Under the pieces are notes generated by a model that was given only the letters and a program-made list of their open reading frames with translations, did no database searches and had not been told where the DNA came from. Shown here piece by piece: positions 1-64,000 of a stretch of DNA of 64,000 nt. Each line of letters starts with the position of its first letter. Positions within the stretch are counted from its first letter, which is position 1. This DNA is from an uncultured Chloroflexia bacterium (GTDB taxonomy: Bacteria > Chloroflexota > Anaerolineae > Anaerolineales > Villigracilaceae), in the NCBI GenBank assembly GCA_963760315.1, contig CAVXCK010000007.1, forward strand, positions 268,481 through 332,480. The letters are read 5' to 3'. The translations under genes were made by a program, and so were the position numbers.

Positions 1-551
1 TCCGTGCCCACGGACGCAGCCAGGGAAGGCTGGCGACCTTTGGCTACCTTGAGCGTTACGACGTGCAAGGGGCGGTGAAATTTCTTAAAAGCCGGGGCTT
101 TAGGAGTATCGGCTTGCTGGGATTCTCCTACGGTGCGCTTGCTTCCATGCTCACAGCGCCAGTTTGCCCGGATATTCGGGCAGTGGTGGCAGATGGAGGT
201 CCGACCCGGTTGCGGGTGGCGCTTATCGCTCGCGGGGTCGAGTTCCATATTCCGCGCTGGCTGGCGGGACCCTTGGCTTGGCTGGTCGTTGTGGTAACAT
301 CCGCACGGCTGGGGGTCAATCTATTCCTTTATGAACCGATACGCTGGGTAGGGAAGATCGCCCCGCGTCCCATATTCTTCATCCACGGCGAGTTGGACCT
401 GTACTGCCCAGATTTCGATGAATTGTATTCTGCGGCAGGCGAGCCGAAGGAAGCCTGGCGCCTTGCTGGTGTCGATCACACCAAAGCGAGCGAAACATTC
501 CCCGAAGAATTCCGCAGACGCGTGATCGAGTTCTTTGACCGCAATCTTTGA
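1..551 (+). CDS. alpha/beta-fold hydrolase, C-terminal part (5' end lies outside window)
   Basis: The reading frame of ORF 63..551 stays open to the window edge. It has a GFSYG nucleophile elbow (GxSxG) and a C-terminal HGELD...DH region typical of alpha/beta hydrolases. Confidence 0.6.
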   Translation, partial: RAHGRSQGRLATFGYLERYDVQGAVKFLKSRGFRSIGLLGFSYGALASMLTAPVCPDIRAVVADGGPTRLRVALIARGVEFHIPRWLAGPLAWLVVVVTSARLGVNLFLYEPIRWVGKIAPRPIFFIHGELDLYCPDFDELYSAAGEPKEAWRLAGVDHTKASETFPEEFRRRVIEFFDRNL

Positions 552-554
552 CCG

Positions 555-1636
555 ATGGGCCTGCGTTTGCGCTTTTCCGAATCAGATTGGGAACGCATCT
601 GGCATGACTGGACGGCCTGGTGGGAAGGCGCGTTGGACCGTCCAATGGTGGTGTTGGAATGTACCGAGCGGCTGGACAGGTATGATCCCCAATGTGCAAG
701 TGTTTTTCTTGGCAACTATCCGATGGATACGCCGGCCGCCACAATTCTGGACGAATTTGTTCCCCGTCTCGAAAACACGCATTATCTGGGGATTCCTTCC
801 CGCGTTTTTGGCCGAACTTCGGGCCCGGAATCGTGGCTGCCTTTGCCGGGGCGCAAGTTCATCCTGCTTGGAATACCACTTGGTTCACTCCCGGACAATC
901 CTGTCCCATCACTGACTTGCGCGTAGCCATTGATTGGGAAAATCCTTGATGGCACCGCGTGTACGAAATCACGAGTATGGCTGTCAACCTCTGGGGGCGG
1001 GAATTGGCTGTGGGTTTTACCGACTTGGGAGGCAATCTGGATATAATCGCTTCCCTTTGCGACACACGTCAACTCCTCATGGATCTGGTGAAATTCCCGC
1101 AAGAAATAGACCGGCTAGTCGGAGGGACCACCCGGCTCTGGCTGGCTTGTTATGAACGGCTGTATACGATTATTTATGGTGCGGGAGGCGGTATCACTTG
1201 CTGGGGGCCGTGCTGGTCAAACGTCCGCAGCTACATGCTTCAAAGCGATTTTTCTTACATGATTTCCCCGAAGATGTTCCAGCGTTTTGTCCTGCCGGAC
1301 CTGGAAGCCTGCTGCGCCGTTCTGGATTATGCCTTTTACCACATGGACGGAAAGGGTCAGCTGATCCATGTGGAATCTCTCCTTTCCATACCCCGTTTGC
1401 GCGGGATCCAGTGGGTGCCGGGTTTCGGCAAACCACCTTGCGAAGAGTGGTTGCCGTTGCTTAGTAAAATCCGGGCATCTGGAAAGCTTTGCCAGGTGAC
1501 AGTCTCACCAGAAGGGGCTTTGACCATCATCCGGGAATTGGGTGGAAAAGGTTTCGCCTTTGTGATTGACGAACCGCAATTAACTCCTGCCGAAGGGCAG
1601 GCATTCTTGGAGGAATTGCACGAGATAGAGAAATAA
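555..1636 (+). pseudogene. URO-D/MtaA-like (uroporphyrinogen decarboxylase family) protein, frame disrupted as sequenced
   Basis: Protein continuity runs across ORF pieces 555..926, 692..949 and 959..1636 (motif FWPNFGPGIVAAFAGA plus a long C-terminal piece). There is one frameshift near 790 and an in-frame TGA at 950..952. The family assignment comes from remembered sequence patterns only. Confidence 0.35.
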
Positions 1637-1638
1637 AA

Positions 1639-1662
1639 AAGGTCGACCAGATGGTCGGCCTT
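1639..1662 (-). terminator. Rho-independent terminator for the minus-strand ABM gene (lies between convergent genes)
   Basis: Stem AAGGTCGACC / GGTCGGCCTT with loop agat. On the minus strand it is followed by a T-run (complement of the A-run at 1635..1640). Confidence 0.55.
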
Positions 1663-1670
1663 CTCGCTCT

Positions 1671-1979
1671 CTACTGCTTGATTTTTTCCGGGAAGAGCCG
1701 GTCGACCTGGTTGCTTTCGCTGCGAGTGAGTATTCCCTGTTTATTCAGGATTTCCCTGAATTTCAGCAGGTGCGGAGTTTGCAGATGTATCTCGCGTGCC
1801 TGCATATCGCGGTAGATCTCCAACAGGGTGAAATGAGTGGAATTACCCTGGTCCTGGAATACTTCGAAACGCAGAACCCCTTCCTCCAGAATACTCTTCC
1901 TGGCATCCTCCCGGACAGCGCCTTGGTAGGCCTCGACAAATTCGGGTTTCACATAGTGATTGATTTGAAAAATGACCAT
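1671..1979 (-). CDS. antibiotic-biosynthesis-monooxygenase (ABM/Dabb) domain protein
   Basis: Intact 102-aa ORF. Its size and pattern (MVIFQINHYVKPE...FEVFQD...F.LLEIY) are typical of ABM ferredoxin-like fold proteins. Confidence 0.55.
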   Translation of the reverse strand: MVIFQINHYVKPEFVEAYQGAVREDARKSILEEGVLRFEVFQDQGNSTHFTLLEIYRDMQAREIHLQTPHLLKFREILNKQGILTRSESNQVDRLFPEKIKQ

Positions 1980-1990
1980 GACAGTCGCCT

Positions 1991-2749
1991 CTATTCAGGA
2001 TTGTCCTTCTCTTCAGTCAAAATCATCACTTTATACGCCTCGGCGTATTCCAGCCCGTGTTCCTTGCCTTCTTCTGTTGCCCACTCGCGGATCATTTTTT
2101 CCGGGTCCCAATCTGCCAGCTGGCTGATGTGTTTCTTCAGCGCGGAGATCTTAATGTCAATCGTCGCGGCGATGTCAACCCAGGTGTCTGAATTCTCAGA
2201 TCCGTGAACGTAGAGCCGATTAACTTTATGCGGTTCATAACCAGCTTTGAGCAAATCGGTAAAAATGAGGCGCGTCTCGGAGGAAGGGAAGACGGCGTAC
2301 AGGGCAGCCTGGGCAGCTGCACGGTGGTCGGGATGATTGATATAGCCGTTGCCATAGAAGACGCCCTGCGGGTCGCTGGTGACGACCGCCTCCGGTTTAT
2401 AACGACGAATAAGGCGGGTTAATTCGCGTCGCAAGTTCAGAGAGGGTTCCAGTTCGCCGTCCGGAAAATGCAGGAATATGGTTTCAAGGATGCCCAGTGT
2501 GGTGTTGGCGCTGGACTGTTCAGCTTCGCGAAGGCGGGCAAATTCTGGTTTATAGTCTGCATTCCTCGACGGTTCGTTCGACCCGGCCTCGCCGCTGGTC
2601 ACAATGACCGATATCACCTCGCACCCGGCCTGCACCCAGCGGGCCAGCGTCCCGGCAACGGTGAATTCCTGGTCATCGGGATGTGCGTGGATTGACATCG
2701 CTCGTTTGGGGAAATATTCTTCTTCGCTCATGAGGATGATTTTACTCAA
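1991..2749 (-). CDS. PIG-L/LmbE family N-acetylglucosaminyl deacetylase
   Basis: Intact 252-aa ORF with the AHPDDQEF (HPDDxE) zinc-binding motif and a later HPDH motif. Confidence 0.8.
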   Translation of the reverse strand: MSKIILMSEEEYFPKRAMSIHAHPDDQEFTVAGTLARWVQAGCEVISVIVTSGEAGSNEPSRNADYKPEFARLREAEQSSANTTLGILETIFLHFPDGELEPSLNLRRELTRLIRRYKPEAVVTSDPQGVFYGNGYINHPDHRAAAQAALYAVFPSSETRLIFTDLLKAGYEPHKVNRLYVHGSENSDTWVDIAATIDIKISALKKHISQLADWDPEKMIREWATEEGKEHGLEYAEAYKVMILTEEKDNPE

Positions 2750-2879
2750 TTCATCTCTACCCCGGTTCCATCCGTAGCGCAGTCAATATTATCAGCAAGG
2801 ATAAGTCCGGTTTCTAATTTATAAATGGCTGACAGGATGCTGTTGAAAGGTGTCACTATGAGTTGTCGGAGGCTCGGGT

Positions 2880-4463
2880 TTAAAATTCGAAACAGAGGTA
2901 AGTCATAAACAGGGGTGTGAAGGCTGCTCGTGAGGTCAGTTCCACGTAATCGATTTGTCGGGCAAGCGTTTCAGCCTCCCGGCGCTTGTCCACCGATACG
3001 AGCATCTGTTTTGCCCCTACTCCGGCTGCATTGCCCACCTGGTGGAAGCGGTCCATTGGCAGGGGTGGGAACATCCCCGTGCGCACGGCTGAGCGTAGGT
3101 CGAGGTACGTGCCAAATGCTCCGGCAACAATGAACTCGTCCAAATCGGCGTAAGTCAGCCCGGCGTTTTCCAGCAGGATTTCCACCCCGACCCGGATGGC
3201 GGATTTTGCCAATTGGATTTCATGGACATCCTTGCGGGTGACGACCAGGTCGCGCCCCAGACCCGTCTGCTCGGCAGGAACGATTACGATTTCAGACCCG
3301 ATACCTTTCTTCATAACTCCTGTCGGCTTGACCAGGTTGCCGTCTTGCATTGCCGCGACGATATCTAAAATCCCCGAACCGCAGATACCCACCGGCGGCA
3401 TGTTTTCGATGCTTTGCCATAGGATTTTCCCATCTGACCACCGTGCCCTTTCGATGGAGCCAGGCGCAGCCCGCATGCCTTCATGGATGTGTGCGCCCTC
3501 GAAGGCTGGACCGGAGGCGCATGAGCAGCAGGTGACTTTGCCGTTCGCTACCAGGCTGATCTCTGTGTTCGTGCCGATATCCAAAGCGATGATGGTGCCT
3601 GGCGATTTCCATGCATCGGTCGCCAGCAGCATGGCAATGTGGTCCGATCCCACATACCCGGCGATAACCGGTGGAAGATACGCTTTTGCGCCGGGGCCGA
3701 GATTTAATCCCAGTTCACTGGCGGGGAGGGTTAACGCCTGCGTAATGGCCGGAGCGAATGGAGCACGACCTAGCTGTTCTACGGGTAGCCCTGCGAACAG
3801 GTGGTGCATCGTCGTGTTGCCGACCAGTACGGAGTCCAGTACAGAATTAGGTGTAATGTGCGCCTCCGCACACATCTCCACCAGTAATTTATTCAGCGTT
3901 TTCACGAGTTCTATTTGGAGTCTTTTTGCTCCGTCTGGTTCGCGTCCAGCATACGCGATTCGACTGATGACATCCTCGCCGAAGGCGATTTGCGGGTTCA
4001 TCGCCCCGGATTTGGCTGTCGTCGCACCGGTTTCGAGCTGGACGAGATAGGTCGCCAGCTTGGTGGTGCCGATGTCCACAGCCAAGCCGTATGCTCCCGG
4101 TGTGCGTATCGCCGGGTTAACCGCGATGGACGTTTCCAGCCCTTCCACTTGCAGGCGCTGGGCGCTGGTCAGGGACTCGGGGGGGATATCGAGTTTTACG
4201 TCGCTGAGCGGCTCGGCTTGGCAGGCCAGGCGGATTCCGTTAGCCAGGTCTGATTCGCTCAGGGCGGCCTGTTCCACCAGGGTTGGCGGAGTCAGCTTCC
4301 CGGCAGCCAGTCGGAGGCGGCACTCCTCGCACGTCCCCGCGCCTCCGCATACTGACGCCAGCCCGACTCCAGCGGCCTGGGCAGCAGCCAGAAGGGTCTT
4401 CCCGGCTTGGATTTCAACGCGCCGGCCGAGCGGTTCAAAGTCAATACGGAAGTTCTCAGGCAC
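2880..4463 (-). CDS. corrinoid reductive activator (RACo-type: N-terminal 2Fe-2S ferredoxin domain + ASKHA/DUF4445 ATPase)
   Basis: Intact 527-aa ORF. The N-terminus has plant-type ferredoxin cysteines (CGGAGTCEEC...C), followed by an ASKHA-like body (DIGTTK, DIGTNTE, GSGI motifs). Confidence 0.75.
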   Translation of the reverse strand: MPENFRIDFEPLGRRVEIQAGKTLLAAAQAAGVGLASVCGGAGTCEECRLRLAAGKLTPPTLVEQAALSESDLANGIRLACQAEPLSDVKLDIPPESLTSAQRLQVEGLETSIAVNPAIRTPGAYGLAVDIGTTKLATYLVQLETGATTAKSGAMNPQIAFGEDVISRIAYAGREPDGAKRLQIELVKTLNKLLVEMCAEAHITPNSVLDSVLVGNTTMHHLFAGLPVEQLGRAPFAPAITQALTLPASELGLNLGPGAKAYLPPVIAGYVGSDHIAMLLATDAWKSPGTIIALDIGTNTEISLVANGKVTCCSCASGPAFEGAHIHEGMRAAPGSIERARWSDGKILWQSIENMPPVGICGSGILDIVAAMQDGNLVKPTGVMKKGIGSEIVIVPAEQTGLGRDLVVTRKDVHEIQLAKSAIRVGVEILLENAGLTYADLDEFIVAGAFGTYLDLRSAVRTGMFPPLPMDRFHQVGNAAGVGAKQMLVSVDKRREAETLARQIDYVELTSRAAFTPLFMTYLCFEF

Positions 4464-5133
4464 GGTGGTAGCGGCACCTTTCTCGAAGGCTGCATAGTTC
4501 GCAAAGGTCGGATTGGTTCATTTCCAGTCCGATGCCGACCACGAATGAGATGGATTTCTTCGGGACCATCATCCCGCCAGTGGTGAGCGAGATCCCGGCC
4601 TGGGATGGATCGAGCAGGGCGAATATTTGCGGCTGACCGACTTCAACAGGCCATTCCGGTTCACCGGGACTCAGCGGTGTTGACGATGTCAGGTCTATAG
4701 CCTGCGCCTTTTCCCCGATACGTTCGCAGACTTGCTGGCCGAGGGATTCAATTGCAGCATTACCCAAGCCGTCAAGAGCCACTCCAAGGAGTGGAGATTT
4801 CTCCATCCAGGTGGAGGCAAATGCTTCCAATTCCGGGCCGATGGTGCACACAACCGGAATGACCTGCTCTGCCCCTGCCAGGTGGCGCGCCACCAGCGGG
4901 CTGACAAATGAGTTTCCGCCTTCCAATAGGATTCGCTCATGCTGGTGTTCGACGACCTTGACTGTTTCGATGAGCACAGTCGGATGGAGTTTTGAAAATC
5001 CCTCTGCCAGGGCTGCAGAAGCAGCATTCAGTAACGCTGGTTTCTTGGTTCGCACCAATTTCGGGTCAGCGCCTTCGCCGCGCAGAACATCGTCTGCACT
5101 GAGGGTCAAGTCAAAATCTTCCAAGCGTTCCAT
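4456..5133 (-). CDS. methionine-synthase (MetH) activation-domain-like protein
   Basis: Intact 225-aa ORF that overlaps the downstream RACo gene by 8 nt, implying coupling. Size and pattern resemble the Met_synt_B12-like proteins commonly paired with DUF4445 activators. Confidence 0.45.
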   Translation of the reverse strand: MERLEDFDLTLSADDVLRGEGADPKLVRTKKPALLNAASAALAEGFSKLHPTVLIETVKVVEHQHERILLEGGNSFVSPLVARHLAGAEQVIPVVCTIGPELEAFASTWMEKSPLLGVALDGLGNAAIESLGQQVCERIGEKAQAIDLTSSTPLSPGEPEWPVEVGQPQIFALLDPSQAGISLTTGGMMVPKKSISFVVGIGLEMNQSDLCELCSLRERCRYHRA

Positions 5134-5315
5134 CAGGATGATTTTACTCCAAACCAGCCGCTGATTGTTTTGCAGTAACCTAAGGATCGACCCTTACTCC
5201 CGGCCTCTTTTTACTCTTTCGTAAAGGGAGATGGGAGCTTTCCCGTCTATGCCACTGCTGATGCGCATTGTTGTCATGGGAAAAAGTAACGGCAGTCGTT
5301 TGACACACTCCAATA

Positions 5316-6383
5316 TTGGCACTAAACTGGAAGTATTCCGGAGGAACCATGCAGACTGAATTGACCCAACCTGGCCTTTTGCTGAAACCCGATGGCTTCC
5401 TAGCCCAGGTGGGCTGGGCGCGCCAGCCCCTTCTGGACTGCAACCTGGAGTCCGCCCGCTTCTATGCCCTGCGGCCATTCCAACGTTTCCGTATCAAGCG
5501 GTGGGACTATTACGCTGTTTTCACCCCGAAGCGTTTCTTCTCCGCTACCATCGCAGACCTCGGATATGCTGGCAACATCTTCGTCTATGCTATGGATTTT
5601 GAAACTGGGGAACTCCACGAGGAGGGACTGGTTATTCCGCTGGGGAAAGGTGTAGATCTACCGCGTAACAGCACCGAAGGGGATAGCCATTTTGAGAACG
5701 AAAAAACGAGCCTGACCTTCCACCTGCATTCTGAAAAGCGGCATTTGTCCATTTCCTGGCCGGGGTTCCACGAAGGACGTGGCATCCAGGCCGAAATCAC
5801 GTTGACCTGTCCCGCAGGGTACGAGTCGATGAACATCGTTATCCCGATTGGGAAGAAGCGTTTCTATTACAACCGCAAGATCAACTGCCTGCCCGCCAGT
5901 GGGCAGGTCAAATATGGCGATACCACTGAAGTGCTTAATCCTAAGACCTGCGCGGGTTCCCTTGATTGGGGGCGCGGGGTGTGGGAATACCATTCGAGCT
6001 GGAATTGGGCCAGTGCTTCCGGCTTTTTACCCGATGGGCGGACGGTCGGATTGAATCTAGGTTGCGGCTTTGGCGACCTATCGAAAGCAGGCGAGAATGC
6101 ACTTATCTTGGGAAACCGCATCCATAAACTGGAACAGGTTAAGTTCGATTACGTTTCCGGTGATTATATGAAACCTTGGCGGTTTACCGATCCCGATGGC
6201 CGCATGGACCTGGTCTTCACGCCCTTCAAAGACCGCACAGCCCGAACCAACCTGGGGGTTATCGTTAGCGAAGTCCACCAGATGTTCGGGCGTTATAACG
6301 GCACGATCTTGATGGACGACAGAAAAGACGTCCCAATCAAGGACTTGATTGGATTTGCAGAAGAACATAATGCTCGTTGGTAA
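5316..6383 (+). CDS. DUF2804-family protein (start may be the internal ATG at 5349)
   Basis: Intact 355-aa ORF. The RWDYY motif and overall length are as remembered for DUF2804. No function can be assigned. Confidence 0.5.
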   Translation: MALNWKYSGGTMQTELTQPGLLLKPDGFLAQVGWARQPLLDCNLESARFYALRPFQRFRIKRWDYYAVFTPKRFFSATIADLGYAGNIFVYAMDFETGELHEEGLVIPLGKGVDLPRNSTEGDSHFENEKTSLTFHLHSEKRHLSISWPGFHEGRGIQAEITLTCPAGYESMNIVIPIGKKRFYYNRKINCLPASGQVKYGDTTEVLNPKTCAGSLDWGRGVWEYHSSWNWASASGFLPDGRTVGLNLGCGFGDLSKAGENALILGNRIHKLEQVKFDYVSGDYMKPWRFTDPDGRMDLVFTPFKDRTARTNLGVIVSEVHQMFGRYNGTILMDDRKDVPIKDLIGFAEEHNARW

Positions 6384-6628
6384 AATGTCAATATCGCTGC
6401 CGTGCCAAATCTGTCTAGCCCGCCAAGGTGAATGTATTCACGCGGTCGGAGGATTTGATTAATGAGGTCAACTTTCGTGTGCCATAAGATCGCAAAGTCG
6501 TCCGCAATTCTCGTCAAAGAGGTGACTGGTGCCTAGGCATTCCTGGCGAGGGACCTGAGATGGTGTCTGGTGGGAATAAGACATGCATGGTGGGGTTGCC
6601 CGGACCATCCAAGAATTACAAAATTATT

Positions 6629-6654
6629 CGCCCGGTCAGGTTCACTGCCGGGCG
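6629..6654. terminator. possible terminator hairpin downstream of GH130
   Basis: CGCCCGG(TCAG)...(CTG)CCGGGCG stem with one bulge, and A/T-rich flanks on both strands. Confidence 0.3.
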
Positions 6655-6703
6655 GATGGCTTGTTTTTCATGCACGTATGAGGATTTCGAGTGAAGGCGG
6701 AAC

Positions 6704-7675
6704 TTATAGTTCTGAAGTGCTTATTACAAATTCAAGAATTTCGTCCATTTTGGCGAATGCCATAGCGGTTACTGTATCAGCCCCGCCATAATAGATGGCG
6801 ATTCGACCGGTGGGTTGATCGTATAGTGTTGCGCAAGGGAATGCCACATTCGGTACGTCACCCACGCACTCGTAATAGGTTTGTGGGGAAAGCAGATAGG
6901 GTCCATCGCGATAGAGCACTTTCCAGGGTCGCTCTAAATCGAGGAGTGCTGCGCCAAAACTATAGACAAACCCATTGCACGACGTCAGAACACCATGATA
7001 AAACAACAGCCAACCCTCGGGTGTTTCGATGGGTACCGGGCCGGCTCCGATCTTCGTGCTCTGCCATCCGCCCTTGACGCCCATCACGAAGCGGTGTTCC
7101 CCCCAATGGATCAGATCTGTGCTCTGACTCAGGTAGATATCCCCAAAGGGTGTATGACCATTGTCACTTGGGCGGTTGAGCATCAGATATTTCCCGTTAA
7201 TTCTTCTTGGAAATAACACACCATCACGGTTGAAGGGTAGAAGTGCGTTTTCAAGGAAATGGAATTTTTCAAAATCGAATGTATACCCAATTCCAATGGT
7301 TGGGCCGTGATAACCATTGCACCAGGTCAAGTAGTAGCGATCCTCCAGCCAGAGCACACGCGGGTCGTAGCGGTACTGGTACCAACCAATTTCAGGATCA
7401 TTGCACAGCCATTCAATTGGATCATTTTCCAATTCCCAGGTGATCCCATCTTTACTGAAGCCGCGATTCAAATTCATGTCACGCTTCTTATTGTCACAAC
7501 GGAATACACCCGCAAAACCTTCCCGGAAGGCTACCACTGCGCTGTTGAAAATACTGTTCGAGGAGGGGATCAGGTTGCGGGGAATAATCGGGTTGGCGCT
7601 ATAGCGCCAGACCACCTCAGAACAACCAGCGGGTCGTTCTTCCCAGGGGATGGTAGGAAGGGGAGAATTAATCAT
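6704..7675 (-). CDS. GH130 beta-mannoside phosphorylase (mannosylglucose/mannooligosaccharide phosphorylase type)
   Basis: Intact 323-aa ORF. Strong family pattern: [66 protein letters not shown]. Confidence 0.85.
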
Positions 7676-7800
7676 AAGAAAGAAATCTCCTTAATCACGA
7701 AAAAAAGATTATCGAACCTATATGACTTTGCGAAACGTATTTTACACTATTAACGCTGACAAAGCCCTAATAAGAGCTTGCACCATTTCTCACGAAGTAG

Positions 7801-7829
7801 TTGACTCGTAACCAAAAAGCCTGTATAAT
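7801..7829 (+). promoter_or_regulatory. sigma70-type promoter of the lacI-family gene/operon
   Basis: TTGACT (7801..7806), a 17-nt spacer, then TATAAT (7824..7829). Confidence 0.6.
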
Positions 7830-7837
7830 GATTAATA

Positions 7838-7857
7838 GGTTGGGAGCGCTCCCAACC
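7838..7857. promoter_or_regulatory. LacI-family operator, CelR/CebR-type box
   Basis: Perfect 20-bp palindrome GGTTGGGAGCGCTCCCAACC. Its 14-bp core TGGGAGCGCTCCCA (7841..7854) matches the published CelR (Thermobifida) / CebR (Streptomyces) operator. It sits between the -10 box and the ATG at 7864. Confidence 0.7.
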
Positions 7858-7863
7858 ATCCAT

Positions 7864-8945
7864 ATGGCACTCACACTTGAAGATATTGCTCGTCTCAGTG
7901 GCGTTTCCCGCTCGACCGTTTCGCGGGTTATAAATGCTGATACCAATGTTAAAGAGGAAACCCGCCAGAAGGTTTTGCATGTTATCCAGAAGAAGAATTT
8001 TCAACCCAACCTGGCAGCCAGGGGGTTGGCAGCAGGACGAACGAATATCTTCGGTTTGGTCATCCCTGCCGGTTGGAAGTCATCTTCTCGGACCCTTATT
8101 TCCCTCTCCTGATTCAAGGCGTTTCTGAGGCGTGTAATGCTCATAATTTTTCCGTTATGCTCTGGCTAGCAGAACCGGAATACGTGCGTCGAACCATCAG
8201 CCAGATTTTGCATAATGGCCTGGTGAACGGGGTGATCGTATCCTCGACATTAATGGACGACCCGATCGTCAAGTCGTTGTATGAAAATAAAATGCCTTTC
8301 ATTCTGATTGGCCGTCACCCAACTCTGGACGTGAACTATCTCGATGTGGACAACGTCCGGGCAGCCCGGGAAGTGACCCACCACATGATACGCCTGGGCC
8401 GCAAGCGGATTGCTACGATTACCGGTCCGCAGAATCAGTTCGCTAGTTACGATCGTTATCAAGGTTACATGAAAGCCCTAAGCGACCGCAATCTACCGGT
8501 CCTGCCTGAACTCGTCGCCGAGGGGGATTGGACAGAAGCAGGTGGTTATGCTGCTATGCGGCGGTTGATCCCTTATAAACCTGATGCATTGTTCGCGGCT
8601 AATGACGTTATGGCAGCCGGCGCCTTAAGGGCTTTGCATGAAGCCCATATCCATGTGCCTGAGGACGTGGCGATGGTCGGGTTCGATGATACTCCGAATG
8701 CCTCCAGAACCCAGCCCCCCCTCACGACCATGCGCCAGCCCATCCAATCCATGGGCACGTTGGCGGTTGAAACCCTTATCGATATCATCGATCACCCCGG
8801 ATCAGAGACCCGCAGTATTATTGTCGCCACTGAATTGGTGATCCGGGCATCCTGTGGCACTTTGATATCCAAATCCGAAGGAGGTGATAATAGCAAGACC
8901 CCAGTTGATCTGTCAACCCCTACCCTCAATCAGTCTCACCAATGA
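7864..8945 (+). pseudogene. LacI-family transcriptional regulator (cellobiose/beta-glucoside type), one frameshift near 8065
   Basis: HTH segment [24 protein letters not shown], then a periplasmic-binding-fold domain in ORF 8073..8945. Joining the pieces needs one extra base in a T-run (gccggttgg). Confidence 0.85.
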
Positions 8946-8994
8946 GTCGGCAATCCTGCTGACGAAAACCCTATTTTAAGAAGGAGAGTGAAGA

Positions 8995-10523
8995 ATGCGT
9001 AAGTCAATATTTGTGTTGGTTGCGATCTTTATGGTTGCCGCCATGGTACTAAGCTCCTGCGCTCCGGCACCCACCACGGCTCCGGTCGCTCCAGCCACTT
9101 CAGTACCACCGACTGCCGTTCCTGGAGCAACCGAAGGTCCGACCGCCGTACCGCCGACCCCAACCTTGACTCCTTACCCCGTCGCGAACTGCCAAGCTGG
9201 CAAGATCTGTGTGCGCTTATTCGTTGGTCTGGGCGGTGGTACTGATCTCGCCGCGATCGCCGTCGAGGAATCCATTATCGCAGACTTCAACGCTTCCCAG
9301 GACAAGATCCAAGGGATCCTCGAAGTCATTCCCCATGCTGCCGGCCGCGATACACTGGCGACCGAGATAGCTGCGGGCAATGGCCCCGATCTCGTTGGTC
9401 CTGTCGGTTGGGCTGGCGCGAATGAATTCTACGGTCAGTGGCTATGACCTCACCCCTTTAATCCAGGCCAGCAATTTTGACACCTCCATCTTCGACCCGG
9501 CGCTGGTTGCGTTCTACCAGACCGAAGAGGGCCAGGTTGGCCTGCCCTTCGGTATTTTCCCCGGTGGTATGTTCTTCATTCCCGCCATGTTCGACGAGCA
9601 GGGCCTCTCTTACCCGCCTCAGAAATACGGCGAAAAGTACAAGATGCCGGATGGCACGATGGTTGACTGGAACTGGGACACCGTCACGAAGATTGCCAAG
9701 CTGCTGACCGTCGACAAGAACGGCAAGAACTCCACCGAAGCCGGCTTCGACAGCAACCCAGATCGTGCAGATTGGTTACACCCCGCAGTACCAGAGCGGC
9801 CAATCCATCGCCACCTTCTACGGCGGCGCCAGCTCGATCTACTCCGGCGCCAAGGGTGCCTGGAAAGCTGCCATCCCCGACAGCTGGAAAGCTGCCTGGC
9901 AATGGTACTATGATGGCATGTGGGGCGCTCAGCCCTTTACCGCCACCGGCCCGCTGGCCAGCTCCACCGAATTTGGCGCCGGCAACGTCTTCAACAGCGG
10001 CAAGGCTGCCATGGGCCTGACCCAGACCTGGTACACCTGCTGCCTGGGCGACCTGGACAAGGCTGGCGTTGTATGGCAGGTTGGTATTCAACCGATGGGC
10101 AATGCTGATGGCAAGGTACATGGCCGTGTGGATGCCGACACCATCCGCATCTGGAAGGGCACCAAGCACCCCGCTGAAGCCTTCACCAGTTCCTGACTTA
10201 CCTGATCACCACCGGTGGCGATAAATTCCTGCCCGCCATGGGTGCCATGCCCGCTATTACACTCCAAGATTGACGCCTTCTTCGCCGCGAAATCGGCGCA
10301 GTATCCGAACGTCACGCAGGCGAGCTGGGATGTCTTCAAGGCCGGTGTGGCTTATCCTGACCGCCCGAGTGCTGAAGGCTGGATGCCGGGTAACAACACC
10401 GAAGACTCTGCCCGCATCGCAACCTTCATCAGCCTGTTGCAGACCACTCCGCCCGACAAGCTCGACTTCAATGCCGAGTTCCAAAAATTGCAGGACGACC
10501 TGACAGTGATCTTCAATAAGTAA
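8995..10523 (+). pseudogene. sugar ABC transporter substrate-binding lipoprotein (family 1), at least 4 frame changes
   Basis: Lipoprotein signal MRKSIFVLVAIFMVAAMVLSSC plus a PT-rich linker. Continuity runs across ORFs 8995..9447, 9380..9913, 9765..10196 and 10215..10523. Confidence 0.8.
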
Positions 10524-10542
10524 CTTTGAAGGTGTATACCTT

Positions 10543-10571
10543 AGGTGGGTCAGCCATTGGCTGACCCACCT
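10543..10571 (+). other. intercistronic stem-loop after the SBP gene
   Basis: AGGTGGGTCAGCCA / TGGCTGACCCACCT form near-perfect 14-bp arms with no T-tract. The RBS AAGGAG and the ATG at 10596 follow. Confidence 0.6.
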
Positions 10572-10595
10572 AACATCCTGAATAAGGAGTACCCC

Positions 10596-11592
10596 ATGTT
10601 AGAGCAATTGTCACATCTTCCCAAGCTGCCCTCCATTGGTTCTTTCCGCAAGATGTCGCGGATGGCGCGGCGTGAAATGTGGGTGGGGCTTGCTTTTCTA
10701 TCTCCCTGGCTTATTGGTTTCGTGGTATTTACCCTCATTCCGCTCGTTGCCACGTTCGTTTTCAGCTTCGCCAATCTGAAGATCACCAGGGCATTACGAG
10801 CTCTTTAAAATTTGTGGGATTCAGCAATTATATCCAGTACTTCAAAGATCCTCAGATCTGGAGCAACTCCACTGGTAACCCTGGTTCCTGGTTGATCATG
10901 CTTAGGTTTGGGTTGATTTCCCTGCCGGTCGGCATCATTGTGCCGCTGGCGTTGGCGCTCCTGTTGAACAACAAGGATCTCAAAGGGAAAGTGGTGGCCC
11001 GTACTTTGTTTTATATGCCCACCATTGTTCCTCTCGTCGCTGGAGTCTTTATTTGGAACGGTATACTCAACTCCGAAACCGGCTGGATCAACCGGGCACT
11101 GATATCGCTGGGCGTGCCGAAAACCAGTGTACCCGGTTGGATCAATAGCACCACCTGGGTCTACCCTGCTTATGTCATTATCGGTCTATGGGCTCTCGGC
11201 AGCCCCATGTTGATCACGCTGGCCGGCTTGCAAGGGGTGCCGACAGAACTCTATGACGCCGCCAAAGTGGACGGGGCCAACAGTTGGCAGGCCTTCTGGA
11301 ATGTAACCTTCCCGATGATTTCGCCGGTCATCTTCTATAATTTGATCCTTGCAGGTAGTATTTCTGTTCCAGTACTACCTGATTCCCTTCGTGCTTAATA
11401 ACGGAAATGGAGCCCCGGGCGGCACCACGATGTTCTACAATGTATACTTGGTGAGGACCTTCTTAACCTTCATGAACATGTCGTATGGCGCGACGATGGC
11501 AATTGGATTGTTTGTGGCCATTTTGGTGGCCACCATCATCCTTTTTGCGAACCGCCAAATACTGGGTCTATTATGCCGGAGAACGCCGCTAA
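10596..11592 (+). pseudogene. sugar ABC transporter permease (MalF/UgpA-like), at least 3 frame changes
   Basis: TM-rich pieces 10545..10808, 10679..11398 and 11349..11609. Contains the EAA-loop-like motif YDAAKVDGANSWQAFWNVTFP. The reconstructed C-terminus is KYWVYYAGERR, with stop at 11590..11592. Confidence 0.8.
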
Positions 11593-11609
11593 TCGGGAGG
11601 TATGAGTAA

Positions 11610-12684
11610 ATGAACTCACATAAAGTGAAGCAGGCTCCGCAGCGTATTCAGCAAGCATCTTTACCACGGGCTTTACCATATTCCTCCTGGCGCTCTTTCT
11701 CTCGCCTTTCGCCTTTATGGTATCCTCCTCGCTCAAGACCCAAGCCCAGAGGACCATCCTGGGCGGGCCGATCTGGCCAGCTGTGCCGGTAAGCATTCAG
11801 TACAATGGCAAGCCAGCTGACGTGTACAAAGTGCCGGTAAATACGTGTGAGGGCTTATAGTTCGAATGACAAATCTGTACAAGCCCTGGCGCTTGTCAAA
11901 AAAGGTCTGAAGCAAAGCGAGTTTGTCGACCCGAAGAATCTCCAAAAGGGAGAATTCACGTGTGTCTTATCCTGGCGTGCAACTCCCCGCTACTTTGCAT
12001 TCTCTCCCGCATGGTCAAATTACTTGACAGTCTGGAATGGGATCAACTACCCGCGCCTGTTATGGAACACCACCTTCTACGCAGTCTCCACCTGGATCGG
12101 CACGCTCATTTCCTGCACACTGGTGGCATACGGTTTTGCCCGCTTTCAGATTCCCCGGACGCGACCTCCTGTTCATGGTGTTGATTTCCACCATCTTCCT
12201 CCCCGCCGCAGTCACCGTCATTCCACTCTATACTTTCTTCGTGAAGATTCACCTGGTAGGCACCTGGCTGCCGTTGATTCTTCCTCATTTCTTCGCCAAT
12301 GCGTACAACGTGTTCCTGCTGCGACAGTATTTCATGACCTTGCCGCGCGAGCTGGATGAAGCCGCCACAGTGGATGGCGCCGGTCCGTTCCGCGTCCTGT
12401 GGTCGGTCATTCTGCCTCAGTCCATACCGGTGATGCTGGCCATTACAGTCTTCCATATTGTTTTTGCATGGAACGACTACTTCGGCCCGTTGATTTACCT
12501 CAAGCCCAACACCCAGCTCTACCCCATATCTGTGGCGCTCCAATATTTCGTAGGCCTGTATGCCCAATATCCAGAACTTGTCCAGGCCGGCGCGATGATG
12601 GCGTTGGTTCTGCCCTTGATCCTGTTCATAATCGCCCAACGCTACTTCATCCAGGGCATCGTCATCACCGGCGTTGAAAAATAA
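11610..12684 (+). pseudogene. sugar ABC transporter permease (MalG/UgpE-like), at least 3 frame changes
   Basis: Pieces 11610.., 11847..12359 and 12037..12684, with the motif LDEAATVDGAGPFRVLWSVILPQS. An RBS GGGAGG lies upstream of the ATG at 11610. Confidence 0.75.
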
Positions 12685-13628
12685 TGCTTCTCCTTTATGG
12701 AGGATCCACTGTACCCGCTCTGCGCCGGTTTTCATTAAAGTTGTTCCGAGCATGGGGAGTCTTCTTAATTATCCTGGTCGCCTGCAGACCGGTAGCCACC
12801 CCGGTGCCCACGTCGACACCCACGTCGCTCCCGGACTGGGAACGCACTGGATGGACCCTGGTCTGGCACGACGAGTTCGACGGGGAGGCGCTCAATCTGG
12901 CCGACTGGACGTATGACCTCGGCGGTAGCGGCTGGGGGAACAATGAGCGCCAGTACTACACCGCTCGCCCGGAGAATGCCCGCCTCGAAGAGGGCATGCT
13001 GGTCATCGAGGCGCACGCCGAGCAGTATCTCCAGAGTAATTACACTTCAGCCCGCATCAAAACCGAGGATTTGCATGCCTGGACCTACGGCCGCATCGAG
13101 GCCCGCATGCAGTTGCCCTATGGTAACGGAGTCTGGCCAGCCTTCTGGATGCTGGGATCTGACATTGGCCAGATGGGATGGCCGGCCAGCGGTGAGATTG
13201 ACATCATGGAGCATATCGGCCGTGAAGCCACGCAAATATACGGCACCGTGCATGGTCCGGGATACTCTGGGGCTGGCGGGGTGGGAGGCTCGATCATTCT
13301 CCCGTCCGGGTCGCTTTCGGATGAATTCCATGTCTATGCCATCGAGTGGGATCCCGCCCAGATCCGCTGGTACATGGACGATGAACAATACTTCCAGGTC
13401 ACACCCGGCCTCCTGCCCGGTGATTGGGTGTACGACAACCCGTTTTTCATAATAATCAATCTTGCTGTCGGCGGTGACTGGCCGGGTTATCCGGATGAAA
13501 CCACGGTCTTTCCGCAGTATTTAAAGGTGGATTACGTACGGGTCTACCAGCATCCCGAGCTGGTCGGGGAATACCAGGGTCAGCCTGACGCGATGCACCC
13601 GGGAGGAATTTCCCTCACCACCAGGTGA
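12684..13628 (+). CDS. GH16 endo-beta-1,3(-1,4)-glucanase (laminarinase-like), secreted lipoprotein; probable C-terminal extension lost by a frameshift
   Basis: Signal with lipobox (ILVAC). Catalytic motif GEIDIMEH (ExDxxE), plus WPAFWMLG and NLAVGG. The start overlaps the permease stop (TAATG). Confidence 0.85.
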   Translation: MLLLYGGSTVPALRRFSLKLFRAWGVFLIILVACRPVATPVPTSTPTSLPDWERTGWTLVWHDEFDGEALNLADWTYDLGGSGWGNNERQYYTARPENARLEEGMLVIEAHAEQYLQSNYTSARIKTEDLHAWTYGRIEARMQLPYGNGVWPAFWMLGSDIGQMGWPASGEIDIMEHIGREATQIYGTVHGPGYSGAGGVGGSIILPSGSLSDEFHVYAIEWDPAQIRWYMDDEQYFQVTPGLLPGDWVYDNPFFIIINLAVGGDWPGYPDETTVFPQYLKVDYVRVYQHPELVGEYQGQPDAMHPGGISLTTR

Positions 13629-13991
13629 ACAGCGACAGCACTTGGCAGGCGGTCGCGACTATCGCCATTGTGGACGAAAACCGCGATCCGGGCGAGAGCT
13701 CCCGCCTCAGGGGCGGCTGGGTCGAGGTGGTTGATCTTGGAGAGACCGACGCGCAGACCGATGCTGCCGGGACGGTCGGGTCGACCTCCGCCCCATCACC
13801 CTGCTCCGGCGAGTTGTCCTTCTGCATCACGAGTGTGATCCACGGCAGGTACACCTACAACAAATCTATCAACGACCGCAATTGGGGGGAGATCGAACAT
13901 CGAGCCCTAAGGTTTCTGATTGAGCAGGAACCCAGGCTGGAGAAGGAATGCAGGACGAATTCAGCCTGCGCTGATCTGAAAGGACAACGTT

Positions 13992-15947
13992 ATGAAGTGC
14001 CTGGCTTCCAGCATATTACTGATTGCGATATTACTCTCGTCGTGCGCCGCGCCCGTGGGGAACCAAACACTCACCGCGCCTTCAGCGACTGAAACGGCAA
14101 TTCCTGTTAAGTCGGAATGCTATACCAAAGATTTGTCCACCTCGATCCAACAACGCGTGGAGTTGCTGTTAGCCTGTATGACCTTGGAAGAAAAGATTGG
14201 CCAGATGACGCAGGTGGAGAAGAACAGCATTAAAACCGGCGACATTGCCGAATACTTCATCGGTTCGATTTTGAGCGGTGGGGGTGGCTCACCCAATAAC
14301 AACACTCCCACTGGTTGGGCCGAAATGATACACGCCTTTCAGGATGAAGCGCTCGCCACCCGGCTCGGCATTCCGCTCATTTACGGGGTGGATGCCGTGC
14401 ATGGACATGGAAACTTGTATGGTGCAACGATTTTCCCTCAGGAGATTGGTCTGGGCGCAGCCAACGCCCCCGACCTGATGGAACGCATTGGGCGCGCCAC
14501 AGCCACCGAAATGCTGGCTACCGGAGCGACCTGGAATTTCGCACCGGTGATGGCTGTCCCGCAGGACATCCGCTGGGGACGCACCTATGAAGCATACAGT
14601 GAGAATACTACCCTTGTTTCGACATTGGGCGCGGCTTATATCAGAGGACTTCAAAGCCAGCCGGAAGGATTCAATGCTGAGGCCGGAGATTCGATTTACG
14701 TACTGGCAACGCCCAAGCATTTCCTTGGTGACGGCGGGACGGTATATGGGAGTTCCACACAGATTGGCATGAAGCCCTACCTGCTTGACCAGGGCGACAT
14801 GCAGGTGGACGAGGCCACCGTGCGCGCCTTATACCTCCCGCCCTACGAGGCGGCTGTTGAGGCCGGCGCAATGAGCGTGATGGTTTCTTTCAGCAGTTGG
14901 AATGGGACCAAGATGCATGCCCAAAAATACCTGATTACCGATGTACTCAAGGGCGAATTGGGCTTCAAGGGTTTCGTCGTCTCAGACTGGGGCGGCATCG
15001 ACCAGATTGACTCGAACGATTACTACAAATCCGTGGTCACCGCGGTCAACTCAGGTGTGGATATGAACATGGTCCCGTACGACTATGTCCGTTTCATCGA
15101 CACTATGAAGCAAGCCGTGGCGAAGGGCGACATCCTGCAGGAGCGGATTGATGACGCCGTGCGTCGTATCCTGACCGTTAAATTCATGCTTGGCCTGGTC
15201 TACCACCCGTACCCCGATCCAGCGCTGTTGTCCAGCATCCGCTCGCCGGAGCATCTTGACCTGGCGCGCGAGGCGGTGCGCAAATCACTGGTTTTGTTGA
15301 CAAATGTAGCCAACGCCTTGCCGCTCCTCAAAAATGTACCTGTAATTTTTGTTGCAGGCCAGGGTGCGGATAATATCGGTATGCAGGTAGGTGGCTGGAC
15401 GATTGAATGGCAGGGGAAAATGGGCAATATTACGCCTGGTACGACCATCCTGGATGGCATTAAGGTGGCGGTGTCTGCCAATACAACGGTTGAATATAAC
15501 AGGTTCGGCAAGTTTGACGATAATGCAGACATTGGCATAGTTGTCGTAGGTGAACAACCATATGCCGAGGGCTTGGGTGATGCCAGCAACTTGCGCCTTT
15601 CAAATGCGGATATTGGCACCATCACCAATGTCCGCGAGCGTGTTAATAAGTTGATCGTTATTATCCTTTCCGGCCGACCATTGGTCATTACTGAGCAACT
15701 CCCGCTGGCTGATGCCTGGGTGGCGGCCTGGCTGCCCGGCACCGAAGGCGCAGGGATAGCAGACGTGTTGTTTGGCGATTATCCATTTACCGGGAAATTA
15801 TCCTACACTTGGCCGCGTACCAATGAGCAGCTTCCTATCAACATTAATAACGCTGGTAACAGAACCGGCTGCGACGGCTCACTCTTTCCGTTCGGGTACG
15901 GTCTGGAATTCGGGGAGAACACGCCGGTGATTTTGGACTGTAAATAA
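13992..15947 (+). CDS. GH3 beta-glucosidase / exo-beta-glucanase, lipoprotein
   Basis: Intact 651-aa ORF. Signal MKCLASSILLIAILLSSC, GH3 motifs (GVDAVHG, KHFLGDGG, FVVSDWGGID) and a C-terminal alpha/beta domain. Confidence 0.9.
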   Translation: MKCLASSILLIAILLSSCAAPVGNQTLTAPSATETAIPVKSECYTKDLSTSIQQRVELLLACMTLEEKIGQMTQVEKNSIKTGDIAEYFIGSILSGGGGSPNNNTPTGWAEMIHAFQDEALATRLGIPLIYGVDAVHGHGNLYGATIFPQEIGLGAANAPDLMERIGRATATEMLATGATWNFAPVMAVPQDIRWGRTYEAYSENTTLVSTLGAAYIRGLQSQPEGFNAEAGDSIYVLATPKHFLGDGGTVYGSSTQIGMKPYLLDQGDMQVDEATVRALYLPPYEAAVEAGAMSVMVSFSSWNGTKMHAQKYLITDVLKGELGFKGFVVSDWGGIDQIDSNDYYKSVVTAVNSGVDMNMVPYDYVRFIDTMKQAVAKGDILQERIDDAVRRILTVKFMLGLVYHPYPDPALLSSIRSPEHLDLAREAVRKSLVLLTNVANALPLLKNVPVIFVAGQGADNIGMQVGGWTIEWQGKMGNITPGTTILDGIKVAVSANTTVEYNRFGKFDDNADIGIVVVGEQPYAEGLGDASNLRLSNADIGTITNVRERVNKLIVIILSGRPLVITEQLPLADAWVAAWLPGTEGAGIADVLFGDYPFTGKLSYTWPRTNEQLPININNAGNRTGCDGSLFPFGYGLEFGENTPVILDCK

Positions 15948-15988
15948 ATGGTGATGAGATTTTGCAGGAATCATAGAAGGTGTAAATC

Positions 15989-18262
15989 ATGAAGAATATT
16001 AACAACTTGATTAAGAAAATGACGCTGGAAGAAAAAGCTGCCCTTTGTACCGGGGCCAGCGCTTGGACGACGACTCCGATTGAACGCCTGGGATTGCCGG
16101 AAATGACCGTTTCGGATGGTCCACACGGCGTGCGCCGCGAGGCAGAGGTTAGCAACTTGATCCCAACTAGCCTGCCCGCCACCTGTTTTCCGACCGCCTC
16201 GTCCATGGCCTCCACTTGGGATGTGGATTTAATCCTCGCCTTGGGGCGGGCGCTGGCGGAGGAGTGCATCGCCCTGAAGGTCGACGTGATCCTCGGTCCC
16301 GGAGTGAACATGAAGCGCACTCCCTTGGGCGGGCGCAACTTCGAGTATTATTCTGAAGACCCCTACCTCGCCGGGCAAATGGCCACCAGCTTCATCAATG
16401 GCGTGCAAAGCAAAGGTGTTGGTACTTCCCTCAAGCATTTCGCCGCCAACAACCAGGAGTCCCTGCGTTTCACCATAAGCTCCGAAGTGGACGAACGTAC
16501 CCTGCGAGAGATTTACCTGACTGCCTTCGAGACCGCCGTAAAGAAGGCCAAGCCCTGGACGGTGATGTGCGCTTACAACAAGCTCAACGGCACCTACTGC
16601 TCCGAGAATCACAGGTTGCTGGTGGATATCCTCAAAGACGAGTGGGGGTTCGAGGGCTTCATCGTCTCCGACTGGGGCGCCGTACACGACCGTGTGGCAT
16701 CTTTGAAGGGCGGCCTGGACCTGGAAATGCCCGGCCCGAGGGAAAGACGGGTAAAGGCGGTTGTGGAAGCCGTCCGTTCCGGCGCAATGGACGAATCCGT
16801 GCTGGACGATTCGGTACGGCGGATCCTGGGCATCGTCTTCAAGGCTGCCGGGACCTCCAAAGGTGCTTCGTTTGACGCCGCTGCGCATCACGCCCTGGCA
16901 CGTCGGATTGCTGGAGAAGGTATGGTATTGCTTAAGAACAATGGAATTCTACCTTTACAGGACCAGCAACATATCGCTATCATCGGTCGCTCTGCCGAAG
17001 TAGCGCACTTCCAGGGTGGAGGCAGCTCGCACATCAATCCCACCCAGGTGGATAACCCGTATAAGGAACTGCAAGAATTGGCCGGGAACGCCGAGTTGAC
17101 CTATTCCGAGGGGTATCCAGCGGGCACTGCTTTCGACCAGTCACTCATCGACGAAGCCGTGAAGAACGCCTGTTCCGCCGACGTGGTCTTGCTTTATATT
17201 GCCCTGCCTGATTCCAAGGAGTCAGAAGGATATGACCGGCAGGACCTCGACCTGACACCACAGCAGGTTTCCTTGATTATGGCTGTAACAACTGTCCAGC
17301 CCAAGACTGTCGTCATCCTTAATAATGGCGCCCCGGTGGTGATGAGCGATTGGATAGATGGCACCGCTGCTGTTCTGGAGGCTTGGATGATGGGACAGGC
17401 TGGCGGCGGGGCAATTGCCGATGTACTCTATGGAAAGGTCAACCCCTCCGGCAGGTTGGCGGAGACTTACCCGCTAAAGTTGGTGGATACACCCGCCTAC
17501 ATCAACTTCCCCGGAGGAAACAGAGAGGTGCGTTACGGTGAGGGCATCTTCATTGGCTATCGTTATTATGAGGCCAAAGAGGTACCGGTGCAGTTCCCCT
17601 TTGGTTACGGGATGAGCTATACCACTTTCAAATACAAGAATCCCAAAGTGTCAGCGGAAACGTTCAGAGATATCGATGGCCTGACCGTTTCTGTGGATGT
17701 GACCAACACTGGCAAAGTGGCCGGCAAGGAAGTGGTCCAGGTGTACGTGCACGACCACAAATCGGGGTTGGTTCGCCCTCTAAAAGAGCTCAAGGGCTTC
17801 ACCAAGGTTGAGCTCCAACCCCGCGAGACCAAGACAGTGACCCTGGCGCTCGATTTCCGTGCCTTTGCTTTTTATCATCCCGCCTATCAGCAGTGGATCA
17901 CCGAAGATGGTGAGTTCGATATCCTGGTCGGGGCTTCATCTGCCGATATCCGCTGCACCCAGACTGTGACGCTGAAATCCACGCTGGAACTTCCCTGCCT
18001 GCTGAACCGCGAATCGACCCTGGGCGACTGGATGGAGGATCCGCGCGGCAAGCGTGCCTTCGCTCCGCACTTCCAGCAAATGTCAGCTCAGATGGAGGCT
18101 ACCTTTGGTGGGGGAGAAGACGAAGCTGCCAGGATGGACAGAATGGGCTTTCTGATGGAAATGCCTTTATGGCGTGTGCTCCACTTCCAGGAGGCTGCTC
18201 TGCCGATGCCTCCTGAAGATTTGTTGGATGGCTTGCTCGCGCAAGTCAAGCAAGATGACTAA
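15989..18262 (+). CDS. GH3 beta-glucosidase (BglX-like, with Fn3-like C-terminal domain), cytoplasmic
   Basis: Intact 757-aa ORF with no signal peptide. Motifs SDGPHGVR, KHFAANNQE and FIVSDWGAV. Confidence 0.9.
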   Translation: MKNINNLIKKMTLEEKAALCTGASAWTTTPIERLGLPEMTVSDGPHGVRREAEVSNLIPTSLPATCFPTASSMASTWDVDLILALGRALAEECIALKVDVILGPGVNMKRTPLGGRNFEYYSEDPYLAGQMATSFINGVQSKGVGTSLKHFAANNQESLRFTISSEVDERTLREIYLTAFETAVKKAKPWTVMCAYNKLNGTYCSENHRLLVDILKDEWGFEGFIVSDWGAVHDRVASLKGGLDLEMPGPRERRVKAVVEAVRSGAMDESVLDDSVRRILGIVFKAAGTSKGASFDAAAHHALARRIAGEGMVLLKNNGILPLQDQQHIAIIGRSAEVAHFQGGGSSHINPTQVDNPYKELQELAGNAELTYSEGYPAGTAFDQSLIDEAVKNACSADVVLLYIALPDSKESEGYDRQDLDLTPQQVSLIMAVTTVQPKTVVILNNGAPVVMSDWIDGTAAVLEAWMMGQAGGGAIADVLYGKVNPSGRLAETYPLKLVDTPAYINFPGGNREVRYGEGIFIGYRYYEAKEVPVQFPFGYGMSYTTFKYKNPKVSAETFRDIDGLTVSVDVTNTGKVAGKEVVQVYVHDHKSGLVRPLKELKGFTKVELQPRETKTVTLALDFRAFAFYHPAYQQWITEDGEFDILVGASSADIRCTQTVTLKSTLELPCLLNRESTLGDWMEDPRGKRAFAPHFQQMSAQMEATFGGGEDEAARMDRMGFLMEMPLWRVLHFQEAALPMPPEDLLDGLLAQVKQDD

Positions 18263-18394
18263 CCAGTCCCAGATTTCCGGGATTTTTAGCCCGCACGACT
18301 GGTTAGAATTCTTCTCGGCTTGCATCTCTGGATGAAGTCAGGTTGCACCAGGTGATTCCTTTCGCTAGACTTTCACTATCACTGAGAGGATAAT

Positions 18395-20881
18395 ATGCAG
18401 TTTGGTTACTTCGACGACACACGCCGTGAATACGTGATAACGCAGCCGGATACACCTTTGCCCTGGATCAATTACCTGGGTTGTGAGGAATACTTCGGTG
18501 TCATTTCCAACACGGCTGGCGGATATTCGTTTTATAAAGATGCACGCCTTCGCAGGTTAATCCGTTATCGCTACAACAACGCCTCCCTGGATTCCAGCGG
18601 ACGTTGCATTTACCTGCGGGATGACGATTCGCTGGATCACTTATCCTGGTCGCCGTCATGGCAACCAATGCGCCATCCTCTCGACGAGTACGAGTGCCGA
18701 CACGGGTTGGGATACACAATCATCCGCTCAAAACTTGCCGGGATTGAATCTCAGACCCGTTTCTTCATCCCCCTTGGCGAAAACCTGGAAATCTGGGAAA
18801 TGACTTTGACGAACCAGCGTGAAGAACCTGCAAACCTGTCGGTTTTCTCGGCTGTAGAATTCTGCTTGTGGGATGCCCAGGACGATGCCACCAATTTCCA
18901 AAGGAATTATTCCATCGGCGAAGTCGAGGTCGTTGACAATGTAATTTACCATAAGAGCGAATATCGCGAACGCCGGAATCATTTCGCCTACTTTACCTGT
19001 TCTGAGCAGCTGGCTGGGTTTGACACGCAGCGCGAAGCCTTCCTGGGACCTTACCAGGGCTGGGATTCACCCCGGGCGGTCGAAAAAGGCAAAATGTCCA
19101 ACTCACACGCTCTTGGTTGGCAGCCGATCGGTGCCCAGCATGTCAAGGTCCAGTTGAAGGCGGGGGAACAAAAGAAGATCATCTTTCTTCTTGGCTACCA
19201 CGAGAACCCACAGGCTGATAAATTTGAGCCCCCGGATTCGCAAACGATTAACAAGCACACCGTGAAACCAGTCATTATCCGTTATTTGAAAACTGACGAA
19301 GTGGAAGAGACATTCCAGGCATTGCGAATATACTGGAATGGGCTGTTGGATAAACTACAGGTGAGCACACCGGATGACCACACGAACCGCATGGTGAATA
19401 TCTGGAATGCCTACCAGGTGATGGTGACGTTTAATTTCTCACGTTCGGCCTCGTATTTCGAATCGGGAATCGGGCGCGGCATGGGCTTCCGTGATTCCAA
19501 TCAGGATCTGCTCGGTTTTATGCACCTGATTCCCGAGCGGGCGCGCACCCGTATTATAGAGTTGGCCAGCACACAACTACCTAGCGGTGGAGCTTATCAC
19601 CAGTACCAACCACTGACCCGTCGTGGTAATAATGATATCGGCAGCGGTTTCAACGACGATCCCCTTTGGCTGATCTTATCTGTGACCGCATACATCAAAG
19701 AGACGGGTGACTGGGGCATTCTCGATGTGCTCGTTCCCTATGACAATCAGGTTGGTACGGAGGAACCCCTTTCCGAACACTTGTGGCGTTCTATCCAATA
19801 CACTCTGGAACGCATAGGTCCGCATGGTCTGCCGTTAATCGGGCGTGCCGATTGGAACGACTGTCTAAATCTTAACTGTTTCTCTGATCAACCCGGCCAG
19901 TCTTTTCAAACGACAACGAATAAAGATGGCAAAGTGGCCGAAAGTGTCTTTATCGCCGGTTTGTTCGTGCTGGCTGCGCGGGAGATGATGGAATTGGGAA
20001 GGAAGTTGGAATTGGAAAAGAGAAAGGGAAAGGCTGCCAAGGATCTCTCCCGGTTCCCATTCCCCATTCTGCTTCAAAAGATAACAGAAATGGAAAAAGC
20101 CATCTGGACCTCAGGTTGGGATGGTGGTTGGTTCCGGCGCGCCTATGATGATTTTGGTAAACCGGTTGGTTCTAAAGAGTGCGAGGAAGGACAAATTTTC
20201 ATCGAACCGCAGGGAATATGTGTTATGGCCGGCTTGGGCGTGGATGATGGCCGTGCGGCTCAGGCTCTTGACTCGGTGTCGGAACGCCTCGCAACTCTGC
20301 ATGGTATTGTTCTGCTTCAACCTGCTTACACGCGTTATTACCTCCACCTGGGTGAGATTTCCTCCTATCCACCTGGATACAAGGAAAATGCGAGTGTTTT
20401 CTGCCACACGAACCCGTGGATTATGATTGCCGAGGCGAAAATCGGACACGGTGATCGTGCCCACGATTACTACTTGCGTATTAACCCCTCGGCGCGCGAA
20501 AATTTGAGTGAGTTGCATCGCTGCGAGCCATATGTTTACGCCCAGATGATTGCCGGGAAGGATGCTCCAACGCATGGCGAAGCCAAAAACTCCTGGCTGA
20601 CTGGCACGGCGGCCTGGAACTACATCGCCATCACGCAGTGGATATTGGGCATCCGGCCTACATACGACGGGTTGGAAATTCAACCAGTTGTGCCATCCAG
20701 CTGGAAGGGTTTTGAGGTGATGCGACAGTTCCGCGGTGTTCGCTATATGATCCGCGCTGAGCGCCGCGGAGCCGGGAATGCCGTACAATTGGAGGTAGAT
20801 GGAAAATCTGTTGAGGGTACAGTCATACCCATCCCACCTGTCGGAATCAAGGAAATTCGAGTTCTTGCAAGGATTGGTTGA
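18395..20881 (+). CDS. GH94 disaccharide phosphorylase (cellobiose/laminaribiose phosphorylase family)
   Basis: Intact 828-aa ORF. N-terminus MQFGYFDDTRREYVITQPDTPLPWINYLG and the central RADWNDCLN motif are typical of GH94. Confidence 0.9.
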   Translation: MQFGYFDDTRREYVITQPDTPLPWINYLGCEEYFGVISNTAGGYSFYKDARLRRLIRYRYNNASLDSSGRCIYLRDDDSLDHLSWSPSWQPMRHPLDEYECRHGLGYTIIRSKLAGIESQTRFFIPLGENLEIWEMTLTNQREEPANLSVFSAVEFCLWDAQDDATNFQRNYSIGEVEVVDNVIYHKSEYRERRNHFAYFTCSEQLAGFDTQREAFLGPYQGWDSPRAVEKGKMSNSHALGWQPIGAQHVKVQLKAGEQKKIIFLLGYHENPQADKFEPPDSQTINKHTVKPVIIRYLKTDEVEETFQALRIYWNGLLDKLQVSTPDDHTNRMVNIWNAYQVMVTFNFSRSASYFESGIGRGMGFRDSNQDLLGFMHLIPERARTRIIELASTQLPSGGAYHQYQPLTRRGNNDIGSGFNDDPLWLILSVTAYIKETGDWGILDVLVPYDNQVGTEEPLSEHLWRSIQYTLERIGPHGLPLIGRADWNDCLNLNCFSDQPGQSFQTTTNKDGKVAESVFIAGLFVLAAREMMELGRKLELEKRKGKAAKDLSRFPFPILLQKITEMEKAIWTSGWDGGWFRRAYDDFGKPVGSKECEEGQIFIEPQGICVMAGLGVDDGRAAQALDSVSERLATLHGIVLLQPAYTRYYLHLGEISSYPPGYKENASVFCHTNPWIMIAEAKIGHGDRAHDYYLRINPSARENLSELHRCEPYVYAQMIAGKDAPTHGEAKNSWLTGTAAWNYIAITQWILGIRPTYDGLEIQPVVPSSWKGFEVMRQFRGVRYMIRAERRGAGNAVQLEVDGKSVEGTVIPIPPVGIKEIRVLARIG

Positions 20882-23284
20882 TGCAATACGGATATTTTGA
20901 CGACAAAGCGAAAGAGTATGTCATCACCCGCCCGGATACACCCCAATCCTGGAGTAACTACTTGGGTTCGACCGAGTATGGTGCGATTATCACCAACAAT
21001 GCCGGTGGCTATGGATTTTACCAATCGGGAGCGCGCGGCCGTTTCTTACGTCTGCATTTCAATAATGTTCCGCTAGACCAACCGGGACGATATATCTATT
21101 TGCGCGACAATCAGAATAAAGACTATTGGTCAGCCTCCTGGCAGCCGGTCGGAAAACCGCTTGATCAGTACCAGTCCACTTGCAGGCACGGGACGGCATA
21201 TACTGTCATCGCATCGCGATATGCGGGGATTGCCACCGAGACTACCTACTTCATCCCCTTGGGGCAAACGTTTGAATACTGGAGGTTGAAAGTCACCAAC
21301 GAAAGCGACGTCCGCCGCGAACTCTCGTTGTTCTCATTTTGCGAGTTTACCAACCAGTGGGATACATTCCAAGACCAGGTCAATTTGCAGTATTCCCTCT
21401 TCATCATCCGCGGCGAACGGACCGCGGACAACTTACTACGCATTGCCATCCAGGATAACCTGACGCCCGAGAGCGGGAGTTTTTTTATCCATGACATTGC
21501 GCGTCACACTTGGATTGGTTTGGTTGGCGCTCCCTTAGAAAGCTTTGACACTAGCCGTGAGGCTTTTCTTGGTCCCTATCGTGGTTATCATTGTCCGTTG
21601 GCGGTGGAGAGGGGAAGTTGTAGCAATAGCAACGCCTACGGCGACAATGCCTGCGGAAGCCTTCAAACAAGTCTGACCCTTCAACCGGGCGAAAGTCGTG
21701 AAGTTCTGGTGCTGCTGGGCATTGGCGACGCCCTCACCACGGGGAAGAATATACTCTCCGAGTTCGGTTCTCTGGATCGTGCTGCAGTTGAATTGCAGAC
21801 ACTAAAGGATCACTGGCACAAAAAATTGGGAAGCCTGGTCGTAGAGACACCAGACGAGGAGTTTAATCATACGATCAATGTGTGGGGATTGTACAATTGC
21901 CTGGTGACCTTTGCTTGGTCACGCTCCGCCAGCTTGGTCTACAATGGTGAGCGCGATGGATTGGGGTTCCGCAACTCGGTGCAAGATATCCTGGGCGTGG
22001 TGGCGGCCATCCCGAACGAGGCCAGGCAGCGTCTCGAGTTGATGCTGACCGGACAGGCATCCAGTGGTGGGGCAATGCCCATTGTGCGCCCATTCGAACA
22101 CAAGCCGGGACACGAAAAAGCCCCGGCTCCGGAGGAATACCGCTCGGACGACTGCCTTTGGTTCTTTAACGCTGTCCCGGTTTACGTCAACGAGGCAGGC
22201 AACCTGGATTTCTACAATAAGATTTTACCCTACGCTGACGAAGGCGAAGCTACCGTGTTCGGTCATTTACGCCGTGCCCTGGAATTCAATCTGGAGCGCA
22301 CCGGTAAACATGGCCTGCCCTGTGGATTGCTGGCTGACTGGAATGATTGCTTAAAATTGGGCTACAATGGTGAGAGTCTATTCATCGCCTTCCAATTACG
22401 ACTAGGGTTGACTATCTATGGTGAGGTTGCCGGGCAGTTGAGGAAGCCTGAGGAAGTCGCTTGGGCACTCTACGAGCGGGGAAAACTGGACGCTAGTATT
22501 CAGGCCTGCGCCTGGGATGGTGATTGGTTTATCTGGGCTATCGGGGAGGATGGCACAGTTTATGGTACAAAGGAATTTGAAGAAGGCCAGGTCTACTTGA
22601 ACACCCAAGTCTGGTCGGTGATCAGCGGGGCAGCCACGCCCGTACAGGCCAAAGGTTGCATGCAAACTGTGAAGGACCGCTTGGCCACTCCATATGGGTT
22701 GATGCTTTCTTCGCCCCCTTTTGTTAAAACACCCATAGATGTCATGCGCGCCGTGGTTTTTAACCCCGGAATTAAAGAGAATGCTGGTATTTTTAATCAC
22801 ACTCAAGGGTGGGGCATTATGGCGGAATGTATGTTGGGCAATGGTGACCGGGCGTATGAATATTTCCATGCCGGCATGCCGGCTGCTTATAACACCCGTG
22901 CCGAAATCCGTCAGTGTGAGCCTTACGTCCAGGGTCAGACCACTTACTCAACTTATTCACCGCGCCCTGGCAATACCCGTACACTCCTGGCTGACTGGCG
23001 CGGCAGCCTGGTCATACTTTAGCGCAACGCAATATATTCTGGGGTTGAGACCGGAAATTGATGGTCTGCGGATTGATCCGTGCATCCCATCAACCTGGAG
23101 CGGCTTTTCAGCGGTACGCAGGTTCAGGTCACATACATACCGAATTGATGTCCATAATCCCGACCATGTTTGTCGCGGAGTTGTTCGCATAATAGTGAAC
23201 GGGCAGGAGATAACCGGCAACTTTATTCTACCCAACCTGGATGGAGCGGAACAACATGTAGAAGTTTGGCTTGGAGGAAAATGA
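20881..23284 (+). pseudogene. second GH94 phosphorylase paralogue, one frameshift near 22960-22980
   Basis: MQYGYFDDKAKEYVITRPDTPQSWSNYLG...LADWNDCLK. The C-terminal piece continues in ORF 22739..23284 (SWLTGAAAWSYFSATQYILG). The start overlaps the upstream stop (TGATG). Confidence 0.85.
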
Positions 23285-23699
23285 ACCCTTTGAATAAGAA
23301 AATGCTTGAGATTCATGAATACACCGGTGAAGGATTCCAACCATTGGTATATTTTGGGTCTTGGAGGGTGGCGGTTCTAAATTACATAGAGGAACTTCAT
23401 CCGGCAAAGATTGACACGCTGGAACGCCACCCGGAAACGGATGAGGTTTTTGTACTCACCCACGGCCAGGGAATCCTGTTTCTGGTGGATGGGGAATCGC
23501 AGGATGCGAATTTGTTCCACAGGTAATGGAAATGGGAAAAATCTATAACGTCAAGCCATCCACCTGGCACACGATTGTTGTGAGCCGGGACGCCTCGGTG
23601 TTGATCGTAGAGAACGGTGATACCGGCAGGGATAATTCGGAGTATGTTTCACTAAAACCGGAACACCGTCGATTGATTCTTCAATATTGCCCGGAGTGA
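23281..23699 (+). pseudogene. small cupin-like protein, split in two at 23524 (TAATG junction)
   Basis: An 82-aa piece (23281..23526) and a 57-aa piece (23526..23699) together give a cupin-sized protein (VFVLTHGQG...STWHTIVV). The start overlaps the GH94 stop (ATGA). This could instead be two genuine small ORFs. Confidence 0.4.
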
Positions 23700-23742
23700 A
23701 CAACCCGGAAATTGGGGAAATTAATATAGGTATAATGGACGC

Positions 23743-26089
23743 ATGTCGGATTTGCGAAAAGCTAGCCTCCACATTACCGGCATCGTGCAGGGAGTCGGAT
23801 TTCGGCCTCATATTTATGGCCTGGCAGTTCGTTTTGGGCTGGTAGGATGGGTGCGTAATACGTCCGCGGGGGTGGACATCGAAGTGGACGGAGATCAGGA
23901 ATTATTGGATGCGTTTGTCCTTGCTGTAAAGAAGGAACTCCCTCCACTGGCGCGCATTGACACCTTTGACTTGTCATTTGGTCCCCCGGGTTATTTTACG
24001 CGGTTTGAAATTATTCCTTCTGAAGTAGTGGAGGGCTCCTACCAGCCCATCTCCCCGGATGTGTGCGTCTGCGACGATTGCTTGCACGAACTCTTTGACC
24101 CGGCCGATCGTCGCTACCGTTACCCATTTATCAACTGCACCAACTGCGGGCCCCGCTTTACGATAATCACCGACATCCCTTACGACCGCCCCAACACCAC
24201 CATGGCGTCGTTTGCGATGTGCCCGGACTGCACCGCCGAATACCAGAATCCACTCGACCGGCGGTTTCATGCCCAGCCGGTAGCATGCCCTGTTTGCGGG
24301 CCTATGGTCTGGCTGGAATGGGCAAAGGATACTGGACGACAAACAGTCAGTGGGGATAAAGCAATACGAACCGCTCAAACGATGATTGCAGAAGGCAAAA
24401 TACTGGCTGTCAAAGGCCTGGGTGGATTCCACCTCGCCTGCGACGCGACAACGCGGAAGCCGTGGCTGAACTACGCTTCCGCAAGTTGCGCGTAGACAAG
24501 CCCTTCGCCCTGATGATGCCGGATATTGCTGCTGTTGAAAAACAATGTCATGTCAGTCATGCCGAGCGCGAATTGCTCGGAATCGCGCCAGCGACCAATC
24601 GTCTTGCTCCGCCGACGACTAGAGTTCAAATATTGCTGCCGAAGTAGCGCCAAAGCAGGATTCGCTAGGCGTTATGCTCCCTTATACGCCTCTACACTAT
24701 CTTTTGATAAAACCTGATGGCCACTCAGCAACAACTCTGGTCATGACCAGTGGCAACCTGGCTGAGGAGCCGATTGCCTTCCGAAATGATGAGGTACGAG
24801 ATCGCCTCTCTGCTTTGGCGGATGCCTTCCTGATGCACAACCGTGAAATTCGCACCAGGCTGCGACGATTCGGTGGTAAGGATATTAAATGATCAGGAAA
24901 ACGAATCGCCTGATAATTTAATCCCTGATCACCCGCTCTCACCTTACTTCCTCAGGCGTTCACGCGGTTATGCCCCCAACTCACTGCAACTACCATTTGA
25001 AACCCCATCCATCCTGGCAACCGGTCCGGAACTTAAAAACACATTTTGTCTCACCCGCGATCGCTACGCCTTCCTCAGCCAGCATATCGGCGACATGCAG
25101 AACTACGAGACCCTGCGTTCTTTCGAAGATGGCATCACCCTTTTCGAGCGAATATTCCATTTCCGGCCCGAAGCCATCGCTTACGACCTGCACCCGAATT
25201 ATCTGTCGACCCGCTACGCGCTGGAACGGGCCGAACGTGAGGATCTCCCGCTGATTGGTGTTCAGCACCACCACGCCCATATCGCGGCTTGCATGGCCGA
25301 TAACGGACTGGATGGCACGCGTCCGGTCATAGGCGTGGCATTCGACGGAACTGGTTATGGTGATGATGGTGCCATCTGGGGAGGAGAATTCCTGGTGGCT
25401 GATTACACCGGATACAAGCGAAAATTCCACCTGGCCTATTTCCCGCTTCCCGGCGGTGATGCTGCGATTAAACGACCGGCGCGTACGGCACTGGCATTGC
25501 TCTGGTCGTTGGGGTTGGAGTGGGATGAAGAACTCGCTCCCACGCAGGGATCTTTGCTTTGAAGATCAGTTGGCGTTGCGTGTCCAGTTGGAGCGGGACC
25601 TGAATACTCCTCAGACTTCCAGCCTGGGACGTCTTTTCGACGCGGCCGCAGCCCTGGCGGGAGTGCGGCAAGAAGTCAATTACGAGGCGCAGGCAGCGAT
25701 CGAATTCGAAGTCGGCCTTGGACAGAACCGAATCAGGTGCATATCAATTCGAAGTCCAGAACGGGACAATAAATGCCCGACCGGTCATCGAAGCAATGTT
25801 GGTCGATATTCGCAACGGAGCTTCCATCCCGGTCCTGTCGGCGCGTTTCCATAATGGTGTGACGGATATGGTTCGAAAAGCCTGCGGGCTGATCATGCAG
25901 GATACCGGCCTGAAGGAAATTACGCTAAGTGGGGGCGTCTGGCAGAATATGGTTCTGCTGGAACGAACAGTTCGAGGGCTGCGTGCGGATGGATTCGAAG
26001 TGTATATTCATCACCAAATCCCGGCGAATGATGGAGGTCTCTCGTTGGGACAGGCTCTGGTGGGAGCTGCCAGAATAATAAAGGGCTAA
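23743..26089 (+). pseudogene. hypF: [NiFe]-hydrogenase maturation carbamoyltransferase HypF, at least 6 frame changes
   Basis: Acylphosphatase domain (ITGIVQGVGFRP), two CxxC zinc-finger pairs, a YrdC-like part (KGLGGFHLACDA) and a Kae1-like C-terminus. Pieces are 23743.., 24462.., 24526.., 24674.., 24843.., 25357.. and 25718..26089. Confidence 0.85.
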
Positions 26090-26164
26090 AGAACGGTTAA
26101 ATTTATCCCTATGGGCGTATAATAAAGTTTCAATGGTGGTAAACAAGGAACTCCTAAGGAACTA

Positions 26165-27111
26165 ATGAGCAAAATACTTTTGGTGGAAGACGATAAGCTG
26201 TTACTCGAGGTTATGCAAAATATCCTTGAGGCCGAGGGATTTGAAATTCATCCGGCGTGCAATGGAAAGCAGGCGCTTGATTCTTTTGTAAGTGACAAGC
26301 CGGATCTTATCGTTTCTGACATTATGATGCCCGAGATGGATGGGTATGAGCTTTTGGAGTTGATCCGTGTCATGCCCGATGGCGTGACGGTCCCGTTTTT
26401 ATTCCTGAGTGCCCGAACTGAACGCGCAGATGTCAGTCGGGCGCGTTCGTTGGGGGTGGATGATTACCTTTATAAACCGTTCGATGCGCAAGAGCTCATT
26501 AATGCTGTCCGTTCCCGCCTTTTTCGGAGGCGGATGGTCGAAATGTTTGATACCCGTACAGCTCACCTGCAGACGGTGACCATGCTGGCAAATGTCATCG
26601 AAGCCCGGGACCCCTATACTGCCGGTCACCTTGAACGCGTTCGCCGCCTGGCACTCAAGCTGGCCTTTGCGCTTGGTTGGACGAATGAGGAAGTTGTAAT
26701 TCTGGAATTTGGAGCGATTTTGCATGATATTGGCAAAATCATTGTACCAAGCAAGATATTGAAAAAATCCGGACCACTCGACGAAGCAGAATGGAAGTTG
26801 ATCCGCCAGCACCCTGAAGTGGGGGCAAAGATGCTGGAAGGTGTGGATCATTTGAAACCAGCCAGCTCTTACGTTCTCTATCACCACGAATGGTGGAATG
26901 GCAGTGGTTACCCGAAGGGATTGAGCGGGGATAAGATTCCGCGAGAAGGACGTTTGTTGGCAATCGTAGACGCCTTCGATGCCATGACGACAACCGTCCT
27001 TATCATAACAGTGTGATGGCCAACGATGCGATCGAAGAATTGAAGCAGAACAAGGGTATCTATTTCGACCCGGATATGGTGGATGTTTTCATTCAATCTT
27101 ATAAAAAGTAA
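26165..27111 (+). pseudogene. response regulator with HD-GYP (c-di-GMP phosphodiesterase) output domain, one frameshift near 26990
   Basis: REC domain (LLVEDD...DLIVSDIMMPEMDG), then HD (ILHDIGK) and HHEWWNGSGYP. The shifted frame restores DAMTTDRPYH...YKK, with stop at 27109..27111. Confidence 0.85.
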
Positions 27112-27182
27112 AGTCCGCTCGAGTTAGTTGAGGGACATCGGGCGGTATTAGGGTGCTTAAGTTGGGTGGATAATAGCTGGGG

Positions 27183-27635
27183 TTAGCGCGCTTCCCGATC
27201 CATTTCACGTTCGGCATCTCGTCTGGCGATGGCTTCGCGTTTATCGTGTAATTTCTTGCCCTTGGCGATGGCGATTTCCAGCTTGGCTCGGCCATCTTTA
27301 AGATAGACGCGTATCGGTACGATTGTCACGCCCTTCTGGCGGACAGCATCCCACATTTCGCGTATCTCTTTCTTATGGAGTAGCAGGCGGCGGGCTCTTT
27401 TTGGGTCATGATTGAAGCGGTTGGCCTGTTCATAGGGGGCTATGTGCGCTTCCATAAGAAAGGCGCCGCGTATATCGTCCACGCGGACATAGGCTTCTGC
27501 CAGGCTGATCTGACCGGCGCGAATGGATTTGATTTCGCTGCCCTTCAGTGCCAATCCAGCCTCGAATCGCTCAAAGAGGAAATATTCAAAACCGGCTTTG
27601 CGGTTGGTGGCAACGGATTTAACATGTTCAGGCAT
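27183..27635 (-). CDS. smpB: SsrA-binding protein SmpB
   Basis: Intact 150-aa ORF with the canonical SmpB pattern (ATNRKA.FEY......EAGL.L.G.E.KS.R, LLLHK.EI). Confidence 0.95.
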   Translation of the reverse strand: MPEHVKSVATNRKAGFEYFLFERFEAGLALKGSEIKSIRAGQISLAEAYVRVDDIRGAFLMEAHIAPYEQANRFNHDPKRARRLLLHKKEIREMWDAVRQKGVTIVPIRVYLKDGRAKLEIAIAKGKKLHDKREAIARRDAEREMDREAR

Positions 27636-27839
27636 ATTAGGCCAATTCGTTTACCATTCTTGCCAAAGTCCATGAAATTTCAGTATCGAAGGACTCGAAA
27701 ATAACGGTATTTTCCTGTTCCAGTCTACATTCCTGAACTTACCCTGCGAAGAAGGAAATAAAAAAACAATGATTTGCGTTCCATAATTTAAGAAGTACTC
27801 TTTAGGATTGTAACATGGTAATTACTGGAGCAGAACTGT

Positions 27840-29125
27840 CTAGCCCCATTTCAGAATGGCAACTCCAGCCAGCAGGCGCATAACGCCAAAGACGAGTAGG
27901 GATACACCTATCCCGATGTACCCAGCCAGGAAGGGCCCTGCCATAGAGCCTAAGAGCACAGCAGCATTCAGAATGATGTTGTACCAGGCCAGATGTGACG
28001 GGCGGTCGTCTTCCGGGATTTGTTCCAAAAGATAGTTGGCATAGGCTCCAGCGACCAGTGCCCAGGCAAACCCACCGGCGATTGAGAGCAGATAATAGTG
28101 CAAAGCGTTATGTGAAAGCGCCATGGCAATCGGATAGATACTCATCCCGATCACTCCCCATCCGGTCAGTTTGTGATGACCTGCTTTGTGTTCCAGGCGA
28201 CTGAGTTGTGTTGAACCGAGCAGGACGGATAGATAAAAGAGCGCCGTGCCGAGTCCGATATTGGCATCTGTCAGATGCAGTTCGTTGACGGTATAGAGTG
28301 CAAAAAGCGGTGAGGCGAGGTATTGGGCCAGGTGGAAACCCAGAAGGACAAGCAGGATTTTCCGGAACGGTGTGCGCCAGATATCAAGACGAAGGGTGGT
28401 GCGCCAGTCGGGGCGGCGATTCTTTTCATCCAAATCCTGTACTGATTTCTCAGGTCCGGGGTTGTATTAGCAAATGGCTCTCTGTGTGGTCTGACGAAGA
28501 ACAAGTGGACGGTGCTCATCGCTGCGCTCAGAAATCCAATGCCAAAGATGACTTGGTATCCAAGCGGAAAGCGCAAATGGTCAAGGATGAACCCAGTTCC
28601 AAGTGATGCAATTATAAAAGTAAGCGACTGCACTATATTCCGGATACCCACCACGGAGGCGCGCCATTCGGCTGGGACGGCTGCCGCGAACAGGGCATTG
28701 AAGCCGACACTTAAACCGCACATCGGGATGCCCATTGCCAGCGTGATTATGACAAGTGCCCAGATTTGACCCTGATTCCCAAATAACCAGGGCAAAGGAA
28801 TCCATAGAAAATACCCAAGGCGGGAAAGCACAGCCGCCCAGAAGACCGCCTTGCCCACTGGCCGCTTTTGCAGCCATTTCCCGGCCGGTATGGATAGAAA
28901 CAGACTGACCACGGCAGGCATCGCCCCGAGAAGGCCAAGTTGGAAACCGCTCGCTCCCAGGCGGGCAGCATATATATTCAGGAAATTGATTGCGCTGCCG
29001 CTCAAAATACCAAACCAAGCGATGTCAAAATACAGGTGGATGAAATTCCGCCGATATTCCTGAGGAATGGCCGGTTTATCGAAGAATTCACGGATGGAAA
29101 GCACGGGGTTGATTATAATCAACAC
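27840..29125 (-). pseudogene. MFS transporter, one frameshift near 28430; start uncertain (GTG at 29125 or 29104)
   Basis: Two hydrophobic multi-TM pieces (28271..29203 and 27840..28433) on the same strand. The annotated upstream ATG would overlap the divergent aminotransferase start. Confidence 0.65.
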
Positions 29126-29138
29126 TATTGAATAATAT

Positions 29139-30320
29139 ATGGAGAAATTGATGTTTGGGCTTCGCCGCCACTTTCTTCTCGACCCTTCAGTCACCTTCCT
29201 CAATCATGGATCATTTGGCGCTACGCCGCGTCCGGTCTTCCGCGCTTATCAGCGCTGGCAGCGTGAACTGGAACGCCAGCCGGTCGAATTTCTGGGACGC
29301 CGGTTTACAGACTTGATGACGGCTGCGCGCCGTTCTCTTGCGGACTACCTTGGGACGGATGCTGAGAATCTGGTCTACACCACCAATGTGACCGAGTCCC
29401 TTAACATTGTTGCTCATTCTCTAAACCTTGGGCCGGGTGATGAAGTCCTGGGCACAGACCACGAGTATGGTGCCCTTGACCGGACGTGGAGATTTTTGGC
29501 AAAAGAACGAGGTTATGCGTATATCAATCAGCCGATCCCGGTTCCGCTGACCACTCCGCAGGCTTTTATCACAGCCTTGTGGAAAGGGGTCACGCCCCGC
29601 ACGCGCATCATTTTTCTCAGTCATATTACCAGCCCGACTGCACTTATCTTTCCAGTGGAGCAAGTGGTCCGGCAGGCACGCCAGGCTGGGATATTGACTG
29701 TCGTGGACGGGGCGCACGCTCCCGGTCAGATCCTGTTGCAGCTGGACGACCTCGGCGCGGATTTCTATGGCGGCAATCTGCACAAGTGGCTGTGTGCTCC
29801 CAAGGGAGCAGGGTTCCTGTACGCTAGGCCGGAAGTCCAGCATTTACTCAAACCGCTGGTGGTCTCGTGGGGCTATGAGGCCGAAAACCCAGGTCCATCG
29901 GTGTTTATTGACCTTCACGAATGGAAGGGCACGCGCGACATTGCCGCTTATCTTTCTGTTCCTGCGGCGATCGAATTTCAACGGGAACATGATTGGGTGA
30001 CAATTCGCCGCCTTTGTCACGATCTGGTGCGTGAGGCTGAAGAGAAGATTTGTGCGCTGACGGGACTGACCCCGCTCAATCCACCCATTTCTGAATTTGG
30101 AAACGGGGGATTGCAAATGGCCGCCGTACCTTTGCCTGGCTTCACTGACCTGCCTGCTCTGAAAACGCGTCTCTATGACGAATACCGTATCGAGGTTCCG
30201 CTTATTCTGTGGAATGGATGCAAGTTCATCCGCGTGAGCGTGCAGGGCTACAACACGCCGCGGGACGTGGATAAGTTGGTTGATGTGTTGGGAGAAAATT
30301 CTATCTTAATTCGTCACTAA
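29139..30320 (+). CDS. class V aminotransferase (isopenicillin-N-epimerase / cysteine-desulfurase-like)
   Basis: Intact 393-aa ORF with LNHGSFGATP at the N-terminus and a PLP lysine context GNLHKWL. Confidence 0.75.
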   Translation: MEKLMFGLRRHFLLDPSVTFLNHGSFGATPRPVFRAYQRWQRELERQPVEFLGRRFTDLMTAARRSLADYLGTDAENLVYTTNVTESLNIVAHSLNLGPGDEVLGTDHEYGALDRTWRFLAKERGYAYINQPIPVPLTTPQAFITALWKGVTPRTRIIFLSHITSPTALIFPVEQVVRQARQAGILTVVDGAHAPGQILLQLDDLGADFYGGNLHKWLCAPKGAGFLYARPEVQHLLKPLVVSWGYEAENPGPSVFIDLHEWKGTRDIAAYLSVPAAIEFQREHDWVTIRRLCHDLVREAEEKICALTGLTPLNPPISEFGNGGLQMAAVPLPGFTDLPALKTRLYDEYRIEVPLILWNGCKFIRVSVQGYNTPRDVDKLVDVLGENSILIRH

Positions 30321-30382
30321 ATATATCTAACCCGATGTATTTTTTCCAATTATGCGACTGAGGCCGTTAGACCGTCCTTCTT

Positions 30383-31395
30383 ATGAGAACGTCAGATTTT
30401 GATTACATACTGCCTCCAGAATATATCGCCCAGACTCCTGTGGAACCGCGCAATTCGTCGCGCTTGCTGGTATTGCATCGTGACACGGGAGCACTGGAAC
30501 ACCGTGTTTTTAGTGAGATCGGACAATATCTACATCCCGGGGATCTCCTGGTTGTCAACCGGACGCGTGTCATCCCTGCCCGGATCTATGCCCGAAAAGC
30601 CACCGGAGGCCGTGTCGAAGTTCTGCTTCTTCGCCGGGAGGATTTATTAACCTGGGAATGTGTGGTGGGTGGGAAGGGCTTATCTGCTGGAAAGATGATC
30701 ACCGTCGAAAATGGTCCGACCGCTGAAATTGCGCAAGAGCTGGAAGGTTCGCGCCGCCAGATACGTTTTGCTGAACCAATCGAGCCGTATTTTCCGAAAG
30801 TTGGCAACGTTCCCCTGCCGCCTTACATCCACGAACCGCTGAAGGATCCTGAGCGCTACCAGACCGTCTACGCGCGTGACCCCGGTTCCGCTGCCGCGCC
30901 AACCGCCGGTTTGCACTTTACGCACCGGCTGATGGATGAACTCAAGTCGCAGGGTATCAATTTTGCCGAAGTCACCCTGCATGTCGGATTGGATACTTTT
31001 GCTCCGGTAATCGAAGATGACCCCGAGGAACACCAAATTCACACCGAGTGGTGTGAAATCTTGCCGGCGACGGTGGAAGCCCTCACCATGACGCGTCAAA
31101 CCGGCGGGAAAATCATTGCGGTAGGGACGACCTCCATGAGGACAATTGAATCCGCGGCAAAAGCAGGGAAAAATGGCATCTTGTCTTACAGCGGATCGAC
31201 AAATTTATATATCCTGCCCGGTTATCGGTTTAAACTGGTAGATGGCATGATCACCAATTTTCATCTGCCCAAGTCCACCCTTATCATGTTGGTCAGTGCA
31301 TTTGCTGGGCGCGAGAAATTCTGCAAGCTTACGAAGTCGCCATGCAGGAAAAGTACCGCTTCTATTCCTTCGGGGACGCTATGCTTATCCTATGA
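30383..31395 (+). pseudogene. queA: S-adenosylmethionine:tRNA ribosyltransferase-isomerase QueA, one frameshift near 31320
   Basis: MRTSDFDYILPPEYIAQTPVEPRNSSRLLVL...VNRTRVIPAR. The shifted frame restores [25 protein letters not shown], with stop at 31393..31395. Confidence 0.9.
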
Positions 31396-32059
31396 GCCTC
31401 GCTAAACTCAATGTCGAACTCCTGTCTTGCCGGCGCTGTCCGCGTCTAGTGGAATGGCGCGAGCATGTGGCGCGTGAGAAACGGCGCGCCTATCGGGATT
31501 GGGAATATTGGGGCAAGCCCGTGCCTGGATTCGGCGATTCACGGGCGCGTGTCTTTGTGGTTGGCCTGGCCCCCGGCGCACACGGTTCAAACCGGACCGG
31601 TAGGCAGTTTACCGGTGACGCCTCGGTGATTTCCTCTACCCTGCCCTATATCGAGCAGGGTTCGCATCTCAGCCCAATTCTATTTCCAGAGAAGATGGCC
31701 TGATTCTCACCAATCTGTACACTGCTCCCATCTGTCGCTGCGTGCCGCCAGATAACAAACCCACGTCTTTGGAAATGGCGAATTGCCGGCAATACCTAAA
31801 GGATGAACTCAAAATCATTAAGCCGAAAGTCATCGTCGCGCTGGGAAGGATTGCTTTTGATGGCGTCTTGCGGATAATTACTATAAACGCTCAATCCGTA
31901 TCATTCGCTCATGGTGCCTTCTATCAACTGCCTTCTGGATCTTGGTTGGTTTGCTCATATCACCCCAGTCGGCAAAACACCCAAACCGGACGCCTGAGTG
32001 CGGATATGTTTGATCAGGTCTGGAAGACGGTCAGAGAATTATTATCACTCCCAGCATAA
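31392..32059 (+). pseudogene. uracil-DNA glycosylase, family 4/5 (UdgB-like), at least 2 frame changes
   Basis: CRRCPRL cysteine cluster and [19 protein letters not shown] motif. The C-terminal piece is 31742..32059 (SYHPSRQNTQTGRL). The ATG overlaps the queA stop (ATGA). Confidence 0.65.
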
Positions 32060-32143
32060 ATTCTTGACATAAATTGTGGCAGCCAAGAGGTAAGAAGGAA
32101 ACGACGATTCGAGTTCAAATAATTACGCAGTAAACTATGGAAG

Positions 32144-33199
32144 GTGATTGCATTGCATATTAATTTTGGCTCGATTGCCCTGCTCGGTTCTGGTGAGACT
32201 TCCCTTGCTGGTGGGCGTATCTTCGAAACGATGGCCCAGCGACAACCTAAACCTGTCCACATTGCCTTGCTGGAGACGCCTGCAGGCTTTGAATTAAACT
32301 CACCGCAGGTTGCATGGCGTGTGGGAGAGTTCCTTAGGACGCGCCTGCAAACCTTTAACCCGATTGTGGATGTGATTCCAGCCCGCAAACGCGGAACGCC
32401 CTTCAGCCCGGATGAGCCGGAAGTGCTTCAAGCACTCCTGCTCGCTGACCTAATCTTCATGGGTCCAGGATCACCAACTTATGCTGTCCGCCAGTTGCAG
32501 GGAAGTCTGGCCTGGGATCTGGTGCGAGCGCGCCATCGGCAGGGCGCGGCACTGGTCTTTGCCAGCGCTGCGACGATAGCCATCGGTAACCATACCCTGC
32601 CAGTTTACGAAATTTACAAAGTCGGCGAAGACGTACGCGCTGTTCCTGGTCTGGGGCTATTTGCAGATTTTGGCTTGTCACTTTCGTTCATACCGCACTG
32701 GAATAACACGGATGGTGGCGCAGACGTGGATACCAGCCGCTGTTTCGTTGGCATGGATCGTTTTTCCCTCTGGCTTGAAATGCTGCCTCCCGGTCATACC
32801 ATCGTTGGATTGGATGAGCATACCAGTCTTATTATTGATTTTGAGACCGTGAAATGCACTGTCAACGGGATTGGTTCGGTGACTCTATTACGCCAAGGCA
32901 ACCCGGAAGATTATCCAGCTGGAAGCGTGTTTCCAATTGAGGAGTTGGGTGATTTCCATTATCCTGCACAGTTTGAAGATGGGATTTCTACCGCAGCTTG
33001 GAAAATGATCAAAAACGCTGCACTGTCTGAGGGGCTGGACGATGCACCTGCCGAGGTCGTGCGCTTGGCAGAAGAGCGACAGCAGGCACGTCTCCGAAAA
33101 GATTGGGCGGCTGCAGATATTTTCCGCCAGCAGATTGAAGTTTTTGGTTGGGTGGTTCAGGATACTCCAGAAGGGCAAAAGATTGTCAGACAATCTTGA
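32144..33199 (+). CDS. peptidase S51/cyanophycinase-like (class I amidotransferase-like) domain fused to a CysRS C-terminal-like helical tail
   Basis: Intact 351-aa ORF. N-terminal part IALLGSGETS...IFMGPGSPTY. The last ~50 aa (LAEERQQARLRKDWAAADIFRQQIEVFGWVVQDTPEGQ) resemble the extreme C-terminus of cysteinyl-tRNA synthetases. Confidence 0.4.
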   Translation: MIALHINFGSIALLGSGETSLAGGRIFETMAQRQPKPVHIALLETPAGFELNSPQVAWRVGEFLRTRLQTFNPIVDVIPARKRGTPFSPDEPEVLQALLLADLIFMGPGSPTYAVRQLQGSLAWDLVRARHRQGAALVFASAATIAIGNHTLPVYEIYKVGEDVRAVPGLGLFADFGLSLSFIPHWNNTDGGADVDTSRCFVGMDRFSLWLEMLPPGHTIVGLDEHTSLIIDFETVKCTVNGIGSVTLLRQGNPEDYPAGSVFPIEELGDFHYPAQFEDGISTAAWKMIKNAALSEGLDDAPAEVVRLAEERQQARLRKDWAAADIFRQQIEVFGWVVQDTPEGQKIVRQS

Positions 33200-33237
33200 A
33201 ATACGTTACAATATGTGTTGTTGATAAGGAGCATCTT

Positions 33238-34533
33238 GTGCGCGCGGTTGACATTATCATCAAGAAACGAGAAAATCAAGAACTCACCGGGGAGGAGATT
33301 AAATTCTTCGTGGACGGTTTCACCCACGGCGAAATTCCTGACTATCAAGTCTCAGCATGGGCAATGGCCGTCTTGCTCAATGGGATGACACCGCGCGAAA
33401 CCACTGATCTGACCCTGGCGATGGCTCACTCTGGTGAAATTCTCGATCTCTCCGGTGTCGTAAAAATCGCCATGGACAAGCATTCTTCTGGCGGGGTGGG
33501 GGATAAGACGACCCTCGTTGTCTTGCCGATTGTGGTTGCCTGTGGCTTGCCGGTCGGCAAGATGTCGGGGCGCGGGCTGGGTTTTAGTGGTGGAACGCTC
33601 GATAAAATGGAGTCCATCCCCGGCTATCGGGTCAATCTCACAACCGACGAATTCAAGAAACAACTTCGAAATGATGGTATTGTTCTCACTGGCCAGTCGC
33701 TCGATCTGGCACCTGCCGATGGTAAATTGTATGCACTGCGGGATGTGACCGGTACGGTGCAGTCTATCCCGCTGATTGCCTCTTCCATTATGAGCAAAAA
33801 AATTGCCGCTGGTGCGCAGGCTATTGTACTGGATATCAAGGTAGGTATTGGTGCGTTCATGGAGACTCTCGACGAGGCCCGCACACTGGCAAACCTGATG
33901 ACGGACATCGGCAGGCAGGCAGGACGTGAAGTGGTGACTCTTCTATCTGATATGAACCAGCCTCTAGGCGATGCGGTGGGAAATTCATTAGAAGTGGTTG
34001 AGGCAATAAACACCCTTCACAGCCATGGCCCGGCAGATTTCCACGAGCACTGCCTGCATGTAAGTGCTCATATGCTGGTGCTTGGGCATCGCGCCCCTGA
34101 TCTCGAGTCAGGTCATCGTATGGCGGAGGCGGCTATCGCCTCGGGTGCGGCTTTTGAAAAGTTCCGCGTCCTGGTCAGTGCCCAGGGTGGAGACGTGTCA
34201 TTTGTGGATGCTCCTGGAAAATTCCCCAAGGCGGAATTTATCGAGGTTATGAAATCTGATCGAAGTGGAACGCTATTCCAAGTTAATGCCCGCATGATCG
34301 GTGAAGCGGCTGTGGCACTTGGCGCCGGACGTGCAAGGAAAGGCGACCCTGTGGACCATGCAGTTGGCCTCATCATCCATCGCAAGGTTGGGGAACGGGT
34401 GGAGAAGGGGGAACCGCTGTTCACTATCTACGCGAATGACGCATCGAAGCTGACCCAGGTACGGGAAGGCCTTCAAGCAGCGTTTGAGTGGAGCGATACG
34501 CCTGTCGCTTCGCTGCCTCTCTTTTATGATTAG
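33238..34533 (+). CDS. pdp: pyrimidine-nucleoside (thymidine) phosphorylase
   Basis: GTG start 6 nt after AAGGAG (33226..33231). Motifs DKHSSGGVGDKT, GRGLGFSGGTLDK and SIMSKK. Intact. Confidence 0.9.
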   Translation: MRAVDIIIKKRENQELTGEEIKFFVDGFTHGEIPDYQVSAWAMAVLLNGMTPRETTDLTLAMAHSGEILDLSGVVKIAMDKHSSGGVGDKTTLVVLPIVVACGLPVGKMSGRGLGFSGGTLDKMESIPGYRVNLTTDEFKKQLRNDGIVLTGQSLDLAPADGKLYALRDVTGTVQSIPLIASSIMSKKIAAGAQAIVLDIKVGIGAFMETLDEARTLANLMTDIGRQAGREVVTLLSDMNQPLGDAVGNSLEVVEAINTLHSHGPADFHEHCLHVSAHMLVLGHRAPDLESGHRMAEAAIASGAAFEKFRVLVSAQGGDVSFVDAPGKFPKAEFIEVMKSDRSGTLFQVNARMIGEAAVALGAGRARKGDPVDHAVGLIIHRKVGERVEKGEPLFTIYANDASKLTQVREGLQAAFEWSDTPVASLPLFYD

Positions 34534-34622
34534 CTTGGATTGGGTAGAAATCGCCCGATTTTACGATAAAATGCAATTGCATAATCTAAATAATTAGTGC
34601 ATAATAGAGAAAGGAGCGTGCC

Positions 34623-37320
34623 ATGGCCAAAGTAGCTCTCCGTGTATATAATCGTGAAATTGAAGGCATGATCGAAAGTGGACTTCTTGACGAGTCTGTC
34701 GCTCATTGCCTGCACATTCTTAAAACTTTTCCGATGCACGTCGAGACATACCGGCTTCTGGGAAAAAGTTTTCTCGAAGCCCGACGCTATGCAGACGCTG
34801 CTGATATCTTCCAGCGTGTCTTGATGGCTGTGCCGGATGATTTTGTATCCCATGTGGGGATGAGTATCATCCGCGACGATGAAGGCAAACTGGATGATGC
34901 CATTTGGCACATGGAGCGCGCTTTCGAAGATCAACCCTCCAATGCCGCCATCCAAAGCGAACTCCGCCGCTTGTATGGCCGGCGGGACGGTGTTGAACCG
35001 CCCAAGATCCGCTTGAGCCGGGATGCGCTCGCCAACTTGTATTCGCAGGGCGAACTTTTCAATCAAGCCATTGCAGAGATCCGCGCAGTGCTGGCTGAAG
35101 ATACCAACCGTCCTGACTTGCAGGTTATGCTCGCGCGCGCATATTATCGAGCCGGGCAAAAAGTGGAGGCTGCCGAAATGGCGGCTAACTTGCTCAAGAA
35201 ATACACGTATTGCATGGATGCTCTCCGTATCTTGGTGGATGTGCTTCCGGGGACTGCGCGTGCCGAAAACACCCAGGTATATCGGCAGCGCCTGGGTATG
35301 CTTGACCCGTATTCATCTTTCGTTACTGGTTCCACCTTCACCTCCGATCAGGTGGCCGACATGTCTATAAATTTGGAACGATTGGAATACAAAACCGGCG
35401 CTGCTCCACCCCCGCTGCAGTCGGACTGGGCTTCTAATTTGGGCATCAAGCTGGCGGACGAAAAACACGTCGAACCAGCTCCGGAATGGATGACAACCGA
35501 TGATTCCAAGAAACAACCCCAAGCTGCAGCAATGGATTCTTCTGAACCTAAAGCAATTCCCCCTAAAGATAATATCCCCGTCCCGGATTGGATGCGTTCC
35601 GCTGGTTGGACAGAATCCAGCGATAAAGCGCAGGAAGAACCGGGGGACCTTGAGGCAGAGCAACCCGCTGAACCGATTGCCAAGGCCGATATTCCCGACT
35701 GGCTTAAATCCATGGCACCGCATGAAGTGACCGATGCAGCGAATACTGATTCCAATCCTGTTCCGACCGATGCTCCATCTCCGAGCGAAGAAGAGGCTCC
35801 CGACTGGTTAAAGAAATTGGCAACAGCCGGAGGGAGCGCCAATTCCAGTCCATCCAGACGCGAGGAATCATCCCCGGATAGAACTGCTTTGCCCGATTGG
35901 CTCAAGGGAATTGGCGATGGCGCTTCTGCTGGTGCAAACGCGCCATCTGTTTCCGATGGGTTGGAAGTACCCAAAGCTGAAGAAACTGTCGGATTCAACC
36001 CAGCCTGCCTCGATTCCACCAGCTTCTCAAGCCCGTGAAGAGGCACCAATCAGTACGCCTCGCTCGGTTGATGGTACGCCCTCCCAGACGACAGGTGAAT
36101 CCAAGCCGCTCAATATTGAAGATGATGCCATGGCCTGGCTGGAAAGTCTGGCAGCCAAACAGGGTGTAAAAGTAAAGGATGAAGGACCCCTGGCCAAGCC
36201 AGAAAATCGCTCGGCCGAAACACCTGATAGGTTGCGTTCCGCTGATGGACAACCTTCTGTTCCAAGTGAGCCGGTAGCTTCTCCTTCAGCAGGCGTAACG
36301 TCGATATTAGAACCAATTGCCCCGCCTGCCGAAGAGTTGGTGGCTCATGAACCTGCGCCTTCCGCAGGAATCCCGCCACTTACTGCTCCCACCGAAGGGA
36401 CTACCAAACCACCCACCCATGAAAAGGATACAATGAACTGGCTGGATGGGTTGGCGGCCGAGGAGAGTACCAAACCGGACGAATCACGACCCGTTCCCGG
36501 TGAGCATACCGAGACTCCGCCTGATTGGATGGACAAAGCGACCGGGGAGCATGCGGCTTCGGATGGAACCTTCGCCTCTGAAATCCCCCAAGAGGATGTT
36601 ACCATTACCTCCTGGCTGAAAAAACAGGATGTTAAAAAAGCCCTGGGCAAAGACAAACCCACTCCCGAGGCACCGCAACCGGCAGCCACGCCATCCGAAG
36701 AATTGCCCGATTGGCTGAAAGATATAAAAAAGCCGGTCGCACCGGAAGCAACAGCAAAACCGGCTGAAGAGTTGCCGGATTGGCTTCGTCAGGCAGCACA
36801 CCCCGCAGATCAAGGTACCCCTGTAGTCCCGACGACTGAAAGTGCCTTGGAACCGAAAACACCTTCTTGGACGGATGAAACAATCCGAATGCCGAAACCG
36901 CCTGCACCAACAATCCCCGGAGAATGGGTTCCGGTGGATGGGAAACCTGCCCCGGCTCCGACTCCTGAACCGGCAGCAAAACCAGCTTCGTCTGCTGTTG
37001 AATCTCCTGTCCAGCTACAAGTTCTCGGAGGGACCGGGATGCTGGCGCGCATTCCCGCTCAAGATAAGGATGGTGAATTCCTGGCGGCGGCACAAGCCGC
37101 ACTGGATACCCACAAACTAGACGAAGCCATGCAAGCATATGCCAAGCTAATTAAAAAGAATCGCTTGTTGGATGAGGTTATTCACGATTTGCGCGAAGCG
37201 ATCTATCGCTTCCCGGTGGATATCATCGTCTGGCAGACTCTGGGTGACGCTTCCATGCGTGCCAATCGGTTGCAGGATGCCCTCGACGCTTATACCAAAG
37301 CCGAAGAACTATTACGGTGA
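34623..37320 (+). pseudogene. large TPR protein with acidic/proline-rich PDW(L/M) repeat linker, one frameshift near 35990
   Basis: N-terminal TPR-like helices (34623..), a low-complexity centre, and a C-terminal TPR-like end (KLDEAMQAYAKLIKK...ALDAYTKAEELLR). The pieces are 34623..36038 and 35911..37320. Confidence 0.6.
35583..36789 (+). repeat. intragenic degenerate repeats encoding 7 x PDW(L/M)(K/R/D) motifs
   Basis: The motifs PDWMRS, PDWLKS, PDWLKK, PDWLKG, PDWMDK, PDWLKD and PDWLRQ are read directly from the two ORF pieces. Three related xWL(E/D)xLAA motifs are also present. Confidence 0.6.
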
Positions 37321-37373
37321 GAGCGGAAATCATTTCCAATGTGACGACGCCTACCCGGCATGGTAAAATCTAG

Positions 37374-37405
37374 ACCTCGAGATTAAATCTTCTCGAGGTT
37401 ATTTT
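37374..37405 (+). terminator. stem-loop + T-tract between the TPR gene and ndk
   Basis: ACCTCGAGA (37374..37382) pairs with TCTCGAGGT (37391..37399), followed by TATTTT. Confidence 0.5.
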
Positions 37406-37422
37406 CCAAAACGGAGAAAATC

Positions 37423-37878
37423 ATGGAACGATCACTCGTGCTTGTCAAACCTGACGGTGTCCAGCGAGGATTGATTGGCGAAGTTATCAGCCGTCTCGAA
37501 CGCCGTGGGCTGCGGCTGATGGCCGCGAAATTCTTACAAGTCAGCCAGGAACTGGCCGAGACGCATTATGCTATTCACAAAGGCAAACCCTTTTATGATG
37601 GTTTGATTGAGTATATTACCTCTGCGCCGGTCATGGCGATGGTCTGGGAAGGGCCGAATGCTGTTGCCGCCATCCGCCAGACGATGGGTGCCACCCGCCC
37701 GACTGATGCCGCACCTGGCTCGCTGCGCCACGATTTTGCACTTGAAATAGGCCGCAACCTGACCCACGCCTCGGATACGGTCGAAAATGGTGAAAAAGAA
37801 GTCGCACTTTGGTTCAAACCCGGTGAATTGGTGGACTGGAAACGTGAAACCGACCGCTGGATATTTGAGAAGAGTTAG
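37423..37878 (+). CDS. ndk: nucleoside diphosphate kinase
   Basis: Intact 151-aa ORF with MERSLVLVKPDGVQRGLIGEVISR..., NLTHASD and a conserved histidine region. Confidence 0.95.
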   Translation: MERSLVLVKPDGVQRGLIGEVISRLERRGLRLMAAKFLQVSQELAETHYAIHKGKPFYDGLIEYITSAPVMAMVWEGPNAVAAIRQTMGATRPTDAAPGSLRHDFALEIGRNLTHASDTVENGEKEVALWFKPGELVDWKRETDRWIFEKS

Positions 37879-38018
37879 CATGGCTGGAAGACTGACTGAT
37901 GTTTACTTTGGATAGTCTCATTTTCAATTGTTTATTCCGATAGACATTTGAACAGTCAAAATATAATAATCATACTAATATAATCATATCCGATCCTACA
38001 CAGCAAAAGGAGTATTTC

Positions 38019-38670
38019 ATGACCGAAGAACTTTTCCAGAAAATGGCGCAGAGCGTCCTTGACGGGGATTCTGATGCCGCTATCGCCTTGGCGAAGCAGG
38101 TCAATCGAAGCCGGCATTGACCCGCTGGAGGCCATTACCAAAGGCTTTGTGGCAGGCGTCAACCAGGTTGGCGAAAGTTTTGCCAGCGGGCAGGCTTTCC
38201 TGCCAGAACTGGTGATGGCGGGAGAAGCCATGAAAGCCGCCGTTTCCACCCTGGAACCTGAAATGCAGAAGCGTGGCTTGCATCGAACGATGCTTGGGAA
38301 GGTCGTTCTGGCAACTGTTGAAGGCGATATTCACGAGATTGGTAAATCGCTGGTGGGGACGATGCTCTCAGCCTCCGGCTTTCAGGTCTATGATCTGGGC
38401 GTGGATGTCCCGGCGGCCAAGATCATTGCCAAGGTCCAGGAAGTGGGCGCTGACCTTGTCGGCTTGAGTGCTCTGTTGACAACCACCATGGTCAAGCAGA
38501 AGGAAGTGATTGACGAACTGGATAAGCTGGGTTTGCGCAAGAAGGTCAAAGTGATGGTGGGCGGTGCGCCCGTGACCCGCGACTGGGTTCAGAAGATCGA
38601 AGCGGACGGTTACTCCGAAGATGCCATCGGCGCGGTTGGTCTGGCCAAGCAACTGGTTGGGGCAGCATAA
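38019..38670 (+). pseudogene. corrinoid (cobalamin-binding) methyl-carrier protein, MtgC/MttC-like, one frameshift near 38100
   Basis: RBS AAAGGAG upstream of the ATG at 38019. B12-binding cap helix region, DxHxxG motif (GDIHEIG), SALLTTT and GGAP. Confidence 0.8.
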
Positions 38671-38688
38671 CCGCACTTGGAGCCTGCC

Positions 38689-40142
38689 ATGCCGAAAACG
38701 ATCAAGTCCATCACCAATCCGAAACTGCGGTTGGAAATATTGACGCCGCAGGAAGTCAAAAAAATCCATGATGCCACACTGTGGATCATCGAAAAGGTTG
38801 GCGTGCGCTTCCCCTCCAAACGTGCATTGGAAATCTGGGCAGCACATGGCGCTGAAGTTGACGGCGAGAAAATGGTCGTTCGCGCCAAGGGGGAACTCAT
38901 CGAAAAAGCCTTAAAGACCTGTCCGCCGGTCTATACCCTGGCGGCACGCGACCCGCAACAGGATTTGCCGCTGGACGGCAACCACGTCTTTGTTGGCACG
39001 GACGGCTGCGGCGTGGAAGTGATTGATATCAAGACCGGTCTGCGCCGGACTTCCTGCCTGCAGGATGTGCGGGATATTTCCCGTATCGCCGATGCAACCG
39101 AGGAAGTGGCCTTTCACTGGGTGCCGGTCTCGGCGCAGGACATGCCCCCCGAGACGCGCGGCCTGCACGAGATCAAAGCCATCTGGGAAAATTCCACCAA
39201 GCACGTTCAGACCGAATCCATTTATAACGAACGCGAAGCGCGTGCTGCAATTGAAATGGCGGCGCTGATCGCAGGTGGCAAGGACAAGTTGCGCCAGCGC
39301 CCGGTCCTTTCGCTGATGCAGTGCTCGGCTCCACCGCTTGGGCACGACGGCGGCAGCCTGGATGCGGCGCTGGTGGCTGCTGAATACGGCCTTCCAACCG
39401 GGTTTATGACCATGGCGGCGAACCTGACCACCGGTCCGGCCACACTGGCGGGTAATCTGGCGGTTGGCAATGCCGAAGTAATCGCCGGGACGGCGCTTAT
39501 CCAATTGGCATATCCGGGAGCGCCGGTCTTCTATGCCGCGGCACAGACCGCCTCCGATTTGCGGACAGGAGCCTACACTGGCGGCGGTCCGGAAGATTTC
39601 CTCTACGGTGCGGCCACCAATGTACTCTCAGATTTTTACAATATCCCGCTCTCGATGGGTTCGTTTGCCACCGGGGCGAAGGAACCGAACTGGCAGGCGG
39701 GCATCGAGAACAGCCTGTCCACGTTCATGGCGAGCATTGTCATGTCGGATATGCTGTTGGGTGTGGGCTTTCTTGCATGGCAGCCGCATCTGGTCGTTTG
39801 CCGAGATGATGATGGACTGCGAGATCTTCTCCATCATCCGCAAGACGATGCAAGGCATTGTTGTGGACGATGAGACCCTTGCGCTTGATACGATTGCAGC
39901 GGTTGGCCCGGGCGGCAATTTCCTCTCGCAGAAACATACCCTCAAACACATGCGCGAACTCTTCCTGCCGCAATTCATGGACCGGCGTCCATTCAATGAG
40001 TGGGAGACGAAAAAAGATGATGCCCGTGATTGGGCGCTGGCAAAAGCGCGTAGAACGCTGGAAACGCACCAGCCCGATCCGCTGGACTGAAAAAATCCGC
40101 AATGAAATGGCGAAAATCATTTCATCGCTGGAGAAATCATGA
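38689..40142 (+). pseudogene. MttB-superfamily (non-pyrrolysine) substrate:corrinoid methyltransferase, paralogue 1, 2 frame changes
   Basis: Long family-typical stretches (KIHDATLWIIEKVGVRF, DGCG, FHWVPVSAQD, KHVQTES, AIEMAALI, LAYPGAPVFY). No in-frame TAG. Pieces are 38677..39873, 39533..40090 and 39858..40142. Confidence 0.8.
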
Positions 40143-41606
40143 CTGCGATGCAACCAAAACTCGAACTGCTGACATCTGACCTGATTGCACGCATCCTGGA
40201 TGAGGCTTTCCAGTTGATGCAAAAGCCGGGGATAAAAGTCCAATCTACTGAAGCGCGTGGTTTGCTGATAGAAGGCTGGCGCGACGGCTGACGGGGAGGT
40301 GGTAAATATCCCGGAAGAAATCGTTCGCAAGGCGTTGGATACTGTCCCGGCGGAATTTTATCTCTTTGACCGGAGCGGGAATCCCAAAGTCCATTATGGC
40401 GGGAACTCTGTCCACTTTGATCCGGGTTCATCCGGTGTCCATATCCTCGACCCGGAAACGCTGGAGCACAAACCTTCCTATGCGCCAGACCTGGTGCGCG
40501 TAGTCAAAGTGGCCGAGATGCTCCCGCAGTACGACGCCCAGTCCACGGCCATCGTCTGCAATGAAGTCCCCAAAGCAATTGGCGACCTGTACCGGCTGTA
40601 CATCGTCCTGCTGTTTTCGCAGAAACCAATCGTGACCGGTTCGTTTTCCCTTCAGACCCTCGGCACGATGATTGATATGCTGGCAATTTTCTCCGGTAAC
40701 CGCCGAGGCGCTGGCTGAAAAACCGCAGGCAGTCTTCGATGTATGTCCGTCGCCGCCGCTCATCTGGAGCGAATTTGGCGCAGGTAACCTGATCGAACTG
40801 GCCCGGGCACGTGTCCCTGCGCAGCTCATCTCGATGCCGCTGGCCGGGGCCGCTGCACCGGTAACGTTGCTCGGTTCGGTCGTCCAGCATGCTGCCGAGA
40901 GCTTGAGCGGGATTGCCATCCATCAGCTTGCCAACCCCGGCGCTCCCATCGTCTGGGGCGGCGCGCCGGCCATCTTTGATATGCGCCACGGCACCACGCC
41001 GATGGGCGCCATCGAGACGGCCATGATCGACGCGGCCTATGCCCAGGTCGGCAAGTCGCTCAACCTGCCGACCCATGCCTATCTCGGCGCTTCCGACGCC
41101 AAAATTGTGGATGCCCAGGCCGGGCTGGAAAGCGGGGTTACAGCCCTGGTTGGCGCGCTGGCGGGCATCAACATGATTTCCGGGGCGGGGATGCTCGATT
41201 TCCTGGCCTGTCAAAGCCCGGAGAAGCTTGGTAGTGGATGCCGAAGGGATTGCCATGGCCCAACGTCTTGCTGGCCGGGATCGAAGTCCGCACCGAGACG
41301 CTGGCGACCGCCCTGTTCGAAGGGATCAATTTCAAAGGCGACTTCCTCAAGCAAAAGATCACCCGCGAGCTGTTCCCCAAGGAACAAAATCTACCATCGG
41401 CAGTGATCGACCGGGAATCCCACCGCGGCTGGCAGGCAGCCGGCAGTCTCGATACTTTTGCCCGTGCCAAAATCCGGACCCGTGAACTGCTCGCCGCTTA
41501 CCAACGCCCGAGTTACGCCCCAGAGCAAGAACGTGACCTGCAGGCGATGGTCGAGGACCTAGCTCGCAATGCTGGCATGGACATATTACCTGTGCTGCAA
41601 AGCTGA
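40139..41606 (+). pseudogene. MttB-superfamily methyltransferase, paralogue 2, at least 4 frame changes
   Basis: The ATG overlaps the upstream stop (ATGA). Pieces are 40139.., 40299..40718, 40672..41406, 41228.. and 41238..41606. Motifs PLAGAAAPVTLLGSVVQHAAESLSGIAIHQLANPGAPIVWGG. Confidence 0.75.
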
Positions 41607-41784
41607 ACTTGTTGAACAGAATCATATTGTCTGACGTATAATTTAGATATATGGTATGTGTATGGACGGCCCTATTTTGATATCGACTATCGCTCGCAAA
41701 GGAGGTGCTAACGGAGCTTGGTTTGCGGCCTTCTCTAGTCTCTTAGTTATATAACCAGTTCTAAAAGGAAGAAAGGAGAATAGA

Positions 41785-43461
41785 ATGCGTAATCAATTAA
41801 TAAGAATCTTCGTATTAATGGCTGTGCTTAGCCTTGTACTTTCAGCTTGTGGCCCAAAAGTAGTTCCTGCAACTGCAACTCCCGTACAAGCAATCGTCAC
41901 ACCCGTGCCGAGCACCCCGGTACCAGCTGTAGATAAGATCGTCACCATGGCTTGGACGCAGGAACCCAACTCGCTGAACCGTTCGTACTCGAGTATGTGG
42001 TACATGTCAACGCTCATCCAGATCTACAGCTGCTCACCCTGGCAGTATGACGAAAAAAATGAGCCATATGCCTTCATGCTCACAGAACTCCCAACTATTT
42101 CGGATGACGGCCTGATTGTCACCATGCACCTGCGGGATGACCTGAAATGGTCAGACGGGGAGCCGATCACGGCGGACGATTTCGTGTTCACCTATGACAT
42201 GATCACCAACTCGGCCAATTCGGTTGACTCGGTTTACCCGTACGACAAGTTCACTGTCTCGGCTCCGGACCCATTAACCGTGGTCATGACTTTCGCTGAA
42301 GTCTTTACTCCATGGATGTCTACCATCTGGCAGGGCACGATCATGCCCAAGCATGTGCTGCAGCCGGTTTTTGATGCCGCAGGCACGATTGACTCGGCAG
42401 ATTGGAATATGGCTCCAACTGTTGGTTGTGGGCCATTCACCTTCACTAAATGGGAGTCTGGCAGTTACCTCCGCTTTGACCGGAACGAAAATTACTGGGC
42501 GACGCCGGCCAAGCTGGACGCAGTCATTTTCCAGTTCGTCCCGGATGATGCTGCCCAGACAGCCGCCTGCCTGGCAGGCGACGCGGATTTGTGTTTCTGG
42601 CCGCCCTACGAGGACATCCCCGCCTTCCGCGCGGCTGGTCTGAGCGTGATGACCGAACCATCCGGATATAACGAAGGCTGGTTCTTCAATATGCGGAAAA
42701 TGGCATCGCCTTTCATCAAGGATCTCAACGTCCGCAAGGCGATTGCCATGGCACTCGATCGCGAGAAGAATACCGACTTGCGCCTGAATGTGGTCAAAGT
42801 GACCGAGACCTTCTGGGATGCGCTGCCAGCATATGTTGATCCAGGCATCACCCCTTGGAAATATGACCCGGAGGCTGCGAAGGCACTTCTGGAAGCAAGC
42901 GGTTATGTCGACAGGGATGGAGATGGGATTCGCGAAGATGCGAATGGTAACAAGCTGATCATCTCGGAATCCAATACCACCAAGACCGAGCGCCAGAGTT
43001 ACCAGGCCTTGGCCCAGCAGCAGTTGCTGGCGGTCGGCATTGACCTCAAGATCTACAGCTATGACAGCGACATCCTATTCGACAGCTTCTCGAATGGGGG
43101 CCCGGCTGCCACTGGTCTCCAGGATATCTACCAGTGGTCAGACGTGCCAGCCTTCCCTGACCCCGACTCGTCCTACTGGCTGTGTGACCAGGTGCCCTCG
43201 GCTGCAAATCCTTTTGGCTTCAATTACTTCATCTGTGACCCAACCCTGGATGCCATGTTCAAGCAGGAAGTTGTAACTGTGGACCCGGCAGCACGGATGG
43301 AGATCTTCCACCAGATCACCCGCTATATGCACGACAATGTCTACTACCTGGGAATCTGGGAGGACGGTGACGTCTGGATCGTGAATCCGCGCATCACAGG
43401 CGCAAAGTTCTCGGAAGTTACTCCATTCTTCAATATCACTGAATGGGATATCGCCCAATAA
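41785..43461 (+). CDS. ABC transporter substrate-binding lipoprotein, family 5 (Opp/Dpp/Nik type)
   Basis: Intact 558-aa ORF with signal and lipobox (VLSLVLSAC). Size and patterns are typical of cluster C family-5 SBPs. Confidence 0.8.
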   Translation: MRNQLIRIFVLMAVLSLVLSACGPKVVPATATPVQAIVTPVPSTPVPAVDKIVTMAWTQEPNSLNRSYSSMWYMSTLIQIYSCSPWQYDEKNEPYAFMLTELPTISDDGLIVTMHLRDDLKWSDGEPITADDFVFTYDMITNSANSVDSVYPYDKFTVSAPDPLTVVMTFAEVFTPWMSTIWQGTIMPKHVLQPVFDAAGTIDSADWNMAPTVGCGPFTFTKWESGSYLRFDRNENYWATPAKLDAVIFQFVPDDAAQTAACLAGDADLCFWPPYEDIPAFRAAGLSVMTEPSGYNEGWFFNMRKMASPFIKDLNVRKAIAMALDREKNTDLRLNVVKVTETFWDALPAYVDPGITPWKYDPEAAKALLEASGYVDRDGDGIREDANGNKLIISESNTTKTERQSYQALAQQQLLAVGIDLKIYSYDSDILFDSFSNGGPAATGLQDIYQWSDVPAFPDPDSSYWLCDQVPSAANPFGFNYFICDPTLDAMFKQEVVTVDPAARMEIFHQITRYMHDNVYYLGIWEDGDVWIVNPRITGAKFSEVTPFFNITEWDIAQ

Positions 43462-43484
43462 CCATAAGCCTTAACATGCATTCC

Positions 43485-43514
43485 TGGCTGGGTCGGTTCT
43501 AACCGACCCAGCCA
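43485..43514 (+). other. intercistronic stem-loop after the family-5 SBP gene
   Basis: TGGCTGGGTCGGTT / AACCGACCCAGCCA form 14-nt perfectly complementary arms. No T-tract follows. Confidence 0.6.
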
Positions 43515-43536
43515 ATTTCCAATTCTGGAGCAGCCT

Positions 43537-44570
43537 ATGGGTCGATACGTTATTCGCCGTCTTTTGCAGGCAATTCCCCTGCTGTTGATAATTAGCATTG
43601 TCATTTTCTTGCTTCTGCAAAGCAGCGGTGATCCCCTCGCGACCATGGGAGGCCGCCGTACCGTCCGCCCCGAAGACCGCGCACGTTTGGCCCGCCAGCT
43701 CGGGCTTGATAAACCGATCTACATCCAATATATCTATTGGTTGGTTGGTAATGACTGGGTGAAGATTGATGTAAATGGTGACGGCATCCCTGACACTGCC
43801 GGTACCCGAAAGGGAGTATTGCGCGGCGATTTTGGGACCTCGTTGGTCTCGCGGGAAGATCTGCCCTATCGCTGATCGCTGAACGCCTGCCGAATACTTT
43901 AATCCTGATGATCCCTGCTGAAATCATCGTATTAATCATCTCGTTTCTTGTCGGAATTTACTCGGCCCTGCGCCAGTATACCTGGGTGGACCAGTTGGTG
44001 ACCACCGGCTCCTTTATTGGCTATTCCATGCCCATCTTCTTCGTTGCCCTGGCCTCTATGTACCTGTTTGCGGTTGATTTCCGGAAGTGGGGGCTGCCTT
44101 ACCTGCCGACGGTCGGCATGTTTGATCCCAAAGTGGGGAAGACAGTTGGGCAGGTCATCCTGCACATGGTGCTGCCTATCTTCAGCATGTCTTTGGTCAG
44201 CGTCTCCGCTTACAGCCGGTATGTCCGCTCACAGATGCTGGAAGTTAATAACCAGGACTACATTCGTACCGCCCATGCCAAGGGTCTGACCGAACGGCAG
44301 GTGCTGGTCGGTCATGCCTTGAAGAATGCCGCCATCCCCATTGTCACCCTGGTGGGTATCGAAATCCCCTTCCTGCTCGGAGGTGCAGTGGTCACGGAGA
44401 CCATCTTCGGTTGGCCAGGGATGGGACGTCTTTTCATTGATCACCTCACCCGCTCCGACACTCCGGTGGTGATGGGCATCCTGATGCTAATCTCGGTGGC
44501 GGTGGTCGTATGCCAGTTGATTACGGATATCGTTTACGCCTGGCTTGACCCGCGCATCCGTTATAGTTAA
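43537..44570 (+). pseudogene. Opp/Dpp-type ABC permease (DppB-like), one frameshift near 43870
   Basis: N-terminus MGRYVIRRLLQAIPLLLIISIVIFLL. The C-terminal piece 43908..44570 has TAHAKGLTERQV and ends DPRIRYS. Confidence 0.8.
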
Positions 44571-44587
44571 GGAAGGATACTGAGATC

Positions 44588-45541
44588 ATGGTATCTCCAA
44601 CTTCTGATACTCCCCCAGCCGCAATCGCCAGGATCGAAAAGCCTCAGTTGACTTTCTTCCAACTTGTCTGGCTGCGTTTTAAACGTCATAAGATGGCCGT
44701 GGCTGGTATCATTTCCCTTTTCATCTTAATATTATATGCCATCGTGGGTACTGCCTTCACCTCCGAAGCCTACTCCAATGTCACGGATACCAGCATCCGT
44801 TTGATGCCTCCTTCCCACGAGCACCTTTTTGGTACCGATACGGTCGGACGGGATATCCTCAGCCGCACCATATACGGAGGGCAGATCTCTTTGATGATCG
44901 GACTGGTAGCCATGGCGGTGGAAGTCGTTGTGGGTGTGCTGATCGGTGCCATCGCCGGCTATTATGGGGGAATTGTTGATAGTCTGCTTATGCGCTTCAC
45001 CGAAGCTATGTTCAACATCCCGCAGATCCCCCTTTTACTGGTGCTGGGGAAGCTTCTGGCAGACAAAGTGCCACCGATGAACCTGTTCGGGCGCGAATTT
45101 AGCGGTAGCGTGATTGTCATCATTGCGGTCATCGGCCTGACCAGCTGGATGGGGCTCGCTCGCATCGTGCGTGCCAATTTCCTCTCTCTCAAAGAGCAGG
45201 AGTTCGTCACCGCGGCTCACTGCATCGGCACCCGCAACGGGCCGATCATCTTCGGACACATCCTGCCCAACACGATGGCACCCATCATTGTCAGCGGCAC
45301 TCTTGGAGTTGCAAACGCCATCATTAGTGAAGCGTACGTAAGTTTCCTGGGAGTGGGTGTGATGCCCCCAACCGCCACGTGGGGGAACATGCTCAATGGA
45401 GCTTACCAGTATATCGAGACCGCCCCCTGGTTGTGGATCTTTCCGGGCCTCCTGATAGTCCTGACCGTCCTTTCCATCAATTTCATTGGTGACGGCTTGA
45501 GGGATGCTCTTGATCCGCATTCGCTGGTTGGAACAGAATAG
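44588..45541 (+). CDS. Opp/Dpp-type ABC permease (DppC-like)
   Basis: Intact 317-aa ORF with HLFGTDTVGRDILSR and an EAA-like region. Confidence 0.85.
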   Translation: MVSPTSDTPPAAIARIEKPQLTFFQLVWLRFKRHKMAVAGIISLFILILYAIVGTAFTSEAYSNVTDTSIRLMPPSHEHLFGTDTVGRDILSRTIYGGQISLMIGLVAMAVEVVVGVLIGAIAGYYGGIVDSLLMRFTEAMFNIPQIPLLLVLGKLLADKVPPMNLFGREFSGSVIVIIAVIGLTSWMGLARIVRANFLSLKEQEFVTAAHCIGTRNGPIIFGHILPNTMAPIIVSGTLGVANAIISEAYVSFLGVGVMPPTATWGNMLNGAYQYIETAPWLWIFPGLLIVLTVLSINFIGDGLRDALDPHSLVGTE

Positions 45542-45550
45542 GAGTTCAAC

Positions 45551-46537
45551 GTGGATCCATTGCTTGAGGTCAGAAATTTAAAGGTTCAATTCACCACCAT
45601 GGAAGGGGTGGTCCACGCAGTGAATGGGGTCTCTTTTCAACTCGAAAAAGGGAAGACAATAGGTATAGTCGGAGAGAGCGGGTGTGGGAAAAGCGTGACG
45701 ATGTTATCGGTCATTCGGTTGATCCAGGAACCTCCCGGCCACATCACCGAGGGGGAGGTGTTCTTCCAGGGGCATGACCTGTTGAAACTCCCTAAATCAT
45801 CCATGCACGAAATTCGGGGAGCTAAAATTGCCATGGTTTTCCAGGACCCGATGACTTCGCTGAACCCGGTCCTGACCATCGGACATCAGATCAGTGAAGC
45901 CTTGGTTGTGCACACCGGGATCGGGAAAGAAGAAGCGTATAAGAAAACCATAGAATTGCTGGAGATGGTCGGCATCCCGCTAGCACACGAGCGCTATAAG
46001 GATTATCCACACCAGTTCTCCGGGGGTATGCGCCAGCGGGTGATGATTGCGATGAGTCTGTCCTGCAAACCGGATATCCTGATAGCCGATGAGCCCACCA
46101 CCGCCTTGGATGTCACCATTCAAGCTCAGATCGTTGAACTGACGAAAAAGCTCCAGACCCAGTTTGGCATGGCGGTCATCTGGATCACGCATGACCTGGG
46201 GGTGGTCGCGGAGATTGCTGACAAGATGAACGTCATGTATGCCGGTTACATTGTAGAAGAGGCGGATGTCTACGAGATCTATGAAAATCCCCGCCATCCG
46301 TATACCCTTTCCCTGCTGAAATCCTTGCCACGAGTGGATCGGAAAAAGCATGACCGCTTAGCGAACATCCAGGGTTCCCCGCCCGATTGCATCCAAATGC
46401 CCCCCGGCTGCCCTTTCAAACCGCGCTGTGGGTTTGGCGTTGAACGCTGTGCAGAAGAAAATCCAGTTCTGACGACAGTGGCAGAGAGCCATAGGATAGC
46501 CTGTTGGGTGGATGTGACCACCGGGAGGGCTCGTTGA
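45551..46537 (+). CDS. Opp/Dpp-type ABC ATP-binding protein (DppD/OppD-like)
   Basis: Intact 328-aa ORF with Walker A GESGCGKS, signature FSGGMRQR, Walker [13 protein letters not shown] and a C-terminal oligopeptide-ABC extension. Confidence 0.9.
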
Positions 46538-47518
46538 ACACATCGCAGATACTGGTTCAGGTTCGGGGATTAAACGATATTTCCCCATCACCCGGGGGAT
46601 CCTCATTCAAAGGCAGGTGGGAGCGGTTAGGGCGGTAGATGATGTCAGCTTTGATATTTACCGCGGAGAGACACTGGGTTTGGTTGGGGAAAGCGGGTGT
46701 GGGAAGACGACCACGGGGCGGACGATGATTCAGTTGTACCGTCCGACCGCTGGGCAGGTGCTGTATGAAGGCGCAGATCTGACCCGGGAGAAAGGTCAAA
46801 CCCTGCGCAATCGGCGGCGGAAAATCCAGATGATCTTCCAGGACCCCTACGCCTCCCTTAATCCACGCTGGACGGTCTCCCGCATCATTGGAGAGCCGTT
46901 GAAGGTGCATATGATTATCACGGGGAGGAAAGCGCAGGAAGAGCGGGTTCGGCAACTGTTAGAACTGGTGGGGCTTGACCCTTGCCATACAAATCGCTAT
47001 CCCCACGAATTCTCCGGTGGCCAGCGGCAGCGGATCGGCGTGGCGCGCGCCTTGGCCTCCGACCCCGAATTCATCGTGTGCGATGAACCCATTTCCGCCT
47101 TGGACGTGTCCATCCAGGCCCAGGTGGTCAACTTGCTCGAGGATCTTCAGGACCGGTTCGGGCTGACCTACCTCTTCATCGCTCACGATCTCACCATGGT
47201 CCGCCATATCTGTGACCGCGTGGCGGTCATGTACCTGGGAGTGATGGTTGAAATGGTCGGACCGGAATGAAGTTTATGACCATCCACTCCACCCGTATAC
47301 AAAAGCGCTGCTTTCTGCCGTTCCGATACCGGATCCCAGGAAGACCGGGCGCGGCAGCGGATAATTTCTAGACGGGGGATGTGCCCAGTCCGATCAACCC
47401 ACCAGCCGGCTGCCGTTTCCACCCGCGCTGCCCGCTTGCAGGCGAGCAATGCCGGCGTGACATCCCCGAATGGCGCCTTGTCGCCCCCGGCCATTGGGTT
47501 GCCTGCCATAAAGTTTGA
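46534..47518 (+). pseudogene. Opp/Dpp-type ABC ATP-binding protein (DppF/OppF-like), at least 4 frame changes
   Basis: [17 protein letters not shown] and [12 protein letters not shown]. The reconstructed tail is [18 protein letters not shown]...ACHKV, with stop at 47516..47518. Confidence 0.8.
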
Positions 47519-47532
47519 AAGAAAGAAGGGCC

Positions 47533-49361
47533 ATGATTGACCTAGGGGTTTTGTTGCGCGTTCCTTGTGTGGAAGTGGAGATGGGCTTCGATGTCTCGCC
47601 CGACGGCGAACGGGCTGCCTTTTCCTGGAATCCGGGTGGACGTTGGGAGATCTACGAAATCACCTTGCCCCATGCTGGAACCGGGACAACCACATGCGGC
47701 AATTCCGATCCTCACCTTATTTCACATTGGACCAGGCGGTAAATTCCACCCGCGCTATTCTCCCGATGGCCGCCACCTGGCCTTCACTGTGGATTTCGAT
47801 GGCAGCGAAGCCTTTCACCTCTTTGTCCATGATTTTGCCACTGGCGAACAGCGCGACCTGACCCCGGATATCGAAATGTTCCCTGCAGGCTAATATTCTC
47901 TTGGTCGCCGGATGGAAAATCAGATCGCCTTTATTTCTGATCAATCCGGGCAATTCGATGTATACGTGATCCCTGCCGAAGGCGGCGAAGCCCGGCTTGT
48001 GCTGGACGCCGGATACCCGGCCTGGAAGGTGCGCTGGTCTCCGGATGGATTTTGGCTGGCAGTAACGGTCGAGGCGGGAGGGATAGATTTCGGCACCTAT
48101 ATTGTCACCGCTCGAGGAGGATGGGGCAGTGCATCAGGATTGCCGATGAAAGCGGGCCGATCGATGCCGGGCAGGCCTGCTGGTCGCCGGATGGCACGCG
48201 GCTGGCTTTTACCTCGGACGTGCACGGCTACAACAATATCGGCATCTTTGAGCTGGCACACGCATCACATCCATTGGTTGACGGATGGGGAAGGGGAGAA
48301 GCAGTTTCCAGCCTGGTCGCCAGACGGAAGACGGCTGGCTTACGTTTTCAACCGTAGCACGATATCCTGGTTGGTAGATGCAAGAAGCCAGGCGAGTCTC
48401 CGCGGATGTACCAGGTTGAGCCGGGTGTTCATTACCTGCCCCACTTCACACCGGATGGCAACCATATCATCTTCGCTTTCGATAATCCGCGCCATCCGGC
48501 GGACCTATGGTCGCTTTCGCTGGAGGATGGGAACTTCACGCAGTTAACTCATTCCCTGCCGACATGAATTGCAGAATGTCCCATTCGCCATGCCGGAAGA
48601 GATCACCTATCCCGGGTTGGATGGGACGCCCGTTCCGGCTTTGCTGTTCAAACCGCAGGGTCAAAAAACCCGGCCCGGCAGCGATTCTGATCCATGGCGG
48701 ACCGGACTGGTTTTTTGAGATGACCTGGTACCCATTAATGGCTCACATGGCTTCGCGGGGTTGGGTGGTGCTGGTGCCCAACTACCGCGGCTCCACCGGC
48801 TACGGGCGTGCCTGGCAGGAAGCCAGCCGTTTCGACTTCGGCGGGGTGGATAATGATGACGTTGCCGCCGGCGCGCAATTTCTCCTCCGGAATGGCCTGG
48901 CCGATCCGGAACGGATCGGCATCACCGGCCGCAGTCATGGCGGGTATCTGACCATGACTTGCTTGACGAAATATCCCGACCTCTGGGCAGCTGGATCGGC
49001 GGTTGTGCCGTTTCATCAATTGGTTCACCAATCATAAATAAATCCGCCCCGACCTCCAGCATTGGGATTACGAAAATTTTGGAAATCCGGATGAAGATCA
49101 TGATCTATGGGTCGAACGGTCGCCATATTTCTTTCTTCGACCGGGTTACTGCCCCGGTGCAATTGATTGCTGGCAGGCTGGACCAGCGCTGCCCGGTCAG
49201 CGATTCTATCGAAGCGCATGAAGTCTTGCAAAGCATGGGCAAGGAAGCTGGAATTGGTGGTTTACGAAGATGAGGGCCATGCTTTTCTAAAAATGGAAAA
49301 TGTGCTGGATTCCGAACAGCGCCGCGTGGCATTTCTTGCGAAATATATTGAGAAGGAGTAA
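47533..49361 (+). pseudogene. S9-family serine peptidase (TolB-like beta-propeller + prolyl-oligopeptidase/dipeptidyl-peptidase catalytic domain), at least 8 frame changes
   Basis: Repeated SPDG propeller motifs (YSPDGRHLAF, WSPDGKxIAF, WSPDGTRLAF, WSPDGRRLAY, FTPDGNHIIF). The catalytic domain has NYRGSTGYG, GITGRSHGGY (GxSxGG) and a C-terminal YEDEGHAF. Confidence 0.75.
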
Positions 49362-49392
49362 CGACTTTAGTATTATACGCAGGAGAAGTGCG

Positions 49393-50810
49393 ATGATCCG
49401 TCTTTCTGTTCTGGACGAAAACGAGATCGAAGCCATCCATCAGTGCCAGCCTGCGCATCCTGGGCGAAACCGGTGTGGTGCTGACCGAGCCAAAAAGCCG
49501 CGCACTCCTGACCGCTGCGGGCGCCAGAGTTCAGGAGAGGCGTGTCCTGCTTCCCGCCCGAATTGGTGGAGAAGTGCATTGCCCTGGCCGGGAAGAGGAC
49601 AACCATCCGGGGACGGGGCGGGGCGGTCAAGACACTTGGTGACGGGTAACTGTATTTCCACAACCTGGGCGGTGCACCACAGGTTTACGATGCTGCTTCC
49701 GGGACACGCCGCCTGGCTACCGTCCAGGATGTCCGGGATGCCACCCGTTTGCTGGATGCGCTTGGAGAATTGCCACACCATCACTCCTTTCTTTACGCCG
49801 ACCGAAGTGCCGGGCGGGGTGATGTCGCTGGCGATGTATCGACATGCATTACCGTATACCGTAAAACCTCTTGCAAGGACCGGGCGTCCAGTACGCTGCT
49901 GAAGTCCGTTACGCGGTCAAGATGGCGGAGTGATCGGACCACCCGCGGAAGTATTGACCTTATCACTTTCTCCGGTCAGCCCGCTTGACCATCCCCGACC
50001 ACGAGGCCGAGGCAATCATGGAGATCGCCCGGCTGGGGATCGCTTTTGCGCCCCTGCCTTGTCCCACCGCCGGGACGACCGCACCATTCTCCATTGCCGG
50101 GGCCATTACCCAGCAGAATGCCGAGGTCTTGGCGGCGCTGGTGCTGGCGGAACTTGTCCAGCCGGGTCTGCCGATTATTTACTGTGGGCGGTTGGCGATG
50201 ATGGAACCCCGCACCGGGCTTTCCGTTTGGGGCGGGGTCGAGATGGGGATGGCTTCCGCAGGGACGGTGCAAATCGGGCATCGCTATGGGCTGCCGGTCA
50301 ACGTTTATGGTTTTTCCACCAATGCGCATAGCCTCGATGTCCAGGACGGGTTCGAGCGTGCCCTGAACGCTGCCATTCCTGCCCTGGCAGGCGCGGACGA
50401 ACTCTCCGGGATCGGTGAAATGGAAGCCGGGGTGATGGGATCCTATGCCCAGATGGTGGCTGATAACGAATTTGCCGGGAGCATTATCAGGATCCGAAAA
50501 GGCATTCGCTGCGGACTCAGATGCGCTGGCGGTGGATGTGATCGCGGCGGCGATGTCGTCCACGCGCAATTTCCTCGGTCAAAAACATACCATGAAATAT
50601 CTCAAGTCCGGCGAAGTATTTATGACAAAACTGGCCGAGCGCGGCTCCTGGGAAGCGTGGGAGAATTCCGGTCGGGTTGGCTTGGTCGAACGGGCGCAGG
50701 CCGAGGCTGAACGGATTTTGCGCGAGCACCAGGTCCCGCCACTGGAGGCAGCCCAGGAGCGGGAACTGGATGCCTTGATGATGTCTGCTGAAAAAGAATT
50801 GGTAAAATAA
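49393..50810 (+). pseudogene. MttB-superfamily methyltransferase, paralogue 3, at least 6 frame changes plus an in-frame TAA at 49647
   Basis: RBS AGGAGA upstream of the ATG at 49393. Pieces include 49985..50710 (LPCPTAGTTAPFSIAGAITQQNAEVLAALVLAELVQPGLPIIY) and 50445..50810. Confidence 0.7.
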
Positions 50811-50873
50811 TGATTCACGCATCCAAATTCACGTGTCTTAGGACAATTCGGAGAAACGATCAGGTGAATATGC

Positions 50874-52140
50874 TTGAAAAAGCGCAGTGCAATTCAAAAA
50901 CAACTGAGCGACTGGCGGCGGGATTTCCATATGCACCCGGAACTCGGCTTCCAGGAAACACGTACGGCTGCAAGAGTGGCCGAAACCCTGGAGAAATTCG
51001 GGTACCAAGTGCGGCGCGGCGTCGGGCGGACTGGTGTGGTCGCGGACCTTGGGAGCGGGAAACCACGTTGTCGCCATCCGCGCCGACATGGATGCATTGC
51101 CGCTCCAGGAGACCAACCAGGTTCCGTATGCTTCGCAGAATCCCGGGGTGATGCACGCCTGTGGGCACGACAGCCATACCGCCATGGTGCTGGGCGCGGC
51201 GGCTTTGCTCTCCCGTGAAAAATTTCCCGGGACGGTGCGGTTCCTGTTCCAGCCTTCTGAAGAAGTGGCCGATGAAGAAGGCTTGAGCGGCGCGCCGCGT
51301 ATGATCCAGGATGGAGCGATGGAAGGTGTGGATATGGTCATCGCGCGCATGTTGACCCGCGCAACCCGCTATCGGAGCCATCTGCATCAAGTCCGGGCCT
51401 GCCTCCGGCGGAGTGGATTCCTGGTTTGGGGAGATCATCGGCAAAGGGGGCCACGGCGCTCACCCGCACCAGTCCATTGACCCGTTTTACATCGCTGCCC
51501 ATGTTATCCTGGCTTTGAATGGGATTGTCTCGCGCCGCCTCGATCCGTTTGACCCGGCGGTGGTCAGCATCGGTTCTCTCAATGGCGGATTTACCGAAAA
51601 TGTAATCCCGGAGCAGGTTAAAATTGACCGGAACGTTGCGGTATACCCAGAAACGTGTTCAGGAACAGATCCATGCTGAGATCCGGCGCGCCTTTGAAAT
51701 TGCCCGTACTCTGGGCGGGAATTACGAACTCAAGCTCGAGATCGGTACGCCGCCGATGATCAACTCACCCGTGGCTTCGGATCTGATCGAGGCCGTTGCT
51801 ATTGATCTGCTTGGCAAGCAAAACCTCCTTCCACCGAAAGATGAATTGGGTGCTGAGGATTTCGGTTGTTTCATGGAACTTGCTCCTGGGAGCAATGTTT
51901 TCCCTGGGAACGGGCAGTGAAAGCTTTTCGTGTCTCATCCACACCCCTGATTTTGACCTTGATGAACGCAGTCTCCCGGTCGGCGCGGCAGTACTGGCGG
52001 AGACGGCGTTACGGTTTTTGAAGAAAAGGTCATTATCGTTGCGGGAAGAGTTAATTAAGCTGATTGCTATCTGCTTATACTTGCATGCTTGTGCTGGTTG
52101 CGAAACCCTTCCCACCGCGGCACAAAATGGATTGGTTTGA
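50874..52140 (+). pseudogene. M20D-family amidohydrolase (N-acyl-amino-acid/hippurate-hydrolase-like), at least 5 frame changes; 3' end uncertain
   Basis: [37 protein letters not shown] and [15 protein letters not shown], spread over pieces 50874.., 51034.., 51413.., 51624.. and 51796... Confidence 0.75.
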
Positions 52141-52194
52141 TTTTCTCGAAAGAGCGAATGATATGGAATTATGTTTAATCCAAAAGGAGTTCAC

Positions 52195-53070
52195 ATGCAC
52201 ACGATTTTGAAATCTACAACCAGGGAAGTCATCATCGGCATTGACCGCCCCTTCGTGATGATCGGCGAGAAGATCAACCCGACCGGCCGCAAGAAATTGG
52301 CTGCCGCTCTATCCGAAGGCAACCTGGACTACGCCCGCCAACTGGCCGAAAGCCAGGTGGCCTGGGGTGCGGATGTGCTGGATATCAACGTAGGCGTACC
52401 CGGGGCTTGACGAGGTGGCCGTAGTCAAAAAACTGGTGGAATTGCTCGTCTCGGTCGTGGACGTGCCGCTCTGCCTTGATTCCGCCAACCCGGCGGTTCT
52501 GGCTGCCGGTCTGGCTGCCGCACCGGGCAAGCCGCTGGTCAACTCTGTCAGCGGCGAGGAGAAACAAGCTGGCGACAGTCTTGCCGCTGGTCAAGGAGCG
52601 CGGCGCGGCTGTCATCGGTCTGACCATGGACGATAACGGCATTCCCAAGACCCCCGAGGAACGCCTTGCCGTAGCCGAGAAGATCATCGAACGCGCCGCC
52701 AGGATGGGCATCCCGGTCGAAGACATCATTATTGATCCGCTTGTGCTTGACCGTCGGCTCGGACAGTAAAGCCGCGCTCATCACGCTCCAGACCGTGGAA
52801 TTACTGCGCAAGGAATTCGGCGTCAACATCAACCTGGGTGCCAGTAACGTCTCATTCGGTCTGCCCGACCGCCCCACCGTCAACCAGGCGTTCCTGACCC
52901 TTGCCATCCAGATGGGCGCCACCTGCTCGATCACCGACCCATCGAAACTCGGGATCACTGTCAAGGCCGCCGATATGCTCCTGGGCCGCGATGACAACTC
53001 CATGCGCTACCTGAAGTATTTCCGCCTCGCTGAGAAGCTGAGAGCCGCGGAAGCAGAGAAAGCAGTGTAG
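52195..53070 (+). pseudogene. pterin-binding methyltransferase (MtrH/MtgA/AcsE-like methylcorrinoid:tetrahydrofolate methyltransferase), at least 3 frame changes
   Basis: RBS AAGGAG 5 nt upstream of the ATG at 52195. Motifs GEKINPTGRKKL, DVLDINVG, LVNSVSGEE and NLGASNVSFGLPDR. Pieces are 52171.., 52415.., 52476.. and 52732..53070. Confidence 0.7.
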
Positions 53071-53097
53071 AATTAGCGGTTCTCAGGTATAAGAAAA

Positions 53098-53127
53098 GCT
53101 CCCTTTCCAATATGGCAGAAAGGGAGC
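53098..53127. terminator. terminator hairpin between convergent genes (better U-tract for the minus-strand LysE gene)
   Basis: GCTCCCTTTC (53098..53107) pairs with GAAAGGGAGC (53118..53127). On the minus strand it is followed by TTTTCTT. Confidence 0.6.
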
Positions 53128-53151
53128 CTTGGTTATAGGGTGGTCATACTT

Positions 53152-53771
53152 CTATATCGGCCAGTGAGCTCCGGTTCCCAGCCACAGTTCGTATAGGCCA
53201 AAACATGCCAGTGCAATAGCCGAGACACCTATCAGCACCCTGCTTACCCGCGGGCCGAGATTCTTTGCTGTCGAAAAAAGCAGCATGATCCCCAGCGTGA
53301 CGAGTATTAGGGTGGTATAAAATCCTATCATCAACGCAATCCCGTTGGCGGGGGACTCACGCCACCCCTTTACCAGTAGCGGACCCATGACCAGGCTCCA
53401 GCCAATGTATGGAGCAGGGTTCAGCAGGTTCACCATGGCGGCTTTAAGGATGGTTTGTCGGTTGGATTGGACTTGAACCGCTTTCTTGATGTCGAAGTCC
53501 CGCCAGGTTTTGTATGCACTGAAGGCCAGGTACAGGAGGAAACTCCGCCTGCACATTGTAAAACTTGTACCAGCCAACCGGGCATGTTGCTCAATACCAA
53601 TAATACCAATATGATAATTGGCCCGTCGCTGAGCAAAGGAGCGAACGCAGCTGGAATCGTGCGGCGCCAGCCATTCGCCAGGGTTTGGGAGATGAGATAG
53701 GTTTGGAGAGGTCCGGGCTGTACCGCAGCCGCAAAGGCATAAGTCATTCCCAGGATCAGGTAACCCGGCAT
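53152..53771 (-). pseudogene. LysE/RhtB-family amino-acid exporter, one frameshift near 53560
   Basis: N-terminal piece 53430..53771 (AFAAAVQPGPLQTYLISQT) and C-terminal piece 53152..53577 (NLLNPAPYIGW). Multi-TM protein. Confidence 0.65.
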
Positions 53772-53908
53772 AAGGATATTTGTCCTTGTTGATATCTTAT
53801 TGGTGTGCTGAACTCAATACAACTTTTATGGTACTCTTTTGAAGGATGGCATTGGTGGGGTACTTCCAGAGCATACCTTTCTCGGTACGTTGGTGGGGTC
53901 CGGAAGAC

Positions 53909-54566
53909 TTAAAAACCCAACTCTTCCTTCACAAGGATCATCGTAATGCGGCCGGGGCGAAACTCTCGGTTAACGATTAATACTTTGTTCACACTGGTAC
54001 CCACGTTATAAAGCTGCCGCATGTGTTCCTCTTCGAGAGGCTGGCAATACTCCTGGATGCGTCGCAATCCTTCGTTGAGATCTTTAACGATCTTCTGGGA
54101 GCCAACCACCCAGATCACCTTGCCAGCACCCATGGCGTAGGGTCCAAGCTGACTGCCTGTATTGGAAGCGATCATGACATGACCATCTTCAGTCACCGCC
54201 TGCACACTCCCTGCGGCATAATCAGGAGCGCCCCCCAGCTTGCGGATCTCTCTTCCTTGTGTCTCGCGGTTCATTGCAAATATCTTTGGTCGTAAGGCGT
54301 CAAACCGTCCTGACTTATCTATTTCATTCTCTGATCCCCAATTTTTCCATTGTTACGGAAGCGCCAAGAAAAACTTCCGCTCCATCCGGGATCAATTCAA
54401 AGAATATTCGTTTTGCCTCACCACTCTCCTTGGCGATAATTGAATGAATATTATTTCCTTCCAGTGCCTGGGCAGTACGTATGATCTGCTTATCAGATGC
54501 CAATTTTGAAAATTTTATATTGAGAGTATTAGGGCTGTCTCCTGACATGATAAACCTCCATTCCAT
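53909..54566 (-). pseudogene. LUD-domain (LutC/YkgG-like, DUF162) protein, one frameshift near 54290
   Basis: The two pieces 54324..54566 and 53909..54274 are in different frames. The pattern (ELIPDGAEVFLGASVT...ASNTGSQL...KVIWVVGSQKIV) is as remembered for the LUD domain. Confidence 0.55.
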
Positions 54567-54740
54567 AATTTGGACTGCGCCAAAGGGGATTTCTTATACA
54601 AACAATGTCCAGCGTTTAACCGTCTGGTTGATTCTCCCCGAAGGAAATCGCGCCTGCGTCAGGACCGCAAGACTACTTCCCAGCGTCAAATACTTTACCG
54701 CATTGATATCCTCACCAGGCAAGATCTTAATCGATCAGGT

Positions 54741-55403
54741 CTATCCGACCACCCCATTCCATAACACGACGGTGGAAAGAATATAGAAAACGAACAGAAC
54801 GATATTGTCGTAAGAGTCATTGACGATCTCTCGCAGGTGCCCTTTCAATATTCGCGTGACAGGTTTTTTAAACAGATAGATAACGATCGGCAGGAATACT
54901 GCCATCCATCTTGGATACATGGATTGTCCTGTCACGATTCCATAAAGCATCATCATGCTGGAGATAGCCACCGGTATATAGGTGATATACATCACCCGCT
55001 GAAAAAAGGCATTCCCCAGTTTACCGCCCAATTCTGCATCCGATCCAAGTTGGGCGGCAGCTCCGGCTCCGGCGGCAATGGCAAAGTAGGCAGTATGCCC
55101 TATTCCATAACAGATGCTTGTAGCAGTAAAAGCAAGCAGGAAAATAAACGCAAAAACATCTCCGGCTGGCCGAAAAGCGAGATACACATGCAATGAGGCG
55201 AAGGTGTAGAACCAACAACCGAACAGACCCAGGGTGCCAGCGGAAATCAATCGCACTCCTGGCATCTTGCTCATTTTTAGTGCGGGGCTATCTTTGGAAC
55301 CGGGGATATGGTCGAATAAAAGGTCACCCAGGATGAAAAGGATTGAACCGAAAATACCTGTTATCCCGAATGATCGTAAAGCCCAGGTAGTTAAGAGGAA
55401 CAT
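54741..55403 (-). CDS. hypothetical integral membrane protein (about 6 TM)
   Basis: Intact 220-aa ORF with strongly hydrophobic segments. I recognise no family. Confidence 0.4.
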   Translation of the reverse strand: MFLLTTWALRSFGITGIFGSILFILGDLLFDHIPGSKDSPALKMSKMPGVRLISAGTLGLFGCWFYTFASLHVYLAFRPAGDVFAFIFLLAFTATSICYGIGHTAYFAIAAGAGAAAQLGSDAELGGKLGNAFFQRVMYITYIPVAISSMMMLYGIVTGQSMYPRWMAVFLPIVIYLFKKPVTRILKGHLREIVNDSYDNIVLFVFYILSTVVLWNGVVG

Positions 55404-55500
55404 CTACCCTCCTTCGAGCCGTTCAACCAATTACTCAACTACCATCCACCGGGTGTATTTTATTCTCGATTGAACTTCACGGATAGGATCTCTCTGGCAA

Positions 55501-56495
55501 CTAAAAGGGTGAGTTGAAAAGCCAGGTACCTCGTCCGGAGTCATAGAACAGATAGAACCTCTGGTTGCTGCTGGTCACCGGTCCGCTGCGATAATTGAAG
55601 ATCAAACCTACCATGACGACTGCGTTCGTGGCAGTCTGGCTCTCAATGCTGACACCGGAAATATCAAGGCGGCTGACTCCAGTCCAGAAAGTCACATAAT
55701 CAGCATAACTGTTATGGTTCACGTTGGTTTTGAAGCGATCGGTCAGCAAGGACCAGGTGAAACTGATAGTTACCAGCATTGATATTTGCAAAGTAGTCAT
55801 AGATGAATTGCCCAGGGGTTTGCAAGCCGGCTGGCGGGGTAGGCGGAGTGGCAAGCGGAGTGAAGGAATTGAACAACCAGGTACTCCGGTTGTAGTCATA
55901 GATCAGGTTGAATGTTTGTAGATTGGAGGTTATCACGCCGTTCTGATAAGTGTACTGCATGTTGACAACCACCACCGCATAGCCCCCGCCCTGGCTGGTG
56001 ACAGACACACCATAGATGTCCACCCGCTGAACGGTGTCCCAGAAATTCGCATACCCCAGAAAGCCTCCCTCGCCGGCCCCATTAACGGCGTACTTAAAAA
56101 TTATCCGAGAGCAGGGACCAGGTGAGCTGATAATTCCGCTGATTGATATAGCTGTAGTAATAGCGGATGAATTGGTCCGGGTACTGGGGTGAGTAGGCCG
56201 GAACCGCGGTCGGTAGCAGCACTATTGCTGTCGAGGCCAGGGTCGGGATCTGTGATGAGGTTGGCACGGACGTATCGGTTGGGGTGGGAGTGGACGGCAG
56301 CGAGGTGCTGGTGGGCAGGATCGCGATGGGGGTGTTGGTTGGCGGAATGGGGCTCGGCAACGCGGTAAGGGTTTGGACGGCTCCTGTTTGCACCATTCTG
56401 GTATCGGGTGTGGATGGTAAGGCCAATGTGCAGGCTGACAGCAGGAGTAAAGTCGTCATTAAACCCAGAATTTTATTTGTCATGGTCACTCTCAC
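55501..56495 (-). pseudogene. secreted lipoprotein with PT-rich linker and two tandem ~120-aa uncharacterised domains, at least 2 frame changes
   Basis: Signal and lipobox (LLLLSAC) and a PT-rich linker. The repeated pattern QFI.YY..IN..NYQ..W.LL.D.F ... FW..V.R.DI.GVS...Q ... F.L.YD..R.TWLFNS occurs twice across pieces 56094..56495, 55712..56023 and 55501..55899. Confidence 0.45.
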
Positions 56496-56883
56496 TTTTG
56501 GTTAGCACAACAGATGAATGGTCAGAAAGGGAACAGTTTATTCATATTGATTATATTACCTATTTCAATAGAGCGCCCTTATTTTTCCATACTCTTAATA
56601 GACGTAAAAACCACCTTATTTGTGCCCATTTTTAAGCCGTTATGGAATTCTACTATCTCATTCACGCACAATTCCGATTGTTCAGTATCCATAGAACAAT
56701 TATACTCCTGTCAGGTTATTGTCCGGAAACCAGGTGCAAGCTGAACGAAAATGAGCACCTCGATCGCGGAAAAATCATCCTGTATATAAGCAACCCACCC
56801 TGCCCCTGCCTATGGAAAAATGATCCTTGGCAATCGATACTAAATTGAAATGGTTTGTTCACGAATCCGGTTCGCAGGCCAAA

Positions 56884-57414
56884 TCAGCCATCCTGTTCCT
56901 GTATGGGTAGTCTCTCAACGGATGATTTCGGCAACCCCAATTTGAAGACCTGCAGGAATTCCATTGCCTTGCTCCTGATCTGCCTGAAAATGGCAGGAGT
57001 CCCGGAATCGCCCCGTTCGACATGCAAAACATGCTCAGCAGACTGGTCGAAATGAGCAAAACCTCCACGCTCAACGGTCGGGGTCATATGGTCGGGCTGA
57101 AAATAGGCGGTTGGATGGCATTTAGGAGGTTGCAGACTGATCTCCGAATGAGTATAGCATCGCAAAGGAAAATCCACAATTATAAACAGATAGTGACCAT
57201 TCCCAAAAACTGGCAGGGGAAAGTGCAGGTTGTATATTAGCACATCTGTGCTATAATAATCTTGCAAAAAGGAAATGCTATCTTCCATTCGGCGTTCGAT
57301 TTTCTCGAGCCTGATTAAAGGGTCAATAAATGGATTATTTCTCTTGTGTAATACGAGACACAACCCACATTCCCCAGAGTTATGGTAGGGACACACAACC
57401 TTACCTCCAGTCAC
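56884..57414 (-). CDS. orphan hypothetical protein (N-terminal CPYHNSGECGLC cysteine cluster)
   Basis: Intact 176-aa ORF in a visibly AT-rich stretch. No recognisable family, so it may not be a real gene. Confidence 0.3.
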   Translation of the reverse strand: MTGGKVVCPYHNSGECGLCLVLHKRNNPFIDPLIRLEKIERRMEDSISFLQDYYSTDVLIYNLHFPLPVFGNGHYLFIIVDFPLRCYTHSEISLQPPKCHPTAYFQPDHMTPTVERGGFAHFDQSAEHVLHVERGDSGTPAIFRQIRSKAMEFLQVFKLGLPKSSVERLPIQEQDG

Positions 57415-57871
57415 GACCTCGCCGCGTCCTTCCGCATGAGGGTTGCATCTTACCTGCCAGGCACATCGTTCTCGCAGGGAATTCGTTCCGCGTTGTTTCG
57501 AAAAAAAGTGACATTTATTCAGATCGCACGTATTTGCTCTTTGCCGCTGCCCCTGTCGTCTTGTCTCCCCATCTCTCTTTTTGGAACATTACCACGCCAA
57601 ATTATTCCCCCGTGGGAGAAAAGTCCCGGTTTTTATTTCTAGGATGAAGTTGCTTTTATTTCATTCCTCAAGAAGCAACCTGCCAAGACGGCGTTCTGGT
57701 AGCATCTCTGCGGGACAAGCCGCCGCCGGCTTTCTCGTGCTTTAAGACGCTGGACTCGTCCCTGAATGGAATGACATCCCTATAAGGGAAAGTCTCCTGA
57801 ATGAAGAAATGGGTGTCACTAAACCAGTTCCTGTGCATCCAATAAATGATATTATTAACTTTGAGGCATCC

Positions 57872-58834
<963 letters not shown>

Positions 58835-58986
58835 TGTTTCAGAAAAGATATAGATTGAGGCGGCAGTGGAATTGCCGCTCATATATATTTAAGATATTTA
58901 TATGATAAGTGTGTGACAAAGAGTACTATCATTATAAGGTTTATTTTGTAGTATAAATCTAATAACCCTATGCCTAAGGAGGAACA

Positions 58987-59925
58987 ATGACTGCGAAAAT
59001 TTCCATTATCGGAGCCGGAATGACCGGCTCGACCACTGCTCATTGGCTGGCGGAGCGGGAAATCGCCGACCTGGTGCTGGTGGATATTATCGAGGGCATG
59101 CCGCAGGGCAAGGCGCTCGACCTGTTGGAATCCCTGCCGATCATCGGCAAGGATGTGTCGGTGGTGGGGAGCAACGATTTCGAGGCCACCAAGGGATCGG
59201 ATATCGTGGTCATCACCGCCGGTATCCCGCGCAAGCCGGGTATGAGCCGTGAAGACCTGCTGACGACCAATGCCAAGATCGTCGGCGATGCGACCACCAG
59301 TGCGCTCAAATATTCGCCGGATGCGATATTCATCGTGTTGACCAATCCGCTGGATACGATGGCGTACCTGGCGATGAAAATTGGCAAACTTCCGCGCGAG
59401 CGCATCCTCGGGCAGGCCGGCATCCTGGATTCAGCGCGTATGCGTGCCTTTGTGGCGCTGGAGACGGGCGTCAGCGTGGAAAACATTGACTGCTATGTGC
59501 TCGGCGGCCACGGCGACGAGATGGTCCCGTTAACCGGCCGCTCGAATATCGCCGGTGTATCGTTGCGGGAATATCTGCCTGCCGAAAAACTGGAGGCCAT
59601 TGTCAACCGGACGCGCAAGGGCGGCGGCGAGATTGTCAGCCTGCTCAAGACCGGTTCAGCCTATTATGCCCCGGCGGTGGCCGTGGCGCAAATGGCCGAG
59701 GCAATCCTGAAAGATAAGCACCTGATCGTCCCTGCTTCTGCATATCTGAAGGGCGAATATGGACTGAAGGATATGTTCTTTGGCGTGCCGGTGCAATTGG
59801 GACGCGGCGGCTTGGAAAAGGTCATTGAATATAAACTCGATGCAGATGAAAAGGCTGCGTTGGAAAAATCCGCAGCGGCGGTCAAGGAAAGCATCGGCGT
59901 ATTGCAAACGCTGGTCAAAATCTAG
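58987..59925 (+). CDS. mdh: malate dehydrogenase (LDH-like MDH)
   Basis: Intact 312-aa ORF with KISIIGAGMTGSTTA, ITAGIPRKPGMSREDL and LGGHGD. RBS AAGGAGG lies upstream. Confidence 0.92.
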   Translation: MTAKISIIGAGMTGSTTAHWLAEREIADLVLVDIIEGMPQGKALDLLESLPIIGKDVSVVGSNDFEATKGSDIVVITAGIPRKPGMSREDLLTTNAKIVGDATTSALKYSPDAIFIVLTNPLDTMAYLAMKIGKLPRERILGQAGILDSARMRAFVALETGVSVENIDCYVLGGHGDEMVPLTGRSNIAGVSLREYLPAEKLEAIVNRTRKGGGEIVSLLKTGSAYYAPAVAVAQMAEAILKDKHLIVPASAYLKGEYGLKDMFFGVPVQLGRGGLEKVIEYKLDADEKAALEKSAAAVKESIGVLQTLVKI

Positions 59926-59961
59926 TGCCATTGCGGGGCTCCTCGCAACGACACCCGGAAA

Positions 59962-61276
59962 ATGGAGGCTAAAATGATTCTGCACGAGAAACTCTCAGCC
60001 CAACTTCCCGCCTGGCGGGAACGTGTCAAGACACTGGTCAAGGAACACGGCGAGACAGTCATTGACCAGGTGACCATCGGCCAGGTCTACGGCGGGATGC
60101 GCGACATCAAGTCCATGGTGACGGACATCTCTTTCGTCGACCCGGCAACCGGCATCAAATTCCGGGGCATGTCCATCCCCGAAGTGTTGGAGAAACTCCC
60201 CAAGCCCGACGGGGCAGCCATTCCCTATGTTGGCGGGTTGTTTTATCTCCTGCTTATCGGCGAAATTCCCACCAAAGCCCAGGCCGAGGAAGTGGAAGCC
60301 GAATGGGCGAAACGGTCCGCCGTCCCTGCCCATGTATTTACCATGCTGCGCTCCATGCCGAAGGACACGCACCCGATGGTGCTGTTCTCGCAGGCAGTGC
60401 TGGCATTGCAGAGTGGTTCGAAGTTTGCCAAAGCCTATCATGCAGGCGTCAAGAAAGACATGTACTGGGAATCGACCCTGGAAGATGCCTCGACCTGACC
60501 GCCAAACTGCCGGCCATTGCGGCATTCATCTACCGGCTGAAATACGGCGACGGAAAAGAGCCGAAATACGATCCGAAACTGGATTATGGCGCCAATTTTG
60601 CCACGAATGCTCGGTGTCAAGGATGCAGAAGGGCTATGCCGAACTCTCCCGCCTGTACTTCATCCTGCACTCCGACCATGAGTCTGGCAACGTCAGCGCC
60701 CACACCACGCACCTGGCCGGCTCGGCGCTCTCGGACGCCTATTACGCCTTCTCGGCTGGCCTCAATGGTCTGGCTGGACCGTTGCATGGGCTTGCCAACC
60801 AGGAGTGCCTGGGCTGGTTGATCGATGTGCGCGACAAGTTTGGCGGCGTCCCCCCTCGCGAAGAACTGTACAAATTCGCCTGGGACACGCTCAATGGCGG
60901 CAAGGTCATTCCCGGTTACGGGCATGCAGTCCTGCGCGTCACCGACCCGCGCTTCACCGCGCAACTCGAATTTGCCAAAGCCCGCTTCCCGGAGGACACT
61001 CTCATCCGCCTGGCGGAACTGGTTTATGATGTGGTTCCGGCGGTGCTCAAGGAACAGGGCAAAGCCAAGAACCCGGCTCCCAATGTGGATGCCATCTCTG
61101 GCACACTGCAATATTATTATGGCGTCCGTGAGTTCGACTTCTACACTGTGTTGTTCGGTGTTGGGCGTGCCCTGGGCGTGATGCCCAACCTGGTTTGGGC
61201 GCGCGCTCTGGGTCAACCCATCGAACGGCCCAAGTCACTGACAACGGCGATGCTGGAAGAATTGGCGAAGAAGTAA
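59962..61276 (+). pseudogene. gltA: citrate synthase, 2 frame changes (near 60490 and 60610)
   Basis: Pieces 59962..60498, 60303..60821 and 60227..61276. Catalytic-region motifs [22 protein letters not shown] and NVDAISG. Confidence 0.85.
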
Positions 61277-61320
61277 CCGCTCCTGCTACGCTTGTTGAAG
61301 ATTGACACCTAGGATTAATA

Positions 61321-61359
61321 AAAGCTTCCGAAGATCACTTGATTTCGGAAGCTTTTTTT
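61321..61359. terminator. strong bidirectional Rho-independent terminator (citrate synthase / mgsA convergent pair)
   Basis: 12-bp perfect stem AAAGCTTCCGAA / TTCGGAAGCTTT with an 11-nt loop, followed by a T-run to 61359. An A/T-rich flank is present on the other strand. Confidence 0.8.
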
Positions 61360-61398
61360 ATATTCGGATAAGCATGAGCCGATTAGGATATTCGACTA

Positions 61399-61854
61399 TT
61401 AATCCAGCGGATGACGACTGGAAGCATATCGTTCCAGATCTGGTGTGGGATGTTCATACTCCTGTCCCATCAGCGGTGACGAGATAATGAAATCTGCCGT
61501 GGACCGGTTGCAGGCAGTGGGAATGTTATAAAGAACAGCCAGGCGCAGCAAGGCTTTGATGTCGGGGTCATGGGGTTGGGGTTCAAGGGCGTCCCAGAAG
61601 AAGATAAGCATATCAATCGTGTTCTCAGCGATGGCAGCGCCGGCTTGCTGGTCACCTCCCAGAGGCCCGGAAAAGAAGCGGGTGATCGGGAGATCCAATT
61701 CCCTCGCCAGCAGGTCACCGGTTGTGCCCGTGGCGAACAGGAAGTGGTGTGACAATGTCTCGCGATTGAAGCGCGCCCAATCCAGCAAGTTCGGCTTTTT
61801 GTTGTCGTGAGCCACCAGGGCAATGCGTTTTTTTTCGGCAATCACTTTCATCAT
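61399..61854 (-). CDS. mgsA: methylglyoxal synthase
   Basis: Intact 151-aa ORF with IALVAHDNKK, ATGTTG, GPLGGDQQ and DPxxxQPHxxD. Confidence 0.92.
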   Translation of the reverse strand: MMKVIAEKKRIALVAHDNKKPNLLDWARFNRETLSHHFLFATGTTGDLLARELDLPITRFFSGPLGGDQQAGAAIAENTIDMLIFFWDALEPQPHDPDIKALLRLAVLYNIPTACNRSTADFIISSPLMGQEYEHPTPDLERYASSRHPLD

Positions 61855-61864
61855 GGATCTCCTC

Positions 61865-62649
61865 TTATGACTTGACAGCGCGGGTGGCGATGTAGGCCGG
61901 GTGATACTTGCTGAGAGGTGAATCGGGGCAGATATCTTCGTAAAAACCAGTGATAGCGAACCCAGCGTCGGTCTGACCGGCGATCAAGTCGGTGAGACTG
62001 TGACCGAATTCGAGCGGGATGCCTTCTTCGATGCAGATGTCCAATTCTTCAGGTTCCATATCATTCAGGTCGGAATACGGAATGGCATATCTGACTTGCA
62101 GGGTTTTCTGTTCGTCGGCGTGCGTACCAAACATGTAGTAGATGGGGTTGGCAAAACCAGCCAACAGCAAGCCGCCATGCCGGAGGACGCGGAATGCTTC
62201 CCGCCATACCGGGCGGACTTCGGGACAGAAGACGTTGGAGACCGGATGGAAGACCAGGTCGAAGGCTTCATCCGTAAAAGCGGACAGATCGCGCATGTCA
62301 CCTTCAACGGTGCGGATGTTCAATCCCTCGCGAGCAGCTACCTGGCGGTCGCGCTCCAATTGCGCTGGGGAATTGTCGAAGATGGTGACATTGTGCCCCC
62401 AGGGCGGCGAAAACCGGACCCTGTTGCCCACCACCGCAAGCCAGACCGAGCAGGTTCAGTCCTTTGAAAGGTGGGAACCATTCGCGCGGCACAGGTTTGG
62501 TCTCGGTCAGCAGGACAGAAAATTCACCTTTACGGGCGGCGGCAATGGTCTGCGGATCAACAGGGATGGTGAATTTATTGTTGATTATCCACCTGGCGGT
62601 TCCAAGCATAGCGATTATAATCGCGCACATTGAGGGTTGGTTTGGGCAT
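61865..62649 (-). pseudogene. class I SAM-dependent methyltransferase (type 11), at least 2 frame changes
   Basis: Reconstructed N-terminus [22 protein letters not shown] / [23 protein letters not shown] motif [13 protein letters not shown], and a C-terminal piece 61865..62434. Confidence 0.75.
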
Positions 62650-62679
62650 CACTTTCTCCACTGGTCATTATACACCGGC

Positions 62680-62710
62680 AAAAAAATCCCCCGCGAAGGG
62701 TCTCGCGGGG
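62680..62710 (-). terminator. Rho-independent terminator downstream of the LysM gene
   Basis: On the minus strand, CCCCGCGA gaccct TCGCGGGG is followed by seven T (complement of 62680..62686). Confidence 0.75.
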
Positions 62711-62734
62711 AACGTGTTTCATGATTTCTGAATG

Positions 62735-63888
62735 CTATTTTGTCGGCGTGGCGATCAGGCCCAGCGCCGCTCCAACCAAAGACGCGCATTGCAGAAGCTG
62801 CCCCGGCAGTGGACCAGATTGGATTACCCTGATCATCCGTACCGGTCTGGCGGACGGCTACCACCCACCAGCGCATAATAGATGAACTGTTATCCTGCGG
62901 GCGGAAAGTCACAGGGACGATGAACTTGGTGTCGGTCACGTACTGGGTCAACTTACGTCCGGTCCCTCCGGTGACAACTTCGATCGTCACCTGGTAACGC
63001 TCATTATCGCGCAGAGCACCCACCGATGCCCATTGAAGAGTCACGGTGTCGGCCGCCAGGGTAAATGCTTCGCCATCCGCAGGCAGGAGCAGGTTGGGAG
63101 CTGGATAAGGTGGCGGCGTAGTTGGTGTGGGGCTGGGTCCTGGTGTGGCGGAGCGCATACACAGAGGGATGATCAATTGCGTATCGATGAAGACGTTATC
63201 TGTGCTCAGCCCGTTCCATTCTTTGATGGCTTGCATCGAGACGCCATAATTGATGGCAATGGTGCTAAGTGTGTCGTTTGCCTTGACAGTGTATAGAGCG
63301 GTCTGTGCAGGCGGCGCGGGTTGCAGCGGCTGGTTCCAAGCTAGCGGTGGGGGCGGGTGGTGGTGTGGGTGTGGGACGCGGTACCTTGATGATTTGTCCT
63401 ACTTGCAGATCCGTGCAAGTGCTGTTCAAATTGTTCAAACTAACAATGGCTGGCACTGAGGAACCATACAGAAGAGCAATGGAGATGCAATAGTCACCCG
63501 CTCTTGACAGTATATTCGATAGGCGGCTCGGGTGTTAACGTAGGCGTCTCGGTCGGGACTGAGAGTCTCGGTAGGCGTGGGGGTGACCGTGACCGTTACG
63601 GTGGGGCTTGGGATAGCTGTACTATCCGGAAGTCTTGCCAGTGCCTTTCAATGTGATGTACAATGCCAATGCACCAACAACCAGCAAGACTGCCAGTAAT
63701 CCCAACGCGACAGGCAGACTCAGGGTAACTTCTGGCATACGTGCCCCCTGGACGTTTTTTTCTGATTTTGCTTTTGGCTTGGGGGTGGCGTTGAATTCGC
63801 TACCGCATACAACACAACGAGAGGCATTTTCCGCCAGTCGCGTGCCACAGGTGGGGCAGAGTTTTGTAGGGGTTGTTTCAGGACTCAT
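62735..63888 (-). pseudogene. membrane-anchored protein: N-terminal zinc-ribbon, one TM helix, PT-rich linkers, two LysM domains and a C-terminal beta-rich domain; at least 3 frame changes, 3' end uncertain
   Basis: CPTCGTRL...CVVCG zinc ribbon plus TM (63622..63888). LysM-like YTVKSGDYCISIA...LQVGQIIKVP and YTVKANDTLSTIA...MQAIKEWNGL...LIIP are read across frames. The alternative-frame stop TAG at 62735..62737 precedes the terminator. Confidence 0.65.
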
Positions 63889-64000
63889 AGTTTGGGGATT
63901 ATACCATGAGGAGAAATGGCAAAAGAGTTATAGGTATAGGATTGGCCATGGATAGGGAATTACGTCTGTTCTTCCTGTTTCCCCGGGAATTGCTGCGGCA

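Follow-up and report, generated by a model that had tools for sequence, protein, structure and literature searches.

Described demethylation systems and the present locus

The nearest described counterpart is the glycine betaine:tetrahydrofolate (THF) system MtgB-MtgC-MtgA of Desulfitobacterium hafniense, which works with a RamA-type activase. The locus analysed here, from an uncultured Anaerolineae bacterium, follows the same four-part logic of a non-Pyl MttB-family TIM barrel, a DxHxxG corrinoid protein, a pterin-binding methyl-corrinoid:THF methyltransferase and a reductive activase. In contrast to D. hafniense, however, three or four MttB-family paralogues occur per locus, and they lie amid an Opp-type ABC importer and two amide hydrolases. 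In Eubacterium limosum, the paralogues MtpB, MtcB, MtyB and MthB, of differing specificity, have MtqC, MtqA and RamQ in common (PMC8604678; PMC13080624), and several MttB-family enzymes are likewise served by one corrinoid protein and one THF methyltransferase. There, however, the components are scattered and the enzymes act on free acidic quaternary amines, with R312 conserved, whereas here Opp, S9 and M20 genes are the neighbours and the Arg is absent. An earlier note on this DNA held that characterised loci carry betaine-type carriers; this needs qualification, as MtyB and MtcB adjoin MFS transporters (PMC8604678), which are not necessarily classical betaine carriers.

In Ruegeria pomeroyi, MtgBCD joins glycine betaine demethylation to methionine synthesis (PMC12478193). 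A homocysteine S-methyltransferase-domain gene similarly ends three loci of relatives (L003, L114 and L117; relatives' loci, numbered L, came from GTDB species representatives and from metagenome contigs, in a scan seeded with S9), which suggests homocysteine as a possible further methyl acceptor. The window (the whole 64,000-nt stretch analysed), in contrast, has a THF-type methyltransferase only, and the present locus also differs in belonging to anaerobe-like Chloroflexota and in having MttB paralogues that are not MtgB-like. The sequence data seem best explained by a working catabolic module that is conserved in Anaerolineae and has not decayed. No description of such a system was found in the searched literature, and the linkage suggests that the food molecules are methylated, peptide-like and of a class not described before.

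Gene content and organisation

All twelve same-strand genes listed in the earlier note, spanning 38019-53070 on the + strand, were recovered with the same coordinates and order. They are given here with two genes from elsewhere in the window.

38019..38670, + strand: corrinoid (B12-binding) protein, MtgC/MtbC-like (Cor); DIHEIG; one +1 frameshift near 38101
38689..40142, + strand: MttB1, non-Pyl MttB-family methyltransferase; frameshifts at ~39770 and 40086
40139..41606, + strand: MttB2, non-Pyl MttB-family methyltransferase; four +1 frameshifts
41785..43461, + strand: family-5 substrate-binding lipoprotein (SBP; Opp/Dpp/Nik-type, cluster C); intact, 558 aa, lipobox LSAC
43537..44570, + strand: ABC permease 1 (Perm1, OppB/DppB-like); one frameshift near 43854
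44588..45541, + strand: ABC permease 2 (Perm2, OppC/DppC-like); intact
45551..46537, + strand: ABC ATPase 1 (ATP1, OppD-like, oligo_HPY tail); intact
46534..47518, + strand: ABC ATPase 2 (ATP2, OppF-like); four frameshifts
47533..49361, + strand: S9 serine peptidase, cytoplasmic, acylaminoacyl-peptidase type; 13 frameshifts, in-frame TAA at 49039
49393..50810, + strand: MttB3, MttB-family methyltransferase; seven frameshifts, in-frame TAA at 49647
50870..52029, + strand: M20D amidohydrolase (aminoacylase/carboxypeptidase type); 5-6 frameshifts
52195..53070, + strand: pterin-binding methyl-corrinoid:THF methyltransferase (MtgA/AcsE-like); three +1 frameshifts
2880..4463, - strand: RACo/AcsV-type reductive activase of corrinoid proteins; Fer2, RACo_middle and RACo_C_ter
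4456..5133, - strand: 225-aa protein accompanying RACo; weak Met_synt_B12 resemblance

The intergenic gaps are, in gene order, 18, -4, 178, 75, 17, 9, -4, 14, 31, 59 and 165 nt. The ATGA reported at 40139 was seen in the sequence, so that the stop codon of MttB1 shares bases with the start codon of MttB2. Promoter-like hexamers are present in the two larger gaps, at a level not above shuffle expectation, and a search for a riboswitch found none.

Pfam, run on raw ORF fragments, returned B12-binding with B12-binding_2, MTTB three times (PF06253), SBP_bac_5, PD40 with Peptidase_S9, Peptidase_M20 and Pterin_bind, in agreement with the families assigned earlier. Curated NCBIfam cut-offs, applied to the frameshift-corrected (stitched) proteins, were exceeded by the corrinoid, MtgA-like and M20D proteins. 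Cor (Pfam B12-binding 6e-28 plus B12-binding_2), in which the DxHxxG motif noted before is present as DIHEIG, scored 230 bits against TIGR02370 (cut-off 215), and the MtgA-like protein scored 294 bits against NF005719 (methyl-THF:corrinoid methyltransferase; cut-off 259). Compared with L018, Cor has 94% amino acid identity (dN/dS 0.055) and the MtgA-like protein 94% identity (dN/dS 0.092).

Frame disruptions

About 40 frameshifts were counted in the locus, bearing out the earlier remark on its many frame disruptions; in M20, a 1-nt deletion at 52027 removes the stop codon found in relatives, so that the frame as read extends to 52140. Net insertions make up 36 of the 40 and single bases 32; most are single-base insertions that do not lie at homopolymers, and there were no large deletions among the locus indels. 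When corrected, the locus genes gave dN/dS values of 0.055-0.123 against the closest relative, with 0.11-0.26 for flanking genes, and are under purifying selection. Two further genes of the window, those for citrate synthase and HypF, are likewise split, the related long-read contigs L085 and L086 carry the same locus with different genes broken, and intact copies of locus genes occur in L001, L003 and L018. Given the insertion bias, the low dN/dS, the window-wide splits and the intact relatives, the frameshifts are probably assembly errors of a long-read MAG, and the disruptions, which the earlier note had warned might mean decay, look technical in origin.

It is highly improbable that the genes form a pseudogene array truly decaying in this strain, with the function of the relatives lost here. 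Such decay would account for the gathering of frameshifts and two in-frame TAA codons within the locus, at a density far above that of the 6-kb upstream flank. Bacterial gene decay in nature is deletion-biased, however, while 90% of the indels are insertions, nearly all of a single base; the locus dN/dS (0.06-0.12) is the same as or below that of intact flanking genes, and neither the breaks in citrate synthase and HypF nor the differing breaks in L085 and L086 fit a decay of this locus. Frameshift density is very uneven, from 0 in SBP, Perm2 and ATP1 and ~0.3 per kb over the upstream flank to ~7 per kb in S9; together with the two nonsense TAA codons, this goes beyond simple uniform sequencing error.

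MttB paralogues

None of the three MttB genes contains an in-frame TAG, as had been noted, and the Pyl-aligned residue is Ala in MttB1 and MttB2 and Ser in MttB3. MttB1 (Pfam MTTB 4.3e-60) is 95.5% identical to L018, and its orthologue in L001 gave MtgB (3e-74) and MttB (1e-68) as best PDB matches. MttB2 (MTTB on two fragments) and MttB3 (MTTB 1.9e-28) are 93% and 89.5% identical to L018. The paralogues share 22-32% identity among themselves, with MtgB and with MttB (26-32% with MtgB). At the positions of the betaine-binding residues Y97/R312/H348/F356 of MtgB, MttB1 has G/S/L/S, MttB2 S/H/S/L and MttB3 G/N/S/G; not one of the four is retained in any paralogue. The three thus fall outside the MtgB clade, within which the earlier note had considered that they might nest.

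R312 is kept in all characterised members, the substrates of which are all acidic quaternary amines (PMC13080624), while the position is occupied here by Ser, His, Asn or Ala, each conserved inside its own paralogue. The Gly/Asn/Ser/Gly set of MttB3 suggests a roomier pocket. MttB3 is the paralogue tied most closely to S9 and M20; it has at least 120 protein clusters at ≥77% identity, and all of those with a named source organism are from Anaerolineales/Chloroflexi. A fourth MttB paralogue, not mentioned by the earlier note, is common in relatives, and minimal versions of the module have MttB3 as the only MttB paralogue.

Hydrolases and transporter

The S9 protein combines a beta-propeller (PD40) with an alpha/beta hydrolase (Peptidase_S9) bearing the nucleophile motif GRSHGG, and is 88% identical to L018 (dN/dS 0.119). 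Its best solved relatives are AARE/AAP enzymes (8wt1, 5l8s (full length), 1ve6 and 4hxe); acylamino-acid-releasing enzymes take off N-terminal residues that are N-acetylated or blocked in some other way (PMC12485367). The stitched M20 protein scored 351 bits against TIGR01891 (cut-off 154) and 342 bits against CpsA, short of the cut-off of 500, and its nearest PDB relatives are N-acyl-amino-acid amidohydrolases (ILL2, YxeP, 4ewt and N-acyl-Gln aminoacylase). The pair mirrors the AARE (APEH, S9C) plus aminoacylase route, in which release of a blocked residue is followed by deacylation, but differs from it in having a methyltransferase gene between the two hydrolase genes. The eukaryotic aminoacylase-1 partner of AARE is M20A, not M20D, and we know of no activity on methyl-blocked termini shown for either the S9 (AARE) or the M20 family.

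The transporter has the complete five-gene architecture of Opp/Dpp/App importers, with OppC_N and oligo_HPY signatures. Its components resemble those of L001, at 94.8% identity for Perm1 (BPD_transp_1_N + BPD_transp_1), 92% for Perm2 (OppC_N + BPD_transp_1), 91% for ATP1 (ABC_tran + oligo_HPY) and, by frameshift-aware alignment, 89.6% for ATP2. The SBP (SBP_bac_5 6.7e-75; AF2 model pLDDT 80.8) had AppA holding a nonapeptide as the nearest fold, with NikZ and CtaP also among the best Foldseek matches, yet identity to solved SBPs is 20-24% at most, and this fold accommodates nickel chelates, opines, sugars and small amides as well. In contrast to DppA, the SBP does not conserve the Arg355 that binds the carboxylate, and its amine-binding Asp lies one position off; the SBP family has an invariant Trp-x-Asp beside the position of DppA Asp408, which is compatible with any cationic amine. 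The NikA nickel ligands H416, R137 and R97 are not conserved in the SBP, being replaced by Asp/Ala, a gap and Ser/Ala/Thr. Unlike the general Opp/Dpp/App importers, the SBP clade is Chloroflexota-restricted and MttB-tied.

Conservation of linkage

Within the GTDB species representatives, orthologues of the SBP (41-70% identity) were confined to Anaerolineae/Chloroflexota, where they adjoin Cor, MttB, S9, M20, MtgA and RACo genes (L001-L010, L017, L018, L022, L023, L032), and no MttB gene occurred at ~48 generic family-5 SBP loci (SBP ≤31% identity). In the metagenome loci, the gene directly after the S9 orthologue is MttB3 in 37 of 52 cases, and M20 comes after MttB3 in 25 of 33; an Opp-type ATPase lies upstream of S9 in 33 of 52. 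The identical 12-gene order recurs in L018, L022, L095, L096, L104 and L164, an arrangement far beyond chance.

Gene orders differ in L003, L005 and L006, the window and L018 differ by an exchange of the transporter cassette, and another Opp/Dpp system (SBP 24-26% identity) fills the same slot in L117, L118, L126, L135, L144 and L148; in L145, L146, L125 and L134, no transporter separates the MttB/S9/M20 genes. In the Ardenticatenales/Promineifilum version, the orthologous transporter is accompanied by S9 (29%) and MttB (31%) proteins that are only distantly related, and a creatininase-family amidohydrolase replaces M20. This version is complete in L016 and partial in L019, L021 and L026; L024 has its MttB and creatininase genes on the other strand, upstream. 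The transporter of L020 and L034 is linked only to MttB1, Cor and RACo (plus CODH/ACS), S9 and M20 being absent, so that the imported compound may be demethylated directly. Synteny of the Opp-type and peptidase genes with MttB, on which the earlier note had made its proposal depend, thus recurs in many genomes of Anaerolineae and many metagenome contigs, and outlasts gene-order shuffling and non-orthologous Opp/Dpp replacement. The homologous loci all belong to a single class, however, and part of the synteny could therefore be inherited, not selected.

Proposed function and alternatives

The reading that we favour, at a probability of about 0.5, is a functional Anaerolineae catabolic module in which peptide-like compounds that are N-blocked or bear a quaternary ammonium are brought into the cell and hydrolysed, their methyl groups going to folate. 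The lipoprotein-anchored Opp/Dpp-type ABC system would take up a small peptide-like compound with N-methyl groups, most likely with a quaternary-ammonium or otherwise N-blocked end, and in the cytoplasm the acylaminoacyl-peptidase-type S9 and the M20D aminoacylase-type enzyme would cleave its amide bonds. The three deeply diverged non-Pyl MttB enzymes would hand methyl groups on to one common corrinoid protein in its Co(I) form, from which the MtgA-like enzyme would transfer them to THF, and the RACo activase would reduce oxidised corrinoid again. We infer which way the flux runs, in what order hydrolysis and demethylation take place and, above all, what the substrate is; to judge from the enzyme families, methylated peptides or N-acyl/N-methyl amino-acid conjugates may be used, and candidates would include N-alpha-trimethyl or dimethyl peptides, trimethyl-lysine peptides and betaine-acyl amino acids. 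Of the peptide-type demethylation route proposed in the earlier note, the linkage, the non-MtgB residues and the absence of decay have gained support, while its substrate stays a matter of deduction.

The SBP ligands could instead be free amino-acid betaines or small quaternary amines demethylated directly, with one MttB paralogue per betaine class or methylation state and S9 and M20 acting on side substrates or demethylated products. Characterised MttB-family enzymes all use free small quaternary amines, not peptides, the transporter of L020 and L034 dispenses with both hydrolases, and the Trp-x-Asp motif would suit such ligands too. We nevertheless consider this unlikely, as the S9-MttB3-M20 triad travels together, the Ardenticatenales analogue carries hydrolases too, and the carboxylate-binding Arg of all characterised acidic-betaine enzymes is absent from every paralogue. 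To our knowledge, no family-5 SBP binds a betaine. Hardly any credence can be given to a Nik/Cnt-type importer of Ni/Co (chelate) that serves corrinoid or CODH/ACS enzymes and imports no substrate. NikA and NikZ are among the best matches by sequence and fold, and CODH/ACS genes follow the transporter in L020 and L034, but methyl-group assimilation fits that adjacency equally well, the NikA ligands are replaced, the NikA-model score is 95 bits against a cut-off of 393, and S9 and M20 are left unexplained.

A looser association could also be envisaged, in which Opp and the peptidases perform general peptide scavenging and MttB, Cor and MtgA an unrelated betaine demethylation, as neighbours merely by shared regulation or ancestry. 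The restriction to one bacterial class is consistent with this, as are the generic peptide and nickel binders among the nearest SBP structures, and the 178- and 165-nt gaps, as well as the promoter-like hexamers upstream of Cor and SBP, permit separate transcripts. We think this reading decidedly unlikely, however, as the linkage persists through rearrangement (L003, L005, L006 and L136), cassette exchange and replacement by non-orthologous transporters, and none of the ~48 generic family-5 SBP loci has an MttB gene; MttB3, moreover, sits tightly between S9 and M20, 31 nt from the one and 59 nt from the other.

Activase and companion gene

RACo, which went unmentioned in the earlier note, is AcsV-like (380 bits) and lies 34 kb upstream of the locus; it is the probable reactivation partner of the corrinoid protein, and in relatives it is found within or beside the locus, with homologues adjoining it in L003, L005, L006, L020, L034 and L086. 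The 225-aa protein matched Met_synt_B12 (the MetH reactivation domain) at 3.3e-4, below the cut-off, and its homologues adjoin RACo or S9 in L005 and L006. In L086, an unannotated gene of equal length stands beside RACo, a likeness of length and position.

Organisation of the locus

Pfam searches of the raw ORF fragments recovered B12-binding and B12-binding_2, three MTTB (PF06253), SBP_bac_5, PD40 with Peptidase_S9, Peptidase_M20 and Pterin_bind domains, and the twelve co-directional genes described in the earlier note were found in the order that it gave:

38019-53070, + strand: corrinoid protein (Cor), MttB1, MttB2, family-5 substrate-binding lipoprotein (SBP), two permeases (Perm1, Perm2), two ATPases (ATP1, ATP2), S9 peptidase, MttB3, M20 amidohydrolase and methyl-corrinoid:THF methyltransferase (MtgA)

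The short spacing, the ATGA stop/start overlap at 40139 and the DxHxxG motif of Cor, all remarked on from the sequence before, were likewise confirmed, the gaps being 18, -4, 178, 75, 17, 9, -4, 14, 31, 59 and 165 nt and the motif reading DIHEIG. The 5' neighbours of the locus are Ndk, TPR proteins and a pyrimidine-nucleoside phosphorylase. A tRNA scan and an Rfam gathering scan of the whole window returned neither tRNAs nor Rfam families, and hence no cobalamin riboswitch, while a promoter and terminator scan gave 15 hits against 9.9 +/- 3.4 by shuffle, which is not above expectation. No exact match to the window SBP was found in the contig collection.

Nature of the frame disruptions

Within the locus, uninterrupted reading frames are limited to SBP, Perm2 and ATP1. 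Using a frameshift-aware protein-to-DNA aligner written for this analysis, with the proteins of intact relatives as guides, 36 frameshifts were placed with the related contig L001 as guide and 40 with the nearest relative, L018 (Anaerolineae bacterium OBJ1_062018_150_34; ~90% nucleotide identity over 31.7-41.6 and 50.9-53.4 kb), in agreement with the many disruptions remarked on in the earlier note. Against L018 they fall in Cor (1), MttB1 (2), MttB2 (4), Perm1 (1), ATP2 (4), S9 (13), MttB3 (7), M20 (5) and MtgA (3), with a net change of +1 in 32 and of +2 in four. Nucleotide alignment of the 90%-identical segments resolved them as single inserted bases at non-homopolymer sites, with no common sequence motif or homopolymer context apparent by eye. 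Two genes elsewhere in the window are also split over two overlapping frames, which makes the errors window-wide:

24843-25854: HypF, hydrogenase maturation factor
59962-61276: citrate synthase

With the inserted bases removed, dN/dS against L018 was 0.055 for Cor, 0.064 for MttB1, 0.082 for MttB2, 0.119 for S9, 0.070 for MttB3, 0.123 for M20 and 0.092 for MtgA, the intact flanking genes giving 0.11-0.26. About 90% of the indels are insertions and large deletions are absent, whereas bacterial pseudogenes are deletion-biased; the spectrum is thus the opposite of that bias and argues for technical error. The same locus has other genes broken in L085 and L086, two multi-hundred-kb to Mb contigs, and is intact in L001, L003 and L018. 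Because of the low dN/dS, the insertion bias, the splits in citrate synthase and HypF, and the differing breaks and intact copies among relatives, the disruptions are probably technical, and decay of the locus, which the earlier note had allowed for, is not favoured. Genuine decay, which we consider very unlikely, has to be weighed with two in-frame TAA codons that arose by substitution within otherwise well-conserved sequence, in S9 at 49039 (Tyr in L018) and in MttB3 at 49647 (Ser in L018), and with an uneven density of frameshifts: ~7/kb in S9, 5/kb in MttB3, M20 and MtgA, ~0.3/kb in the upstream flank (31700-37900) and zero across 3.6 kb of transporter genes (SBP, Perm2, ATP1). This density roughly tracks local G+C (0.57-0.58 versus 0.51-0.54). 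The locus is real, conserved and probably functional.

Conservation of the linkage among relatives

Relatives were collected by a genome scan over one genome per GTDB species, with the SBP alignment as query and neighbours annotated with L001 and L003 proteins, and by an independent metagenome scan seeded with the S9 alignment, in which the best 80 of 380 relatives were analysed. L001 (SBP 86%) carries GntR, OCD, aminotransferase, Cor, two MttBs, SBP, two permeases, two ATPases, S9, MttB, M20 and a fourth MttB, while L003 (SBP 72%) carries this gene set in another arrangement, as GntR, Cor, two MttBs, S9, MttB, M20, MttB, SBP, two permeases, two ATPases, MtgA, the corrinoid reductive activase RACo and a homocysteine S-methyltransferase; L005 and L006 show additional gene orders. 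At one genome per GTDB species, SBP orthologues (41-70% identity) were present only in Anaerolineae/Chloroflexota MAGs, and below them identity fell sharply to generic Opp/Dpp SBPs at no more than 31%. Genes for Cor, MttB, S9, M20, MtgA and RACo adjoin the orthologues in L001-L010, L017, L018, L022, L023 and L032, and an MttB gene lay beside generic SBPs in 0 of ~48 loci. Among the best 80 of 380 S9 relatives, MttB3 directly followed S9 in 37 of the 52 loci with enough downstream DNA, M20 came after MttB3 in 25 of 33, and an Opp-type ATPase stood directly upstream of S9 in 33 of 52. The co-occurrence of MttB, family-5 SBP, S9 and M20 genes, a search proposed earlier, was borne out across Chloroflexota genomes and metagenome loci.

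Three observations appear to go beyond inherited synteny. The cassette from SBP to ATP2 (41.6-47.5 kb) has protein identities of 86-95% to L001 and only 47-69% to L018, whereas Cor, MttB1, MttB2, S9, MttB3, M20, MtgA and both flanks are nearest to L018 (~90% at the nucleotide level), and dS against L018 is above 1.2 for the cassette versus 0.3-0.8 for the rest of the locus and flanks. Since the cassette is nearest L001 and the remainder nearest L018, this implies a mosaic in which the importer genes were swapped by recombination while the locus around them was conserved. Secondly, six metagenome loci (L117, L118, L126, L135, L144 and L148) have, in the slot between MttB2 and S9, an Opp/Dpp system that is not orthologous (SBP 24-26%, permease ~31%, ATPases 45-50% identity). 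Thirdly, in an Ardenticatenales/Promineifilum version the orthologous transporter is joined by an S9 and an MttB that are both distant (29% and 31% identity, respectively) and, in M20's place, by a creatininase-family amidohydrolase. The full set is seen in one contig:

L016, 15930-21615: Promineifilum/Ardenticatenaceae set of transporter, cupin, S9, MttB (596 bits to PF06253) and creatininase-family amidohydrolase

L024 has its MttB and creatininase genes upstream, on the other strand, and only part of the set is present in L019, L021 and L026. Because of these three observations, the combination of Opp-type importer, S9, MttB and amidohydrolase is taken to have been repeatedly kept or rebuilt.

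There are, however, counter-examples. In two Anaerolineales/Anaerolinea MAGs (L020, L034) only MttB1, Cor and RACo stand beside the transporter, with no S9 or M20, and in L145, L146, L125 and L134 MttB, S9 and M20 are present and the transporter is absent between them. The first arrangement reads:

L020, 14823-20286 (likewise L034, after ATP2): CODH, ACS beta and CdhD after the transporter; RACo, Cor and MttB1 divergent before it

The MttB paralogues and their corrinoid partners

The core of the locus is assigned to the non-pyrrolysine branch of the MttB superfamily, as an MtgBCA-like corrinoid-dependent system. The MttB genes are accompanied by Cor at 38019, MtgA at 52195 and an activase, an association that recurs in relatives:

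2880-4463, - strand: RACo/AcsV-type corrinoid reductive activase, beside a conserved 225-aa partner (pair spans 2880-5133)

The stitched Cor, M20 and MtgA pass curated NCBIfam cut-offs for corrinoid protein, M20D amidohydrolase and methyl-THF:corrinoid methyltransferase respectively, and MtgA, a pterin-binding barrel, scores 294 bits with NF005719 (cut-off 259). The 225-aa partner of RACo has a weak likeness to the MetH reactivation domain, and its homologues adjoin RACo or S9 in L005 and L006; an unannotated gene of the same length adjoins RACo in L086.

Three window fragments match the MTTB profile over the TIM-barrel at 4e-60, 1e-33 and 2e-28. As stated in the earlier note, the MttB genes have no in-frame TAG, the TAA at 49647 being the sole stop in the stitched frames, and the column aligned to pyrrolysine holds Ala, Ala, Ser and Ser in MttB1, MttB2, MttB3 and MttB4, the last being a fourth paralogue found in relatives' loci. 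With TIGR02369, the TMA-methyltransferase equivalog, the paralogues score 207-440 bits (341-440 for intact orthologues of the window genes) against a cut-off of 525, which together with the lack of UAG rules them out as MttB proper. Their mutual identity is 22-29%, and they share 26-32% identity with D. hafniense MtgB and M. barkeri MttB, MtgB of either D. hafniense or M. vulcani being no nearer to them than M. barkeri MttB; they are ancient and not recent duplicates. Among the matches listed for MttB3, all were at least 77% identical, and those with a named source organism lay within Chloroflexota.

In the glycine-betaine site of MtgB, as defined in a 2026 study, the ligand is bound through cation-pi contacts with Y97 and F356 and, at its carboxylate, by R312 and H348; R312 is reported to be conserved in every characterised member (MtgB, MtpB, MtcB, MtyB and MthB), the substrates of which are all acidic quaternary amines (PMC13080624). 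In an alignment that uses the conserved FYG(V/L)P motif as its anchor, positions Y97/R312/H348/F356 read G/S/L/S in MttB1, S/H/S/L in MttB2, G/N/S/G in MttB3 and V/A/P/S in MttB4, and these residues are kept across the orthologues of each paralogue. The arginine reported for MtpB, MtcB, MtyB and MthB is absent from the window paralogues. Placement in an MtgB clade with betaine-binding residues, which the earlier note had named as a refuting result, fails on the wholesale replacement of the tetrad and on the low identity, and the same two findings rule out the paralogues as MtgB. Since both the tetrad and the pyrrolysine column differ, the pockets are predicted to resemble neither MtgB nor MttB, and the small residues of MttB3 suggest a larger cavity. 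In L145 (FWWM01004569.1), the array Cor-MttB1-MttB2-S9-MttB3-M20, in which the transporter is absent, is immediately preceded by four more MttB-family paralogues (31-39% identical to MttB1).

The importer and its binding protein

Besides a family-5 SBP, the importer genes encode a pair of BPD_transp_1 permeases, of which one has OppC_N, and a pair of ATPases ending in oligo_HPY tails, and the system is classified as a putative Opp/Dpp-type (PepT) importer. The SBP is a lipoprotein of cluster-C fold (AF2 pLDDT 80.8) with generic cluster-C Foldseek neighbours at 20-24% identity: AppA with a nonapeptide, NikZ, CtaP and NikA, a set that gave no hint of the ligand. An invariant W451-S-D453 aligns one residue off W405-T-G-D408 of DppA, in which Asp408 anchors the peptide N-terminus, and DppA Arg355, which anchors the C-terminus, is Ile, Leu or Phe in the SBP family. 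Nickel-binding proteins being among the neighbours, a metal importer was considered; the NikA-type assignment was rejected, the ligands H416, R137 and R97 being replaced by Asp/Ala, a gap and Ser/Ala/Thr and TIGR02294 giving 95 bits against a cut-off of 393, and metal import is hardly credible.

The two hydrolases

Enzymes of the AARE-like and aminoacylase-like kinds are the two classic types for peptides without a free-amine N-terminus. S9 has PD40 and Peptidase_S9 domains, the nucleophile motif GRSHGG and a catalytic S464, D546 and H578 that are invariant in the S9 alignment. Its nearest solved relatives are AARE/AAP enzymes (8wt1, 5e-40, listed as an AARE structure; 5l8s, 7e-38, full length; Aeropyrum 1ve6, 1e-30; and Pyrococcus 4hxe), POP and DPP-IV matching at 1e-13 or weaker. 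S9 is accordingly described here as a predicted S9C acylaminoacyl-peptidase (AARE/APEH) type; AARE enzymes take off acetylated or otherwise blocked N-terminal residues (PMC12485367). The stitched M20 scores 351 bits with TIGR01891 (cut-off 154) and misses the CpsA equivalog (342 < 500), and among solved structures it is nearest to ILL2, YxeP, a S. aureus M20 and an N-acyl-glutamine aminoacylase. By eye, no signal peptide was apparent at the N-terminus of S9 or M20, and both are therefore presumed to be cytoplasmic.

A proposed pathway and its alternatives

The best-supported model has four steps. The ABC system would take up a small, cationic, peptide-like compound bearing N-methyl groups; its amide bonds would be opened by the AARE-like S9 and the aminoacylase-like M20D; the MttB paralogues would methylate the shared Co(I) corrinoid protein; and MtgA would pass the methyl group to THF. 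In some relatives the methyl group may also go to homocysteine via a homocysteine methyltransferase domain (compare PMC12478193). What the sequences show directly is which families are present, that their linkage is conserved, that the pockets diverge and that the genes are under purifying selection; the direction of flux, the order of steps and the identity of the substrate are what we infer. Candidate substrates would be N-alpha-trimethyl or dimethyl-capped peptides, trimethyl-lysine peptides and betaine-acyl amino acids. In its full form the reading is tentative, with a probability of about 0.3: by a hitherto unknown anaerobic route, Anaerolineae would harvest the methyl groups of N-methylated peptides of protein or natural-product origin, taken up by Opp-type import; S9 and M20D would release the methylated residue, and Arg-less new MttB subfamilies would deliver its methyl groups to folate, possibly stepwise by different paralogues.

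Import of free betaines, with the hydrolases as accessories, is a doubtful alternative; it would keep the paralogues close to the quaternary-amine substrates of the characterised family and would suit L020 and L034, where the transporter lacks the hydrolases, and it has to be set beside the replaced carboxylate-binding residues and the AARE-like and M20D genes that recur next to MttB3. Co-location without a common pathway is somewhat less likely again: the origin of all the loci in one bacterial class would suit it, and the exchanged cassette, the non-orthologous importers and the Ardenticatenales set speak for a combination that was kept or rebuilt.

Novelty and wider significance

To our knowledge, 'trimethylamine methyltransferase' is the annotation carried by thousands of non-pyrrolysine MttB homologues, yet the known substrates number only five, namely glycine betaine, proline betaine, carnitine, gamma-butyrobetaine and phosphocholine. 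Scarce active-site knowledge is said to block metagenomic interpretation of the family (PMC13080624). In E. limosum the mtyB and mtcB genes adjoin MFS transporters (PMC8604678), in contrast to the Opp/Dpp-type importer of the window locus. No published description of an MttB-Opp-peptidase linkage was found in full-text searches of the literature (peptidase, oligopeptide, Anaerolineae and trimethyllysine contexts), and the Anaerolineae surveys found gave mttB only as an annotation count. What appears to be new is the conserved coupling of an MttB system to an Opp/Dpp-type importer and an AARE-like/M20D hydrolase pair, the presence of three to four deep MttB paralogues per locus, and the predicted loss of a carboxylate-binding Arg otherwise universal among characterised members.

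The locus adds four new, deeply diverged, highly conserved MttB subfamilies with an unusually informative context of a dedicated importer and two hydrolases, which narrows the search for substrates to peptide-like or N-blocked methylated compounds, and SBP, S9, M20, the three MttBs, Cor and MtgA form a directly testable system. Anaerolineae are abundant in anoxic sediments and digesters. If true, the model would mean that methylated nitrogen compounds have one more, newly recognised sink and that the abundant uncultured Chloroflexota of sediments draw C1 units from it, and, should the peptide route hold, the first MttB-family enzymes acting on peptide-derived substrates.

Neighbouring genes

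One further gene converges on the end of the locus:

53152-53771, - strand: LysE-family exporter, apparently frameshifted too

This neighbour recurs in L018, L023, L085 and L086 and not in L003, and might export a demethylated product or be a mere neighbour. In several relatives (L001, 3162-6218; L003; L007; L155) a GntR/FCD regulator heads the locus, and in L001 an ornithine-cyclodeaminase/mu-crystallin gene and an aminotransferase lie between it and Cor; none of the three was found adjoining the locus in the window. Inconsistent linkage to the locus led us to drop LysE, OCD/mu-crystallin and the aminotransferase as pathway parts. A large, mostly intact glycan-utilisation cluster at 6704-23022, bearing no relation to the MttB locus, comprises GH130, a LacI-type regulator, ABC permeases, GH16, two GH3 and two GH94 phosphorylases.
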